DNA of 64,000 nt from a virus, in IMG/VR virus record IMGVR_UViG_3300033066_002009, positions 8,961 through 72,960 of that record, one strand, 5' to 3'. The notes beneath the pieces were generated by a model that worked only from the letters and a program-made list of their open reading frames with translations, did no database searches and was not told the origin of the DNA. Positions within the stretch are counted from its first letter, which is position 1. Every line of letters begins with the position of its first letter. The translations under genes and the position numbers were made by a program. This document shows positions 1-64,000 of the stretch, in pieces.

Positions 1-273
1 TTCTTGAGCACGCGGGCCTGCCTCCTCCTCCTTAAGCGCCAGACGGCCTCCCAGAAGGCCCAGGGGCAACGTTATAGCCCAGGTGTGGGGGTGACGGGCG
101 GCGTGGAGCTGGAGGCTCTTACGCCCCGAACCAAGAAGAATGGCGCGTACAGTCGCCTCCTTGGCCGGCGAGTCGGGAATGAACTGGTCGGCGGGGTCGA
201 ACACGATCGGCCATGCATGATAGGTTTTCACAGGGGCTCCTTTGAACGAGCTAAGGTATATCAAGGGAGATAG

Positions 274-1111
274 AGCCCGTCAAGCCTAAAAAAAGCATGT
301 GCCATGTTTACTCCCCCCTTATGACGTCGAACCTTGAAGAGTCACATGTTTATTTATCTCAATGAAATCTAAGGGTTGCGGAGGTGTTGCAAAACGGAAT
401 TTAAACGATCCAGGGAGTTTTGCGGCACAACTCTTTGAAAACACTACTAAATGTTTAACTCCCTGGAAGATCTAACGTATTTACTGACATGAAAGACCTA
501 TATAAAAGAGGGTATTTTTGGTCTTTTGTGCGTGAAAGTGCGCGTTTCCCCCTCACCTCATGACATTGCCCCACATACACCTACATGACTTTTTTACTTC
601 GCGCACACGTATCTAATGCAACTTTAGAGCTTACCACTTCAAGGGAGTCTGTTCTTGGCAGGTGGCCAAGCAGCCTGCGCACCCGCCCAGCCCCACCCTC
701 TAACTAGCAGGAGGTAGCCTGTGGCTATAGGCCCGGATCCGCGCTAACTACTCTACTACACTACATTATTTAATAAGAATGATGATGAGATGATGATGGT
801 TGACAGGGCGTCTGGATACGCTTTTTTTTGACGGTAATACGCTTACATTGTCTTACATGTAAGTCCCATGAAACGTGAAAACACTCTTCAAGGGACTTCT
901 CTAACCCCTTGTCGCAAAGGCACTTGTACAAGTTAGACTCTTAATGGTTCGACGTACTAACGTTGGTGCATTCATGGCACTAAAGTGTAAGCATGTTAGT
1001 AAAGCCAATCCTTTATTCTTCCTCGGTATAAGGCCATGCTAACCGTGCATTTAAGCCCCAAAAAACCGATAACCGGAGGCTTTCTTTTTAGCCCCAGAAT
1101 CGAGGACATCG
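274..1111. promoter_or_regulatory. 838-bp AT-rich non-coding region with palindromes and a simple repeat
   Basis: No ORF with an RBS. Contains ATGATGATGAGATGATGATGG, the perfect palindrome CTTACATGTAAG and a TTGACA hexamer. It sits upstream of the first + strand operon. Confidence 0.4.
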
Positions 1112-1513
1112 ATGCGCCTGTATTACGAGGAATTTCCCGCTGGATTGTTGCCCATGAACACCTTGTTTGCCCGTGACACTCGCAGCCTCCGCTGGGATTT
1201 TAGCGACACTGCAAGTGCTGCGTTCCTCGCACACGATGGAAAGGGCCGCATCATGGCCGTCATCAATTTCGACGCAATCGGGCGGCATCGATACGGCACA
1301 CGGCTGGTACAGCTGTACGTCGCTTGGGTGCATCCCTCACTGCGGGGCAGAGGCGTCGTGACGCAGCTGCTTGGTCTCCTGGTAGGCAAGTACCGCCCTA
1401 GTAAGTTCTGGGCTAAGGCTGTAACGCGAAACGGCGTTCGTATGCTTCGTGGGTTGGCTCGCCGCTATCCCTTGCTCAACGTGGTCAATGGTGATGTTAG
1501 GGTGCTCGGTTGA
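1112..1513 (+). CDS. GNAT family N-acetyltransferase
   Basis: RBS GAGGA before the ATG. Motif-A-like QLYVAWVHPSLRGRGVVTQLLGLLV. Confidence 0.6.
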   Translation: MRLYYEEFPAGLLPMNTLFARDTRSLRWDFSDTASAAFLAHDGKGRIMAVINFDAIGRHRYGTRLVQLYVAWVHPSLRGRGVVTQLLGLLVGKYRPSKFWAKAVTRNGVRMLRGLARRYPLLNVVNGDVRVLG

Positions 1514-1746
1514 TGGAGCGATATCGGGATTTCCGAGATGTACCTTCGGCTGATTCTCTTTTGCAATTCTGCAGGCGCTGCAGGCGCTGCAGTCGTTGGC
1601 ACCGCGTGGACCGCCCGGGCTCTTGCTTTGTAGATATCACGTATCGATACCCTAAGGAGTTCTGGGTAGCGCGGGGGATTGGTTATACGTTTGGCGTGAT
1701 CGCTGGAAATGGTAATCGCGTCATAAACCCGGGGGAAGGTATTTAA
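1510..1746 (+). CDS. Cys-rich small protein with C-terminal xYTFG motif (family A, array 1, member 1)
   Basis: Pattern CxxCxxCxxWH...GYTFGV. Start overlaps the upstream stop (ATGA). Confidence 0.55.
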   Translation: MMERYRDFRDVPSADSLLQFCRRCRRCSRWHRVDRPGSCFVDITYRYPKEFWVARGIGYTFGVIAGNGNRVINPGEGI

Positions 1747-2006
1747 TGGAGAGCCCCATTGCGTCGATGCCCGAATGGCTGCGCGACAGCAAAGTTCCGA
1801 TGTTCCTGTGTATCTCTTGTGACCATTTCCACCCCACGCATGACGCTATTACCGGTAAAGACCTTTGTTTAGCGCCTTGCCCGACAACGGGAGGCTACTC
1901 CACGTTTAGCGCGTTTTTGTATCGAAGCGGTGTTGTGTACACGTTCGGCATTCTCGACGATACGGGTAGTTCAATCCCGCTGGAGGTCTTGTCGTGGACA
2001 AGCTGA
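1746..2006 (+). CDS. family A member 2 (C-terminal VYTFGI)
   Basis: Paralog: CISCDHFHP...GVVYTFGI. Start overlaps the upstream stop (TAATG). Confidence 0.55.
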   Translation: MESPIASMPEWLRDSKVPMFLCISCDHFHPTHDAITGKDLCLAPCPTTGGYSTFSAFLYRSGVVYTFGILDDTGSSIPLEVLSWTS

Positions 2007-2260
2007 CCGAGTCCCCCCGCTTCCCTGAAGGCGGTGATTGGCTCCTTTGGTGGTGTTTGTATTGTACGCATTGGCATCCAGTTGTCTTGCCAGATGGTCT
2101 TCGTGCGTGGCAAAACGGCGGTTGTAGCGCCTTGGAGAGTTACCCAACGGCCATGGCTTTCTTTAACACTGTCGGCGCTGCGTACACTTTTGGTGTCGTT
2201 ACTTTCGTGGTTGAGGGTCTCAGATACGCCGCCAGCGGTAATCTCTATCCAGAACCGTAA
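1994..2260 (+). CDS. family A member 3 (C-terminal AYTFGV)
   Basis: Paralog: WCLYCTHWHP...AAYTFGV. Confidence 0.55.
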   Translation: MDKLTESPRFPEGGDWLLWWCLYCTHWHPVVLPDGLRAWQNGGCSALESYPTAMAFFNTVGAAYTFGVVTFVVEGLRYAASGNLYPEP

Positions 2261-2273
2261 AAGAGGCAATGCG

Positions 2274-2522
2274 ATGACATTCAAGTCTTGTTTTGAAGAG
2301 ATTGTCCTCCGTTCCCGCGTCACTTGGTGTACACGTTGCGCGGCATATCACCCTGACGTGTCAGAAGATGGCCATGACTTGAGAAATGTTCCGTGCATGG
2401 CACGAGAGCAACACAAGCGCTTAGTCTTGTTCTTTAGTGCTCGCGGCCTTGCATACACTTTTGGCGTAACCAATTACGGTGGAATCCTTTATCCACCGCA
2501 TGTTCTTTTGGACGGAGTGTAA
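2274..2522 (+). CDS. family A member 4 (C-terminal AYTFGV)
   Basis: RBS AAGAGG. Paralog: WCTRCAAYHP...LAYTFGV. The longer ORF from 2034 is judged a frame artefact. Confidence 0.55.
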   Translation: MTFKSCFEEIVLRSRVTWCTRCAAYHPDVSEDGHDLRNVPCMAREQHKRLVLFFSARGLAYTFGVTNYGGILYPPHVLLDGV

Positions 2523-2775
2523 TGTGTCGAAGCTGACGCTGGATAACAGCACCCTTATTTGGTGTACGTATTGCCGCCAGTGGCATTTAATGCCTAAACG
2601 GAGTTTCACTGGGCAGGTCGGGTCTTATGAGTGTATAGACCTTGTAAGTTACAAGACGGCGATGTCTTGTTTCCAGGACCACGGTGTGGTCTATACCTTC
2701 GGTATCATTGCAGGCCCCACATCGGGTTACCGGTATAGCACAAGCGGCGGCATTACCGTTGTCATGGGGGAATAA
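2479..2775 (+). CDS. family A member 5 (C-terminal VYTFGI)
   Basis: Paralog: WCTYCRQWH...VVYTFGI. Exact start uncertain (2479 or 2497). Confidence 0.5.
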   Translation: MESFIHRMFFWTECNVSKLTLDNSTLIWCTYCRQWHLMPKRSFTGQVGSYECIDLVSYKTAMSCFQDHGVVYTFGIIAGPTSGYRYSTSGGITVVMGE

Positions 2776-3426
2776 GTGACTCGCATGGTTTTAATGAGTG
2801 ACACACATAATCGTCACGACAGACTCACAGTCCCGGAGGGGGATATTGTCATTCACGCGGGTGACGCTACGTGGGGCGGCACTTACCGAGAGTTAAAGCC
2901 CTTCGCTGGGTGGTTTTCCGGGCTACCCCACAAACATAAAGTAATGGTTGCAGGAAACCACGACGATCTCTTGTCAATTGATCCGGAGATCGTCACTTCG
3001 CTCGGCATTCATTACTTGGCTTACGCGTCAGTGACTTTGGAAGGCCTCCTGATCTACGGTGGCCCTTTCTACACTGTTCCAGATAAGCGCGTATACCGCA
3101 TCGACGAGAGATGGGCTGCATTCAAGATTAGCGAAGTGTGGGCTGAACGCGCGTTTTCAGAGGCGCCTAGTAATCCAGATATTGTTGTGACGCATAGGCC
3201 CCCAAGAGGAACTCTCGATTGGGTGATTGGTGACGGGGTTCACGGCGGAAGCTTAGCTGTGAAGAAGTACGTGGAACGTGTAAAGCCAAGGCTCCACGTC
3301 TTTGGACACATTCATGATAGCCGCGGGAAGACCCAGACACCTGGAACCCTGACGTTGTACGTGAACGCTGCGTGCCACGACGAAAACATGAACTTCGTTG
3401 ACGGCTGTTACGTCGTCGATTTGTAA
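2776..3426 (+). CDS. calcineurin-like metallophosphoesterase
   Basis: Motifs SDTHN, GDATWGG, GNHDD and GHIHD. Confidence 0.7.
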   Translation: MTRMVLMSDTHNRHDRLTVPEGDIVIHAGDATWGGTYRELKPFAGWFSGLPHKHKVMVAGNHDDLLSIDPEIVTSLGIHYLAYASVTLEGLLIYGGPFYTVPDKRVYRIDERWAAFKISEVWAERAFSEAPSNPDIVVTHRPPRGTLDWVIGDGVHGGSLAVKKYVERVKPRLHVFGHIHDSRGKTQTPGTLTLYVNAACHDENMNFVDGCYVVDL

Positions 3427-3435
3427 GGGGCTCAA

Positions 3436-3735
3436 ATGGAATACATGGATCCCTGGCCGTACCAGGAGCTGCTGCGCTCCGCTCCCCGTTACGTGAAACG
3501 TGACGGCACCGGACGTGTTTGCATCCTCTATAGTGCGTTTTACCGAACTAGTTTTCATCGACGAGCATTTGGCCTGCCGCCACTTGAATCAGACGGACAC
3601 ATGGTATTCCGTTTTCGATGCGGTGATGATATGTCCGTCAAAGGTGTAAATCGTGGCTGTTATCATCCTCGCTTTGCTCTCTGGAAAAGGCTCTTCGCCG
3701 ATTTTCCGAACTGTATGGCGTGCATGTCGGAGTAG
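3436..3735 (+). CDS. small protein family B (C-terminal CMxCMxE) member 1
   Basis: Motifs PRYVKRDGTGRVCIL and NCMACMSE. Paralogous to the next six family members. Confidence 0.5.
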   Translation: MEYMDPWPYQELLRSAPRYVKRDGTGRVCILYSAFYRTSFHRRAFGLPPLESDGHMVFRFRCGDDMSVKGVNRGCYHPRFALWKRLFADFPNCMACMSE

Positions 3736-3751
3736 TAAAAGGATAGCCACC

Positions 3752-4009
3752 ATGTACCACATGAGCCCACGTGACTTCATAGAGGCGCTTCACCAATCCC
3801 CTAGATTTGTAAAGAGACCAGACCGTCAACGGGTTTGTATTTTGCGGTCTTGTTGGTCAACTCTAGCGAACCAAGTAGTCATGTACTACAAATGCGGGGA
3901 CATCGAGCTTTTCGATGGGGGCGCGTACAGCCGACGAAAGAGGCGTTACGCGCTTTCAGATAAGGTTTTTGTCGATGCGCCAACGTGTATGTTGTGTATG
4001 GCTGAATAA
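3752..4009 (+). CDS. family B member 2
   Basis: RBS AAAGGA. Motifs PRFVKRPDRQRVCIL and TCMLCMAE. Confidence 0.5.
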   Translation: MYHMSPRDFIEALHQSPRFVKRPDRQRVCILRSCWSTLANQVVMYYKCGDIELFDGGAYSRRKRRYALSDKVFVDAPTCMLCMAE

Positions 4010-4026
4010 CAACGCGGGAGGTTCCG

Positions 4027-4305
4027 GTGGAACATCTGTTGTACTACGAAGTGCTTCAGCGTATCCGCCACGGCCAGCCGTTCAAACGCCCGGGTACGTC
4101 ACTCGTTTGCGTCGTACACGCAATCAGTCGTTCCAGCAATGCTAAGTGCGTTTACATACGCACTAAGTGTAGGGACAGCGTACTCATTGCAGAGCCGTGG
4201 CTCGTTGGCCTGGGTACTGTGGCGTATGCGCGTATCTTGGTAGAAGAAGTAAACGCGCACGACGGCAATGTGAATTGCATGATGGGGTGCGCAGAGGGGG
4301 AATGA
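4027..4305 (+). CDS. family B member 3 (GTG start)
   Basis: RBS GGGAGG 7 nt upstream of the GTG. Motifs QPFKRPGTSLVCVV and NCMMGCAEGE. Confidence 0.45.
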   Translation: MEHLLYYEVLQRIRHGQPFKRPGTSLVCVVHAISRSSNAKCVYIRTKCRDSVLIAEPWLVGLGTVAYARILVEEVNAHDGNVNCMMGCAEGE

Positions 4306-4643
4306 TGGACAAAGGAGAGCTGCAGGTCACGGTCAAGACCTTCATGGAGGAAAGCCTCAGCGTGTTGGTATGTGCGTGCTACGTCGATGCGATGATACGC
4401 CGCGCAAGTGATGTCGTGCGCAGCCATCAGTCCTGGTGGCGTCGATTGGCCGCTCGACCGGTGCCCCCGTATCCGTTGATTGACGAGATCGTCGGATACG
4501 TGAAGTTGGCAAGCGTGCTCCCCATGGAGCGCGTGATCGGCGTCGACGCGAGAATCTTCGCACGGTACGACGACTGCAAAAGTCTTGCGGACCAGATCCG
4601 CCAGACGCAACCTGCGCACACGGTCCACAAGGAGGCCAAATGA
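4302..4643 (+). CDS. small protein family C (WWRR motif) member 1
   Basis: RBS GAGGGGG. Motif SWWRRLAARPVPP. Confidence 0.5.
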   Translation: MMDKGELQVTVKTFMEESLSVLVCACYVDAMIRRASDVVRSHQSWWRRLAARPVPPYPLIDEIVGYVKLASVLPMERVIGVDARIFARYDDCKSLADQIRQTQPAHTVHKEAK

Positions 4644-5011
4644 TGTTCGTCACAATGTCCGTGAAGAAGTTCCGCGCAGAGTGTTACGAGGCGCTCGAAA
4701 GCGCGCTGTACCTGGACCACGCCATTCGGCTGGCCACACAGGGCATCTACAACAAGGCGCCGTGGTGGCGTCGACCCTTCTTGCCTCGTTCGTCCAGCCG
4801 GTTCTGGATGATCAACAAGGTCGTCTTCCACCTCTCGGAGGTGGCGATCGCGGGCGAGGATCAGATGATCGAGGTCGAGGGCACCCTCTTCCACAGGTTC
4901 AATCAGATCAACGGCCTCGCTTCGAATATCCGCATCGCTGTTGAAGGTGGTGCCCCTGCTCCGGCTACGCTCAAGGCGATCCAATTCGACCTGGACCGCA
5001 TCAATGAGTGA
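4640..5011 (+). CDS. family C member 2
   Basis: RBS AAGGAGG. Motif KAPWWRRPFLP. Confidence 0.5.
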   Translation: MMFVTMSVKKFRAECYEALESALYLDHAIRLATQGIYNKAPWWRRPFLPRSSSRFWMINKVVFHLSEVAIAGEDQMIEVEGTLFHRFNQINGLASNIRIAVEGGAPAPATLKAIQFDLDRINE

Positions 5012-5324
5012 TTCCGCCGAGATGCCCGCCCGGGAGTTCAAGGAGAGGTGCAAGGCGACGATGGACAGCATCGCATTCCTCGCACCCATCCTCGCCGCCG
5101 TGCGGCAGGACGAACGGGCCAAGCTTCCGTGGTGGCGCCGTTTTTTCGTTCCCAAAGACACCCAGTGCCCAAGGGCGCTCGCCATTGTAGAAAACTTTTT
5201 GGCACAGGTAGACGGATTCTACGGAACCGTGATCGTGAATACGTGGATCCTAGCTGCTTTTGATGCCTGGGATCGAATCGCTGCCGAGGTGCGAGAGCCC
5301 TTCAAGGGCGCGCCTTATCGATAG
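5004..5324 (+). CDS. family C member 3
   Basis: Motif KLPWWRRFFVP. Start overlaps the upstream stop. Confidence 0.45.
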   Translation: MSDSAEMPAREFKERCKATMDSIAFLAPILAAVRQDERAKLPWWRRFFVPKDTQCPRALAIVENFLAQVDGFYGTVIVNTWILAAFDAWDRIAAEVREPFKGAPYR

Positions 5325-5333
5325 GAGAACAAC

Positions 5334-5609
5334 ATGGGCCGCTTGGTGAGCGCAAAGGAGTTCTGCGACGCCCTCCCCAGGATAGGGGAACCGATGCACC
5401 GCCTGGGAAGCAACATTGTTTGCGAGGCGAACGGAACGGACATCGGTGCGTACAGTTACGTGGTGCACCTCTTCACCCGTTGCAGAGAGTACGATGCTCT
5501 GTATAGCATCGAACCAGAACTCCTTTGCGTAGAGTTCGACCTTTCCACCGCCGTAAGTGTCGGGGGAGCCCCCGCCGTCACTTGCTTCAAATGCCTGACA
5601 ACGGAGTAA
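5334..5609 (+). CDS. family B member 4
   Basis: RBS AGGAG. Motifs PMHRLGSNIVCE and VTCFKCLTTE. Confidence 0.5.
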   Translation: MGRLVSAKEFCDALPRIGEPMHRLGSNIVCEANGTDIGAYSYVVHLFTRCREYDALYSIEPELLCVEFDLSTAVSVGGAPAVTCFKCLTTE

Positions 5610-5612
5610 ACC

Positions 5613-5930
5613 ATGGGACAGAGAGTTGCCGGATGGCGTTTTATGGAATTACTCCCGTTGCCGGGAGCCCCGATCAAGCGCCACGGATCCCCGCTGACGT
5701 GCCAAGTAAAGAAACGGCAGTTGTCTTCCAAAGGCAGCATCATCATCGTCAAGATGGAATGTGGCCAGTCCCTGGCATTTGGGTCACTCCACGACAAGGA
5801 AGGAAACTTCGTGTTCGATAGTGACGCGGCTGCAAAGGCACACGCGGATGTTGTGACATGTATGGACTGCCAGTTCGACCTCGTAGAGCCTGTGGAGGAT
5901 CCTCGTTTTTGGGAGATGGAAGGAAAGTGA
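5613..5930 (+). CDS. family B member 5
   Basis: RBS GGAG. Motifs PIKRHGSPLTCQ and VVTCMDCQ. Confidence 0.5.
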   Translation: MGQRVAGWRFMELLPLPGAPIKRHGSPLTCQVKKRQLSSKGSIIIVKMECGQSLAFGSLHDKEGNFVFDSDAAAKAHADVVTCMDCQFDLVEPVEDPRFWEMEGK

Positions 5931-6211
5931 ACCGTAGAGTCTACGCGAAAGCCTTTATGGAGACGTTGCCCCAAAAGGGACAGCCAATCCGCTTCCAACA
6001 CCACAAACTCAATCACTGCGTAAACAAACTGCTCATCGGTGGGTATGGGCAGATCGTTTGGGTAGAAACGGTGTGTTCAAAGTACCTCCCTTTCCAAAGC
6101 ACAACTCCCATAGACCGCGCAACCCCGAAGTTCAACAAAGACATTGCAGCGGCAGCGCATGCCGAAGCCGTTACGTGTTTGTACTGCGTGGCGGGGGTTC
6201 CCGCCGAATAA
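5927..6211 (+). CDS. family B member 6 (GTG start)
   Basis: RBS GGAAGGA. Motifs QPIRFQHHKLNHC and AVTCLYCVAGVPAE. Confidence 0.45.
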   Translation: MNRRVYAKAFMETLPQKGQPIRFQHHKLNHCVNKLLIGGYGQIVWVETVCSKYLPFQSTTPIDRATPKFNKDIAAAAHAEAVTCLYCVAGVPAE

Positions 6212-6220
6212 GGAGGCGCC

Positions 6221-6493
6221 ATGGGTGCAAAGCTTTCCGCGCATGAATTCTGTCGGAGGTTTCCGGACTACGACCGCCCCATAAAGTTACCGAACAGCCC
6301 CTTAGTACATCGCCTTGTCAGTATTGACCCGTACGCATCTCATGGCTTCATCCGAGCGAACGCAAAGTGTGGCCATGTTTACCGATACCTCCCTACTTCG
6401 CGAAAACGCGGTAAGCCCATGTACGACGCCGCCGAGCTTCACAAAGTCTCGGCGTCCTTAGTGACTTGCATGTTGTGTGAGGTGTCGGAATGA
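6221..6493 (+). CDS. family B member 7
   Basis: RBS AAGGAGG. Motifs PIKLPNSPLVHRL and LVTCMLCEVSE. Confidence 0.55.
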   Translation: MGAKLSAHEFCRRFPDYDRPIKLPNSPLVHRLVSIDPYASHGFIRANAKCGHVYRYLPTSRKRGKPMYDAAELHKVSASLVTCMLCEVSE

Positions 6494-6511
6494 CTACCTC
6501 AGATTTCCGAC

Positions 6512-7030
6512 TTGCCTTTTGTGCATTACGTAGTTCTTCCCCGATTCCCTTCGAGGTTTCCGATGGAACAGCTGTGTCTCCCTGAGTTCGAGCCCTGGGT
6601 TGATGAACGTAACAAAGATTTGCTCGCGTCTTTCAAAGCGCGATTGCCCCAGCTCAAGGCGCTGCTCGCTAAGGTAGAGAGTCACTGGCGGATGGAGGAC
6701 ATGTTCTACCGTTTCTATCATCATAGTTTCAAGGTTTTCTACATGCAGAACGACACGGCAGAAATCGTCAAGCTCTTGCGGGAGTTCGCCGGAAAGCGGG
6801 GGCTTAGTAAGGCGTTCCTCGATATTGTCGAAAACGGCGCTAAGCAGAAGTTCAGTTGGGAAACTACCAATAAGAACTGGGCCGCAGAGACGCAGCCGAT
6901 CCTCGAGGCATTTTTTCACGCCCACTACTTTCTCAAGCTCATCTGCCAGTACGCAGAACAGCTTGAATACGCGCCCTGCCAGTTGCCGAGTGGTTGGGCC
7001 GTAGTGCTCTACCTTTACAACACCAGATGA
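6512..7030 (+). CDS. hypothetical protein
   Basis: 172-aa ORF on the coding strand of this array. No recognisable motif. Confidence 0.45.
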   Translation: MPFVHYVVLPRFPSRFPMEQLCLPEFEPWVDERNKDLLASFKARLPQLKALLAKVESHWRMEDMFYRFYHHSFKVFYMQNDTAEIVKLLREFAGKRGLSKAFLDIVENGAKQKFSWETTNKNWAAETQPILEAFFHAHYFLKLICQYAEQLEYAPCQLPSGWAVVLYLYNTR

Positions 7031-7263
7031 CCCACGATATTGATGTATATACGTTTGGACATCTGAGCACGTTCGCTGCTCCTCCATTCTATTACGTTTG
7101 CAGTTACTGTCGCATAAAGGTAGCACGTGACAGTAACGTCGTGCGGTCTTGGTGGTCTTGCCTGTATTGTTACAGCGGGACGTGTGGGGTGCACGGAACT
7201 TTCCTCAACGGGCCTTGTCCCGGCGCTAAGGATGAGGTTCGAAATGTCAAAGACTCCTCCTAA
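7027..7263 (+). CDS. N-terminal xYTFG zinc-finger small protein (family A, N-motif subtype)
   Basis: Sequence MTHDIDVYTFGHL followed by CSYC...CLYC...C..C. Start overlaps the upstream stop (ATGA). Confidence 0.55.
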   Translation: MTHDIDVYTFGHLSTFAAPPFYYVCSYCRIKVARDSNVVRSWWSCLYCYSGTCGVHGTFLNGPCPGAKDEVRNVKDSS

Positions 7264-7411
7264 AGCTCTCAACCCATGGCCTCCTCTTGCCCCCACTGAC
7301 GGCGAAACTAACTTCGAGCCTCCGCGGCCCCTTTTCCATGGATCTGTTGTGCACACGACGCAAAATGGAGAAGGGGCTATGGCGCGCCTCAGAAAGAAGA
7401 CTCGTACATGA
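7244..7411 (+). CDS. small hypothetical protein
   Basis: RBS AGGATGAGG then ATG. 55 aa. Confidence 0.3.
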   Translation: MSKTPPKALNPWPPLAPTDGETNFEPPRPLFHGSVVHTTQNGEGAMARLRKKTRT

Positions 7412-7794
7412 GCCGGACGTTCCGTCACGTTGACAACCCGAAACGTATTTGGCTTGCCCCTGCGGATTACCCCAGGTACTCGTCGACTAAATCATATTGG
7501 AATGACATTACCCGCGGCTGGGATTACGAAGTCTGGGAGATACCTATAACAAAAACAAAAGAATATTACACGTTCGGAGCCTCATCGCGCCTGGCGTTTG
7601 CAGCGGATTCGCCCAGCTATTCGTGGATCCACCGAGACCATAGAACCCGTGGAAAATCCTGCGGAGGCCCAGAACGCTGTTTCCGAGAATTGCGGAGGCT
7701 TTTCTTACGAGAAGCCTTGGAGGCTTGTACGGCGGCTTATTCTCGCCCACGCATTGGAAGCCCCTGTCGAGTTACTTGTCGGCCTGGGCCGTAG
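7408..7794 (+). CDS. hypothetical protein containing a YTFG motif
   Basis: Contains EYYTFGASSRL. Confidence 0.4.
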   Translation: MSRTFRHVDNPKRIWLAPADYPRYSSTKSYWNDITRGWDYEVWEIPITKTKEYYTFGASSRLAFAADSPSYSWIHRDHRTRGKSCGGPERCFRELRRLFLREALEACTAAYSRPRIGSPCRVTCRPGP

Positions 7795-7803
7795 GAGACT
7801 CCC

Positions 7804-8028
7804 GTGGCAAGAAAGAAACACGCCCCAGATTCTTACACTTTCGGTCGATTTGGATATGACTGTGCCTATTGCGGCGCGTCGCTCTCATCTTGGTATTCTT
7901 GTTTTTGGTGCATGAGCCCGCACTGTAACTGGCACGTCCTCCACGGTGCTTACGTCTGCACTAATAAAGGCACGTGCCCAGTTCCACGGCATATGTGGGT
8001 AAAAGGCACTGACAACCTAGGAGGTTAA
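7804..8028 (+). CDS. N-terminal xYTFG zinc-finger small protein
   Basis: Sequence DSYTFGRFGYDCAYCG...CFWC...CNWH. Confidence 0.55.
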   Translation: MARKKHAPDSYTFGRFGYDCAYCGASLSSWYSCFWCMSPHCNWHVLHGAYVCTNKGTCPVPRHMWVKGTDNLGG

Positions 8029-8029
8029 T

Positions 8030-8650
8030 GTGCCCAAGGAAGAGCTTCACTTGCACCACTGCAAGTGCACACCGAATGCCCTCATTCCGGCGGTGGGGTC
8101 CGCTGACGAGGTCAGTGAGGCGCCCAGGGTGTGTCCGAATTGCGATGCGCGCACGGCCCACTTCGTCCGACTCGCTACGGCCGAGGAATACACGGCGTTC
8201 TCTCCGCAGCTGGCCGAGCGACACGCGAAGAGGGACTCGGGGTTCGCGTACCGCCACATGTATTTCCAGCAGAACCAGGATCGCCTCGCGCACTACATAC
8301 GGCGTGCCCGGGCGCTGGCCGCGGAATCAAACGTCCCTCACTGCGCGGTGTGTATCGACCCCGATGACACGCCGTGGCGGCCGCTCGTGGACCTCCTGAT
8401 GCCCCGGTACGACTGGGAGGCCGTCCGAGCCACGGTCCCCGACCGCCGTCCCGCCGCGAACAGCGCAATTCCGCTCGCCTTCCTGCAACGCTGGATCGGC
8501 CGTTTCCGCCCCCTGCTCCTCAATGGCGGCGTGCTGATCTGCCCCAATGGGCCGGAAGACGCCGCGGAAGTGGACGTGTTCGTGATGGCCAAGGGGGGCA
8601 TCGCCAAGTACGCCTGCCGCATCCCGGAGGAGGCGATCCATGTCAACTGA
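8030..8650 (+). CDS. hypothetical Cys/His-containing protein (GTG start)
   Basis: RBS AGGAGG 5 nt upstream of the GTG. High-GC coding region. Contains CKC, CPNC and CAVC. Confidence 0.5.
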   Translation: MPKEELHLHHCKCTPNALIPAVGSADEVSEAPRVCPNCDARTAHFVRLATAEEYTAFSPQLAERHAKRDSGFAYRHMYFQQNQDRLAHYIRRARALAAESNVPHCAVCIDPDDTPWRPLVDLLMPRYDWEAVRATVPDRRPAANSAIPLAFLQRWIGRFRPLLLNGGVLICPNGPEDAAEVDVFVMAKGGIAKYACRIPEEAIHVN

Positions 8651-9044
8651 TTGCCCGGACATGGCAAAGCGGATGGCCGCCCTGGCCAGCGAACAGGACC
8701 GCATGGCGCACCTTCTGAAGATCTGCGTCGTTGCGCGAGCGGCGCGCCTCGCCGATGGTCGAATGGCTACGCCGCTGTGCGCCGTGATCCTCTTTCCGGA
8801 GGATCAAACGGCAGCGCGCTTCGAGCGATTCATCGCGCCGCTCGGCTTCACGGTCATGTTCCCCAATGATAGGGCCTACGCATCGTTCGCAATGCCTCAG
8901 AGGCTCGTCCAGGCTTTCATCGAAAGTGAAGACCTGTTCGAGCACCACTCCGAGGGAGACCCCACAACATCGAATGTTCGCGCCTACATCATCGGGGAGA
9001 ATGGCGTGACCGTAGCCACCATCGATGAGTCGACGCTGCCGTGA
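8640..9044 (+). CDS. hypothetical protein
   Basis: 134-aa ORF overlapping the upstream gene end in the operon. Confidence 0.45.
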   Translation: MSTDCPDMAKRMAALASEQDRMAHLLKICVVARAARLADGRMATPLCAVILFPEDQTAARFERFIAPLGFTVMFPNDRAYASFAMPQRLVQAFIESEDLFEHHSEGDPTTSNVRAYIIGENGVTVATIDESTLP

Positions 9045-9241
9045 GTCGCAAGAAGGACGAGGAGCACGGGCCCGATGGGTACACCTTCGGGTTCGTGTAT
9101 TTTGCTAACACTGTACAAAGAAAATGCCGGCGTTGTGATCTACCAGTGTATTTCACACGAGGTAGGTACTGGTGTATGTTTTGTGGTTCCTCTGCCTGTT
9201 GTAACAATCACAGGCTCTGCAAAGAAAGGATGTGTAAATGA
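9041..9241 (+). CDS. N-terminal xYTFG zinc-finger small protein
   Basis: Sequence DGYTFGFVYF...CRRCD...CMFCGSSACC. Confidence 0.55.
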   Translation: MSRKKDEEHGPDGYTFGFVYFANTVQRKCRRCDLPVYFTRGRYWCMFCGSSACCNNHRLCKERMCK

Positions 9242-9900
9242 CCCCGGATAATCAGAACAAGCGCATTCGAATTATGCTGGTCCTGAATTGTGTCGCCTTC
9301 GCCATTGCCGGCGCGAACATCATTTCGGCGGCCTATGCCAATGATCGAAGTGCCAGCGCCCGCGCTATGCTGACGGAAGCCAGCGCCTCTTTGGCCCACG
9401 CAAATGCCGTTCTCGAGCAAGCGAAAGCCGCGCGAAAGCAGGAGTGCGCAGAGCTGATGACGCCGCCGCCCGCCCCCTCCGAAGGCGCTGCACCGGCTCC
9501 TTCAGAAGGCCCACCAAACCCACGTGATCGTGTGGTCCACTGGAGCATCAAGGACATGCGTGTCGGCGTGGCCACGGTGTTCGGCGGAACCGCGACGGAT
9601 CACCTGGACAACCCTGATGACCGCCTGGCATGCGCCTGGCCGGTTTGGGGTATCAGAAATCGCCGACTCCAGCCCGATGATCTCGTGGTGGCGACGTACG
9701 TTCTCCCCTGCGGAACCAACGTCCTTCTTCATCTGCCTCGGACCAATAAGTCAGTCATGGCCTTGGTTGGTGATCGAGGACCGGGACGCACGAAGCACAA
9801 CCCTGAACTTCGTCAGACGGATCTCGACATCTCTGAAGCTGCCGCAAAGGCATTGGGCCACAACGGCAAGGAGGAAATCGTATGGGGGGTGGTCAAGTAA
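9238..9900 (+). CDS. secreted RlpA-like double-psi beta-barrel (DPBB) domain protein, putative cell-wall-active
   Basis: N-terminal hydrophobic segment, Ala/Pro linker, then VGDRGPGRT...DLDISEAAAKALG. This resembles the RlpA/3D domain. Confidence 0.45.
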   Translation: MTPDNQNKRIRIMLVLNCVAFAIAGANIISAAYANDRSASARAMLTEASASLAHANAVLEQAKAARKQECAELMTPPPAPSEGAAPAPSEGPPNPRDRVVHWSIKDMRVGVATVFGGTATDHLDNPDDRLACAWPVWGIRNRRLQPDDLVVATYVLPCGTNVLLHLPRTNKSVMALVGDRGPGRTKHNPELRQTDLDISEAAAKALGHNGKEEIVWGVVK

Positions 9901-10160
9901 AGCGATACCACCGACTGGAGGCATACACCTTTGGCGTGCCAGACTCTGTTCTGCGCACGCCATTGTTTTGCCTGTTGTGTCATGTGGCGCTGTTTCTGCA
10001 CGGCAAGTCCATCTACGACGGTTCCCTTTATTTACGTTGTAAGAAATGCATGAGCCGATTGTGCACTTCGCAGATACATCGAGAGAATTGTTTGTACGAG
10101 CCTGACGCCATCATAACGTCGCCGCCATTTCAACAGTTGACACAGGAGGAGTTTGAATGA
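9882..10160 (+). CDS. N-terminal xYTFG zinc-finger small protein
   Basis: Sequence EAYTFGVPDS...CLLCH...CKKCMSRLC. Confidence 0.5.
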   Translation: MGGGQVKRYHRLEAYTFGVPDSVLRTPLFCLLCHVALFLHGKSIYDGSLYLRCKKCMSRLCTSQIHRENCLYEPDAIITSPPFQQLTQEEFE

Positions 10161-10453
10161 CGATCGCGTTGTTTGTTTTTGCGGCTTGGACCGCTTGTGC
10201 CGCCACGGCGGCATATCTCGCTGGCCTGTCAAAAACCGCGTATGACGGCGAAGATGTTTTTGTCATGTGCCTGTTCGCGCCGTTGTCGCTGGTTTACATG
10301 ACCGCCAAGATTGCGCATGAGTCAGGAGACCGGAAATTCCGGCTCGAACGGGAGGCGATAAATCACGCAGCTGCCCTGCGAGAGCAGCGCCGTCTTTGTG
10401 AACTGGAAGCTGCGAAGGATGAACTCAAGGAATTCAAGAGGCTCAGCAAATGA
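10157..10453 (+). CDS. small membrane protein
   Basis: Two hydrophobic helices, then a charged coiled segment. Confidence 0.4.
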   Translation: MTIALFVFAAWTACAATAAYLAGLSKTAYDGEDVFVMCLFAPLSLVYMTAKIAHESGDRKFRLEREAINHAAALREQRRLCELEAAKDELKEFKRLSK

Positions 10454-10785
10454 AGATCATCGGACGGCTTGAGGATGGATATATCTTGAGTGCCACGAAA
10501 GCCGAGGTCGCACACATCGCAGGATGGGCACATCACCAGACCATGTACGAAAGCGCGGCAAGCGCCGTTCGTCATCGTGACCGATATGAGTTCAATATCG
10601 GCACAGTGATTGATATTGGCGACTGCTGGCGACGGTTCAACGCTTTTCTCCAGAGTGTTGACGCTCGAAAGACCGCCGCGAAGACGTTGCAATCGCTCAT
10701 CGACGCTTTGGAGATCCCGATGCCGTTGATCGACGGCGACAAGCACGAACCGGCCAAGGCACCGACTGTCCTTGAAATAGATTAG
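10450..10785 (+). CDS. hypothetical protein
   Basis: 111-aa ORF overlapping the upstream stop. Confidence 0.4.
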   Translation: MKIIGRLEDGYILSATKAEVAHIAGWAHHQTMYESAASAVRHRDRYEFNIGTVIDIGDCWRRFNAFLQSVDARKTAAKTLQSLIDALEIPMPLIDGDKHEPAKAPTVLEID

Positions 10786-10788
10786 ACC

Positions 10789-11037
10789 ATGGCTCACCGG
10801 CATTCCGTTGATTATTATACCTTCGGATTCGGGTACACACTGGTCCACCGTCGTGTCATGTGCGCAGTTTGCTTCGCGGAGGTTGGCCTCTATTTTTCCT
10901 CTGACGCGAGAGACCCCATTTACCCGCGCTGTCTTTGGTGCGGTGGCTTAGAGTGCCATGACCGGACCAATCCCTGTTCTTTCCGAGGAGGCTATTTCAA
11001 CCATGTTGTGGGAAATTCTGGTTCCGACGGTCCGTAA
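10789..11037 (+). CDS. N-terminal xYTFG zinc-finger small protein
   Basis: Sequence VDYYTFGFGY...CAVCF...CLWCGGLEC. Confidence 0.55.
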   Translation: MAHRHSVDYYTFGFGYTLVHRRVMCAVCFAEVGLYFSSDARDPIYPRCLWCGGLECHDRTNPCSFRGGYFNHVVGNSGSDGP

Positions 11038-11314
11038 TGATGGAAAGCCGTTTCGAACGCGCTATCACCGCGTGTGGGATCAAAAGGTCCGTGCAATAAG
11101 CGGTGGAATTACCATCATGCCGGTGGCCAAGGGTCAATGGGTGTCTCCCGATGGCGCTCTTTTCCAAGAGCGCATGATCCCCGTTCGGATCGTCGCAACA
11201 AGAGCGCAGATCGAGGCGATCGTAGACATCACGCTGCGCTATTACGACCAGCTGGCGGTTCTCGCGTACAAAGTATCCGATGAGGTCATATTGCGGCACA
11301 GGCAAGGAGGGTGA
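11003..11314 (+). CDS. hypothetical protein
   Basis: RBS GAGGAGG then ATG. 103 aa. Confidence 0.45.
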   Translation: MLWEILVPTVRNDGKPFRTRYHRVWDQKVRAISGGITIMPVAKGQWVSPDGALFQERMIPVRIVATRAQIEAIVDITLRYYDQLAVLAYKVSDEVILRHRQGG

Positions 11315-11317
11315 CGC

Positions 11318-11539
11318 ATGGTGCTACATCGTTTAGCTAGTGTAGGTTACACGTTCGGCTGGGCTTACAAGTTTGATAAAGAGCTACCCCTGTGCGCAAA
11401 CTGCAATATTCCACTGTTTGGCACGATGGTACCGCCCACTTGTCGGTGGTGTATGGGTTTAACATGCGCCGGTCACACGCTTGAATCCGCGTGCGCGATC
11501 AATCTTCGGAAGGCATACAGCATTAAAGGAGGCCCCTAA
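11318..11539 (+). CDS. N-terminal xYTFG zinc-finger small protein
   Basis: RBS AAGGAGGG. Sequence VGYTFGWAYKF...CANCN...CRWCMGLTC. Confidence 0.6.
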   Translation: MVLHRLASVGYTFGWAYKFDKELPLCANCNIPLFGTMVPPTCRWCMGLTCAGHTLESACAINLRKAYSIKGGP

Positions 11540-11754
11540 TGCACCCGTGCACCACGATCGCATACACGTTTGGTTGGGCGTCAAGTTACGACGCCAATCC
11601 GCCTACTTGCGAAAGGTGTGGTATCCGTCTTTTGGTAATCGACGGAATCCCCGCGTGTCACTGGTGCCTGTCTGACTCGTGTGATGGACACGGCAGCGGG
11701 TCTTGTTGTGACCTGGGTACCTGGCCTCAGCGTACTTCTAAACGGTCGGGCTGA
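11539..11754 (+). CDS. N-terminal xYTFG zinc-finger small protein
   Basis: RBS AAAGGAGG. Sequence IAYTFGWASSY...CERCG...CHWCLSDSC. Confidence 0.6.
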   Translation: MHPCTTIAYTFGWASSYDANPPTCERCGIRLLVIDGIPACHWCLSDSCDGHGSGSCCDLGTWPQRTSKRSG

Positions 11755-11987
11755 TGCAAGGTCATTATTTAGAGGGATACACATTCGGACACGCTTACCG
11801 GCTAGATCATGCTTTAGCTCTCTGCACGCTTTGTGGGATGGTAGTTACCCTGGATAGGTGGGACTTACGTTGTTATTGGTGCCACGCCATTGATTGCCAA
11901 GGCGACCACTTTCATGTCCCGCGTTGCAAGGAATTGACTGACTATGCGATCGCATCTACAAAATCCGATTTTGCGGCGGCCCGCTGA
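11754..11987 (+). CDS. N-terminal xYTFG zinc-finger small protein
   Basis: Sequence EGYTFGHAYRL...CTLCG...CYWCHAIDC. Confidence 0.55.
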   Translation: MQGHYLEGYTFGHAYRLDHALALCTLCGMVVTLDRWDLRCYWCHAIDCQGDHFHVPRCKELTDYAIASTKSDFAAAR

Positions 11988-12000
11988 CAAAGGAGCTGTA

Positions 12001-12528
12001 ATGGATCCACTTCGACATGTAAAATTCTTCGCAGCTACGAAACATCGAGGACAGGAATACGCGCTAGGGTTGCCGTACACTCATCACCTTGCAAATGTGG
12101 AGGCGGTATTAAGGCGTTTCGGAGTCGGAAACCCTTTCCACGATCCGGGTAACTACGTGGCGCAGGATGACGAGGACGTGCTAACGGCTGGCTGGCTTCA
12201 CGATATCGTAGAGGACACGGAAACGTCAATCAAAGAAGTCGAGGAAATGTTCGGCCCGCGCGTGGCCGTCCTCGTTTCCGCCGTAACGAACGAGCCCGGG
12301 CCCAATCGAAAGGTGCGAGCCGCACTTACATACCCGAAGATCCGCGCTTGCCCCGGGGCTACAATGCTCAAGCTCGCGGATCGTATCGCTAATGTCGAAA
12401 TAGGTGGAAATCTCGTCTCGATGTATGCGAAAGAGTACGAGGATTTTCGCCGAGCCCTGTACACTGCAGGAGAAAACGAGGCCATGTGGGCACACTTAGA
12501 CGCATTATTGCTCGCATCAAAGGTGTAA
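12001..12528 (+). CDS. HD-domain phosphohydrolase (RelA/SpoT-type (p)ppGpp hydrolase-like)
   Basis: RBS AAAGGAG. Motifs YTHHL and GWLHDIVEDT. Size and motifs fit a small alarmone hydrolase. Confidence 0.6.
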   Translation: MDPLRHVKFFAATKHRGQEYALGLPYTHHLANVEAVLRRFGVGNPFHDPGNYVAQDDEDVLTAGWLHDIVEDTETSIKEVEEMFGPRVAVLVSAVTNEPGPNRKVRAALTYPKIRACPGATMLKLADRIANVEIGGNLVSMYAKEYEDFRRALYTAGENEAMWAHLDALLLASKV

Positions 12529-12779
12529 CGGGCGACGCTTATTGTGAGCACTATTCATTCGGTACCCTCACGTTGAGGGGCCAGTGGGTACCCGGTCCAG
12601 AATTGTTCTTTGGCCGATTCACAATGGTCGGCCACTGGTGGAGTGACAATGTTGTTGTAGACGGGATACCTTCGTGGCCCCTTAAATCCATACTCCTTGA
12701 GGAAGTAGGGCACTTCAGTGTTTGGGCAAAAGAAAGGGGTATCCGTGAATATCACGAGCGTGGACGAATACCTCGATAG
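12486..12779 (+). CDS. hypothetical protein with YSFG motif
   Basis: Contains CEHYSFGTLTL. Confidence 0.35.
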   Translation: MGTLRRIIARIKGVTGDAYCEHYSFGTLTLRGQWVPGPELFFGRFTMVGHWWSDNVVVDGIPSWPLKSILLEEVGHFSVWAKERGIREYHERGRIPR

Positions 12780-13029
12780 ATACACGTTTGGGGTTGTCGT
12801 GCCGGAGGGCGCGAACATACAGTCCCTGTGTATCTTTGAATTTACTCGAGACATAAACTCAAAACCCGTCCGGACAACTCGCGCAAATAACACACTAATG
12901 AAGCATTTTAAGGGAGAGGCCGACAATGAAGCGCAAAGCAGAGCGTGGCTGCGGGCGCTAGCAGCCTCCAATGATTTCATGCGCTGGTGTATTTGGAGAG
13001 GAATCCATGAGCATATTTTTCACGAGTGA
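12745..13029 (+). CDS. hypothetical protein with N-terminal xYTFG motif (GTG start)
   Basis: RBS GAAAGGGG. Contains DRYTFGVVVPEG. Confidence 0.4.
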   Translation: MNITSVDEYLDRYTFGVVVPEGANIQSLCIFEFTRDINSKPVRTTRANNTLMKHFKGEADNEAQSRAWLRALAASNDFMRWCIWRGIHEHIFHE

Positions 13030-13591
13030 CGAGCATTATTACCACGAGAACATCATCAAGTTCGCAAAGCGCCCCTTCTCAGGTCTCCCTGAGATGCACG
13101 AAGCGCTGATTGCGGGGCACAACGAAGTGGTCAAGTCAAATGACGAGGTTTACCATCTAGGTGATATCGCGTTCTGCGACGTCGCCCACCTGCGAGAGAT
13201 TGTACGCAGGCTCAATGGTAAGCACCACTTGATCTACGGAAACCACGACGCCAAGCGACTCCTTGGCGTGCGGCCAGCGCTTTACGGCTTCGAGACCGCC
13301 CGTGCGTTTCACGAGATCCGTGTGCCTGACGAAACCGTGACCAAAGGGCGCTGCAAGGGCACGCAGCCTATTGTCCTACTTCATTACGCCATGCGTGTGT
13401 GGAACAAGTCGCACTACGGAGCGTGGCAGCTTTACGGCCACAGCCACGGCACGCTCAAAGATGACCCTCATGCCCTTCAGCTCGACGTAGGCGTGGATTG
13501 CTGGGATTACAAGCCAGTGTCATACGAGCGTGTGCGTGAGGAGATGAAGAAGAAGCTCTTTATTCCCGTTGATCAGCACGGAGCGGACTAG
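13007..13591 (+). CDS. calcineurin-like metallophosphoesterase (second copy)
   Basis: RBS GGAGAGG. Motifs TSDEHY, GDIAF, GNHD and GHSHG. Confidence 0.65.
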   Translation: MSIFFTSDEHYYHENIIKFAKRPFSGLPEMHEALIAGHNEVVKSNDEVYHLGDIAFCDVAHLREIVRRLNGKHHLIYGNHDAKRLLGVRPALYGFETARAFHEIRVPDETVTKGRCKGTQPIVLLHYAMRVWNKSHYGAWQLYGHSHGTLKDDPHALQLDVGVDCWDYKPVSYERVREEMKKKLFIPVDQHGAD

Positions 13592-13833
13592 TGGACGGGT
13601 ACACTTTCGGCGTGATGTCCCGTAACGGGACCGTGTCCACTGAAATGCGCCCGCGATTTGACCCATGGATCCGGCATCTTTTTCAAGTTGGCTTACGTTC
13701 CTAGGCCTGAAAAGCGCGATAAAAAATGCCTGACGTCTATACCTTTGATATTTCTATTCGAAATGGCAGCGTACTTATAGGGCACGGACTCCGTTATTCG
13801 GCGCTGCTCAATCCAGTTACTTGAGAGGAACTA

Positions 13834-14427
13834 TTGAACAAGCAAGAGGAACTGACGCACCGCAAAACTCTCCTCGGCGCTAGCGAGATTATCGACCGGC
13901 TATGGGTTGGCCGATTCATCCCCGCTAAGATGTCCTCCTGTTCCGCCAATGGCCGACAGATGCAAGACGCAGGATTTGACGTGTACGTTCCGTGTGCGGC
14001 GGAGTATCAAGGGATTTTCGACAAAAGGAGTTGTCACCACCTGCAGGTCATACCTTGCCCACTTCACGACAATTATTGCACCGTCAGTCGCGCAGAGAAG
14101 TTGCTTTTGATCCACGACGTTGTAGACAAGATCGTCAACCTTCACCGAGCCGGTAAACAGATCCTCGTTTGCTGCGCCGAGGGTCGAAATAGAAGCGCTT
14201 TGGTTGCGGCCCTTGTGGTCAAACGTCTTAAGGCAGTGTCTGGAGAAGAGGCCGTTGCGCGCTTGCGAGAACAGAGAAATCCTTATTTTTGGAATCGTTC
14301 GACAAGCGCGTGGGGGTTTCCCTCTAATCAATCTCCGTATAACTATGTCCTGACTAATGAGACATTCGAAGAATACGTGAAGACCGAGCAACCGGTTTCA
14401 CCGGATAAATTCTCCGATCGTGGGTAA
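13834..14427 (+). CDS. dual-specificity/protein-tyrosine phosphatase (CX5R)
   Basis: RBS GAGAGGA then a TTG start. Active-site motif VCCAEGRNRSA (HCxxGxxRS). Confidence 0.6.
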   Translation: MNKQEELTHRKTLLGASEIIDRLWVGRFIPAKMSSCSANGRQMQDAGFDVYVPCAAEYQGIFDKRSCHHLQVIPCPLHDNYCTVSRAEKLLLIHDVVDKIVNLHRAGKQILVCCAEGRNRSALVAALVVKRLKAVSGEEAVARLREQRNPYFWNRSTSAWGFPSNQSPYNYVLTNETFEEYVKTEQPVSPDKFSDRG

Positions 14428-14457
14428 AAGAAGCTGACAACCAAAAAAGGAGCGTGC

Positions 14458-14844
14458 ATGAAGTCGAAAGGCCTGACGGTGGTGGAGTTGATGGTCGGTA
14501 TGGTGGCGCTGTTCGTGCTCGGCGTCATCGCAGCGGCGTTCATGGGGGTCTTCAAGATCGAGCACCAGGACGTCCTCCGCGACAACATGCAGAAGTACAG
14601 TGTCAGCATGGGCTACACCTTCCTCGGCGGGTCGTGTTCCGGCGTCGACTCTGACGGCGATGGCTACGTCAGCTGCGACGCGCGCGTCCAGGAGGGCGTT
14701 GACTCGCGTGCCATCGCACTCGATTGCGAGACCACTCGCGGATGGCGCAGTGTGCTCAATGCCGGCGCGTGCCGCGAGTCGAAGAATCGCGGCATCAACA
14801 ACATCGGAATCGGCGGCGCCAAGCCCGCCAACGGAGGCGACTGA
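14458..14844 (+). CDS. prepilin-type N-terminal domain protein (type IV pilin/pseudopilin-like)
   Basis: RBS AAAGGAG. N-terminus MKSKGLTVVELMVGMVALFVLGV matches the class-III signal (G|FTLIELM) plus a hydrophobic helix. Confidence 0.5.
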   Translation: MKSKGLTVVELMVGMVALFVLGVIAAAFMGVFKIEHQDVLRDNMQKYSVSMGYTFLGGSCSGVDSDGDGYVSCDARVQEGVDSRAIALDCETTRGWRSVLNAGACRESKNRGINNIGIGGAKPANGGD

Positions 14845-15083
14845 TGGCAGAGGAACGCCCAAAGAGAGTCGGACGGCCTGTTCGTGGCCCCGAAGGGCAG
14901 AGCATCTTCCCCTTCGAGATCGGGGATACCATGCCGGAACACCCAAGGCCCCTGACAGCAGCTGACTGGCTCGATATGATGACGACGCTGGGGTGGACGG
15001 AGTACGCGATGGACGGCTGGATCACCGAACTCCGGTGGGTCAGCATCGCTGATGCGCGGAAGCGACTCCTGCCCGACGGGTAG
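14844..15083 (+). CDS. hypothetical protein
   Basis: 80-aa ORF followed by a strong terminator. Confidence 0.4.
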   Translation: MAEERPKRVGRPVRGPEGQSIFPFEIGDTMPEHPRPLTAADWLDMMTTLGWTEYAMDGWITELRWVSIADARKRLLPDG

Positions 15084-15107
15084 AAGGCCGCGAACAACGT
15101 ATCACAA

Positions 15108-15143
15108 GAAGGCGCCCGTGCCGTGCGGGCGCCTTCTTTTTTG
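15108..15143 (+). terminator. rho-independent terminator
   Basis: Hairpin GAAGGCGCCCGTGCCGTGCGGGCGCCTTC followed by T6. Confidence 0.7.
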
Positions 15144-15152
15144 CTCTTTGGA

Positions 15153-15163
15153 GGTAAAAGAAT
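15153..15163 (+). promoter_or_regulatory. promoter-like motif GGTAAAAGAAT (extended -10-like)
   Basis: About 22 nt upstream of the RBS of the radical-SAM gene. The same motif recurs at 22810, 24323, 51104, 21264, 17365, 14423, 35818 and other sites. Confidence 0.5.
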
Positions 15164-15184
15164 TTGCCACCGAGGAGGCCGCTA

Positions 15185-16048
15185 ATGCTCGTCAAGGTCA
15201 CGAACGATTGTGAAATGGGATGCTCCCACTGCATGGAGGACAGCCGTCCGAAGACGGGTCAGCACATGACTCTCGAGGTCTTCGCCAAGACGCTCGATCT
15301 GATTCGACGTCTCGAGACCGAGGCGCGGCGGCGCGTCAACTACCGCGTCGTGCTTCTGAGCGGTGGCGAGCCCACGGACAATCCCAACATCATCAAGATG
15401 ATGGAGATGGTCTGCGAGCACGATCTGGGGCTGGTTCCGTGGCTGCTCACCCACGGGATGTGGATGGCCGACCCCGCGCGCCGCAAGGAGCTGATGCGCC
15501 GCGAGTGGAAGCACACGTGTTACCAAGTGACGAACGACCCGTTCTTCTATCCGAAGGACGTCATGGGGAGCAACTACACCAGCGAAGAACGCGTCGCTTC
15601 GATGAACATCGCCTTGCAGGACCCTCGGATCGTCGCAATCGGGAAGGTCACCATGATTTTCCCGATCGGTCGTGCGGCCACGAATTCCCGTGTCCTGCGG
15701 AATTCACCGGCGCCACCGCGCACGATCCCTACCTCCTTCAACTTCCGCGAGCTGACGCGCCGCACGGGCGATGTCCGCGAGGCCATCGGCATCTACCGGC
15801 AGAACGCAGTGACTGGGGGGCTCTCCGGACACTGCGCTCCGTCGGTCACCCACGAGGGCAAGCTCGTCGCAGGGGAGAGCCGCTTCTGCTGGGAAGTGGG
15901 CACGGTGGATTCGTCCTCGGCTGAGATCACGGCGAACGTGATCGCGATGGGGTCGTGCAACCGCTGCGGGCTCGAGGACAGGCTCGACGACCGGTTCCGA
16001 AAAATCATCGGGCTCCCGCCCAAGGAGGTGGCTAATGATGAGCACTGA
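15185..16048 (+). CDS. radical SAM domain protein
   Basis: RBS GAGGAGG. CxxxCxxC motif CEMGCSHC and LLSGGEPT. Confidence 0.65.
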   Translation: MLVKVTNDCEMGCSHCMEDSRPKTGQHMTLEVFAKTLDLIRRLETEARRRVNYRVVLLSGGEPTDNPNIIKMMEMVCEHDLGLVPWLLTHGMWMADPARRKELMRREWKHTCYQVTNDPFFYPKDVMGSNYTSEERVASMNIALQDPRIVAIGKVTMIFPIGRAATNSRVLRNSPAPPRTIPTSFNFRELTRRTGDVREAIGIYRQNAVTGGLSGHCAPSVTHEGKLVAGESRFCWEVGTVDSSSAEITANVIAMGSCNRCGLEDRLDDRFRKIIGLPPKEVANDEH

Positions 16049-16628
16049 CGAGCTGAAGGGCCTCGTCGAGCGGCTGTTCAATGTGGCGCAGTATCCGGAG
16101 GTCGCGCCGCTCAAGGATGCGATTCGCGTGCAGGGCATGGCGACCGCGTTCCTCCTCTCGACGACGTTCCTGCGTGACAAGTTCCCGAACGTTGATGTGC
16201 AGCGTCACGCGGGACGAATTCTCGATGCGGTCGAGAGCGGCAAGGTCTTCCTCTCGGTCGACTCGGCGTTTGACGCGCTGCACTTCCTGAGCGTGCACAG
16301 GACGGAGGTCCCGACGTCATCGCCGCCCCAGTGCTTCTCGACCATCATCTTCCCCGTCAACTGGCTGGAGATGTTCTCGTCCGATCCGGTGACGCAGCTC
16401 GGTGCGATCATCCACGTGGGAAGCCACGCGGCTGACGCAGCCGCCGGACGAATCCCTCCTGGGTTCGAGAACGAGGCAAAGGCCCGCGCTCTCGCATGGG
16501 AGGCGGAGTTCTACTTCGCCGTCGCGCAGCACATTCAGGGGTGGATTCCGAACGAAGGACAGCGCCGCGTCATGGGGCTCTACCCCGACGGAATCGAGAC
16601 TTCGAAGATCAAGATGATGATCTGGTAG
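16035..16628 (+). CDS. hypothetical protein
   Basis: RBS AAGGAGG then ATGATG. 197 aa. Confidence 0.5.
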   Translation: MMSTDELKGLVERLFNVAQYPEVAPLKDAIRVQGMATAFLLSTTFLRDKFPNVDVQRHAGRILDAVESGKVFLSVDSAFDALHFLSVHRTEVPTSSPPQCFSTIIFPVNWLEMFSSDPVTQLGAIIHVGSHAADAAAGRIPPGFENEAKARALAWEAEFYFAVAQHIQGWIPNEGQRRVMGLYPDGIETSKIKMMIW

Positions 16629-16642
16629 GAGAGGGACGACAC

Positions 16643-16897
16643 ATGTTCGAGAAGCTGATGTTGGCCTACAACCGCTGGCGCTACGGCATCAAGAAGTACA
16701 ATCTCGCGCTGCACTACAAGGGTATCACCTACGTCTGCGCAGCTCACGAGTTTTCGTGCCCCCCTGGTGATCTTGAGGAAATCCAGCGGGACGTCGCCGG
16801 AGAAGAGATCGCGAACTTCCTCGCGGCGAAGGGCGCATTCGCTGACGGGGCTTCGGCGCAGCTTCAGTATCAGTGGTTACCCACTTCGAAGCAGTGA
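16643..16897 (+). CDS. hypothetical protein
   Basis: RBS GAGAGGG. Confidence 0.4.
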   Translation: MFEKLMLAYNRWRYGIKKYNLALHYKGITYVCAAHEFSCPPGDLEEIQRDVAGEEIANFLAAKGAFADGASAQLQYQWLPTSKQ

Positions 16898-16959
16898 CGT
16901 TCAACGCCGTGCAACGAGAAACGGTGTCATCGCGGCACCGTTTCTTTTTAGGAGCCAAA

Positions 16960-17190
16960 ATGAAAACGAATCACAGACGAGGATTTATCGCAAAGAGTGA
17001 CCCTACGGCAGAGGCCGGTGTAGTCAGCGCCAAACTTTCCGATGGAACGCGTGTAATGGCGTTTTTCAACGGCCATTCAGTTAATGGTAATCAAGGACGG
17101 GCTCGCGCAAAGAGCGGAGCAAAGCGCAGGCTTCACTCGCTTTCACGCATGGCTGATAAACGATTGACAAAGAATGGAGTCGAAGAGTGA
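16960..17190 (+). CDS. small basic hypothetical protein
   Basis: RBS TTAGGAG then ATG. Confidence 0.4.
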   Translation: MKTNHRRGFIAKSDPTAEAGVVSAKLSDGTRVMAFFNGHSVNGNQGRARAKSGAKRRLHSLSRMADKRLTKNGVEE

Positions 17191-17400
17191 GAACTCGGAT
17201 GAAGACTGGCCACGTCCCAGGTGACCTCGGTCAGTCTGTGAAATAAGCCTTGCTGGAGGGCCGACACCCAAGTAGGCGCCTTAGCAAGTCTTTCAAGAAG
17301 ACGCATTTGATGAAGGAGCGTGCGGTTCTCAAAGAGAGGGTTCGCAAGGAACTCAAGGCCTATAGGTAAAAGTATATAGACCCCTTCAAAAGGAGCCCCC

Positions 17401-18270
17401 ATGTACCTGCGCAGCTTTTCTCTCACCGTAGTTTTCATCATCTGCAGTGGCGGTGTTTGTCACTCGGAGGAGCCGATGCCGGCATCTTTGCCGGCGATCA
17501 ATGAGAAGTTCGACCGCCTGTGGGACGTCATTTCCAAGGATGATGACCTCCGTGCCAGATGGTACACCTCGTCCGCTCTTGAGCGGCACCAGGACGCCTG
17601 GGTACGTCTTCGTGCGGAAGCCGCCGCTGTGGTGCTCCGTCCGCGTACGAATGCCCAGTTGGTGAGTTCGAGAAGTGTGATCCGACTCTCGCAGGGCATG
17701 GTTGACGGGAGGCCTGTTCTCCTGCGCACAGATCGGTATGTCCGCAAGGTGGACTTCGGCGTCAACCCACAGCGTGCTCGACTGGGTAGAATCCTCGATG
17801 CGCAGTTCGGTACGCGATATCCGTCTGATGAGACGTGTTTCTATACGTCCGAGACAGAAGACGGCTCCCGTACGAGGGTCCCGAACTCAGAGTGCCCGAC
17901 GTTGTACCAGTCCCCTCCTTCGACTACTTCGAAGTCCGCCGCCCTGAGGATCGTCGAAGCGTCTTTCCCGCAGTACGCTGGGAAGACCATCTACGTACAC
18001 AATACCTGGGAATACGCGCACAAGTACAACAGCGTCGCCTATGCCGACTATGAAGAAGAGACGTGGGCCGTCCCCGGCAAGCGCTACATCGATTTCGAGA
18101 TTGATGCGCCGGACATCATCAAGGATCCCCCTGTCGGCGCGTTCCTGGTCGGCGGAGACCCTGGTGCGGCTATTCATTTCCAGAAGGTCGGTCACGGATG
18201 GGAGGCCCACATTGTGGTAAACAACTCAGCACCCCTCCTCATCGACGTCACGTTCCATCGCAAACAATGA
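17401..18270 (+). CDS. secreted hypothetical protein
   Basis: RBS AAAGGAG. N-terminal signal peptide MYLRSFSLTVVFIICSGGVCHS. Confidence 0.55.
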   Translation: MYLRSFSLTVVFIICSGGVCHSEEPMPASLPAINEKFDRLWDVISKDDDLRARWYTSSALERHQDAWVRLRAEAAAVVLRPRTNAQLVSSRSVIRLSQGMVDGRPVLLRTDRYVRKVDFGVNPQRARLGRILDAQFGTRYPSDETCFYTSETEDGSRTRVPNSECPTLYQSPPSTTSKSAALRIVEASFPQYAGKTIYVHNTWEYAHKYNSVAYADYEEETWAVPGKRYIDFEIDAPDIIKDPPVGAFLVGGDPGAAIHFQKVGHGWEAHIVVNNSAPLLIDVTFHRKQ

Positions 18271-18287
18271 ATAGGCGGTAAAAGGAG

Positions 18288-18929
18288 ATGCAGTTCAACC
18301 AGCCACGGAGGCCACAAGTGAAAGCGATTCTGGGCTACGAGATCCGTACGCGCCACACCCTCGAGGTGGACACCCCGACGCGGGAAATGACCTACGAGAA
18401 CGTCAAAGCGGCGCTCATCGCCGCGGGCATCCCGGAGGCGGAGCACGGCAACGTCAAGCCGATGAGCTTCGACCCCATGCCCGACGTCGGTCTTCGCGTC
18501 TGGCTGAAGGGCGAGACCGACTCCCGCAATCTGGGATACGGTTTCTACGCGGGGAATGTCGATGTCTTCGTCGCCGCCGACCACCAGGGAGAGCCAATTC
18601 ACATCGTCGAGAACGAAGCTGACCTGCCCCGCCTGTCGACGCTCCCCGCCGGGTCCACCCTGCAGATGGCCAAGGACGTCATGAAGTTCACCACGTCCCA
18701 CGGAGCCACGTTCTACAGCCTGAACACCGAATGGGATGCCGCGTCGCCGGATCCCGAGCCGGCCCAGGGGCTCACCGCCGAGCAGGCCGCCACCGCCGCG
18801 TCCACCAGCGAGCTGGTCAACGTCTTCGAGGGTGTCCCGGGCGTCACGATCGCCGGGGAACCGCTGCCCGACGTTCCGCCGCTCCCTGAGGTGCCGGCCA
18901 TCCAGGAGATCGCCGAGTCGGCGTCGTAG
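18288..18929 (+). CDS. hypothetical protein with Pro-rich C-terminus
   Basis: RBS AAAGGAG. Confidence 0.5.
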   Translation: MQFNQPRRPQVKAILGYEIRTRHTLEVDTPTREMTYENVKAALIAAGIPEAEHGNVKPMSFDPMPDVGLRVWLKGETDSRNLGYGFYAGNVDVFVAADHQGEPIHIVENEADLPRLSTLPAGSTLQMAKDVMKFTTSHGATFYSLNTEWDAASPDPEPAQGLTAEQAATAASTSELVNVFEGVPGVTIAGEPLPDVPPLPEVPAIQEIAESAS

Positions 18930-18936
18930 GCTGGCC

Positions 18937-19191
18937 ATGGGGGTGGCGGCGGTAGTGAGGCAGTACCTGGACCCGGATGTTCGGGTCCAGGGGCAGGAAG
19001 AAGTGTTCACCAAGACGGTGGTCGGTGTCGATCTTCAGCTCGTGGTCGACTACGGATCACGCGACGTGCGTCTCGTAATGCTCCCGGCAACCCTGAGCGC
19101 GGATGAGAGCTACCGGCTGTCGATCGTGCTCGATCATGCGCATCAAGCCATGAAGGAGGTCTGTCAACTCCTTCGCAGCCAAGCGCACTGA
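18937..19191 (+). CDS. hypothetical protein
   Basis: 85-aa ORF. The alternative frame starting at 18736 is judged a GC artefact. Confidence 0.35.
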   Translation: MGVAAVVRQYLDPDVRVQGQEEVFTKTVVGVDLQLVVDYGSRDVRLVMLPATLSADESYRLSIVLDHAHQAMKEVCQLLRSQAH

Positions 19192-19257
19192 ACACCCACC
19201 TGACAAGGGGCACCCGGCCGCCTCGCCGCGATTCGTCCCTTGTTTTTTGGAGGTCAA

Positions 19258-19476
19258 ATGGCAGACGGAAGCCAGACGTATACGTGGGGATTTCTGGACA
19301 TCACCTACAAGTGTGCTGCGTGCCGCGGCCTTATCTGGCCCGATATGGCAGTGCACGGATTGACGGGACACGCGTGTCAAGAATGTGGGCGGTTCTTTTG
19401 TCATAATTGCTATGACCCAGACATCGAGACCCGGCATGCGCAAAGTTATTGCTATTGCCATTGTAAGGTGAATTAA
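19258..19476 (+). CDS. N-terminal xYTWG zinc-finger small protein
   Basis: RBS GGAGG. Sequence QTYTWGFLD...CAACRG...CQECG...CHNC. Confidence 0.55.
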   Translation: MADGSQTYTWGFLDITYKCAACRGLIWPDMAVHGLTGHACQECGRFFCHNCYDPDIETRHAQSYCYCHCKVN

Positions 19477-20003
19477 TGGCTCACCATCCGGATTTGTATA
19501 CCTTCGGTCCGTCTAACTCTGGAGAATTAGCTGCGTATCCTTTTTGTTGCCGCGATTACTTTGTACTCCTTAAATCGTTAGGCCCTATCGTTTCCTACGT
19601 TTGCAGCGGATGCGGTGAGACCTTTCACTTAGCCTGTTATTACACTGGTAGGGGTCAGGGTGTTTGCAAGAAACCAACACACAGAAAGGTAAGTAAATTG
19701 GGAGATTTTAACAACGACCATATCGAAGCATTGCGCCGGGGAGAGACCGTTCGTATCCGGCCGCACGGCAACTCAATGTTGCCGCGTATCAAAAGTGGCC
19801 AGCTCTGTGTCATCCAGCCTATTGGGGACCACGAGTTGGAAAAGGGAGACGCCGTCCTTTGCACGGTCAATGGGAGGCGATACCTTCACAAAATTTATGC
19901 TATTCGAGGTAACCAGGTTCAAATCGGAAACAACCATGGACACGTAAACGGTTGGACGACAAAGGAGAAGGTTTACGGGTTGTTGGCCGCTGTGGAGGAT
20001 TAG
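19476..20003 (+). CDS. xYTFG zinc-finger domain fused to an S24 (LexA/UmuD-like) peptidase domain
   Basis: N-terminus DLYTFGPSN...CSGCG. C-terminus HGNSMLPRIKSG...RYLHKIY, i.e. a Ser-Lys dyad motif GxSM...K. Confidence 0.55.
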   Translation: MAHHPDLYTFGPSNSGELAAYPFCCRDYFVLLKSLGPIVSYVCSGCGETFHLACYYTGRGQGVCKKPTHRKVSKLGDFNNDHIEALRRGETVRIRPHGNSMLPRIKSGQLCVIQPIGDHELEKGDAVLCTVNGRRYLHKIYAIRGNQVQIGNNHGHVNGWTTKEKVYGLLAAVED

Positions 20004-20005
20004 TT

Positions 20006-20521
20006 ATGCCAAGGTATCTCATTCAGACCTTTTCCTCTGATCCAGGTGGTGAAGATTTCAATTTCTCTTACGCAATAGTGGAAATAGATAAAGAACTCGC
20101 TGAAATCATTTTGCGGCGTCGAGAGCTTTATAACGACGTTGCCTTGTGTGAGCCAAGCCTTTGCGTAATGCTTTACATGTCTTTTGTCGATGAGTGGTAT
20201 TCTTCGTTAAAGGATAAGGACGGTAAGTCGGTTTTGCCGGAAGATCTTCAGCAATTCTTCGACGGCCACAACTGGGTTAAGTTGCCAGATGACTTCGAGA
20301 TGCCGCCCGAGCCTGAGAGTGAAGATTCGGATTATTACCGAGTCACGGAAAACAATTTGATGCGGATTATGGACGACGGCGTTTTGTGGAGCTGTATCCC
20401 AAGGCACAGCACTATCAAAATAACAACCGAGGCGCTCCCTTACTGGGTTGTGCAGGAGGTACTTGGAATTGGTGAAGCAAGTGATAGTGATCCGGAAGGA
20501 TCTAAAAATGAGGCGCGGTAA
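20006..20521 (+). CDS. hypothetical acidic protein
   Basis: RBS GGAGG. 171 aa. Confidence 0.45.
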   Translation: MPRYLIQTFSSDPGGEDFNFSYAIVEIDKELAEIILRRRELYNDVALCEPSLCVMLYMSFVDEWYSSLKDKDGKSVLPEDLQQFFDGHNWVKLPDDFEMPPEPESEDSDYYRVTENNLMRIMDDGVLWSCIPRHSTIKITTEALPYWVVQEVLGIGEASDSDPEGSKNEAR

Positions 20522-20867
20522 GGAGATTGCGCAAGGAGCCCATGCGGCAATGAAGTGGCTGTCGGACCGTCTCTATTTTTCCAAAGGGTATAATGAGACA
20601 CATACCCGAGAAATGGCCGGCGGACTTTCAGACGCTGAATTTGAGTGGCTTGAGGGCTCTTTTACTAAGGTCTGCGTTCAAGTTGATTCGAAGGAAGAAC
20701 TGTTGGATGTGTACCGTTCAGCACGCGCTTTGGGAATAGTCGCTTCGTTGATTACGGACGCCGGTCTCACTGAATTTAGCGGCGTTCCGACGGAAACTTG
20801 TTGCGCGATCGGACCTGATTACGCAGAGAGAGTGGACGAGGTTACGGGACACCTTAAACTCTACTGA
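20472..20867 (+). CDS. peptidyl-tRNA hydrolase PTH2 family
   Basis: RBS AGGAGG. Motifs VIVIRKDLKMRRGKEIAQGAHAA, TKVCVQVDS...ETCCAIGP and C-terminal TGHLKLY, which is the PTH2 signature. Exact start uncertain (20463-20509). Confidence 0.6.
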   Translation: MKQVIVIRKDLKMRRGKEIAQGAHAAMKWLSDRLYFSKGYNETHTREMAGGLSDAEFEWLEGSFTKVCVQVDSKEELLDVYRSARALGIVASLITDAGLTEFSGVPTETCCAIGPDYAERVDEVTGHLKLY

Positions 20868-20901
20868 TCGGTGGTATCAGTAGTAGACAAAGGAGGCTTC
20901 C

Positions 20902-21198
20902 ATGCCCGTAGCGACCGTGACCAAGACCGTTCCGAAGAAGAAGACCGCGGTAAAAACCAAGCTGGTGACCGACGAGCAGTTCGATCGAGCCATCATCGCG
21001 CTGACCAAGCTGAATGACTCGCAGCTCGGTCGCCTGTGGGAGGCGGTTCGTGTGGAGACGCGGCTGCGCTTCTTCAACAGCGGCCTTGCGTCCGCGATTC
21101 GTGCGCTGCAGGAGTTGTCGCAGGACAACCCGGTGGCCAAGGCGTCGCTTACCAAGGCGATCGCGGCAATCGAGGCCAAGACCTGGCAACGGAAGTAG
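20902..21198 (+). CDS. Lys-rich small protein (possible DNA-binding)
   Basis: RBS AAAGGAGG. N-terminus KTVPKKKTAVKTK. Terminator immediately downstream. Confidence 0.5.
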   Translation: MPVATVTKTVPKKKTAVKTKLVTDEQFDRAIIALTKLNDSQLGRLWEAVRVETRLRFFNSGLASAIRALQELSQDNPVAKASLTKAIAAIEAKTWQRK

Positions 21199-21214
21199 CT
21201 CGGCCAGCAGACGG

Positions 21215-21249
21215 CCGGACACTGTTGTTTTGGTGTCCGGCTTTTTTTA
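21215..21249 (+). terminator. rho-independent terminator
   Basis: Hairpin CCGGACACTGTTGTTTTGGTGTCCGG followed by a T run. Confidence 0.7.
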
Positions 21250-21314
21250 GTTTCCTAAACTATTGGTAAAAGGAACAGCCACGCGGTTAATTTAATAGAG
21301 ACATGGAGGCCACC

Positions 21315-22760
21315 ATGAACCGTCCAACGTTGGTTGAACAGAAATGGCTCCCGGTGACGCCGGGGGTCGAGATCGACCGAATTCTCGGAGGGCGTTATCG
21401 GATCCTACGAGTAATCGGGGAGGGAGGAATGAGCAAGGTGCTGCTCGGATATGAGCACCTGCCGACGAAGGAGCCGGGCCCGCTCCTAGCACTTCGGCTG
21501 CTCCACCCGGAGTGGTTGGTGAAGGCCGATAATTTCACGCGGGAGCACTACCGGATTCGCTTCAACGCGGAGACGGAACTCCTGCAGAAGATGGTGGCGC
21601 ATCCTAACCTCGTGGGGTTCCAGGGCTCTGGAACACACACGGCGCCCGAAACCCCCGGGACGCCGCGACTGGAGGTTCCCTTCCAGGCTCTCGAGTACAT
21701 CGAGGGCCTCTCAACGGAAGCGCTGCTCAAGAAGCACGCAGGCATCCAGCCCGTCGCCGCAGTGCGCGTCGTGACTATGGCGGCGGCGGGTCTCGGTCAC
21801 GCGCACAAGCACGGGGTGATCCACCGTGATGTTTCCCCCGGAAATATCATGGTCTCCATCACCGGTGATGCTAAGGTCATCGACTTCGGCGTCGCCATCA
21901 GTAACAAGCTGAGGCGTCACACCGCGGTAGACGAGCGTGGGACTCCCAAGCTCGTGTACGGCAAGCCTGCCTACTACGCGCCAGAGCAGTTCATGACGCG
22001 GGCCCTGGACCCGAGGACCGACATCTACGGCCTCGGTCTCGTGCTCCTGGAGCTGATCACTGGCAGGCAGGCAATTCCACCGGATACCCGGATCCAGGAC
22101 CTCCTGGTGGCTCGCGATCGACTGGCGGCACAGCTCTGGGAGCGCTACACCGCCATCCCCGCAGAAGTGCTTCGTGTGGTGGAGCGGATGATCGCTGTCT
22201 CTCCGGATGATCGCTTCGGGAGCATGGAGAATGTCATCACGGCTCTCGAGCGTGCGATGCCTGAATCCGCGCTGACAACGACGCGCAACTTCATCGCCCG
22301 GTTCGCTCAGGTGGGTGTCTGCCTGGACCAGGCTGCGGACCATTCGCGGGAGTTCATCAAGGTGGTCCTCTCCGAGCCCATGCCGGTCCTCGATGGTACC
22401 GTATCCGCGAGAATCGAGCCGGCATCCGAGCACACGAAGGTGGGGGAGGTCGCCCCGCTGAATCTCCTTCCGCCGCCTGCGGCACCAGCCGACCTTCCAA
22501 GGATCGCCGCCGATTTCCTCGACGATCGGCGAACGCAGGCTCGTCCGGCACCGCAGTACACTGTGCCCATGAAACTCGTGGGCACGCCGATCGTCAATCG
22601 GGCCGAAGCCGCGCTCCCAGAGCTGCCGCAGGAGCCCCCTGCGGCCATGACGCTGCCGCCGGCCAATCAGTCCTACATCCGCCTTGGCATCATCATTGGT
22701 AGCATGGTCATTCTGCTGTTGAGCGCCATTCTGATTCTCCTGGTGCTCCGAATGCCTTGA
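21315..22760 (+). CDS. eukaryotic-like Ser/Thr protein kinase with C-terminal membrane anchor
   Basis: Motifs HRDVSPGNIMV (HRDxxxxN), DFGVA and APE. C-terminal hydrophobic helix IIIGSMVILLLSAILILLVL. Confidence 0.75.
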   Translation: MNRPTLVEQKWLPVTPGVEIDRILGGRYRILRVIGEGGMSKVLLGYEHLPTKEPGPLLALRLLHPEWLVKADNFTREHYRIRFNAETELLQKMVAHPNLVGFQGSGTHTAPETPGTPRLEVPFQALEYIEGLSTEALLKKHAGIQPVAAVRVVTMAAAGLGHAHKHGVIHRDVSPGNIMVSITGDAKVIDFGVAISNKLRRHTAVDERGTPKLVYGKPAYYAPEQFMTRALDPRTDIYGLGLVLLELITGRQAIPPDTRIQDLLVARDRLAAQLWERYTAIPAEVLRVVERMIAVSPDDRFGSMENVITALERAMPESALTTTRNFIARFAQVGVCLDQAADHSREFIKVVLSEPMPVLDGTVSARIEPASEHTKVGEVAPLNLLPPPAAPADLPRIAADFLDDRRTQARPAPQYTVPMKLVGTPIVNRAEAALPELPQEPPAAMTLPPANQSYIRLGIIIGSMVILLLSAILILLVLRMP

Positions 22761-22844
22761 TCGTAGGGAGGAGGGAGAGGCCGTGTCGACGGTCTTTCCC
22801 TTCTTTTGAGGTAAAAGAATTCGCCACACTCACAAGGAGGCCAC

Positions 22845-23774
22845 ATGTCTGAGACCCAGAAGAAGGAAAAAGCCCATGGTGCTCCGGGACACCACGAGAA
22901 TCACGGGCACCATTCCCAGGGCATGCGCCCGGAGGGGATTTCCCCGCAGGCGTGGGAGCGCAAGCTCCGGGAGCGCCGCCTGAACGCCCCATTGGGACCG
23001 TCTCTCGCGGATACGGAGCGGGCCCGGCTCTCCCCCCAGGTCATCGCCTTCCTGGGCAAGGAGCGCGCAGCCATGCTGCAGGTGGTCGACGTCTTCGAGA
23101 CGCAGGCTGCGGAGCGTGGCGCCGACAAGGATCTCGCCGGCCCGGATCTCATGCCCAAGCACGTCAGTATGGTGGTTGGCCCCGTAGTCGCGGCTCTCGG
23201 CAAGTACGGCGCGGAGGCCATCGAGAAGGCTGCCGGACTCGAGGGTGCCATCACCGAGGGCGCGGTCCTCGGCGAGGCTGATCTCGCGGTCGGGGAGGGA
23301 CTGATCGAAGGAATGGCCGGCGAGGGTGCCGCTGCGTCCGCGGTCGGCAAGCTCGCCAAGACGGGTCTCAAGGCCCTGGGGGGCAAGATCAGCCTGGGAC
23401 TCGCGGGCTGCGTGGGTCTCGCCACCACCATCGGGGCGACACTCGAGAAGATCCACGGGGACAACGTCAAGCGGTTCGACAAGGCCGCCGCGCATACCAT
23501 CGCGCAGCAGATGCGCGCTGGTATCGGTCAGGCCCTGGACAACTACACGGCCTGGGCAGCCTCCCCCGACGCCGACCCGGCCGAGATGCGGGCGCTCATG
23601 TCGACGCCGCCCTTCCAGGCCGAGCCGATCCTCCGAATCATGGAGAGCCAGCTCGCGGCGCGTCTGGGCGACGGCCCCGGCGTCACGCGCGAAGAGGCCA
23701 AGAACGCCAAGGGTCACGTCGAGAGCAACGTGACCGGCGACCTCAAGGCCATCGCAGATCGGCAGGCGCCGTGA
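22845..23774 (+). CDS. hypothetical protein (His-rich N-terminus)
   Basis: Promoter motif GAGGTAAAAGAAT, then RBS AAGGAGG, then ATG. Confidence 0.55.
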   Translation: MSETQKKEKAHGAPGHHENHGHHSQGMRPEGISPQAWERKLRERRLNAPLGPSLADTERARLSPQVIAFLGKERAAMLQVVDVFETQAAERGADKDLAGPDLMPKHVSMVVGPVVAALGKYGAEAIEKAAGLEGAITEGAVLGEADLAVGEGLIEGMAGEGAAASAVGKLAKTGLKALGGKISLGLAGCVGLATTIGATLEKIHGDNVKRFDKAAAHTIAQQMRAGIGQALDNYTAWAASPDADPAEMRALMSTPPFQAEPILRIMESQLAARLGDGPGVTREEAKNAKGHVESNVTGDLKAIADRQAP

Positions 23775-23986
23775 TGGTTCCCCCGCCTCCGGTCAGCCCC
23801 AATCCCCTCGATTCTCCGAACCCCCCGAATCTCCTCACGGGGAGCCAGATCCTGGCGGCCACCGTGTTCGCCATCGGGATCGGAGTTGCATCCGCGCTGT
23901 TCTTCGACAACTGGCCCCTCGGTCTCACAGCCGCGCTGCTCACGGGAGCGCTGCGCTACGAGTGGTCACGGGCCAAGAAGGGCTAG
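23771..23986 (+). CDS. small Pro-rich membrane protein
   Basis: Two hydrophobic helices. Confidence 0.4.
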   Translation: MMVPPPPVSPNPLDSPNPPNLLTGSQILAATVFAIGIGVASALFFDNWPLGLTAALLTGALRYEWSRAKKG

Positions 23987-23990
23987 GCCG

Positions 23991-24236
23991 ATGGGGCTCC
24001 AGCTGCAATCCGTGCCGATCAGCCCGAAGTACGTCTGCGCCCACTGCAGTGATTCGTTCGGGGTCTTCGCCAAGGTGGTTCGCTGCCCGATCTGTGAATA
24101 TCCCATCTGCACGATGTGCGAGGACCCCTGCCCACCGCTGATCGAAGCAGTACCGACAGCCGTAGACGCCGAAGACGAGCGGACGGATCCTATCGTGCCT
24201 CTCACCGCGGACATGATCATCGAGTACACCGAATAA
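23991..24236 (+). CDS. zinc-finger small protein
   Basis: Sequence CAHC...CPICEYPICTMCEDPC. Confidence 0.45.
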   Translation: MGLQLQSVPISPKYVCAHCSDSFGVFAKVVRCPICEYPICTMCEDPCPPLIEAVPTAVDAEDERTDPIVPLTADMIIEYTE

Positions 24237-24253
24237 GGGTGCATGGATCGTCA

Positions 24254-24298
24254 GAAGGAGGGCCGGCGAACACATCCGCCGGCCCTCCTTTGTTTATC
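24254..24298 (+). terminator. rho-independent terminator
   Basis: Hairpin GAAGGAGGGCCGGCG...CGCCGGCCCTCCTT followed by a T-rich tail. Confidence 0.65.
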
Positions 24299-24346
24299 GG
24301 TTGTGATACTGCCTTAACTGACGGTAAAAGAATTAAGGAGGTTTCC

Positions 24347-24691
24347 ATGGCACGATTGTTTGTTTACATAAACACAGGGCCAAATTGGCTCTGCATTGGA
24401 ATTTTGCAGCCCGGTGATCCGCCCGGAACCTGCACAGACAACAGCAACACTCCGTCCAAGATCCTGTTCGGAATTGGCCCTGGCGGTGAGGCGGCGGTCA
24501 TCCGCCGAATTCCGTCGGAAAACACCGAGGACATCAGCCCCGAGGTTCGAGTCGTGAAGTCATTGGCGGGCGATACCCTCGCGCGCCTCGCCCTCAATGA
24601 GTCCTATGAAACGTCAATAATGACGCCCAGGGGCTATCGAGTTCGAATGAAGTGGCATTTCGCTGAAGACCCGGTAAGTGCTAATGGCTAA
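24347..24691 (+). CDS. hypothetical protein
   Basis: Promoter motif ACGGTAAAAGAAT, then RBS AAGGAGG. Confidence 0.5.
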   Translation: MARLFVYINTGPNWLCIGILQPGDPPGTCTDNSNTPSKILFGIGPGGEAAVIRRIPSENTEDISPEVRVVKSLAGDTLARLALNESYETSIMTPRGYRVRMKWHFAEDPVSANG

Positions 24692-25112
24692 ATTCGAGAT
24701 CGGTGCGTGCTACGACACAGCGGTATGGGAGTCCGCCAATGGTAGGCGGATTCCCATTTCCGTGATGACTCGAACACATATTGCTAACTCTTGTCTTTTA
24801 CTTTCAAGAAAGCAATCTATTGCGGGGTATGAAATCCACATTTCTGACGCCGCACGTGAATGGTGGCTTCACGCGTTCGCACTCGAAATTGAACGAAGGG
24901 ACGCAGATTTCCCGCTACTCTGTCTTGAGCCTAGTATGTGTTTTTCCGATAATTTCTATAGTTTTGGATTCCAAACCAGGTCTGGCCATGTTTTTGCGTT
25001 TTTTTCCCCTGTGTCAGAGTCCCTAATTCGTTTCAACCCCCAATACGTTTGCGATCACTTCACGTTTGGTCACGTGAATTCGGTGACAGGAGAGCGGACA
25101 TGGCATCAGTGA
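24678..25112 (+). CDS. hypothetical protein (YSFG/FTFG motifs)
   Basis: Contains NFYSFGFQ and HFTFGHV. Confidence 0.4.
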   Translation: MLMAKFEIGACYDTAVWESANGRRIPISVMTRTHIANSCLLLSRKQSIAGYEIHISDAAREWWLHAFALEIERRDADFPLLCLEPSMCFSDNFYSFGFQTRSGHVFAFFSPVSESLIRFNPQYVCDHFTFGHVNSVTGERTWHQ

Positions 25113-25312
25113 GGTTCGTAAACACGCATCGAGAAGAGTACTATTCGTTTGGTTTCTCGTCGGACGACGACGGTGACGTGCATAAGTGGGACTCACTGTG
25201 TCAACTCGAGTGTCTCGCATGTGATTGTTCGTTTGACGATCGTTGCCTGCGCGATGGCTGTGTTCATTGCGCGGAAACGCGCGCGCTGTTCCAGCGCGAT
25301 GACGATGACTGA
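25100..25312 (+). CDS. N-terminal xYSFG Cys-rich small protein
   Basis: RBS AGGAGA. Sequence EEYYSFGFSS...CQLECLACDC...CLRDGCVHC. Confidence 0.5.
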   Translation: MASVRFVNTHREEYYSFGFSSDDDGDVHKWDSLCQLECLACDCSFDDRCLRDGCVHCAETRALFQRDDDD

Positions 25313-25401
25313 TCAATTCTTGGTACAAGTAAATGACATAGCAAATGCTGACACCTGATGACCCCTCCGGGGGTTGTCGATTTTTTTCATCAGGAGACGT
25401 C

Positions 25402-25677
25402 ATGCCGAAATTTGTCGACAGCTCAGAAGTCCACAAATACCGTTCAAAGAAAGACACAAAGACTTGGTGCAGGGGTAAAAAAGGCGTCCCACATTCGCCG
25501 CGTTGGCGACGTTACGATGAGCTGACTCACGCGTCTAGTGTGTTAAAAGGACGGGCGTCTTGGCTTGTGTTCGTGTGTGATAAATGTGGCCGTGAAATCG
25601 ATACTTATTTTACTTTATTCGGACAACACGTTCAAGACCCGCCCGTTGAGGGCTCAAGAAAGCCTCGCGCGCACTAA
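25402..25677 (+). CDS. zinc-ribbon small protein
   Basis: RBS AGGAGA. Sequence WCRGKKG...CDKCG. Confidence 0.45.
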   Translation: MPKFVDSSEVHKYRSKKDTKTWCRGKKGVPHSPRWRRYDELTHASSVLKGRASWLVFVCDKCGREIDTYFTLFGQHVQDPPVEGSRKPRAH

Positions 25678-25691
25678 CCAAAGGAGCTGAC

Positions 25692-26339
25692 ATGCACACG
25701 CACACCCCGTCCACGAATTTCATCAACCAACTCGTCGAGCAGACGGGGGACCCGTCAATCGCGGCTCAGTTGCCGCCGGATGACCCTCGACGTCAGCAGT
25801 CCGAACGACTCGGCATCGCTTTCTCCTCTATGATGTCGTTTCTCGGCACTCATTTCCCGGAACAACGCATCAATTCTCTTGCGAGTACCGCAGGGGAAAT
25901 CCTGCGCATGGGGAAGGTTTTCGTCGCGATGACGAACGAAATGGAAGATATCTTCTTCACAGCACTTCTTCCAAAGCCGGGGACCATGGAGAACGGTTAT
26001 CCGGTTGCAGCGCGTGCTGCGATACTTCTCCCAGTGCGATGGGATCAAAAGGTCCGCTCGGATTATTTCCTTCAGCTCGGTGGGGTGCTTTTCCAGGCTA
26101 GTATGGCGGTCGATTTCTACAATGAACGCCATTACGCGGACGTTCCCGGCCCCAATATTGGTCTTCGTGCTGCGGCGTGGGAGGCCACGTATCTGGAAAA
26201 GCTGCGCGAGACCAATCCGGGCATTCCGCTCAGTGAGCACCAGACGATGACTTTGGCGCGTTTTCCGGGCGGATTCAACAATCCGAAAACGGCCAAAGAC
26301 CTTCTCTACACGTATCGCAATATCACGAGGCCCTCTTGA
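25692..26339 (+). CDS. hypothetical protein
   Basis: RBS AAAGGAG. Confidence 0.5.
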   Translation: MHTHTPSTNFINQLVEQTGDPSIAAQLPPDDPRRQQSERLGIAFSSMMSFLGTHFPEQRINSLASTAGEILRMGKVFVAMTNEMEDIFFTALLPKPGTMENGYPVAARAAILLPVRWDQKVRSDYFLQLGGVLFQASMAVDFYNERHYADVPGPNIGLRAAAWEATYLEKLRETNPGIPLSEHQTMTLARFPGGFNNPKTAKDLLYTYRNITRPS

Positions 26340-26638
26340 CCGGCGAAGCGCTGAAGGAGTTTGTAGACACTCGAATGGCCTCAATGCTTCGACGCCCTGG
26401 CATGTGGGCCGGAGTTCCGGAGTCCCTCGAAGCACAGATTCTCACGTTGTTGGAGGTACGAGATTTTGTCGAGGATGAAAAAACGCGCACTGACAATGTC
26501 TTGAGCAGGTACCAGCGATTCTGCCACAAATACATGCCGAGCAAGCCAGGGCCAGTTCCCCTTTCCACTGTCCTTAGTCTGGACGATTTGGCGACAGCAT
26601 TGACCGCGTTTGTAGCGGTGGAAAAAGTGCGCGAGTAA
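26336..26638 (+). CDS. hypothetical protein
   Basis: Start overlaps the upstream stop. Confidence 0.45.
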   Translation: MTGEALKEFVDTRMASMLRRPGMWAGVPESLEAQILTLLEVRDFVEDEKTRTDNVLSRYQRFCHKYMPSKPGPVPLSTVLSLDDLATALTAFVAVEKVRE

Positions 26639-26863
26639 CACACCGTCGCGCGCAAATACTCGAATCCGTTTTAGCCCCGCCACCCCGCCGGTAGCCAGGG
26701 TGGCAGTTTCATGTGGATGAAGGTGTCGTGTCCGCCGCAAGGGGCGCGGCTACTCCCCGGTGTGCCCCGCTACTAGAGCACTCGGCCTCCCGGACAAGCA
26801 GGACCGAGGAGGGAGAAACGATACTATCTGTAGCATTACCCTTCAAAAGAAAGGATTTGATCG

Positions 26864-27493
26864 ATGATGGTTTTGCTCTCGTGTGAGTACGATGGAAATA
26901 ATCCGAAAACGTATTCAGGAATAAGTGTCGAGCTGCCGGGGCTCGGGATCAAAGAAGCGTTCAAAGGCGAAAGCATTCCCGCGGACTATTTGGCGGCGAG
27001 TGCGTTCGCCCATCTGGCAGCGCCAGATGGTTTCACACTGGTCGTCTCTCCGACTATGGAACTTTTCATGAGGGACGGTGGAGACGCGATTTTGCCCGAT
27101 GGGCTTCCTTCGGCGGAACAGATGGAGAAGGCGTCAATGGTCGCGCGAGACCGCGCGTACAATATCGCCAAAGAGCGAAGCGGCAGTGTCCCGTTTCCCG
27201 TCGGCCATCGTATAGTGGCCCTGTCTCACTCGGACGACAAGTGTGTCTACATCTACGGGTATGGCTTTTTCGTAGGGACGGAAATTCCTCCACCGGAGAC
27301 GTACGTGGATGGACATGACATGTCACAACTGAAACTCCCGCTGGGGAAATTCCTGCTCGACAATGGGACCGTTGTATGGTCTTTCCAGTGCGCTATCGGG
27401 CCGATCGAGGGGTTTCAGGAAGAACTCGTCAAGGGTCGAGACGTGATTGAAATCGCTTTTCCATACATTCCGGAGCGCCCTTTCGCGAATTGA
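26864..27493 (+). CDS. hypothetical protein
   Basis: RBS AAAGGA then ATGATG. Confidence 0.5.
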   Translation: MMVLLSCEYDGNNPKTYSGISVELPGLGIKEAFKGESIPADYLAASAFAHLAAPDGFTLVVSPTMELFMRDGGDAILPDGLPSAEQMEKASMVARDRAYNIAKERSGSVPFPVGHRIVALSHSDDKCVYIYGYGFFVGTEIPPPETYVDGHDMSQLKLPLGKFLLDNGTVVWSFQCAIGPIEGFQEELVKGRDVIEIAFPYIPERPFAN

Positions 27494-27496
27494 ACG

Positions 27497-27658
27497 ATGA
27501 TTATCGCATCCACAATAGCTGTTCTTGGCGCGGGTTTCCTTGTAATCGCTGACCGCAAACCGGACTGGATGAGCCATTCGGTAGAGCGAGGTTTGATCGG
27601 CGCGGGCATCCTTTTGTTCTTGATCGCAGGCTACATCGCTTTCTTGCCGGTAGTCTAA
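27497..27658 (+). CDS. small two-helix membrane protein
   Basis: 53 aa with two hydrophobic segments. Weak RBS. Confidence 0.3.
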   Translation: MIIASTIAVLGAGFLVIADRKPDWMSHSVERGLIGAGILLFLIAGYIAFLPVV

Positions 27659-27799
27659 AAAAAACATGTAAGACGGTACAAGTGTGGGACGCCCGGCTTT
27701 CACCGATCGGAGACGGCAGCTTCAGGCCTAGTAGTTCTTTCGAGATCGAAGTGCCTGCCGCTCCCCATGTACCTGGAGTCTGAAAGTTGAGGTGTTAAA

Positions 27800-36676: not shown

Positions 36677-37216
36677 CTACGCCTCTTCTTCCATCTCTCC
36701 GTGCCAATACATTACATCACGAAGCCACGTTCTCCACTGATCCGGCATCCCTGGCCGCCACGTCAATGTAATCCTCAACGTCCCTGGCATTTTCTTGGGC
36801 CGAACTGGAGTGGACAAAAGTCGCATCCCTACTTTCGCGGGGCTGTGCATTCCCTTTTTTTGATTACAGGGCATGCAGCACACGACGATGTTTTCCCAGT
36901 TCGTCTTTCCGCCTAACGCACGCGGCGTTACGTGGTCGTACGTGAAAGCGTCCCGCGGGACTTTCTGCCCACAGTACTGACAGCAGCCCTTGTCTCGGGT
37001 GTAGATGTTCTCCTTCGAGAACCTCACGGCCCTATTGGTGCGAGACACAATCTTTAGAAGCCGGATAACTGCCGGCATCCTTAACTCAAATGTAATATAT
37101 CTGTCAGGGTATTCTTCGACTACTTCGGCCTTGTTCTTGATAATCAAGCGCAAAGCCCTGCTCCATTTTACGCGAGCATGGGGCGCCCAGCTCGCGTTCA
37201 GCACAAGCGTTTCCAT
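36677..37216 (-). CDS. HNH homing endonuclease
   Basis: Minus-strand RBS AAGGAG. Motifs CCQYCG, YDHVTP and GGKTNWENIVVCCMPCNQKKG. Confidence 0.75.
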   Translation of the reverse strand: METLVLNASWAPHARVKWSRALRLIIKNKAEVVEEYPDRYITFELRMPAVIRLLKIVSRTNRAVRFSKENIYTRDKGCCQYCGQKVPRDAFTYDHVTPRALGGKTNWENIVVCCMPCNQKKGMHSPAKVGMRLLSTPVRPKKMPGTLRITLTWRPGMPDQWRTWLRDVMYWHGEMEEEA

Positions 37217-37242
37217 TTACTCGCTCCTTTCCATCGTAACAG

Positions 37243-37316
37243 TGCCCACGGTGAGATTCGAACTCACACTTGACGGGGTTTGAATCCGTTGCCTCTGCCA
37301 GTTGGACTACGTGGGC
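37243..37316 (-). tRNA. tRNA with Leu anticodon CAA but short variable arm (type-I architecture). A31/C39 mismatch.
   Basis: Acceptor GCCCACG/CGTGGGC, T-arm GTGAGTTCGAATCTCAC, loop TTCAAAC, variable region only 5 nt. Confidence 0.55.
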
Positions 37317-37321
37317 GTTTG

Positions 37322-37403
37322 TGCGGTTGGAGGGAGTCGGACCCTCACGTCACTAGGACACTGGCTTCTAAGACCAGCGCGTATACCATTTCGCCACAAC
37401 CGC
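37322..37403 (-). tRNA. tRNA-Leu(TAG), type II
   Basis: Acceptor GCGGTTG/CAACCGC, loop CTTAGAA, long variable arm. Confidence 0.85.
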
Positions 37404-37442
37404 AAGATTATTTAAATATTGGTAATAGTAAATGTACGTCTA

Positions 37443-37547
37443 TATGGAGGCCACAGATGGATTGGCGAAGTTGAGTGAGAAATTCGGAGGGGCCCTGTGG
37501 TTCCGGTTAAACGCAAACGACGAACAACAGCTCTCCGAATTTTTTTA
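37443..37547 (+). ncRNA. candidate small RNA (AT-rich promoter-like region to terminator)
   Basis: TTGGTAATAGTAAATG upstream. Long hairpin ATTCGGAG...CTCCGAAT followed by T7 at 37541-37547. Confidence 0.3.
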
Positions 37548-37548
37548 G

Positions 37549-37623
37549 TGGCACCAGAGGGATTCGAACCCTCACTCAACAGTACCTCAAACTGTCGCCT
37601 CTGCCAAGTTGGGCTATGGTGCC
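37549..37623 (-). tRNA. tRNA with Leu anticodon GAG but type-I (short variable arm) architecture
   Basis: Clean cloverleaf. Acceptor GGCACCA/TGGTGCC, anticodon stem ACAGT/ACTGT, loop TTGAGGT, variable region TGAGT, T-arm GAGGGTTCGAATCCCTC. Confidence 0.75.
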
Positions 37624-37628
37624 GTTTG

Positions 37629-37702
37629 TGCTCAGGGTGGGAGTCGAACCCACACTCCGCGGGGCTTAAATCCGCTGACTCTTCCAGTTGGTCTACCTGA
37701 GC
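37629..37702 (-). tRNA. tRNA with Leu anticodon TAA (or 9-nt loop), type-I architecture, A31/C39 mismatch
   Basis: Acceptor GCTCAGG/CCTGAGC, T-arm GTGGGTTCGACTCCCAC, loop TTTAAGC. Confidence 0.55.
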
Positions 37703-37707
37703 ATTGG

Positions 37708-37780
37708 TACGGCCCGTGGGGATCGAACCCACCGCGACTTCCGTGTAAAGGAAGCATCACCTCCAGGTGAACTGGGCCGC
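37708..37780 (-). tRNA. tRNA-Val(TAC)
   Basis: Acceptor GCGGCCC/GGGCCGT, loop TTTACAC, CCA encoded. Confidence 0.8.
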
Positions 37781-37784
37781 ATGT

Positions 37785-37794
37785 TGGTATAAGG
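37785..37794 (+). promoter_or_regulatory. promoter-like motif TGGTATAAGG
   Basis: Precedes the 5' stem of sRNA-A by 6 nt. Confidence 0.5.
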
Positions 37795-37798
37795 AAAT

Positions 37799-37899
37799 GC
37801 AACGGGAACGCCGGTCGCACGACCGCTCGTGGAAACTTCCTGCCATGGTTGCTCGCCTTGGGCGGACAAGCTACATCGGCTCCCGTTGCAGTTTTTTTT
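37799..37899 (+). ncRNA. structured small RNA A (~101 nt; 5'/3' closing stem; Y-RNA-like architecture)
   Basis: The 5' sequence GCAACGGGAAC pairs with GCTCCCGTTGC immediately before T9. No ORF. Confidence 0.5.
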
Positions 37900-37901
37900 A
37901 G

Positions 37902-37970
37902 TCGCCGTGGAGATATTCGAAATCTCGTGACCGTTCTTATGAGGAACGTCCCTGTCCTACAGTCACGGCG
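37902..37970 (-). tRNA. tRNA-Met-like (CAT) with truncated D-arm (69 nt)
   Basis: Acceptor CGCCGTG/CACGGCG, anticodon stem CGTTC/GAACG, loop CTCATAA, T-arm GAGATTTCGAATATCTC. Confidence 0.55.
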
Positions 37971-38055
37971 ATTGGTTGCGGGACCAAGTGTTGCACCTTG
38001 GATCGGATCTGGCTTATGAGGCCGATCTGGGAAACTATGCCTACCCTTCCCGCGG

Positions 38056-38127
38056 TGTCCCTGGCCGGATTCGAACCGGCTCTTGTCGCTTAGGAGGCGA
38101 CTGCGCTGTCCATTACGCTACAGGGAC
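38056..38127 (-). tRNA. tRNA-Arg(CCT)
   Basis: Acceptor GTCCCTG/CAGGGAC, stem GTCGC/GCGAC, loop CTCCTAA. Confidence 0.8.
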
Positions 38128-38134
38128 GTCTTGG

Positions 38135-38206
38135 TGTTCTCGGCGAGATTCGAACTCGCAATACAGGCTTCGGAGGCCCGCGTGATGTCCATTTCACCAC
38201 AAGAAC
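38135..38206 (-). tRNA. tRNA-Arg(CCG)
   Basis: Loop CTCCGAA, D stem GTGA/TCAC, CCA encoded. Confidence 0.85.
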
Positions 38207-38211
38207 GTTGG

Positions 38212-38285
38212 TGGCCCTAGAGGGACTCGAACCCCCACAATCCTGGTTCCGTAGACCAGTGCACTGTCCATTATGCTATAGAGCC
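38212..38285 (-). tRNA. tRNA-Arg(ACG)
   Basis: Stem CTGGT/ACCAG, loop CTACGGA, CCA encoded. Confidence 0.85.
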
Positions 38286-38290
38286 ATTTG

Positions 38291-38374
38291 AGGAAGATGG
38301 AGGATTCGAACCCCGAGCCTTTCGACCCACCAGTTTTCAAGACTGGCTGTCCCTGCCTGTGGACTGCATCTTCC
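38291..38374 (-). tRNA. tRNA-Ser(TGA)
   Basis: Stem CCAGT/ACTGG, loop CTTGAAA, long variable arm. Confidence 0.85.
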
Positions 38375-38389
38375 ATTTTACTACTATAG

Positions 38390-38460
38390 TGCCGATAGCA
38401 AGAGTCGAACTTGCGTCTCGCCCTTACCGGGGGCGAATTCTCCCATTGAACTATACCGGC
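38390..38460 (-). tRNA. tRNA-Thr(GGT)
   Basis: Stem CGCCC/GGGCG, loop CCGGTAA. Confidence 0.85.
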
Positions 38461-38465
38461 ATTGG

Positions 38466-38537
38466 TGGACCCGAAGGGAATCGAACCCTCAGCCTTCGGC
38501 TTGCAAAGCCGCTGCACTCCCGTTGTGCTACAGGCCC
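38466..38537 (-). tRNA. tRNA-Ala(TGC)
   Basis: Loop TTTGCAA, G3:U70 wobble in the acceptor stem, CCA encoded. Confidence 0.85.
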
Positions 38538-38541
38538 ATTG

Positions 38542-38612
38542 TGGAGTTGAAGGGAATCGAACCCTCATTCCGGCGATGCGAACGCCGTGTTCTCCCGTTG
38601 AACTACAACCCC
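38542..38612 (-). tRNA. tRNA-Ala(CGC)
   Basis: Stem CGGCG/CGCCG, loop TTCGCAT, G3:U70. Confidence 0.85.
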
Positions 38613-38618
38613 GTTCAG

Positions 38619-38690
38619 TGCGCCCAGAAGGAATCGGACCTTCTACCCCTCCCACGTCAAGGGAGTGTTCTGCCAGTGAACTATGGGCGC
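38619..38690 (-). tRNA. tRNA-Val(GAC)
   Basis: Acceptor GCGCCCA/TGGGCGC, stem CTCCC/GGGAG, loop TTGACGT. Confidence 0.85.
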
Positions 38691-38880
38691 GAACGTTTCT
38701 TTCGAGCAGGCACTACATCCGTTAACACGTCTTTAGGCCGTTCCTCATCTACCGTATTGCTGCAGTCTTGGCAATACGTGATTAATCTTTTTTCTGTTAC
38801 GTGTACAAATAGCTCAACTTTCACGCCGCGGTTAGTGAGGCAGTTCGGACAGATCCTCATCAGTTGATACTACCATTTAG

Positions 38881-38951
38881 TGGAGCCGGCGGGAATCGAA
38901 CCCGCGTTCCGACAATGCCATTGTCGTGTCTTCCCGTTGGACGACGGCCCC
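38881..38951 (-). tRNA. tRNA-Ala(GGC)
   Basis: Stem CGACA/TGTCG, loop ATGGCAT, G3:U70. Confidence 0.85.
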
Positions 38952-38953
38952 TT

Positions 38954-38964
38954 GGTATAAGGGA
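38954..38964 (+). promoter_or_regulatory. promoter-like motif TGGTATAAGGG
   Basis: Drives the downstream small Cys-rich gene. RBS AAGGAG follows. Confidence 0.5.
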
Positions 38965-38985
38965 TTGAACAGACAAAGGAGTGTT

Positions 38986-39222
38986 ATGACCCCGCGAATT
39001 GCATTTGTCGTTCTGTTGGTGTCCTTGGCTATTCTTGTAGGCGGGATGTTCAACATGACCCGCTTCACAAGCACGGCTGACGCCTCCTGCAGGGAACCGG
39101 CCACCGACCGGAATGGCTTCACCGAGTGCTCCAAGTGGGTCGCATGGTGCACCTGCATGGGAGGCAACATATCATGCGTCAGCACGGACCGCGTGAGCAA
39201 GGTGCACTGCATCCTGCGGTAA
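38986..39222 (+). CDS. small secreted/membrane Cys-rich protein
   Basis: RBS AAGGAG. N-terminal hydrophobic segment, then CREP...CSKWVAWCTCMGGNISC. Followed by a terminator. Confidence 0.5.
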   Translation: MTPRIAFVVLLVSLAILVGGMFNMTRFTSTADASCREPATDRNGFTECSKWVAWCTCMGGNISCVSTDRVSKVHCILR

Positions 39223-39236
39223 TCGAAGACCACATT

Positions 39237-39268
39237 GGCCGCGACGCTTCGGCGTCGCGGTTTTTTTG
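39237..39268 (+). terminator. rho-independent terminator
   Basis: Hairpin GCCGCGACGCTTCGGCGTCGCGG followed by T7. Confidence 0.7.
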
Positions 39269-39277
39269 GTTAAAATT

Positions 39278-39351
39278 GTGCCCCGAGTTGGAGTCGAACC
39301 AACATATTCGGCTTTTCAGACCGATACTCGTACCACATGAGTTATCGAGGC
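39278..39351 (-). tRNA. tRNA-Phe(GAA)
   Basis: D stem ACTC/GAGT, loop CTGAAAA, T-arm GTTGGTTCGACTCCAAC. Confidence 0.85.
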
Positions 39352-39354
39352 GTG

Positions 39355-39549
39355 TTAATCAATATTTGCCGAAGCGTCCCGTGGCACACAAACTCCTCGA
39401 CCGGCATCTGTCGTAATGTGGCAAATTGGGTAGTTGGTTTGTTTGCACGGCGAACATCCGGTTCCACAACACACGTTTGGACCCGTATTTTCGGTCGTGA
39501 GGCACCCCGGTGTGGTTAATGCGCACAATGCAAATAAGAGCGTTTTCAT
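39355..39549 (-). CDS. small secreted Cys-rich protein (possibly leaderless)
   Basis: Signal-peptide-like N-terminus, then CCGTGCSPC. Minus-strand TATAAT lies 6 nt upstream of the ATG. Confidence 0.35.
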   Translation of the reverse strand: MKTLLFALCALTTPGCLTTENTGPNVCCGTGCSPCKQTNYPICHITTDAGRGVCVPRDASANID

Positions 39550-39564
39550 GCGTTAATTATAGGG

Positions 39565-39637
39565 CGCCCCTGATGGGAATCGAACCCACCCAGTCTTGAT
39601 TGACAATCAAGCGTTCCCGCCAGGGAACCTCAAGGGC
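39565..39637 (-). tRNA. tRNA-Asp(GTC)
   Basis: Stem CTTGA/TCAAG, loop TTGTCAA, discriminator G. Confidence 0.85.
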
Positions 39638-39644
39638 AATTTGG

Positions 39645-39717
39645 GTGAAAATCGGGGGTCGAACCCGAACCTCCTGGTTCACAGCCAGGCGTGCACAGCC
39701 GGTACACCATGATCACC
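39645..39717 (-). tRNA. tRNA-His(GTG)
   Basis: Stem CCTGG/CCAGG, loop CTGTGAA, extra 5' G opposite discriminator C, T-arm TCGGGTTCGACCCCCGA. The acceptor stem has two mismatches. Confidence 0.65.
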
Positions 39718-39725
39718 GTAAATAC

Positions 39726-39736
39726 GGTAAAAGAAT
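39726..39736 (+). promoter_or_regulatory. promoter-like motif GGTAAAAGAAT
   Basis: Precedes the 5' stem of sRNA-B by 7 nt. Confidence 0.5.
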
Positions 39737-39739
39737 TAG

Positions 39740-39879
39740 TCGAGACGGACCTACAGTATCCTCCCCACGGCTTGTCAGCCCATTGGGCGGTGGTCTTCCG
39801 TTCTGCCGGGACCCGATCCTCCCTCGCAAAGGGCGGGCGCCACCACGAGGCTCTCCTGCCTCCGTCTCGATGTTTTTTT
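39740..39879 (+). ncRNA. structured small RNA B (~140 nt; 5'/3' closing stem)
   Basis: The 5' sequence TCGAGACGGA pairs with TCCGTCTCGA immediately before T7. No ORF. Confidence 0.5.
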
Positions 39880-39881
39880 GG

Positions 39882-39952
39882 TCCGCCACCAGGGAATCGA
39901 ACCCCGATTGCTCGCTAATCAGGCAAGCGTCCTACCGTTGAACGAGTGGCGG
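39882..39952 (-). tRNA. tRNA-Ile(GAT)
   Basis: Loop CTGATTA, CCA encoded. Confidence 0.85.
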
Positions 39953-39959
39953 ATGTTGT

Positions 39960-40010
39960 GGCCAAAAAAAGAGGAGGCGCAAGCGTCTCCTCTTTCCGGC
40001 CCCCTTTCGG
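39960..40010 (-). terminator. rho-independent terminator (two hairpins) for the coiled-coil gene
   Basis: On the - strand: AGGCCCCCGAAAGGGGGCC and GGAAAGAGGAGACGCTTGCGCCTCCTCTTTTTTT. Confidence 0.6.
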
Positions 40011-40018
40011 GGGCCTAA

Positions 40019-41056
40019 CTACGCGCGGCCGGGCTTCTGCTGCCCCGCGCCGTTGCTGCCCTGCTGGAAGGCCTGCGCGGCCTCGTACGCCTTGCGGTCC
40101 GAGACGGCCTCGAACGCCTTGCTGGTCATGTCGGCGATCCTGCCGTGCGCCTCGGCCAGCTTCTGGTTGGCCGCAGCCAGCTGCGACTGCAGGCTCTCGT
40201 TCTGCGCCTTGAGCTGCGCCACGTTCGCATCGGCGAGCGCCTGGGTCTTCTCGAAGCCCGCCTTCTCCAGCGCGAACTGCGCGTTCATCTCCTTCGAGAC
40301 GGAGCTGGTCGCGATCTTCACCGCGGTGTCGACCGCCTTCTTCACCTCGGCGTCGAAGCTGGCCGCCTTCTCCTGCAGCTGCTTCAGCTCGACCTCGCGC
40401 GTCTTCAGCGCCTCCTCGCGGGTCGCCCAGTCCTTGGTCAGCGCATCGATGCGGTCGCGCTCCTGATTCTTGCGGACGCGCATCTCATCTTCGAACTTGT
40501 CCAGCACGGCGCGCTGAGCCTGGGCCGTCTTGTAGTTGAACTCCTTCTCGTCCCGCGCGTGGCGCTCGTTGGCCTCGGCCACACGGGCGCTGAAGTCCTT
40601 CTGCCACGCGTCCTGCTGCTCCTCCCAGCGCGCCTGGGTCTGCTGCACGTTCCGCTGGAACTCCGTCACCAGTCGATCGTGGTCGGCGACCAGCTCGAGG
40701 ATCGTCTTCTTCGCGGTATCGACACCGTAGAGCTGCTCGATCTCCTCGGTGATCGCGTCCTTGAGCGCCTGCACGTCGTCCAGCTCCTGCCACGCCGCCG
40801 TGAGCTTGGGGACGATCCCCTGGATGATGCTGGAGAGGTCGAGGCCGGTCTTGGTGAGATCGGTCACGAGGCTCTCGAGGTTGGCACCGCCGATGCGCTT
40901 CTTGATGCCGCTGATGCGCTCGTCCTCGATGGCCTGCTCCTTCGCGATCACCGGGGAGATCGGCGCAGCCACCTCGGCCTGGAGCTGCTCGAAGGTCTTC
41001 TTGGCCGCCGTCTTGGTGCCGCCGCTCTTGCTGCTCTTGCCACGCGTATTCGCCAT
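40019..41056 (-). CDS. coiled-coil protein (Gln/Glu/Ala/Lys-rich heptads)
   Basis: Minus-strand RBS AGGAGA. About 345 aa, predicted alpha-helical coiled coil throughout. The start could instead be at 41074. Confidence 0.55.
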   Translation of the reverse strand: MANTRGKSSKSGGTKTAAKKTFEQLQAEVAAPISPVIAKEQAIEDERISGIKKRIGGANLESLVTDLTKTGLDLSSIIQGIVPKLTAAWQELDDVQALKDAITEEIEQLYGVDTAKKTILELVADHDRLVTEFQRNVQQTQARWEEQQDAWQKDFSARVAEANERHARDEKEFNYKTAQAQRAVLDKFEDEMRVRKNQERDRIDALTKDWATREEALKTREVELKQLQEKAASFDAEVKKAVDTAVKIATSSVSKEMNAQFALEKAGFEKTQALADANVAQLKAQNESLQSQLAAANQKLAEAHGRIADMTSKAFEAVSDRKAYEAAQAFQQGSNGAGQQKPGRA

Positions 41057-41162
41057 GTTCCTGGTCTCCTGCAAAAAAAGATGCGTACGTTGACGCCGCA
41101 GACGTCACCACGACTTCTGCGTTGTGCATCTTCTTCTACCAAGCACTTGACGTTTTTAATGG

Positions 41163-41236
<74 letters not shown>

Positions 41237-41332
41237 ATGCTGCGTTGCGCCTCCTACCCCGAGCTTTCCAGCGGAATGAACCGCTTCGGGTGTAGTACCC
41301 ATGCAGGTTGGACGGCGCTCCTCCGTGATTGG

Positions 41333-41406
41333 TCGGCGTAGCTGGATTCGAACCAGCGATCCCTCGCTCCCAAAGCGAGTGCGATACCAGACTTCGCTAT
41401 ACGCCG
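41333..41406 (-). tRNA. tRNA-Pro(TGG)
   Basis: Stem CTCGC/GCGAG, loop TTTGGGA, CCA encoded. Confidence 0.85.
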
Positions 41407-41425
41407 AATTTAGGTAAAAGGTTTT

Positions 41426-41548
41426 GCGGATACACGTCTTATTGGCGGTATGGCTGCCAATGTTTGAAGCGATTTACCGGCACGAGAAGAGCCCCGGTGC
41501 AGCTGCGTTGGTCCTCATATCGGGCTCATCGATAAGCCGTGTGTCCGC
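41426..41548 (+). ncRNA. structured small RNA C (~123 nt; 5'/3' closing stem; no T-run terminator)
   Basis: Motif AGGTAAAAGG lies 6 nt upstream. The 5' sequence GCGGATACACG pairs with CGTGTGTCCGC at the 3' end. Confidence 0.4.
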
Positions 41549-41553
41549 GTTAG

Positions 41554-41625
41554 TACCCCGTACCGGATTCGAACCGGCGTCCTCGGATTGAAAGTCCAAG
41601 TGTCCTTCCCATAGACGAACGGGGT
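41554..41625 (-). tRNA. tRNA-Glu(TTC)
   Basis: Stem TTGGA/TCCGA, loop CTTTCAA. Confidence 0.75.
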
Positions 41626-41631
41626 GTCCAG

Positions 41632-41702
41632 TGACCCTGGAGGGAATCGAACCCTCGTTTTTTGGCTGAGAACCAATTTGCCTACCATTAGCAGACAGGG
41701 CC
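41632..41702 (-). tRNA. tRNA-Glu(CTC)
   Basis: Loop TTCTCAG, T-arm GAGGGTTCGATTCCCTC. Confidence 0.8.
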
Positions 41703-41747
41703 TAATGCGGGTAAAAGTTAGTAAGGACCCCTCACAAAGGAGAGTGC

Positions 41748-42401
41748 ATGAAGACGTTGATCGTTACCCTGGCCCTGCTGGTGCTCCCTGCCGCGGCAGG
41801 CTGCGACATTCCAAGGCCGCCAAACGGCAGCATCACCTGCAGTCCCATGTTCCAGTGCCCCGAAGACGCCGACAACCCTGGCACGTTCATGAAGTGCTGC
41901 TGGGACAATCGCTGCTACCGCGGCGACTGCCCACCGATGGCGCCGGGCGCCAGTCCGGTGTGCCCCGACAAGCAGAAGGACGCCCGGGAGGTCGACATCG
42001 ACTGCGGCGCCGCGTCCTGCCAGACGTGCGCGGTCGGCAAGATGTGCGAGTCGGACGCCGACTGCGCCAGCAACTTCTGCTACAACAGTCGATGCACGGC
42101 CACGCAGGATCCCTGCAACAACGGGGTCATCGACGGCCTCGAGACTGCCGCCGACTGCGGTGGCGGGGAATGCCCCCGCTGCGGCAATGGCAAGGGATGT
42201 ATCAGCGGCAACGACTGCGTGTCCACGCACTGCATCGGCATGGTCTGCACTTCGATGAACCTCTTCTCGCCCCTCGACGACGTCGACTTCAAGGGGCAGG
42301 AGAGCCGGGTGCCGTGGCACCTGCGTCCGCTCAAGAAGATGACGGACGACGACTGGCGACAGGCCGTCGAGGCAGCGGAGAAGTCCCAACGTTCCACCTG
42401 A
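41748..42401 (+). CDS. secreted lipoprotein with tandem Cys-rich repeats (CxxCxxGxxCxxDxDCxSxxC)
   Basis: Motif GGGTAAAAGTT, then RBS AAGGAG. Signal peptide with lipobox LPAAAGC. Three or more Cys-rich repeat modules reminiscent of myxobacterial-type Cys-rich repeats. Confidence 0.6.
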   Translation: MKTLIVTLALLVLPAAAGCDIPRPPNGSITCSPMFQCPEDADNPGTFMKCCWDNRCYRGDCPPMAPGASPVCPDKQKDAREVDIDCGAASCQTCAVGKMCESDADCASNFCYNSRCTATQDPCNNGVIDGLETAADCGGGECPRCGNGKGCISGNDCVSTHCIGMVCTSMNLFSPLDDVDFKGQESRVPWHLRPLKKMTDDDWRQAVEAAEKSQRST

Positions 42402-42432
42402 TGTAGACGGGCGGGGTGTATCAAGCCCTGGG

Positions 42433-42464
42433 AGGGTCCGGCTGTATCGCCGGGCCCTTTTTTT
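42433..42464 (+). terminator. rho-independent terminator
   Basis: Hairpin GGGTCCGGCTGTATCGCCGGGCCC followed by T8. Confidence 0.7.
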
Positions 42465-42466
42465 GG

Positions 42467-42534
42467 ACCACCGCCGGGGAGTTGAACCCCGCTACGCCGG
42501 GTTGCAATCGGCGGCCATCCCGGATGCGCGGCAG
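42467..42534 (-). tRNA. tRNA-Cys(GCA)-like with shortened D-arm (68 nt); alternatively reads as TGC
   Basis: T-arm CGGGGTTCAACTCCCCG, discriminator U, loop TTGCAAC with A31/C39, G3:U70 in the acceptor stem. Confidence 0.45.
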
Positions 42535-42540
42535 ACTTTG

Positions 42541-42612
42541 CTCCAGAGGTAGGACTCGAACCTACGTCTCACCGGTTAACAGCCGGGCGCTCTGCCATTG
42601 AGCTACACTGGA
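42541..42612 (-). tRNA. tRNA-Asn(GTT)
   Basis: D stem GCTC/GAGC, loop CTGTTAA, discriminator G. Confidence 0.8.
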
Positions 42613-42625
42613 ATGAAACTACGGG

Positions 42626-42697
42626 AGCCGGCTACGAGAATCGAACTCGTTACCACCTGCTTACAAGGCAGGCGCTCTGCCAATGAGCTATGCCGGC
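42626..42697 (-). tRNA. tRNA-Thr(TGT)
   Basis: Stem CCTGC/GCAGG, loop CTTGTAA. Confidence 0.85.
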
Positions 42698-42715
42698 ATT
42701 TTGGTATAAGTATTT

Positions 42716-42826
42716 GACGACCGCGGGCAAGAAACTCAGGCCAAGGCTGACCGCAGTACTTGGAGCCAAAAGCTCCGCTCTCTGACGGATCCTCGGCAAA
42801 GGGGTAAGCCCGCAGTCGTCTTTTTT
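42716..42826 (+). ncRNA. structured small RNA D (~111 nt; 13-bp 5'/3' closing stem)
   Basis: TGGTATAAG lies 6 nt upstream. GACGACCGCGGGC pairs with GCCCGCAGTCGTC before T6. Internal hairpin GGAGCCAAAAGCTCC. Confidence 0.55.
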
Positions 42827-42828
42827 AG

Positions 42829-42899
42829 TTCCGGGACAAGGACTCGAACCTTGATAGGCGGCTTCAGAAACCGCCGTCCTGCCATTAGACGATCCCGGA
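42829..42899 (-). tRNA. tRNA-Gln(CTG)
   Basis: Acceptor TCCGGGA/TCCCGGA, loop TTCTGAA. Confidence 0.8.
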
Positions 42900-42917
42900 A
42901 TGTTGGTACAAGGATTT

Positions 42918-43023
42918 GACCCTACCACGCACGGTGTTGAGCCTCGTGCTCCTCTCCTCGCGCCCCCATACCCCGTGGGGGAGTTCGGCGTTCCGCTGTG
43001 CGTGACTGGGGTCACTATTTTTT
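42918..43023 (+). ncRNA. structured small RNA E (~106 nt; 5'/3' closing stem)
   Basis: TGGTACAAGG lies 6 nt upstream. GACCC..ACGCACGG pairs with CCGCTGTGCGT..GGGGTC before the T run. Confidence 0.5.
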
Positions 43024-43025
43024 AG

Positions 43026-43096
43026 TTCCGGTGGAAGGAATCGAACCTCCGTAGCAGGCTTCAAAGTCCCGCGTCCTGCCATTGAACGACACCGGA
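43026..43096 (-). tRNA. tRNA-Gln(TTG)
   Basis: Acceptor TCCGGTG/CACCGGA, loop CTTTGAA. Confidence 0.8.
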
Positions 43097-43169
43097 AAAA
43101 CTACTTACGCCCTGTTAGCCGCACACGCGGGCGTACCGTGTCACTCACTAAGACGGCGTTTCATCTTTG

Positions 43170-43240
43170 TGCGGGTAGGGAGAATCGAACTCCCGTGACC
43201 AGTTTGGAAGACTAGCGTTCTACCATTGAACTACACCCGC
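43170..43240 (-). tRNA. tRNA-Gly(TCC)
   Basis: D stem GTTC/GAAC, loop CTTCCAA. Confidence 0.85.
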
Positions 43241-43245
43241 GTTAG

Positions 43246-43318
43246 TGCCCCCGGTGGGAGTCGAACCCACAACTAACCGATTAAAAGTCGGCTACGCTGC
43301 CAATTGCGTCACGGAGAC
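43246..43318 (-). tRNA. tRNA-Lys(TTT) second copy
   Basis: D stem ACGC/GCGT, loop CTTTTAA, T-arm GTGGGTTCGACTCCCAC. Confidence 0.8.
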
Positions 43319-43323
43319 GTTGG

Positions 43324-43395
43324 TGGCGTGGGCTGGATTCTCACCAGCACTTCGAGCCTCTAGGGCTCGCGTCTTAAAAATTTGACCACCGCGCC
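43324..43395 (-). tRNA. degenerate tRNA-like element (anticodon loop CCTAGAG; D-loop lacks GG; T-loop TGAGAAT)
   Basis: Acceptor GGCGCGG/CCACGCC with CCA encoded. Perfect anticodon stem CGAGC/GCTCG. The conserved D-loop and T-loop nucleotides are absent. Confidence 0.4.
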
Positions 43396-43400
43396 ATTAG

Positions 43401-43473
43401 TGCCCCCACTCGGGTTCGAACCGAGATCACCCGGTTAAGAGCCGGATCGATTAGCCAATTATCGGATGGAGGC
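43401..43473 (-). tRNA. tRNA-Arg(TCT)
   Basis: D stem CGAT/ATCG, loop CTCTTAA, T-arm CTCGGTTCGAACCCGAG. Confidence 0.85.
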
Positions 43474-43585
43474 ATTGTGCAGGGCAACAGCCCTGCTATT
43501 TCGTCAAATTCCACTATTCTTTTTTCAGTTTGCCCGACTACACGGTTTTCGCATTTCGCTACTCAACTCGCCGGGTAAAACTCAG

Positions 43586-43670
43586 TGGAGCGGATAGGAC
43601 TCGAACCTATGAAGACCCGAAGGTCGACTGATTTACAGTCAGCTGTCTTTGCCGCTTGAACAACCGCTCC
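43586..43670 (-). tRNA. tRNA-Tyr(GTA), type II
   Basis: Acceptor GGAGCGG/CCGCTCC, loop CTGTAAA, long variable arm. Confidence 0.85.
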
Positions 43671-43716
43671 ATTAAAGCTCGATATTTATATACGGCCTCG
43701 AAGACCGGGTCGTTGG

Positions 43717-43788
43717 TGCGGATGGCGGGAATCGAACCCGCGGCCTGATGCTTGGCAAGCACCCGTGGTACCACTCCACTACATCCGC
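43717..43788 (-). tRNA. tRNA-Gly(GCC)
   Basis: D stem GTGG/CCAC, loop TTGCCAA, CCA encoded. Confidence 0.85.
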
Positions 43789-43792
43789 GCAG

Positions 43793-43863
43793 AGCCCTAG
43801 GGGAGAGTCGAACTCCCATTGCCTGTGTACGAAACAGGCAGTCTACCGTTGACTTACCAGGGC
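43793..43863 (-). tRNA. tRNA-Thr(CGT)
   Basis: D stem AGTC/GACT, stem CCTGT/ACAGG, loop TTCGTAC. Confidence 0.85.
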
Positions 43864-43864
43864 G

Positions 43865-43934
43865 CATGTCGCCAGGGAATCGAACCCTGAAGCAGGAGTT
43901 TTGGAGGCTCCATGGTGACCATCACCTGCGACAT
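43865..43934 (-). tRNA. tRNA-Trp(CCA)
   Basis: Acceptor ATGTCGC/GCGACAT, loop CTCCAAA, short D-loop. Confidence 0.7.
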
Positions 43935-44112
43935 ATGTACATCGTAAACGAAAAAGGCCGGACCTTTTTGGGGCCCGGCCTTGGAAGTTCCCTTGTTAGG
44001 GGGTTTTCTTCTTAGGCGGGGCTCCGAGACCAATCGAGATTTTCGGACCCGTTCACGCGCTGCGACTTACCTGCCGGGTAAATGCCCGCACTTCCGCACG
44101 TATAATGCATTG

Positions 44113-44229
44113 CCATAGCGCTAGTGCGCTTGGCTTTGCTTACGGATGGTGTGGGTGAAAACAACATGATGAAACAACCTTAGCAGGGCGCCGTTTCGGC
44201 GTCAAGTATTTTTTTTTAGGTACAAGGTG
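44113..44229 (+). ncRNA. candidate small RNA F (TATAAT promoter to terminator, ~115 nt, no ORF)
   Basis: TATAAT at 44101-44106. Hairpin GGCGCCGTTTCGGCGTC followed by T9 at 44221-44229. Confidence 0.35.
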
Positions 44230-44243
44230 TAGAGGAGGATCTC

Positions 44244-44609
44244 ATGCACTTGCTCAGCCCGCTCCATGCCTTCGTCTTCACGGTCGCCGGGTTCCCGGAG
44301 TCGCGGTATTGCCTGACTATCCACCGGTTCCCCGAAATGCTCTTCGGGGTCCGCATCGCGGAAGGGGATTCCCTGTTCATGCAGAGCATGCGGGCTCCCG
44401 AGACGTTGTTGATCACCGATGTCGGAGCCCGAAAGGCCGCGGTGTTTTTCCCGCCGCCCCTCAACGGTGCCTACAGCGTGGCCTTCGACATCCGGAGAGC
44501 GGGCATCGGGGAGGACGGCCCTGCGTTCGAGGCCGTGATCGACTGGATCTACAAGAACCATACCCGTCTCGAAGACTACCCCGGAGAACTCCACGTCCAC
44601 ATAGAGTAG
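44244..44609 (+). CDS. hypothetical protein
   Basis: RBS GAGGAGG. Terminator downstream. Confidence 0.5.
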   Translation: MHLLSPLHAFVFTVAGFPESRYCLTIHRFPEMLFGVRIAEGDSLFMQSMRAPETLLITDVGARKAAVFFPPPLNGAYSVAFDIRRAGIGEDGPAFEAVIDWIYKNHTRLEDYPGELHVHIE

Positions 44610-44629
44610 GTGAGATGAGGCGACAGCAA

Positions 44630-44656
44630 AAGAGGGGCGAGAGCCCCTTTTTTTGT
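44630..44656 (+). terminator. rho-independent terminator
   Basis: Hairpin GAGGGGCGAGAGCCCC followed by T8. Confidence 0.7.
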
Positions 44657-44714
44657 TTACATGTTGATAACTTCTTTGCTAGGGTTGTTAGATAAACACG
44701 GAGGGACCTGTAAA

Positions 44715-45173
44715 ATGGCTGTCAGTTGGGACCGATATTTCATGAATATTGCGAGCGTTGTGTCGACAAGGGCGACCTGCGATCGCAAACACGTTGGGGC
44801 GGTAATTGTAAGTAAAGACCGAACGATTCTTTCCACAGGTTACAATGGTGCCCCACGAGGTCTTCCGCATTGTGACGACGTTGGGCACGAATTGAAAGAA
44901 ATGGGTGGGAGGGCAAGTTGTGTCAGGACCGTTCACGCAGAGGCCAACGCCATTGCGCAAGCTGCCTGTAATGGCGTCGCTCTCGCCGATTCCGTTATCT
45001 ATACGACTGCGAGCCCTTGTTATGACTGCATGAAGTTGATCATCAATGCAGGCATCAAGCGAGTCATTTGCAACGAGTTTTACGAAAGCCGCTATGGCGT
45101 ATCCGGCGACATGGTCGCTTTGTCCGCGAGTGCCGGCGTTCCGATGGAACTGCTTGACAAAGGAAGTGATTAA
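44715..45173 (+). CDS. dCMP deaminase (cytidine/deoxycytidylate deaminase family)
   Basis: RBS GGAGGG. Motifs HAEANAI and PCYDCMKLI (zinc-binding HxE...PCxxC). Confidence 0.75.
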
Positions 45174-45541
45174 TGGGCGAAGAAAATACCGCACTCAAAT
45201 TGCCAGTAGTACAAGATTTTTTTGATACGCGGCCAACTACGCGGGCTGATTGTTTATCTGGTGGGATAAACGAAGCCCGGCCTTGCCCCTACGTATCCTG
45301 CCGATACCACCTGTATCTTGACCTTTCTGAGGCAGGCACGTTGCGCATAAATTTTCCAACCGTTGAACCCGAAGATATGGGCCAACTCGCAGAGACGTGC
45401 GCACTTGACGTAGCAGCACGTGGTGGTGTCACCCTCGAGGAAGTAGGCCAACTGATGAATGTTACGAGAGAACGCATCCGACAGCTCGAAGCCGCGGGAA
45501 TCCGGCGCATGAGACGCCCTGTCGCGCTCATAACCGAATAG
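45173..45541 (+). CDS. sigma-70 region 4 (HTH) domain protein
   Basis: C-terminal [31 protein letters not shown] matches the sigma region 4.2 HTH. Confidence 0.5.
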
Positions 45542-45565
45542 TGAATTCACCTCTATAATTAGAGG

Positions 45566-47368
45566 GTGCCCACCAAAATCGGAGTAGCCGCCGCAAGAGC
45601 GGCCCTCGGCATCCCCAGCCGAGATTCCATACACCCAATTCCTGACGTGAAAACGCCTAGGACTTGGGAGTATGGGCTCCACGAGCACGACGCGGATCGT
45701 CGTGGCCTCCATCTAGATCTCCGCCTTGGTGACCCAGCTACAGGTCACGCACATTCTTGGGCTCTTCAACCTAAGATGCCTGCACCGGGAGACGTCGCGT
45801 GGGCGATTCAACAGCCCACTCATACGGTCGAGTACATGGACTTCAAGGGCCGTATCCCGGAAGGATACGGCAAAGGCGACGTTGTCTTGAAAGACCGCGC
45901 CAAGACAGAGATCCTGAACGCAACGCCAGACCACATTACGTTTGCAGTCTACCGAGGGCAGGGTCCGGAGGAATACACGCTTCACCGTATCGATGGAAAC
46001 AAATGGAAATTCTACAACCGCACACTTACGCGAGACAAGGTTCCAGATCTCCCTCTAGACAAACCCAAGTATAAAGACGGTGACTACACTTCCCTGGATC
46101 CATCTAAGGAAGAGACGGTTTGGTCGGCCAAGATTGATGACGCCCACAACTTGTTCTTCCTGCCCAAGGATGGACGTGTTCGTGTAATTTCGTATCGCCC
46201 AACTTCTCGCCCGTCTGGCGTAATCGAGCACACGCATAAGATCGAGTCTTTGCACAACACTTGGACGCCTAAGGATGTTGCAGGCACTGTTTTACGTGGT
46301 GGCCTGTATGCTCTTAATCCAGAGACGGGCAATGCGACACCTAATAACGTCCTTGCCGGCATGCTCAACGCGAACGTCTGGAAATCCAGGGATGCCCAAA
46401 AGGTGCACGGTAAGCTTATCCCTGTGATCTACGACGTTGTCATGTACAAAGGGCGTGAGATGTCAAATGCTCCTTATGAAGAAAAGCTTCATGTGTTGCA
46501 GGAAGTAAATAAGGCGATTCCGTCCTTGGTTCTTCCGCGTATGGCCAAAACCCGGGACGAGAAGATCAAGCTAAAAGATGACATCGCCGCTCACCGTCTT
46601 CCAGAGACAAAGGAAGGGCTTGTCGTCTGGCCTTTGAAATCTGGTGATGCGCCGATCAAGGCCAAGATTACCAAAGAACACGACGTGTACGTAAAGGAGA
46701 TTTTCCCTGGAGAGGGCAGGTTAAGTGGGGCCTCTGCCGGCGGCTTTACCTACGCACACGACTCTGACGGCGATGAAGTTGGGCGCGTTGGCACCGGTCT
46801 TTCTGATTCTCTTCGCCGTCACATGTGGGAAAACAAAGATAATTACAAGGGCATGGTTGCCACAGTGAGTGCACAAGATAAATACGACAGTGGTGCACTC
46901 CGCGCTCCATCATTTTTAGGGTGGCATTTGGATAAAAACGATCAGACGCGTCTCGATGCCGTCAAACACTCAGGGGAGTCCCTGGGGAAACAGGCGGCAA
47001 TGGTTGCGGTTCAGAGGCCTTTTAGCCCGATCGAATCTATGGCGTTTCCGGGGTTTTCTCTTGGAAAGGCAGCCGCGCATGCGCATATCCGAATGGAAGA
47101 GCGCAGTAGTGTAGACCCGAAATATGTGGATACGATCAACAATTTCCTGCGGAAGAAAGATCTTCCACGCATGCAGATGCATTTGATGCTGCCAGACGGG
47201 GCTGTGATGCAGATTATCCCGATTGGCAGGAAAACGCATGTTGTGTCGACAGTTTTACCAAAGGGCACACGCCCCAAGGGTCCCCCACTAGGGGCGGTTC
47301 TTTCCCGTGGAAAGATCCCTATTGCGCCTCTTCTGAAGAATCGTATTGACGTCGCCATCGATCCGTAA
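45566..47368 (+). CDS. ATP-dependent DNA ligase with N-terminal LigD-type 3'-phosphoesterase domain
   Basis: GTG start with RBS AGAGGG. The N-terminal HEHDADRRGLHLDLRL...HSWALQPKMP resembles the LigD PE motif (HxHDxxxLHYDxRLE). Ligase motif I KDGRVR is present (KxDGxR). Confidence 0.6.
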   Translation: MPTKIGVAAARAALGIPSRDSIHPIPDVKTPRTWEYGLHEHDADRRGLHLDLRLGDPATGHAHSWALQPKMPAPGDVAWAIQQPTHTVEYMDFKGRIPEGYGKGDVVLKDRAKTEILNATPDHITFAVYRGQGPEEYTLHRIDGNKWKFYNRTLTRDKVPDLPLDKPKYKDGDYTSLDPSKEETVWSAKIDDAHNLFFLPKDGRVRVISYRPTSRPSGVIEHTHKIESLHNTWTPKDVAGTVLRGGLYALNPETGNATPNNVLAGMLNANVWKSRDAQKVHGKLIPVIYDVVMYKGREMSNAPYEEKLHVLQEVNKAIPSLVLPRMAKTRDEKIKLKDDIAAHRLPETKEGLVVWPLKSGDAPIKAKITKEHDVYVKEIFPGEGRLSGASAGGFTYAHDSDGDEVGRVGTGLSDSLRRHMWENKDNYKGMVATVSAQDKYDSGALRAPSFLGWHLDKNDQTRLDAVKHSGESLGKQAAMVAVQRPFSPIESMAFPGFSLGKAAAHAHIRMEERSSVDPKYVDTINNFLRKKDLPRMQMHLMLPDGAVMQIIPIGRKTHVVSTVLPKGTRPKGPPLGAVLSRGKIPIAPLLKNRIDVAIDP

Positions 47369-47456
47369 AAGCCCCGCGCCTTCGGTATAAGACCAAGCAC
47401 AAGCCGCAGGGGTTTCACCCGGCGCCCTGCGATAGTTTGGCAAAGGAGGTTTCTTT

Positions 47457-47684
47457 TTGGACACGAGCGAGGAGACGTGTACGGAGACGCGGGGTGTATC
47501 CACGGCGCGGCGGAGGCATTGGTACGGCCATTGTCCTCACTGCAGTTTTGTATTTGACTGCAAGGGCTGCCCCGATGATGAGATACGTTGCCAAGACTGC
47601 GGAGGATTCTTTTTTCTCGAAGACATCGGATCGTCTTCTTCTACGGAAAATGGACTGTCCTCCGTAATGGCGCGTGCGGTGTAA
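47457..47684 (+). CDS. zinc-ribbon small protein (TTG start)
   Basis: RBS AAAGGAGG. Sequence CPHCS...CKGC...CQDCG. Confidence 0.4.
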   Translation: MDTSEETCTETRGVSTARRRHWYGHCPHCSFVFDCKGCPDDEIRCQDCGGFFFLEDIGSSSSTENGLSSVMARAV

Positions 47685-47710
47685 CTGTGGCTTCAAACCC
47701 TGTCAAAGGA

Positions 47711-47974
47711 ATGGAACCGTGGTGGCTCATAAAACGTAGAAAGGCAAGGGCCGCCCGCCGTGATAAAAATCCTTCACCTTTCTCGGCCACCGTAGTGGGT
47801 ACAGCACATCAGGGTCATTTGCCAGGTCTTGGCATGTGGCAGGAAGTGGCCGCAGCCGTTGCAGCAGAATTCGGACTATCGTTTCCAGACCCTTCTCACA
47901 ATGACTTTGGTTTAAAAATGGCAGAGGCGCAAAAAACTTTCATGGACAAAGGTTGGATTCGACCGAAGAAATAA
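47711..47974 (+). CDS. hypothetical basic protein
   Basis: RBS AAAGGA. Confidence 0.35.
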   Translation: MEPWWLIKRRKARAARRDKNPSPFSATVVGTAHQGHLPGLGMWQEVAAAVAAEFGLSFPDPSHNDFGLKMAEAQKTFMDKGWIRPKK

Positions 47975-47975
47975 C

Positions 47976-48024
47976 TCGGGGGGGCCCGAGTGTTAAATCA
48001 CCCTGCCCCCCCCTTTTTTTTTGG
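47976..48024 (+). terminator. rho-independent terminator
   Basis: Hairpin CTCGGGGGGGCCCGAG and a G/C-rich stem followed by T10. Confidence 0.6.
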
Positions 48025-48112
48025 TGCCACCGTGTGTAAAGTCGCCTGACTTGGTCAAGCATCCAAGGTTTGCCTATAATTCACTTAACTCGTATATTGC
48101 GAGGGAGCCAAC

Positions 48113-49147
48113 ATGCTACTAATCGTTAGAAACGCAGCGCCCAATCTTGTCACCCTTCAGGACATGACGGGCCTTTCTATCCCTCTTTTTACTATGTCAA
48201 TTCCCACCAATTCAACGGTGGCAGCGACGATCGACACACGTACGCTGGAGGCCATCCAGGGACAGCTCGATCAGCTCTCGGCACTTGGGGCATTGACTTG
48301 GACGACTCATGGTGGCGCGAGCGGTGATAATTTCAGCATCGTCAGGCTTGCTACTGCAGCAGCGTTAGCCGCGTGTACATATGACAATGGAACCGCAGGT
48401 GCAGGAGCGACTCTCACCGCCAATGCCAATGGTGCGCTTGCGAACATCGATGGTGTTGCGGCGGTTGTACGCGACCGCGTTCTCGTAAAAAACCAGGTTG
48501 CGGCAGCTCAGAACGGTATTTACGATGTAACGAGTTTGGGGGGTGCCTCGTCTAAGTGGACTCTAACTCGCGCTGCCGACGCAGATGTCCTTGCCCGCGT
48601 ACCTGAGGGTACTTTGGCGGTTGTTCAAGATGGCACGGATAACCATAACACAATCTTCGAGCTATCTTCGACAGTTACTACAGTAGGCACAAGCGCCCAG
48701 ACCTGGACGGCGAGCCCACTGGCGGGCTCACCACCAACGGGTGCGGCTGGGGGTAGTCTTTCGGGTACTTACCCGAATCCCGCGATTGCGGCTGATGCCC
48801 TATCGGCAGACGCCACTGGGCGCGCAATGATCGCAGCCGGCTTTTTCAATGCCGCGACGCTCTCCGCCAAGGTCGCGGCAGCATCAATCCCAGGCGCGCT
48901 GATCGATAAGACGAAATTCCTAATCCTATTCTGCGGCCTTGGCGCTGACGCGTCTGGCGGTGCGGCTAATGCCACGGTTACCGGTGTTGCGAGCGGTGAC
49001 AAGGTTATCGCGGCGGTAAACTTGACGGATCTCACGATGGTAACCTCGACATTTGCGTCAACCGCTAACGGTGCCAATACGATTTCTCAGCTTAACACGA
49101 ACCTGTCTGCGAAGAAGATTCTCTGGTTGGTACTATCTAACCAGTAA
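48113..49147 (+). CDS. tail fibre-like protein (Ala/Gly/Thr-rich)
   Basis: TATAAT at 48081. RBS GAGGGAG. Low-complexity Ala/Gly/Thr-rich composition typical of fibre proteins. Confidence 0.45.
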   Translation: MLLIVRNAAPNLVTLQDMTGLSIPLFTMSIPTNSTVAATIDTRTLEAIQGQLDQLSALGALTWTTHGGASGDNFSIVRLATAAALAACTYDNGTAGAGATLTANANGALANIDGVAAVVRDRVLVKNQVAAAQNGIYDVTSLGGASSKWTLTRAADADVLARVPEGTLAVVQDGTDNHNTIFELSSTVTTVGTSAQTWTASPLAGSPPTGAAGGSLSGTYPNPAIAADALSADATGRAMIAAGFFNAATLSAKVAAASIPGALIDKTKFLILFCGLGADASGGAANATVTGVASGDKVIAAVNLTDLTMVTSTFASTANGANTISQLNTNLSAKKILWLVLSNQ

Positions 49148-49165
49148 TTAACAATTTCTATAGTA

Positions 49166-49198
49166 AAAAAAAGGCCCCATTTGGGGCCTTTTTTATTG
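49166..49198. terminator. bidirectional terminator
   Basis: A8 run, then GGCCCCATTTGGGGCC, then T6. Confidence 0.7.
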
Positions 49199-49284
49199 TA
49201 ATGCAGTACCAATAATTCCGCCTCCCGAGTGCTCCAAATGCCGGTGTATAGCGGGTATAAGAGTTATGAAAGGGAGGATTAGCT

Positions 49285-49419
49285 ATGGACACAGTCTGGC
49301 CACGACTGTGCCATGCGCTTGTCCAGATAAACCCGCTAATCATGTGGGTTCTCGATCCGGGAGGATTGCCTCCGGGGACGTGGACAGACTTGATTCGCCG
49401 GGCCCTGGCGGCGTAGGGT
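49285..49419 (+). CDS. small ORF (44 aa)
   Basis: Motif GGGTATAAGAG followed by RBS AGGGAGG and ATG. Confidence 0.3.
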
Positions 49420-49522
49420 CACATAGGGAGGTCGCCTGCCACGGCGACTTCTCTTTTTTATTTGACTAGTTGACACTGCGTACTTTGACATTGTACGGTG
49501 CAAGTGAAAGGACATGATACAT

Positions 49523-49868
49523 GGGAGTGACACGGTTTCGACAGGGATGAACGGAAAGACAAGCTGCGCGTCGAGGACGTCGTCAACCTCGTAAATACTG
49601 ACGACAAAAACAAATGCTAACGACAACGTCGACGGCAACGTGGTGAACCTGGCGGCTTTCCGTGCTAGCAAGATGGCAAAGCGTCAGGTCGGTGGTGGCA
49701 GCGTGCAGTTCCAGGCCGCGGCCTAAGCAGTGACTGTGGCTCCCTGTGGCCTACAAAACACAGGACTGTTGTGTGTAAGGCAGGCGGCGCTGGACCTCTT
49801 CCAGCTACACGCGTAGATGCTTTCTAGCCGCATTCTTGGACCCGGGTTCGACTCCCGGCACTTCCACC
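49523..49868 (+). ncRNA. ssrA: tmRNA (SsrA), one-piece
   Basis: The 5' sequence GGGAGTGACACGGTTTCGACAGGG pairs with the 3' acceptor CACTTCC. The 3' T-arm is GGACCCGGGTTCGACTCCCGG, followed by ACC. An internal tag reading frame starts at GCT AAC GAC and encodes ANDNVDGNVVNLAAFRASKMAKRQVGGGSVQFQAAA*. Confidence 0.75.
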
Positions 49869-50119
49869 TAGCGGAATGATTCCTTAGATCCTAGGCCCTC
49901 CGAGGATAGTTCCGCGAGCGTGAACGCCGACGACAAATAAAGGCGTGACTCTACAGAGAGAAGTAGCGCGTCAATTCGCGAGATCGATTGCCCTTTCACG
50001 AACCGGGATACTGCACGTGCGTTAACGTCTAACGAGACAGGCGTGACGGTGGGGAGAGTACCCACTTTTTTTAGCCTAGAGGCTGGCATGTTTTCAATTA
50101 CGCTTTTAATTATCAGTCG

Positions 50120-50353
50120 ATGAGGATGAAATTCGTGAAGGGAAGGAAATCAAAAGTGCCTGTTTTCGAAGAGAAATATGGGTATAGTGTAGTTACTCAA
50201 GATGGCCGAATCGTTAGCCACCACCGCGACATCTTAGATGCGATGCCGGTCTTGCGTACATTCTATTGTGCGAAGTTGTACAGGAACGCCGATTCAGTAC
50301 TTCTTTCCTGGATGACCCCTCCGATAAGCGTCTCTAACAGAAGGCCCTTTTAA
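50120..50353 (+). CDS. hypothetical protein
   Basis: ORF only. Confidence 0.3.
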   Translation: MRMKFVKGRKSKVPVFEEKYGYSVVTQDGRIVSHHRDILDAMPVLRTFYCAKLYRNADSVLLSWMTPPISVSNRRPF

Positions 50354-50355
50354 TA

Positions 50356-50643
50356 ATGAGCCATACCGACGCAGGGCCTCCTGTACAGATTATCGGAGAG
50401 GCCTGTGCAATTCCTAAATTGATTGAATTCACTGCGCCTACTCGACAAGTCTCTATCCGTAACACGGGAACAGAGGCGATGTGGTTTTCGTTTGATGGCG
50501 TGCATTGGTTTGACATCGCCTGCGGCACCAGTTGGGATGACCGCGTGAAGGTGGATAAAATGTGGGTAAGGACGCAAACGGGTTGGACCACGTTCGTTTC
50601 CACGGGAATCCGATTTAATTCCCTGCCGCTTGGTGGTAGCTAA
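50356..50643 (+). CDS. hypothetical protein
   Basis: 95-aa ORF linked to the neighbouring ORFs. Confidence 0.4.
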   Translation: MSHTDAGPPVQIIGEACAIPKLIEFTAPTRQVSIRNTGTEAMWFSFDGVHWFDIACGTSWDDRVKVDKMWVRTQTGWTTFVSTGIRFNSLPLGGS

Positions 50644-51104
50644 TGCCGTTTACGCATTATCCCAAGCTCGAGTTCAACATCATCGGCGCCTGGGTATCAC
50701 CTGCACCCCCGGATAAACCTAATTTTTTGCAAATGCCTCGGTTCTCTCGGGTGAACCTACTCAACAATATTGAGTTATCCGATGATCCCCCGATCCTCTA
50801 CCATTCTGCCCAGAATTTCACCCGTTTTTTCGGTTCCGTCGCCTCTGATAAAAAGGTGGAGCTTCGTTTTGACTTCTCAAATGATGATGTCCATCTCTTA
50901 GATGGAAATCCCGTCTCTGACGAGAACATCTCAAAATTGAACTACGATGCGGAGGCCATGGTTTTGAACTATGACCCATCGAAGCAAGGCGCAACAGGTA
51001 AGTATTTGGTCACGATCTATGGGCGTTGGCTTCGTGTGCAACTGAAGTTCCCCGACGGGGTTCCTTCGTACGTGCGCGCTTACGTACGTGCTTCCGTGTT
51101 CTAG
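50643..51104 (+). CDS. hypothetical protein
   Basis: Start overlaps the upstream stop. Confidence 0.45.
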   Translation: MPFTHYPKLEFNIIGAWVSPAPPDKPNFLQMPRFSRVNLLNNIELSDDPPILYHSAQNFTRFFGSVASDKKVELRFDFSNDDVHLLDGNPVSDENISKLNYDAEAMVLNYDPSKQGATGKYLVTIYGRWLRVQLKFPDGVPSYVRAYVRASVF

Positions 51105-51130
51105 GTAAAAGAATACGGAGGTATCACTGG

Positions 51131-51355
51131 ATGCCGATCATTGCATTGAAGTCCGCCGTAAGCGGAACAGTATGGGCTCACTCGACAAGCCCAGGGCAAG
51201 AAGTCACAGAGGGTAGCGGCGTCCTCATCGTGGAATCCATGAAGATGGAGATTCCGGTGGACGCCACCTGCGATGGGGTGGTGGTGTGGCTCAAGCCCGT
51301 CGGAGAGTCGATGAACGAAGGGGAGATGGTAGCGACGATCGAAACGAAAGACTAG
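51131..51355 (+). CDS. biotin/lipoyl attachment domain protein (BCCP-like)
   Basis: Motif GGTAAAAGAAT, then RBS GGAGG. ESMKMEIPV matches the biotinyl-lysine motif E(A/S)MKM. Confidence 0.5.
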   Translation: MPIIALKSAVSGTVWAHSTSPGQEVTEGSGVLIVESMKMEIPVDATCDGVVVWLKPVGESMNEGEMVATIETKD

Positions 51356-52323
51356 CGCGTCAGGCTACTGACGGCCTTCGCTGCTAGGATTCCAAGAGGA
51401 ATGGATCCTAGCGCGAGGGCCGTTTCTGTATTTGAAAGAGGGCTCTGAAGATATGGTGTCCATCCAGAGCCAGAAGTTCTCTGCCCCTTTACGAGTGAAA
51501 GCAGTTTTTCGTGCCGGCTCATGTCCGCAGGGCTCATTCCTTTTTCTTCCAACATTTTGTCAAGTCGCTGCTGATCCCATCCTTCACGGGGGCGCAATTT
51601 CATCAAAGCACCTCCGCCCAGATCGATGGGGTCGCCCGCCAAAGTGTCAAAGGCTGACGCACCTACTTGCCCTGCCAGGTTGTAATCCAGCATGTCTGAC
51701 GCATAGGCACCGCGACCACGTCGGATAATCTGTTGCTTTATCAACGCAGGATCTTTTTTAATATGGAGAACCGCGTCGAACACTTCTGGATCGTAGGCCC
51801 GCAATAGGTTAAAATGTTCCAAGATTTCCCCTGCCCTTGGCGGTCTTGGCATTGTTTCGATGTGACCGCCACCTAGCGCTGTATTCACGGCGTTGTTTGG
51901 AAGCCAGTCAAGCCCGTAGTGCTTCATCCCCAGTTGTTGTGAGATAGCACGGCTTAATGTTGTTTTACCGGTCCCAGGCGGCGCGTCTACTGCAAATCGA
52001 AGTGTTGCAGGGTCTACACCGCGCTGCTTTAATACTTCTCCAATTCGGTCAGCTGTTGCCAACGCGTTCGAAGGAATCTCAGACGCGGCGTCCTGTTGTT
52101 GCAGATCGCCTTTTCTAGAGACAGTATTTTTTAGTGTCGCGCGGATCCCTGGCTTTGACAGCATGAGCCCGCCAATCGTCGCTGCAGGAATACCAATCCC
52201 CGCCGCCCACGGTAGGGCCTTCTGCCACCCAGGCCTACCATCGTCTTTTTCAATCTTGAACTTGAAGGCGAATTTCTCTAAACCACGAAAAGCACCCTCG
52301 TTGTAAGTCGCCGCTAAGGTCAT
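51352..52323 (-). CDS. membrane-anchored P-loop NTPase (kinase or zeta-toxin-like)
   Basis: Walker A motif PPGTGKTT. N-terminal hydrophobic helix. Confidence 0.5.
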   Translation of the reverse strand: MTLAATYNEGAFRGLEKFAFKFKIEKDDGRPGWQKALPWAAGIGIPAATIGGLMLSKPGIRATLKNTVSRKGDLQQQDAASEIPSNALATADRIGEVLKQRGVDPATLRFAVDAPPGTGKTTLSRAISQQLGMKHYGLDWLPNNAVNTALGGGHIETMPRPPRAGEILEHFNLLRAYDPEVFDAVLHIKKDPALIKQQIIRRGRGAYASDMLDYNLAGQVGASAFDTLAGDPIDLGGGALMKLRPREGWDQQRLDKMLEEKGMSPADMSRHEKLLSLVKGQRTSGSGWTPYLQSPLSNTETALALGSIPLGILAAKAVSSLTR

Positions 52324-52326
52324 TAA

Positions 52327-52749
52327 TCACCGAGGGACGGGTGGCGGAGGGATTGGTCGACGACTAATAATTGTATCGGGTGCACGTACTCCGGTTGGTG
52401 AAATATTCAACCTTTTGCTGACTCCACCGCCTTTTGCGGCCATTTGTGACGCGATACTGTGCTGGATCTCTTTGAATCCGCCCGGCCCTAAAAGTCCCTC
52501 TAGTTCCAGCATTTGCTGGAGGCCCAGCCCTGCCGCCTTTGGGTTGGCTTCTTCCTCAAGGTAATGGGATAGCCCTGTATGGGGAAGGGGCGGCGGGACA
52601 GGGGTCATCGGCCCTGCCATGGTAGTTTCCGGTGGAATATCCTTTGCAGCTTCCACTGCTTCAGGAAATTGGTCAGCTAGCGTTGGGGCGTCTAGCGCAA
52701 ATTTCGAAAATACCCTACGGACGCCTGTCACGTATTCATACGTAAGCAT
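52327..52749 (-). CDS. hypothetical protein
   Basis: Minus-strand ORF. Minus-strand TATAAT near 52757. Confidence 0.4.
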   Translation of the reverse strand: MLTYEYVTGVRRVFSKFALDAPTLADQFPEAVEAAKDIPPETTMAGPMTPVPPPLPHTGLSHYLEEEANPKAAGLGLQQMLELEGLLGPGGFKEIQHSIASQMAAKGGGVSKRLNISPTGVRAPDTIISRRPIPPPPVPR

Positions 52750-52907
52750 GCTCTAATTATAGACCCATGACCCAGGCCTCTAAAGGACTCTAAACGGCTA
52801 GCTGCTATTGGGTATAAGGAAGTGTCATCGGAAGTCCGGCCACGGGCTTCCGAAGTCTGCGTTCCGAATGGACGCAGGCTTTGCAAACCTCAGACGGGAG
52901 AAGAAAG

Positions 52908-53225
52908 ATGCGTATGCCGAAGATGGTCCAGGGTTTCACGAACGGCTTCCTCGCGGAGTTGCCGGGTGTCACGTTCCGCCGGCAGCTCAACCCTCTCAAG
53001 AGCAACTTCCTGACCCGCAGGCCCAAGGTCAACATCGGCGCGGGCATCGGCGCCATGGTCGCTCTCGTCGCGATCAACGCGGCCAGCGAGCAGATCGCCT
53101 ACGGGTTGCGCTACATCATGGCGTGGGCGGGCAGTCGGTCGGCCCGCACCGCGATCCGCCGCCAGCGGCGCGAGGAGGAGGCGGCCGAGGGGCTCGGCGC
53201 CGCGCGCAGCGAGCGCCAGGGATAG
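52908..53225 (+). CDS. small membrane protein with Arg-rich tail
   Basis: Motif GGGTATAAGGA at 52810. RBS GGGAGAAG. Confidence 0.4.
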   Translation: MRMPKMVQGFTNGFLAELPGVTFRRQLNPLKSNFLTRRPKVNIGAGIGAMVALVAINAASEQIAYGLRYIMAWAGSRSARTAIRRQRREEEAAEGLGAARSERQG

Positions 53226-53246
53226 CGGGTCTCGCCGCTCAACGAG

Positions 53247-53280
53247 AAAACGGGCCCTTCGCGGGGCCCGTTTTTTTTTA
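53247..53280. terminator. bidirectional terminator
   Basis: A4 run, then CGGGCCCTTCGCGGGGCCCG, then T9. Confidence 0.7.
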
Positions 53281-53967
53281 GTATGCCCCGCCCATCCCGG
53301 GCGCGCTTACAAGGTTCTTGTATGTTTGGTCTTGGTCGTAACCGATCGACCCCGCGTAGAGCAGCCCAGCACCTGCGGCAAGGGCTCCAGGGATTGCGTA
53401 GCGCCCCACAGCCCGGCGCGCGCCCATCACCCCCTGTGCTGCGCGTTGGCCGACGCCTGGGCGCATCGGCGGTGGCTTTGGCACATCTTGTGGCGCAAGC
53501 TTCCCCATCCCTGCCATGCCAGGGTTTGCATTAAAGCTGCGCTGGCCCATCGCCTCTACTTCAGCCATCATTGGGTCAGTGCGTCCCGTTACGCGTGCCC
53601 CAGAGTTGGTAGGGGCGCGATCGGCCGCTGTCGGTTCTTGTGCCGGCACTGGACGCTGTCCCGCTGACGGGTTTGATGTGGGGGCCCCTGCTCGAATCTC
53701 GCCCATTCGTGCGCGAGCATTTGCCGCTTCAAATGGGTTTGAAGACGGGTGATTGGCGACAGCCTGCAGTCTAGCCATTCGCTGTGGCGACGCTGTTTTT
53801 TGAACCAGTGTTTCTAGACCGGTTAGCATCATTGTCCCTGGTTTGCTGGCAGTTGTGCCTTGCCGTCGTTTGCGATATTGCGTCCTAGCCTTGCACCGAG
53901 GGCTCCGCCTCCCATCATTCCGAGTACACCACCCGCAACTGCACCGGGGTTTTCTACTCCTTGCCAC
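53278..53967 (-). CDS. hypothetical protein (Ala/Pro/Gly-rich)
   Basis: Minus-strand ORF in the lysis/structural block. Confidence 0.4.
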   Translation of the reverse strand: MARSRKPRCSCGWCTRNDGRRSPRCKARTQYRKRRQGTTASKPGTMMLTGLETLVQKTASPQRMARLQAVANHPSSNPFEAANARARMGEIRAGAPTSNPSAGQRPVPAQEPTAADRAPTNSGARVTGRTDPMMAEVEAMGQRSFNANPGMAGMGKLAPQDVPKPPPMRPGVGQRAAQGVMGARRAVGRYAIPGALAAGAGLLYAGSIGYDQDQTYKNLVSAPGMGGAY

Positions 53968-54209
53968 TTATCTGGTGCGCCCATCGCCTGTGCCAGGAGT
54001 TGTCCGAGGGCTGCGCCAGTGATTCCGCCGCCAATTTGGCCAAGCCCAGCCCCGGTCCCGGTTCCAATCATGCTCTTGGCACTATCATCCCCGTAACCCG
54101 ACGCTGCGCCAGAGAGCGCGGGCCCGTATAGGGGCACACCGCCAAGCCATGTAGCGGCGTCCGAGATTTTCTCGAGCATGCCCTCAAGACCTGTACGTAG
54201 ATGGTTCAT
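53829..54209 (-). CDS. Gly-rich membrane protein
   Basis: Gly-zipper-like GxxxG repeats. Overlaps the downstream ORF. Confidence 0.35.
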   Translation of the reverse strand: MNHLRTGLEGMLEKISDAATWLGGVPLYGPALSGAASGYGDDSAKSMIGTGTGAGLGQIGGGITGAALGQLLAQAMGAPDKWQGVENPGAVAGGVLGMMGGGALGARLGRNIANDGKAQLPANQGQ

Positions 54210-54571
54210 GCGTAAGCGTCGATTTTTAGAATGGCAGGGATCGTAGTAGTGACTGTAAGTGTTGATAGAATTCCCTGTTGAGTGTTTGCAAGCAGGATAT
54301 ACCCCATCCCTGCCGCGAGGGGAATAGCGTCACTTCCGTTGATCTTGACCGTACACGAACCGAGGGTGCACTTTAGAAGGGTAATCTTGGCGCCACCTGT
54401 AGACAGCGTTCCGAGATTTACGGCTTGGTCTGTCACGGGTGTATCGTACTCTAGCTGCGCGGACAGCTTTTGTGAGTACACGAGGGAAAGCGCAAGGGAA
54501 ACGGCGGAAGGTGTTGCTCCTTCGTCGGCCGGGTAGTTTAGTGCACCTGTGATCGTCGCGGTCTGTGCCAT
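54206..54571 (-). CDS. hypothetical protein
   Basis: Minus-strand ORF. Confidence 0.4.
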   Translation of the reverse strand: MAQTATITGALNYPADEGATPSAVSLALSLVYSQKLSAQLEYDTPVTDQAVNLGTLSTGGAKITLLKCTLGSCTVKINGSDAIPLAAGMGYILLANTQQGILSTLTVTTTIPAILKIDAYA

Positions 54572-54612
54572 TTTTGCCCTCTATTTTGATCAATTATAGA
54601 GGATTGGTTCGG

Positions 54613-55086
54613 CTATGTGATAGCGGAAAACGGCACGCCTTGGCCGGCCCATTGCGCTATCCGCCCGTTCGGTGCTCGATCACGGATATCAATGTGGACC
54701 CATCCGGTGTAAAGGCCCAAGCCACCGATTTCGATTTTCTTGGCGGCAAGCAAAGCGCGAATCGTCTTGTGCACGGCTAACGGAGCAAGCCCTTCCACGG
54801 ATATGTCGGCGGCGCGGCCAGCGACGTGCTGAGAATTTTTAGCTACGCCTGTCCCTGATCCGTCAGCTTCTCGCAGCGAGGCGTTATGGGACGGCGTTCT
54901 GTAGCCTGAAACGACGGTCACGGGGCGGTTCCCGCACGCGGCTCTCACCGCTTCAAGCACAGCACAAAGCGGCTTCAACCGGCTTTCAATCCAGTTGGAT
55001 GGGTATGGAGTTCCGTCATGACATTGGAACTCTTTTAAATTGAAGTGCGTTGAAATGCCGTCAGACATCTTTACTGTTGAAGCCAT
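54613..55086 (-). CDS. peptidase M15 family endolysin (L-Ala-D-Glu / D-Ala-D-Ala peptidase-like)
   Basis: Zinc-binding motifs SGYRTPSHNA...SQHVAGRAADI...GWVHIDIR (H...D...H). Confidence 0.7.
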   Translation of the reverse strand: MASTVKMSDGISTHFNLKEFQCHDGTPYPSNWIESRLKPLCAVLEAVRAACGNRPVTVVSGYRTPSHNASLREADGSGTGVAKNSQHVAGRAADISVEGLAPLAVHKTIRALLAAKKIEIGGLGLYTGWVHIDIRDRAPNGRIAQWAGQGVPFSAIT

Positions 55087-55087
55087 T

Positions 55088-55393
55088 TTAACCCGCTACG
55101 AAATGACATGTGGGATCGAGACAATTTTTAATCACGCAATAAACGTTTTCAGGCATCACTATGCATCCTTGTGCTGCAGCAGAACAACGAACGCAGTTCC
55201 TGCCTTCCGACGTAAAAATTCCATCACAAGACGATTCGGGCACAAGCACTTCAGTAGTAGTGCAAATAGATGGCGTAGCGTTCAAAATTGGCGTGACCGG
55301 AATCGGGGCTTTTACACAACTGTACTGTGACAACAAAAGAATGGTTAACACCCCTCTTAAGTGAGTCACATTTCCTCCCGGCGAATTGTCCAA
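55088..55393 (-). CDS. Cys-rich small protein
   Basis: 10 Cys in 101 aa. Confidence 0.35.
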   Translation of the reverse strand: MDNSPGGNVTHLRGVLTILLLSQYSCVKAPIPVTPILNATPSICTTTEVLVPESSCDGIFTSEGRNCVRCSAAAQGCIVMPENVYCVIKNCLDPTCHFVAG

Positions 55394-56142
55394 CAGTCCT
55401 TTACAAAACCGTCAGTGAACATTTTATAGGGCATGTATCCGAATCCCCTATCTCCCCAGTCTTCGCCCCAAGAGTTCTGAAAACAGACCAAGCCAAGGTC
55501 GTCGTCATACCCTACCGCCAATACGGCGTGTCCACCGTAAAATGCTTCTGCCGGTTCGGGGTACTTCACTACCCCTGTTCTAGTACACTCATCGGATATA
55601 AAATTGGCAGGTACGAAGAACCCAAAAATAACAGGGAACCCCTGTGCAATAGACGCCTTAGCTGTAAATAGATCCGGACATCTATAGTAGAACAAGACCC
55701 GATGATTTTTGGCCTCGTTTTGCGCGTTTAGCGAAGGCTCTACGGAGAACATCGATTCGTCGTATGGCCACGTTGCCTCCAAAGGGGAACCGTACGTCGC
55801 CAGCACCTTCATGACGTCCCGGATCCGGCAACCGGAATCCACCGACGCAGGTACGCCTTCCTCCGTCCTGGAGTAGTAGTAAGAAAACAGTCTCGAGAAT
55901 ATTGGGTCTTGTTTCTGATCCTTTGTATACAGAAAGCCCATCGCTTCGCATGAGCTGTTTGTCGTGCATGTGCCTAACCGTCCTTGGTCCCTGATCGGTG
56001 GACAAAGATTCCGTAAACTTACGTTTTTCGGGAGCGCCGCATTGCGCATTGCGGCCATGAATTTGTCACGAGAGTCCTTCGTGTCGGGTTGCCACCCGCT
56101 CACGTGGCGTAATTTATCACCAACACGAAGGAGCGGAACCAT
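55366..56142 (-). CDS. papain-like cysteine peptidase (C1 family)
   Basis: Motifs DQGRLGTCTTNSSC (QGxCGSCW-like), GGHAVLAVGYD and NSWGEDWGDRGF. Confidence 0.6.
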   Translation of the reverse strand: MVPLLRVGDKLRHVSGWQPDTKDSRDKFMAAMRNAALPKNVSLRNLCPPIRDQGRLGTCTTNSSCEAMGFLYTKDQKQDPIFSRLFSYYYSRTEEGVPASVDSGCRIRDVMKVLATYGSPLEATWPYDESMFSVEPSLNAQNEAKNHRVLFYYRCPDLFTAKASIAQGFPVIFGFFVPANFISDECTRTGVVKYPEPAEAFYGGHAVLAVGYDDDLGLVCFQNSWGEDWGDRGFGYMPYKMFTDGFVKDCWTIRREEM

Positions 56143-56535
56143 TTACGGGGCTACCTTGTAGACTACGCCAGGGCGCTCCTTGGCCTTCCATTTTTCATAC
56201 GCTGACAGGAACTTGCCCTCGCCGCTGGTGAGCCGTGGAACTGTTGAAAAGTCGGAAGCTAGCGCCGCGATGATACACTCTCCGTCGCTCAATGCTGCGT
56301 TAGTCAAGGCGGCCAGGAGTGCCGGTGTATCAAATGTCCCCGTTGCGATCAAATTAGTCACAATGGCAGTACCACGTGCGGTTTGTTCCCCTGCAGCTAC
56401 TTTTGTGCAATCTACAATTTGCCGCGCTACCTTGCATTTAGGATCATCTAGGTGCGCTTTGTCCCAGCAATAACAACTTGGAACCAGCCCTAGAAACAGA
56501 AGTGCTAGAAACAAACCAGTGTACGAACGCATCAA
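56143..56535 (-). CDS. putative lipoprotein
   Basis: Signal peptide and Cys (LVPSCYC). Confidence 0.4.
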   Translation of the reverse strand: MMRSYTGLFLALLFLGLVPSCYCWDKAHLDDPKCKVARQIVDCTKVAAGEQTARGTAIVTNLIATGTFDTPALLAALTNAALSDGECIIAALASDFSTVPRLTSGEGKFLSAYEKWKAKERPGVVYKVAP

Positions 56536-56957
56536 TTAATCTCCTTTTTCATGACATCAGTGGAAAGCTTCATTTCGCGCACCCTAGACTCAACGTAGCT
56601 GCCCAACAATTTATCCATATCGCCGTTTTCATCTAGGCCAAGTACTGCCTTGATTTCCGCCAACCCCCTAGGTCCGAGATGTGCCCTTGCACTTTCAATC
56701 GCGGCGCTCTTTGCTTTCGCCATTTCTGCCACCGTTGCGTTGTCAGGCAAGTTACTTACGTACGCTTGCTCAACCTCATTGACTGCGGTGTACGTGATTT
56801 GGTCTAGCCGCGAAAGAATCCCTCGAATTTTTTCGTTTGTAACCTTTGCAGCAATCAGATCAGAAACCCGTTTTGCCACCAACCCAAGTAGTGCCACTAG
56901 AATCGGCAAGACAATTTTTAGTGACGCTACGGCGAATTCCATTAACTGTTCTTTCAT
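56532..56957 (-). CDS. membrane protein (holin/spanin candidate)
   Basis: N-terminal transmembrane segment, then a helical region. Adjacent to the lysis enzymes. Confidence 0.4.
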   Translation of the reverse strand: MKEQLMEFAVASLKIVLPILVALLGLVAKRVSDLIAAKVTNEKIRGILSRLDQITYTAVNEVEQAYVSNLPDNATVAEMAKAKSAAIESARAHLGPRGLAEIKAVLGLDENGDMDKLLGSYVESRVREMKLSTDVMKKEIN

Positions 56958-57220
56958 GGAATACTCCTCTCCACAGATGCCGGAACGCTAATAGACTGCT
57001 TTTCTGCTGGCTTGTTCTTGAATTTATGTGCGTAGCCAGCTTTCCATTGTTTTGACCCAGGGTACGTCGGGATGATTACGCCAAAGATGTGACCGCCTGT
57101 AAGCAGCTTTTCCAGGGCCGTTGAACCGCATTTGGCACACACAGGTTGTTCACCTGTTCCAAGCAGTTGTTCTGCACAAGTTCCGCAATCTCGACATTCG
57201 TAATCATCCATCTTGGGCAT
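56954..57220 (-). CDS. zinc-ribbon protein
   Basis: Sequence CRDCGTC...CAKCGS. Confidence 0.45.
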   Translation of the reverse strand: MPKMDDYECRDCGTCAEQLLGTGEQPVCAKCGSTALEKLLTGGHIFGVIIPTYPGSKQWKAGYAHKFKNKPAEKQSISVPASVERSIP

Positions 57221-57487
57221 TTATTCACCGAATAACTTTCGTTGCATTTCTTTGAACAAGTCAGCCATTTCTGTAGAAAGACCTTGTGTTGGCGCAGCAA
57301 TTGCCGCCGCCGCAGCGAGTCTGGCAAAGGCATCCGCAAACCAACGTTCTGTTTCTTGGTATTCTTCTTTCGTGCACACTCCCTTTTTTACGAGAGTATG
57401 GATGATGGCGTGTTGGGATATGAGAGTACCCCGCAGCAGGTCCGCTGCACGGTCGTCTAGTGCGGCTTTTTCGCTCACAGTTGTCAT
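57221..57487 (-). CDS. hypothetical protein
   Basis: Minus-strand ORF. Confidence 0.4.
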   Translation of the reverse strand: MTTVSEKAALDDRAADLLRGTLISQHAIIHTLVKKGVCTKEEYQETERWFADAFARLAAAAAIAAPTQGLSTEMADLFKEMQRKLFGE

Positions 57488-57514
57488 TCTACTCTAGATC
57501 CAATCTGCTGCAAA

Positions 57515-59386
57515 TCAGCATACGGCAACACCCGTTTCGCTAGCGCGAGGGTTAGCAGGGTCCGTACTATCCACCGATAGCATGTTTTCAGCGAACGCGT
57601 TTTTAGGCGCAGCATTGGCGGTAATCGATGCCGAAGGAGCGGCCTTAAGGTCATCGCTAAATGCGATCTGCTCCGCTTGCGTGATTATCGGTTCGATCGC
57701 ACTTAGCGCCAAGGATAGGGCGCTACGTTGCTGCCCTTGCGGTGTAATCGATAGCCCGATAGGCGTGGATGGCGCGACAAGCGTTGACGCACCTGGCGTG
57801 TTTGTCGTCGTGCCGAACATTGAATTTAGAAAACTGATCGCAGGGGAAACGTCTGCTTGACGAGGTCCTCCGGCGACGATTACAACTCCGATAACGTATT
57901 CATTCCCGTCGAACGGCGGCCGAGATTTATCCGTTGCGTCTGTCAGGCGGATTGCCAGCTCTCCCAATAAAAACGCGTCACCGCCGACACCGTGAAATTC
58001 AGTGGCGTAGACACTCGGTACTGATTGCAGTGCTGTCGTCAAAGCCTGAATCTTACCGGACAAGGTCGTGATCTTTGACACCAGGGCCGTTGTATTTTTT
58101 TGCAAAGCGGTCAACGCATCAATCACCGTATTTGATGATGCGCCTGTCGCCCTAGCTTGTAATGTTGCGAGGGCAGTTTTAATGCTGACAGATACGTCCG
58201 GGACCACGTCAATCGCTGACCCGTACGCAGTCCAGTCTGGGGGTACTCCTCGCGAATTCGGGGGGATTCTTCGCGTGTCCACTCGCCTAACTGCGGATAC
58301 AAGGTCCCACGGCAATTCCTTGTCTTTCCCACCCTCCGTGAGGGTCACTTTCCACGCTACGCAATAGTAGTAGTCTTTCGAGACTTCAAGGATCCCTTCG
58401 TCTACGTATGACGCGTTTCCACCGGAACCAATTGCAACAACTTTTGTGTTCCCGACTACCAGGCCCTCGGTCAGTGCACTGGTTCCAAGGAGGTCAATAA
58501 CGTTGTGAGCATTGTTCGCTGTTTTATCGGTCGTACGGATAACGGCATATTTCGTTACACGCATACTCACGCCTGGAAAGTATGGCGAAGAGAACGTCGC
58601 GCGCGGTGGATCCCAGTCGAGTCTAACGCCCATTTTCTGCGAGCGCGGAAGCGTCGTGGTCATTACTTTTAAATTGGCCGGAACTGGCACAGTAGATCGC
58701 GCAAGCCCGCCACTCGGTGGTCTGAATACTGCGTTAAACGCCGCGGCGGTTTGGAGCACTTCGTAAAAAGAAGTTGTTCCGGCTACAAGGGCTGCACAGG
58801 CGATGTAGTCTCCAGGGCTCTCGTATGCCGGTCTATTTGGGTCTTTGAGGTCATACATGGCGGAAGCCACGGTCCGGTAAAACCCTTTGTTACCGCCAGT
58901 CCCTGTTGACATCAACTGAGCATAGGCATTGTTCGCACTTGTTACAGACGTCCCAGTGACGTTCTTTGAGTCGGCCGTTACAGTGGTCCCTGTTTGCGCT
59001 GTCGCTTCACTGAAGCTTATTTTTGTCTCTTGCCATGAGAATCCGAGCCCCGCCATGTAGTCGGTTAAATTAGGTGGGAGTGTAATGGTGGTCGGCGCCG
59101 CAGGAAGACTCCGCGGCACCGGCACAAACAGCACATGTAGTTTTCCTGCCTGTAGAAGCCCCTCGATCGTAGCCGTTAACGCCGAGACAGCTACCCCAAC
59201 GAGATCGACGTTATTTCCACTAGATACTAGGCGAGCCTCGGTTTTGGCCAAATCTAGGGCCAGGTTCAAGGCATCAGAGATAGTTTTTGCGATGTCCCCG
59301 ACGCCTTTAATCGCGTCAGTTGCTTCTGACGGGATTACCTGTGAGAGGCTGAGCTTTCCCCATTTATCTGACATTTTGCCCACCAC
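57515..59386 (-). CDS. large tail/fibre-associated structural protein
   Basis: 623 aa, Thr/Ser/Ala/Gly-rich, located in the structural block. Confidence 0.45.
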   Translation of the reverse strand: MVGKMSDKWGKLSLSQVIPSEATDAIKGVGDIAKTISDALNLALDLAKTEARLVSSGNNVDLVGVAVSALTATIEGLLQAGKLHVLFVPVPRSLPAAPTTITLPPNLTDYMAGLGFSWQETKISFSEATAQTGTTVTADSKNVTGTSVTSANNAYAQLMSTGTGGNKGFYRTVASAMYDLKDPNRPAYESPGDYIACAALVAGTTSFYEVLQTAAAFNAVFRPPSGGLARSTVPVPANLKVMTTTLPRSQKMGVRLDWDPPRATFSSPYFPGVSMRVTKYAVIRTTDKTANNAHNVIDLLGTSALTEGLVVGNTKVVAIGSGGNASYVDEGILEVSKDYYYCVAWKVTLTEGGKDKELPWDLVSAVRRVDTRRIPPNSRGVPPDWTAYGSAIDVVPDVSVSIKTALATLQARATGASSNTVIDALTALQKNTTALVSKITTLSGKIQALTTALQSVPSVYATEFHGVGGDAFLLGELAIRLTDATDKSRPPFDGNEYVIGVVIVAGGPRQADVSPAISFLNSMFGTTTNTPGASTLVAPSTPIGLSITPQGQQRSALSLALSAIEPIITQAEQIAFSDDLKAAPSASITANAAPKNAFAENMLSVDSTDPANPRASETGVAVC

Positions 59387-59517
59387 GAGCGACTAACAAC
59401 GACATTGCTCGATCAAGTTGTTCTTTTAATTCCAGGCGCGCAATCCTTAACAACAGGACCCGAAGGCCGATCAAATCCTTGAGGACGTTGTTGTCTCCCC
59501 ATTCTTTAGGCGACGCG

Positions 59518-61023
59518 TCAGGCATTTTTAACCTTAGTTGAGGTGTACTGTTGTGCAGAAAGCACATTAGACACGAATTGGTTCAGGAGGGCTTGTGACG
59601 CCTGTAGGCCCGTTAGGGTCTGTGCAGTAGGCCCGCCCTGTGTTCCCGCCGACAGGGCAATCAACAATGTTTGTAGGAATCGTCCAAGATCACGTAGAAA
59701 CGTGTCGAATAGGGGAAGCGGGTGACTCGCCCCTTGTCCGACGTCAATAGACGCGCCGTCTAATTCCATCTTTCCATTGGCTTTATTTACAATCTTTCCG
59801 CCGGATTCAATTGAGACGTCACCCAGTTGTGTTCTCAAAGCCCAGCCCGCCTGTGCAGATACGTTCGCGCCTTTTGCAGGGTCACCAAGGCTAATCTCCC
59901 AACCACCGTTTAGAACGGTAGTAGAGATCGCAATATTCCCTTTTTTTGCCTTAGACGAGGGACCGCCTGAAATAACTTCATTTCTCACGCCACCTACGCT
60001 CACAACTTCGTCACGGTTTGTCGTGGCTGTTCGATCATTACCTACTGTGAGGCTGGCGTCTCCCCCGACGTTTTGTGCGAGGGACTGCCTCACGTCAATA
60101 GACTGAGAACCGCCAACCGAGGTCGTATCGTTGCCGTCTACGTCGATATATCGGTCACCCTCGTGTCGCTCGGTCGAGCCACCGGATTTTCCTGAAGAGA
60201 ACTCCGTACCGCCTTTCCCGTAAAATTGAAGATGCCCGTCAGGGTCAACGTGCATCCTGAACAGCGGGCGACCGTCGTTATCGGTGATTTCAAAATTAAA
60301 CAGGCCACCTGAGGCTCCTAGGTCTAGGCGGATTGTCCAGTGTTCTTCACCTACACCGGTTTCAGTTTGTTGGTTAGACCCCGCACGTAGAATGAAAGAC
60401 GTTTTCCCACCGTCATTTTCGACTTTCCACCAGCCGAAATCCGTTACGGCCTGCATACGCTGGGCTACCAGTCGCAATAGCCCCGTTAGGCCGAGGGATT
60501 GTACTAAAGCGTTAGGGCTTCCTAAGTGCGCGATACCGCCATTTAGCACGCCAATCGCTTGACCCTCAGTGCCGTAGCGTACGAAATCTCCTGCCATCAG
60601 GTCACTAGGTGCGTCAGCAGGTCTGTAGTTACTCCGCCCTTGTATCGGTTGCAGCGGATTGTCGTCGCCGAGCCCAGGAACCCCTGTAAGGCTTGGGCGA
60701 AGAGGAGAGTCAACCTGGCGGCCGCCTGGCTCAAAACACCCGACAATTACTGGTGTAAACCCAAGATCCCACGAGATCACCACGTCTGTCCCAGGTTCCA
60801 GCATCTCCACGGAGCGCGGGCCACTGCGAAGCTGGGGGACGTCGGGTAATAGACGGCCTTCGTTTGTACGGACGTCCGCAGAGTGTGTACCTACGTGGTA
60901 CGCAACGACGGTTCCAGCTTCCCAACTTCGGCCGTCGGAGCCGCGTGAAAGCGCCGCCGCGCCCATCATCTTATCGATGGGGCGCGGCTTTAAGGGATCT
61001 TTATTATTTCGGCGGGGTGCCAT
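59518..61023 (-). CDS. baseplate/tail structural protein
   Basis: 501 aa, Gly-rich beta-strand composition. Confidence 0.45.
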   Translation of the reverse strand: MAPRRNNKDPLKPRPIDKMMGAAALSRGSDGRSWEAGTVVAYHVGTHSADVRTNEGRLLPDVPQLRSGPRSVEMLEPGTDVVISWDLGFTPVIVGCFEPGGRQVDSPLRPSLTGVPGLGDDNPLQPIQGRSNYRPADAPSDLMAGDFVRYGTEGQAIGVLNGGIAHLGSPNALVQSLGLTGLLRLVAQRMQAVTDFGWWKVENDGGKTSFILRAGSNQQTETGVGEEHWTIRLDLGASGGLFNFEITDNDGRPLFRMHVDPDGHLQFYGKGGTEFSSGKSGGSTERHEGDRYIDVDGNDTTSVGGSQSIDVRQSLAQNVGGDASLTVGNDRTATTNRDEVVSVGGVRNEVISGGPSSKAKKGNIAISTTVLNGGWEISLGDPAKGANVSAQAGWALRTQLGDVSIESGGKIVNKANGKMELDGASIDVGQGASHPLPLFDTFLRDLGRFLQTLLIALSAGTQGGPTAQTLTGLQASQALLNQFVSNVLSAQQYTSTKVKNA

Positions 61024-61060
61024 GCCACACGATCATGTCGCGTGGATGGGAGAAGTCAAC

Positions 61061-61333
61061 TTACTTAGACGGATGTTCGAGGTGCCCTACGCGTACTTCG
61101 AGATTGATCAGCTCTCTCTCGTTGTTCGTGATACGCATGTCCATCAACGCGATCTGCTTGTCCTGCTGCGCGGTGGACTCCTGTAGCCGTAGAATTCCCT
61201 GCTTAAGCTCTAGAACCGCAGACTTCAGTACAACTACTGCCTCGGAAAGCTTCGTGAACGTAATTACGAAGCCTACGAGGGCCACAAGAAGCGTGAACAC
61301 ATTTCCAACAAGGGGCAATATCCAAGAAGGCAT
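61061..61333 (-). CDS. small membrane coiled-coil protein
   Basis: N-terminal transmembrane segment plus heptad repeats. Confidence 0.35.
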   Translation of the reverse strand: MPSWILPLVGNVFTLLVALVGFVITFTKLSEAVVVLKSAVLELKQGILRLQESTAQQDKQIALMDMRITNNERELINLEVRVGHLEHPSK

Positions 61334-61379
61334 TTACAAGGCTCCGCGGCTGGTGGCTTCAGCCGTGTTTGTGCGAGGA

Positions 61380-62141
61380 TTAGGCTTCTGGTTCGGTTAC
61401 GCCGCTGTTATCCTCGGTGTGGATCTCCTTTGCGCGATCATCGGCAAAGTTGAGAATGGTGTCAAGATTTCCGACAGTGATGGGAGACCCGCCCGCATGC
61501 GGACGGATGCCTGATGGGCTGTTTTCACCAAATGGAAGTAGGCGATCAGAGACACCAGTAACGTTTTCCAGAATCAGGTTCTGGCCCGCGTTCCAGCCGA
61601 TTGAATAGCTATTGATCATTGTTAGTTCCGCGTAGAAGCCGCCGCAATATCCGTGAGTCTTGTCGCGGAAAACGCTCGCTAGGCCGAATGGCACTAGGAA
61701 CAACTCTGAATCAAGGTTGATGTAGTATTGCTGATTGCCGCTTGACGCCGTTGCTACGTCGTCGAACTTCGAGGGGTCAACTCCACCCTTTACGGCGTTG
61801 TGGTACAGCACACGGAGAAGGTTTCGACCGTTTACGAACAGTCGTCCCATTGACCACTGGGTTTGAGCCTTTCCAGACACGTAGAAGCTGCGTCCGGACC
61901 CAATCGCCATCATCGGCTGAGTCGGCTTACTCTGTGTGAATTGGACCGCCTGTAGCATGCCGATCGCTAGAAGCGAGGTAGCGCCACCTTGCGTCAGGCC
62001 CTGAATACGGGCGGGACCCGCCAAAACAAGGGTGTCATCCGGGTGCGCCGCAGTATACGCGGCGTTGTCCATTACGCGCTCAACATAAGACTCCTGGAAT
62101 TGCCAGGTGTCGAAATTTCTAACTACTCCAAGAGTGGACAT
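61380..62141 (-). CDS. structural protein
   Basis: 253 aa in the structural block. Confidence 0.4.
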   Translation of the reverse strand: MSTLGVVRNFDTWQFQESYVERVMDNAAYTAAHPDDTLVLAGPARIQGLTQGGATSLLAIGMLQAVQFTQSKPTQPMMAIGSGRSFYVSGKAQTQWSMGRLFVNGRNLLRVLYHNAVKGGVDPSKFDDVATASSGNQQYYINLDSELFLVPFGLASVFRDKTHGYCGGFYAELTMINSYSIGWNAGQNLILENVTGVSDRLLPFGENSPSGIRPHAGGSPITVGNLDTILNFADDRAKEIHTEDNSGVTEPEA

Positions 62142-62153
62142 TCTTTAATCCTT

Positions 62154-62804
62154 TCACCCGCCGTGTAAGGCGCCTAGACCTTGCCGGGCAACCTGTAAGC
62201 CCTTGACGCCACCAATAGTAGCACCAAGTCCGCTCGTTAGTGTTGAAATCGGAATGCCCCATAAATTTCCTTGAGGGAGCATTTGACCGAGTCCGTGGCC
62301 AAGCAGGCCACCCGCCGCGATCCCAAGAGAAGAACCGAGAAGATGCTTTCCGACTCCGGGCATTCCACCGGCACGGTAGCCTTCCATGGCGGGATAAAGA
62401 GGACCCATTATGTCCCCTAAAACAACGTCGCGCAGTCCTTCGTGTTCATTTCCGGCGGACCCAGTTTTTCCGGCGGAAAGCGCGGGGCTAAAAAATTGGG
62501 CTCCCGCAAGTGCCCACGGGGGAATGTCCTCGCTGGTTGGGTCGATGGCGTAGGGCGCACCCGCGGGCATCGCAGATGCCCGCTGACGTTGCTGGGTTTG
62601 TTGCGCTCCGAGATGCCGCCCAATCACGTTACCCATGAAAGTGGGAATCGTGCCGGCAAGAATTGGGAGAGCAAACCCCGCATTCGGGTGCTTCTCTTTG
62701 ATGTACCCCGCTGTAAGCGCACCAGCAAGACCACCAAGAGTAGTTCCGAGCGTACCCGGATCGATGGCCATATTGGCGGCCTTCTGTCCGAGCGACTTTG
62801 TCAT
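62154..62804 (-). CDS. Gly-rich structural protein
   Basis: 216 aa. Confidence 0.4.
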   Translation of the reverse strand: MTKSLGQKAANMAIDPGTLGTTLGGLAGALTAGYIKEKHPNAGFALPILAGTIPTFMGNVIGRHLGAQQTQQRQRASAMPAGAPYAIDPTSEDIPPWALAGAQFFSPALSAGKTGSAGNEHEGLRDVVLGDIMGPLYPAMEGYRAGGMPGVGKHLLGSSLGIAAGGLLGHGLGQMLPQGNLWGIPISTLTSGLGATIGGVKGLQVARQGLGALHGG

Positions 62805-63235
62805 TAGCGGCCCCCGGAGAGCCTATCCATTGCGTTGCCCGCGACGTGTCCAACAGCCGCATCAGCAATCTGACCAACGGCGCCCGTGCCGAGACGCTTG
62901 CCTACGCTAGGAAGGGCTGCACGCATTAGGGGCCCAGCAGCGATATTTGCCACGGTACCGAGGAAAGCCATTTTGTATCGGTTCAACACTGATTGAACCC
63001 CCTCTTGGTACGCACGGTCAGCGTGAGCCATCTTCATGCCCCCACTAACCATCGGCCCCTCTTGGAGCATCGCGCGCATTTTAGGAACGGCAGGGTTGGC
63101 TGCACCACTAAGACCTGAGAGCAAAGAAATGTTAGCTAGCTTCATTTCTTGTCCCACTGACCATGTCTCAACAGAGGCCCCTGCTTCCGCAGCACCCTTT
63201 GTTAGATCAGCAATGATCTTATCGAGATAGGTCAT
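62804..63235 (-). CDS. structural protein
   Basis: Stop overlaps the start of the downstream gene. Confidence 0.4.
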   Translation of the reverse strand: MTYLDKIIADLTKGAAEAGASVETWSVGQEMKLANISLLSGLSGAANPAVPKMRAMLQEGPMVSGGMKMAHADRAYQEGVQSVLNRYKMAFLGTVANIAAGPLMRAALPSVGKRLGTGAVGQIADAAVGHVAGNAMDRLSGGR

Positions 63236-63243
63236 TTAAGCCC

Positions 63244-63813
63244 TTATGCGACGAGATGTAGTTCGATGGTGTTAAGCGGCTTCGGCAGCCCGATTGAGAG
63301 CTTGATCACAATGCGGTCCGCGAAGTTAACAGATACACCAATCGATGAGATCGTCCCGTTGAGCAGAGGAGGCCCGATCTTCGCGAGAGTCCTCAGCTTG
63401 AGGGTATCGATACCCGTGTTCAATGCCGCCCTCAAGAACGTGAGGGCTTCTGGCGTAATGTTGTACACGCCCAAGAAGTCCTGGAGGATATCAACAAAGA
63501 ACATCGATACATAGTCGAAGTTCTTAACTACCGAGTATTCACCACTCTCTAACGTTGACGGGTCCGTCGTCAGTTGGTGAATGGTGAACGGAAGTGCCGC
63601 GGGGTTCGCCTGATTGAAGACGTACCAACCGCCCTGCATGAGATCCGTCATTTGCAGATCGGTGAAGTACGTGTTGGCGTGGAAGATCTGCGAAATCGCA
63701 GCAACACCGAGGAATGTGAAGCCCTGGTGAGGCGGCAGGCCTGCCGTCATACCACCAACCGCACAGGCCAGGTAATATCCCGGCTGTGTTCCGGTAACGC
63801 CGCTCACAAGCAC
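63244..63813 (-). CDS. structural protein
   Basis: 189 aa. The open frame continues to the window end, so a further upstream gene is likely. Confidence 0.4.
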   Translation of the reverse strand: MLVSGVTGTQPGYYLACAVGGMTAGLPPHQGFTFLGVAAISQIFHANTYFTDLQMTDLMQGGWYVFNQANPAALPFTIHQLTTDPSTLESGEYSVVKNFDYVSMFFVDILQDFLGVYNITPEALTFLRAALNTGIDTLKLRTLAKIGPPLLNGTISSIGVSVNFADRIVIKLSIGLPKPLNTIELHLVA

Positions 63814-64000
63814 GCTATCCGGCCAAACAAGAATCGTACGGCGGCTCTTGAACGACTGTGCTACCTGTACAAGTGCCGTAATCTGATCATCCTTCGAAAG
63901 ATTGCGAATGACCTGATAACGGATGGCGCCCTGGCTAATGAGGGACAGCGGCGCGTCACCGCTCCGGGGTGCAAGGTGCGGGAGTTCGTTTGCTACAGTG

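What the first reader, a model, noticed from the sequence alone, without database searches (positions are those of the whole stretch)
49523..49868. Phage-encoded tmRNA with unusually long tag
This is a complete one-piece SsrA. It has a tRNA-like acceptor (GGGAGTG/CACTTCC), a T-arm and a resume codon GCU. The tag ORF is ANDNVDGNVVNLAAFRASKMAKRQVGGGSVQFQAAA, 36 aa and ending in AAA rather than the usual LAA. Together with PTH2 (20472-20867) and the tRNA array it suggests the phage manages ribosome rescue itself. The long atypical tag may target tagged proteins differently.
Basis: seen in the sequence. Interest (0 to 1): 0.65.

Follow-up and report, generated by a model that had tools for sequence, protein, structure and literature searches.

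The report
Phage tmRNA with 36-residue tag
An uncultured large phage that carries 39 tRNA genes also carries an intact ribosome-rescue RNA (tmRNA) whose 36-residue peptide tag is too long for the standard detection program ARAGORN, so the gene is real and of a known kind but invisible to routine annotation.

Summary
Window 49523-49869 (+) is a complete one-piece tmRNA: Rfam RF00023 scores 131 bits against a threshold of 47 (E 5e-51). It has a G3:U70 acceptor stem, a T-arm, pseudoknot PK1 and the resume codon GCU at 49616. The tag reads ANDNVDGNVVNLAAFRASKMAKRQVGGGSVQFQAAA, with the stop at 49724-26.

ARAGORN does not report the gene. When I trim three codons, ARAGORN calls the gene with the same resume codon. 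When I lengthen three unrelated tmRNAs past 33 residues, it loses them.

I found no close relative in the phage, viral-contig, metagenome or genome collections. Long tags are not unique, though. A small IMG/VR sample held three more tmRNAs that ARAGORN misses, with predicted tags of 34-35 residues. A published 484-kb phage has a 36-residue tag, and its 22-residue core differs from its relative only by synonymous changes.

PTH2 is confirmed. No SmpB gene was found in the window, so "the phage manages rescue itself" is only partly supported. The role of the long tag is untested.

Verdict: a new member of a known kind, at the long extreme of tag length. It also exposes a blind spot in ARAGORN-based surveys. 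Moderate interest.

The parts
49523..49869 (+). Complete one-piece tmRNA (ssrA) gene, 347 nt
   Evidence: Rfam RF00023, 131.2 bits, full-length match. ARAGORN calls it once the tag is 33 residues or shorter.
49523..49529 (+). Acceptor stem 5' strand GGGAGUG, including G3 of the G3:U70 alanine identity pair
   Evidence: Sequence. Paired with 49859-49865 in the Rfam alignment and in the MFE fold.
49534..49542 (+). D-loop analogue GGUUUCGAC of the tRNA-like domain
   Evidence: Matches the consensus GGaUUCGAC in the Rfam alignment.
49572..49604 (+). Pseudoknot PK1: stem 1 is CGAGG 49572-76 with CCUCG 49587-91; stem 2 is GUCGUCA 49579-85 with UGACGAC 49598-604
   Evidence: The Rfam alignment pairs stem 2 and conserves the CCUCGUAAAU loop. 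Stem 2 is also found in the fold. Stem 1 was read from the sequence.
49616..49726 (+). Tag reading frame: resume codon GCU, 36 codons (ANDNVDGNVVNLAAFRASKMAKRQVGGGSVQFQAAA), stop TAA 49724-26
   Evidence: Resume codon from the Rfam alignment and independently from ARAGORN on shortened variants. There is an A at position -4. Codon usage matches the phage's genes: CAI 0.82, and 13 of 13 two-fold codons end in C or G.
49646..49690 (+). Stable hairpin inside the tag frame, encoding NLAAFRASKMAKRQV. The internal '...NLAA' codons lie on its 5' strand, as the final Ala codons do in a canonical helix 5
   Evidence: MFE -20.2 kcal/mol, z -2.4, 7 of 200 shuffles fold as well. Also present in the whole-molecule fold.
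49714..49741 (+). Helix-5-like stem GGCCGCGG/CUGUGGCU with the stop codon UAA in its loop
   Evidence: Stem enumeration and fold (-12.5 kcal/mol, z -0.85, not significant on its own).
49743..49805 (+). Short region where PK2-PK4 would lie: hairpins CCUGUG/CACAGG (49743-48 with 49759-64) and GCUGGA/UCCAGC (49789-94 with 49800-05). The number of pseudoknots is unresolved
   Evidence: The Rfam alignment has low posterior probability here. There are no relatives for covariation.
49837..49869 (+). T-arm (GACCCGGG UUCGACU CCCGG), acceptor 3' strand CACUUCC, discriminator A, then CC and T (CCA not fully encoded)
   Evidence: Only about 9 of the 39 phage tRNA genes encode CCA.
49425..49454 (+). Intrinsic-terminator-like hairpin plus T-run that closes the upstream unit
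50048..50066 (+). Terminator-like hairpin plus T-run about 180 nt downstream of the tmRNA 3' end, the probable end of the tmRNA transcript
   Evidence: The trailer 49870-50047 has no Rfam match and no fold signal.
33688..43934 (.). Array of 39 tRNA genes (37 on the - strand) covering 18 amino acids; no Met or Cys tRNA was called
   Evidence: ARAGORN and Rfam.
20472..20867 (+). PTH2-type peptidyl-tRNA hydrolase
   Evidence: Pfam PF01981, E 8.1e-31, full length. Homologues occur in other tRNA-rich large phages.

Best explanation
This is a functional phage-encoded tmRNA of the standard one-piece form.

Inferred pathway:
1. It is transcribed as its own unit between two terminators.
2. RNase P and 3' trimming mature it, and a CCA-adding enzyme completes the 3' end.
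3. Host alanyl-tRNA synthetase charges it through the G3:U70 pair.
4. SmpB and EF-Tu deliver it to ribosomes stalled on broken or stop-less mRNAs. Such mRNAs should be plentiful when host mRNA is degraded or when tRNA- or mRNA-cleaving defences fire.
5. Translation resumes at GCU 49616 and adds Ala plus ANDNVDGNVVNLAAFRASKMAKRQVGGGSVQFQAAA.
6. Translation terminates at UAA, which releases the ribosome.

The main benefit to the phage is probably ribosome recycling, working alongside its 39 tRNAs and PTH2. The C-terminal Ala-Ala would still allow recognition by host AAA+ proteases.

The tag looks like a canonical 14-residue tag (ANDNVDGNVVNLAA, whose last codons lie on the 5' strand of a hairpin) that lacks a stop codon. 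It continues for 22 more residues to a second helix that carries the real stop in its loop. I therefore think the extra length arose by loss of an ancestral stop, or by duplication of the tag-end module. It may since have been kept as a spacer or an extra recognition element.

Shown: gene identity, anatomy, reading frame and tag length. Inferred: expression, charging, use of host SmpB, the purpose of the tag and its origin.
For: - Full-length Rfam match at 131 bits.
- All sequence hallmarks are intact: a 7-bp acceptor stem with G3:U70, discriminator A, T-arm, GGUUUCGAC, long helix 2, PK1, an A-rich stretch with A at -4 before GCU, and the tag start ANDN as in many bacterial tags.
- ARAGORN gives the same resume codon once the tag is trimmed.
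- The frame ends in Ala-Ala-Ala-stop, with the stop in a hairpin loop, as in canonical tmRNAs.
- Tag codons fit the phage's own codon preference: CAI 0.82 against a gene mean of 0.72; 13 of 13 two-fold codons end in C or G against a background of 0.675; P = 1e-4 against uniform synonymous choice.
- The gene is bracketed by terminator-like sites.
- An identical sequence occurs in a second assembly.
- The missing terminal A of CCA matches most of the phage's tRNA genes.
- Context is a 39-tRNA array plus PTH2, the same combination seen in known tRNA-rich large phages.
- Other large-phage tmRNAs have 34-36-residue tags, and one pair shows 8 synonymous and 0 non-synonymous differences over a 22-residue tag core. 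Long phage tags can therefore be translated and kept under selection.
- Phage tmRNAs are documented in PMC4131195, PMC7162821 and PMC9004378.
Against: - No relative of this particular tmRNA was found, so nothing here is backed by covariation or by conservation of the tag.
- The PK2-PK4 region is short (about 65 nt) and poorly aligned.
- The whole-molecule fold is no more stable than shuffles (z -0.73).
- No sigma-70 consensus promoter was found upstream.
- No SmpB gene was found in the window.
- Given the phage's own codon usage, the tag's codon bias is only marginal (P = 0.075). For the 22-codon extension alone, 7 of 7 gives P of about 0.06.
- The stop-loss origin rests on the shape of the tag and on one suggestive alignment. 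The similarity beyond the stop in that alignment is at chance level.
Confidence: 0.8

Rival explanations
1. The tmRNA works for ribosome release only, and the long tag is a neutral accident. The stop after ...NLAA was lost, translation simply runs on to the next in-frame stop, and the extension has no selected role. This overlaps with the best explanation and differs only on whether the extra 22 residues matter.
For: - The internal '...NLAA' sits on the 5' strand of a strong hairpin, like a canonical tag end.
- At this base composition about 46% of read-throughs would stay open for 22 codons (my calculation from a stop frequency of about 0.035 per codon).
- L178, a tmRNA inside a viral tRNA array, has a 35-residue frame beginning ANDNSLASA... 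with no Ala-Ala end, which looks like another run-on tag.
- From established knowledge (recalled, not looked up here): tmRNA variants whose tags do not cause proteolysis still support phage growth phenotypes in E. coli, so release matters more than tagging.
Against: - The extension ends in Ala-Ala-Ala-stop with the stop in a hairpin loop. By composition alone that has a chance of roughly 0.1-1%.
- Its codons are all phage-preferred: CAI 0.81, and 7 of 7 two-fold codons end in C or G.
- Another long phage tag is clearly under purifying selection.
Confidence: 0.3
2. The long tag is a selected, phage-specific signal. The ANDN part and the basic middle segment, joined by a GGG linker to the QAAA end, send tagged proteins to a different protease or adaptor, or protect them from host ClpXP. 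This would be comparable to the long Mycoplasma tags that are read by Lon.
For: - Tag architecture: N-terminal ANDN as in adaptor-binding tag regions, a basic block FRASKMAKRQ, a GGG linker and a terminal AAA.
- Codon adaptation across the whole frame.
- Long tags of 23-36 residues recur in large-phage tmRNAs, about 6-8 of 36 in my IMG/VR sample, against 13-20 residues in a mostly bacterial sample.
- Purifying selection on one long tag.
Against: - There is no conservation evidence for this tag.
- It has no similarity to the other long tags beyond the first residues.
- The host and its proteases are unknown.
- My samples are small and were chosen by pattern.
- The Lon precedent is recalled from memory, not tested here.
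Confidence: 0.2
3. The RNA acts mainly as a decoy that soaks up host SmpB, AlaRS or EF-Tu and blocks host trans-translation, as reported for the TLD-only molecule of mycobacteriophage DS6A.
For: TLD-only mini genes are common in viral contigs. PMC4131195 and PMC11915505 report that the DS6A form inhibits tmRNA in E. coli. No phage SmpB gene is seen in the window.
Against: This gene keeps PK1, the resume context, an open frame with a canonical end and helix 2. A decoy would need none of these, and the real decoy-like genes are only 62-125 nt long.
Confidence: 0.05
4. The gene is host DNA, either picked up at a prophage integration site in ssrA or present through contig chimerism, and is not a true phage gene.
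For: ssrA is a frequent prophage attachment site (PMC9004378, PMC11915505).
Against: - The gene lies deep inside the window between phage-like genes: a virion/Ig-like protein at 48113-49147, and gp5-like hub and structural genes downstream.
- It has its own terminators.
- No integrase domain was found among the ORFs scanned.
- There is no nucleotide match to any bacterial tmRNA I sampled.
- The tag's codon usage matches the phage.
Confidence: 0.03

Closest known systems
Standard one-piece bacterial tmRNA (SsrA; Rfam RF00023), e.g. E. coli SsrA with tag ANDENYALAA
   Same: Tested here: the tRNA-like domain with G3:U70, helix 2, PK1, a resume codon for Ala preceded by an A-rich stretch, a tag starting ANDN and ending in Ala-Ala, the stop codon in a hairpin loop, and an overall length of 347 nt.
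   Different: The tag has 36 residues, whereas the most frequent length is 10 (PMC11915505). A stable hairpin lies inside the coding frame. Only about 65 nt remain for PK2-PK4. The terminal A of CCA is not encoded. The gene is in a phage genome.
Phage-encoded tmRNAs: cluster C mycobacteriophages (Bxz1 and relatives), Bacillus phage G (PMC4131195), huge phages (PMC7162821), and 402 of 18,146 phage genomes (PMC9004378)
   Same: A complete tmRNA gene in a large, tRNA-rich phage genome that also carries other translation or RNA-repair genes. PTH2 is shared with Myrna, XacN1, Atu_ph07 and others.
   Different: There is no nucleotide similarity to any of the 50,697 phage records. All those surveys used ARAGORN, which cannot report this gene.
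tmRNAs of uncultured huge phage LR756508.1 (484 kb) and IMG/VR contig 3300005193_000001 (263 kb)
   Same: One-piece phage tmRNAs with tags of 36 and 35 residues that ARAGORN misses or miscalls.
   Different: The tag sequence is unrelated (acidic GVNNADYESAGFTAEDFAQMDGESLYHG...). Those two are relatives of each other with proven purifying selection on the tag core. The window's tmRNA has no known relative.
Long Mycoplasma ssrA tags (about 27 residues) recognised by Lon instead of ClpXP (recalled from the literature, not checked here)
   Same: An unusually long tag, which suggests a recognition mode other than the short C-terminal LAA degron.
   Different: The sequence and organism are different. 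No protease specificity is known for this tag.
TLD-only tmRNA-like gene of mycobacteriophage DS6A (PMC4131195, PMC11915505)
   Same: A phage-borne derivative of ssrA that would interact with SmpB.
   Different: DS6A-type genes lack the mRNA part. The window's gene is complete.

Membership tests
Standard one-piece tmRNA (Rfam RF00023) | Covariance-model score above the curated threshold over the full model | tested here: met
   131.2 bits against 47, model positions 1-374, E 4.8e-51.
Standard one-piece tmRNA (Rfam RF00023) | tRNA-like domain: 7-bp acceptor stem with G3:U70, T-arm with a UUCGA-type loop, GG.UUCGAC D-loop analogue, discriminator A | tested here: met
   GGGAGUG/CACUUCC with G3:U; CCGGG-UUCGACU-CCCGG; GGUUUCGAC; A before CC.
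Standard one-piece tmRNA (Rfam RF00023) | Encoded or added 3' CCA | tested here: inconclusive
   The gene reads ACCT, so the last A must be added after transcription. About 30 of the 39 phage tRNA genes also lack CCA. No CCA-adding enzyme was found in the window.
Standard one-piece tmRNA (Rfam RF00023) | Pseudoknot PK1 just upstream of the resume codon | tested here: met
   Two interleaved stems at 49572-76/49587-91 and 49579-85/49598-604, with the conserved CCUCGUAAAU loop.
Standard one-piece tmRNA (Rfam RF00023) | Resume codon for Ala or Gly in the conserved context, followed by an open tag frame that ends at an in-frame stop within helix 5 | tested here: met
   GCU at 49616 with A at -4. 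Rfam and ARAGORN agree on it. 36 codons, then UAA in the loop of stem 49714-21/49734-41.
Standard one-piece tmRNA (Rfam RF00023) | Tag of the usual size (8 to about 33 residues, mode 10) with a hydrophobic end in Ala-Ala | tested here: inconclusive
   The end QAAA fits. The length of 36 exceeds ARAGORN's built-in limit of 33 and is far from the mode of 10 (PMC11915505). Length is not a formal criterion for membership.
Standard one-piece tmRNA (Rfam RF00023) | Pseudoknots PK2-PK4 between the tag and the 3' strand of helix 2 | tested here: inconclusive
   About 65 nt with two hairpins. Possible pseudoknots can be drawn but are not supported: Rfam posterior probabilities are low and there are no relatives for covariation.
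Standard one-piece tmRNA (Rfam RF00023) | Works with SmpB; alanylated; tags proteins on stalled ribosomes | not testable with these tools
   No SmpB gene in the window. The host and the rest of the genome are not available. This needs experiments.
Known phage tmRNA lineages (e.g. cluster C mycobacteriophages) | Sequence similarity to a described phage tmRNA | tested here: not met
   No blastn match in 50,697 phage records. No exact-pattern relatives in IMG/VR. The best similarity to any sampled tmRNA is about 66% over the first 100-136 nt.
TLD-only / decoy tmRNA-like genes (DS6A type) | Only the tRNA-like domain, no tag frame, about 60-125 nt | tested here: not met
   The gene is 347 nt with PK1, a resume codon and a tag frame.

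The most novel reading that the evidence does not exclude
Large phages have evolved their own class of tmRNAs with long tags of 34-36 or more residues. These tags would act as functional peptides rather than simple degrons, for example by sending host proteins truncated during infection to a particular protease or adaptor, or by sparing them from one. The class has gone unnoticed because ARAGORN, used in essentially all phage surveys, cannot report tags longer than 33 residues. The window's tmRNA would be one member of this class.
Probability: 0.2. Interest if true: 0.7.

Novelty: new member of a known kind. Interest (0 to 1): 0.38.

Why it matters
Phage-encoded tmRNAs are already known, so this gene does not change how ribosome rescue is understood. 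It matters in two smaller ways.

1. It is a concrete case of a well-formed tmRNA that the standard tool cannot see. Published counts of tmRNA genes in phage genomes, and part of the tmRNA sequence database, start from ARAGORN candidates. Long-tag forms are therefore under-counted or given wrong tags. One example is LR756508.1, which ARAGORN calls as GRRKPLSW where the frame I infer by alignment to L145 reads a 36-residue tag.

2. Together with the other 34-36-residue tags found here, one of them clearly under purifying selection, it suggests that tag length and content in large phages deserve a systematic survey. If the long tags are functional, they would show how phages handle the flood of truncated proteins and stalled ribosomes during infection.

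Tried and rejected
- **Relatives by DNA.** blastn of the tmRNA and of 44000-64000 against phage records found nothing. Three exact or gapped patterns in IMG/VR found none or nothing related. One genome scan returned assorted ANDN-tag bacteria with no overall similarity.
- **Relatives by synteny.** The neighbouring protein 48113-49147 has only itself as a full-length match. The ligase 45566-47368 has about 58%-identical homologues on many contigs of about 200 kb, but three such loci hold no tmRNA within 10 kb.
- **Host inference.** The structural protein 57515-59386 has no phage match. PTH2 relatives are spread over phages of Actinobacteria and Proteobacteria. I gave up on naming a host, so the comparison with the host tag could not be done.
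- **Stop-loss origin.** An alignment with L066 suggested a 6-nt deletion that removed TAA, but similarity beyond the stop is no better than in shuffles. I kept it only as a hypothesis.
- **Myrna.** I looked for a tmRNA in mycobacteriophage Myrna as a comparator with PTH2. None was annotated or found by ARAGORN in the 100 kb examined.
- **Trailer 49870-50066.** No RNA family match and no fold signal.
- **ARAGORN paper.** It was not available to read, so the cap was established empirically.
- **Integration remnant or host DNA.** Rejected; see the rival explanations.

Full report
**1. Is it there?**

Yes. Rfam's tmRNA model RF00023 matches window 49523-49869 on the + strand over its whole length, at 131.2 bits against a gathering score of 47 (E 4.8e-51, repeated). 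The sequence shows these features:
- A 7-bp acceptor stem GGGAGUG/CACUUCC whose third pair is G:U, the alanine identity element.
- The D-loop analogue GGUUUCGAC.
- The T-arm CCGGG-UUCGACU-CCCGG.
- Discriminator A followed by CC and then T, so the last A of CCA is not encoded.

ARAGORN reports 39 tRNAs in the window but no tmRNA, even with relaxed thresholds. I traced this to a limit in the program:
- Deleting three or more codons from the middle of the tag makes ARAGORN call a tmRNA that starts at 49523 with its resume codon at position 94, which is window 49616 (462 deletion variants agree).
- Three unrelated tmRNAs that ARAGORN finds normally are lost, or get a wrong resume codon, as soon as inserted codons take their tags to 34 residues or more.

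The installed ARAGORN therefore cannot report tags longer than 33 residues. The gene itself is sound.

**2. Anatomy** (tmRNA position 1 = window 49523)

- Helix 2 joins the tRNA-like domain to the body.
- PK1 is formed by two interleaved stems, CGAGG/CCUCG and GUCGUCA/UGACGAC, around the conserved CCUCGUAAAU loop.
- After an A-rich stretch with A at -4, the resume codon GCU (49616) aligns to the model's resume codon with high posterior probability.
- The frame reads ANDNVDGNVVNLAAFRASKMAKRQVGGGSVQFQAAA and stops at UAA 49724-26. The other two frames stop at once or after nine codons. The start ANDN is the usual one in many bacterial tags, so the frame is not in doubt.
- A stable hairpin lies inside the frame at 49646-49690 (-20.2 kcal/mol, z -2.4). 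Its 5' strand is made of the codons for N-L-A-A.
- The last three Ala codons form the 5' strand of a second stem, GGCCGCGG/CUGUGGCU, and the stop codon sits in its loop. That is the normal helix-5 arrangement.
- Only about 65 nt with two hairpins remain before the 3' strand of helix 2. Rfam aligns this part with low confidence. Without relatives I cannot say how many of PK2-PK4 exist.
- The gene lies between two terminator-like hairpins, at 49425-54 and 50048-66. No sigma-70 consensus promoter was found, although TTGAC(T/A) occurs three times just upstream.
- A second assembly (Logan SRR32380195) is identical over 13.9 kb. This makes an assembly error in the tag frame unlikely, although it may derive from the same reads as the JGI contig.

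**3. Is the long frame likely to be translated?**

There are no homologues, so I used internal evidence.
- The 36 codons have a codon adaptation index of 0.82 relative to 24 phage genes (mean 0.72, range 0.62-0.92).
- All 13 two-fold-degenerate codons end in C or G, against a background of 0.675.
- The last 22 codons score 0.81.
- The bias is very unlikely under uniform synonymous choice (P = 1e-4). It is only marginal given the phage's own codon usage (P = 0.075).
- An ending in Ala-Ala-Ala-stop inside a hairpin loop is what a real tag end looks like. By base composition it would arise by chance in well under 1% of cases (my estimate).

**4. Context**

- The window has no nucleotide match to 50,697 phage records.
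- It encodes phage-type proteins: a gp5-like baseplate hub, an Ig-like virion protein and an M15 peptidase.
- It carries 39 tRNA genes and a full-length PTH2 peptidyl-tRNA hydrolase (E 8e-31).
- It also encodes a Ser/Thr kinase and a ligase fused to a LigD-type 3'-phosphoesterase, which sits between the tRNA array and the tmRNA.
- The ligase has about 58%-identical homologues on many metagenomic contigs of about 200 kb, so this is a member of a large, uncultured group of big phages.
- PTH2 homologues occur in other tRNA-rich large phages: Myrna, XacN1, Atu_ph07, RsoM2USA, the phiM12 group and huge uncultured phages. The combination is a known theme.
- I found no SmpB, ArfB-type or CCA-adding enzyme among about 110 ORFs.
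- Most of the phage's tRNA genes lack CCA, as the tmRNA does.

The tmRNA must therefore depend on host factors, or on genes outside the window.

**5. Relatives and comparison**

No relative of this tmRNA was found. The best similarity is about 66% over the first 100-136 nt to unrelated environmental tmRNAs.

The sampling did give useful context.
- Of about 36 full-length tmRNAs in an IMG/VR sample, ARAGORN gave tags of 8-31 residues, most often 13.
- Three further Rfam-supported tmRNAs that ARAGORN misses have predicted tags of 34-35 residues:

| Locus | Contig size | Tag length | Evidence |
|---|---|---|---|
| L189 | 183 kb | 34 | ARAGORN on trimmed variants and Rfam alignment |
| L178 | 96 kb, inside a tRNA array | 35 | One trimmed variant and Rfam alignment |
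| L145 | 263 kb | 35 | Rfam alignment only |

- L145's tag region matches the published 484-kb phage LR756508.1.
- The two tags, GTDTAYESAGFTAEDFAQMDGESLYHGAERELVHA and GVNNADYESAGFTAEDFAQMDGESLYHGSERKPAAV, share an identical 22-residue block. That block has eight synonymous and no non-synonymous codon differences.
- ARAGORN calls the LR756508.1 tag as GRRKPLSW.

Tags of 34-36 residues therefore recur in large phages, and at least one is under purifying selection. The tool used in the published surveys hides them (PMC7162821; PMC9004378, 402 of 18,146 phage genomes; candidate selection in PMC11915505). Tags ending in AAA also occurred in my samples, so that feature is ordinary.

**6. How it most likely works**

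- Shown: a complete, canonical tmRNA gene with a 36-codon tag frame.
- Inferred from established knowledge of trans-translation: the RNA is processed by RNase P and 3' trimming, completed by a CCA-adding enzyme, charged by AlaRS through G3:U70, and brought by SmpB and EF-Tu to ribosomes stalled on stop-less mRNAs. Translation switches to GCU 49616, adds the tag and terminates at UAA, which frees the ribosome.
- For a phage with its own near-complete tRNA set and PTH2, the likely benefit is keeping ribosomes and tRNAs available while mRNAs and tRNAs are being damaged.
- The tag looks like a normal 14-residue tag (ANDNVDGNVVNLAA) that lacks its stop and continues to a second tag end. I consider loss of an ancestral stop, or duplication of the tag-end module, the most likely origin (inference, about 0.4). 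An alignment hinting at a 6-nt deletion of TAA is not statistically supported.
- Whether the extra residues are neutral, serve as a spacer or act as a new recognition element is open.

**7. Verdict**

It is a new member of a known kind (phage-encoded standard tmRNA) at the long extreme of tag length, without known relatives. Its main value is as an example of a class of long-tag phage tmRNAs that standard annotation misses.

Interest is about 0.38. If long phage tags prove to be a selected, functional class (probability about 0.2), the interest would be about 0.7.

Noticed in passing
Not window-specific; tested on the window tmRNA and on L188, L230, L139: The installed ARAGORN has a hard limit of 33 tag residues. 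tmRNAs with longer tags are missed or given a wrong resume codon. Published phage tmRNA surveys rely on ARAGORN.
   Followed up: yes
L145:493-1016 (-) and L271:592-1035 (LR756508.1 92434-92877): Two huge-phage tmRNAs have 35- and 36-residue tags that share an identical 22-residue core (YESAGFTAEDFAQMDGESLYHG), with 8 synonymous and 0 non-synonymous codon changes. ARAGORN misses one and miscalls the other (GRRKPLSW).
   Followed up: partly
L189:724-1112 (+); L178:4503-4753 (-): Two further viral tmRNAs are missed by ARAGORN. L189 has a 34-residue tag, AENDTTLGDNVIPLFGARAATTFGAPTQQLAAVA. L178 is only 251 nt, lacks PK1, sits inside an array of about 28 tRNAs and has a 35-residue frame without an Ala-Ala end.
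   Followed up: partly
L143, L147, L156, L184, L216, L234, L251, L252, L256, L257 (viral); L028, L045, L106, L113, L116 (metagenome): There are many tmRNA-like genes of 62-125 nt that consist of little more than the tRNA-like domain (GGGG/GGGAGUGA...UUCGAC, then a T-arm and an acceptor end in UCCACCA). They resemble the DS6A decoy form and seem common in viral contigs.
   Followed up: no
window 30956-33595 (+): An 879-residue protein with a major-vault-protein shoulder domain (PF11978, E 1.6e-24) and a weak vault repeat hit. This is unusual in a phage.
   Followed up: no
window 45566-47368 (+): A fusion of a LigD-type 3'-phosphoesterase domain with an ATP-dependent ligase, lying between the tRNA array and the tmRNA. 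Homologues at about 58% identity occur on many metagenomic contigs of about 200 kb; one is labelled 2'-5' RNA ligase by JGI. It could be an end-healing and sealing repair enzyme.
   Followed up: partly
window 21303-22760 (+): A Ser/Thr protein kinase (Pkinase, E 9e-29) about 440 nt downstream of PTH2.
   Followed up: no
window 33688-43934: The 39-tRNA array has an HNH endonuclease gene inside it (36677-37216, -). No Met or Cys tRNA was called, and only about 9 of the genes encode CCA.
   Followed up: partly
window 38878-38951 (-): Rfam's tmRNA model also reports tRNA-Ala(GGC), at 47.9 bits and just above threshold. This is a false positive of the kind noted in PMC11915505.
   Followed up: yes
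window 49462-49490 (+): Three copies of TTGAC(T/A), at 49462-67, 49470-75 and 49485-90, lie just upstream of the tmRNA. No matching -10 consensus was found. It may be a phage-specific promoter or a binding site.
   Followed up: no
L007:19494-21149, L009:19272-20897; Myrna (L269, L270): Relatives of this phage group encode a vWA/Ro60-like protein next to their tRNA genes. Mycobacteriophage Myrna combines Ro, an RNA ligase, a CCA-adding enzyme, an RF-2-like protein and PTH2. This appears to be a recurring RNA quality-control kit in large phages.
   Followed up: no
window 15164-42389 (one of 31 ORFs, not localised): A weak hit to the fungal tRNA ligase phosphodiesterase domain (PF08302, E 2e-4). 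Elsewhere there are a radical SAM protein (15164-16048) and, in 1-15000, HD, metallophosphatase, dual-specificity phosphatase and GNAT domains.
   Followed up: no
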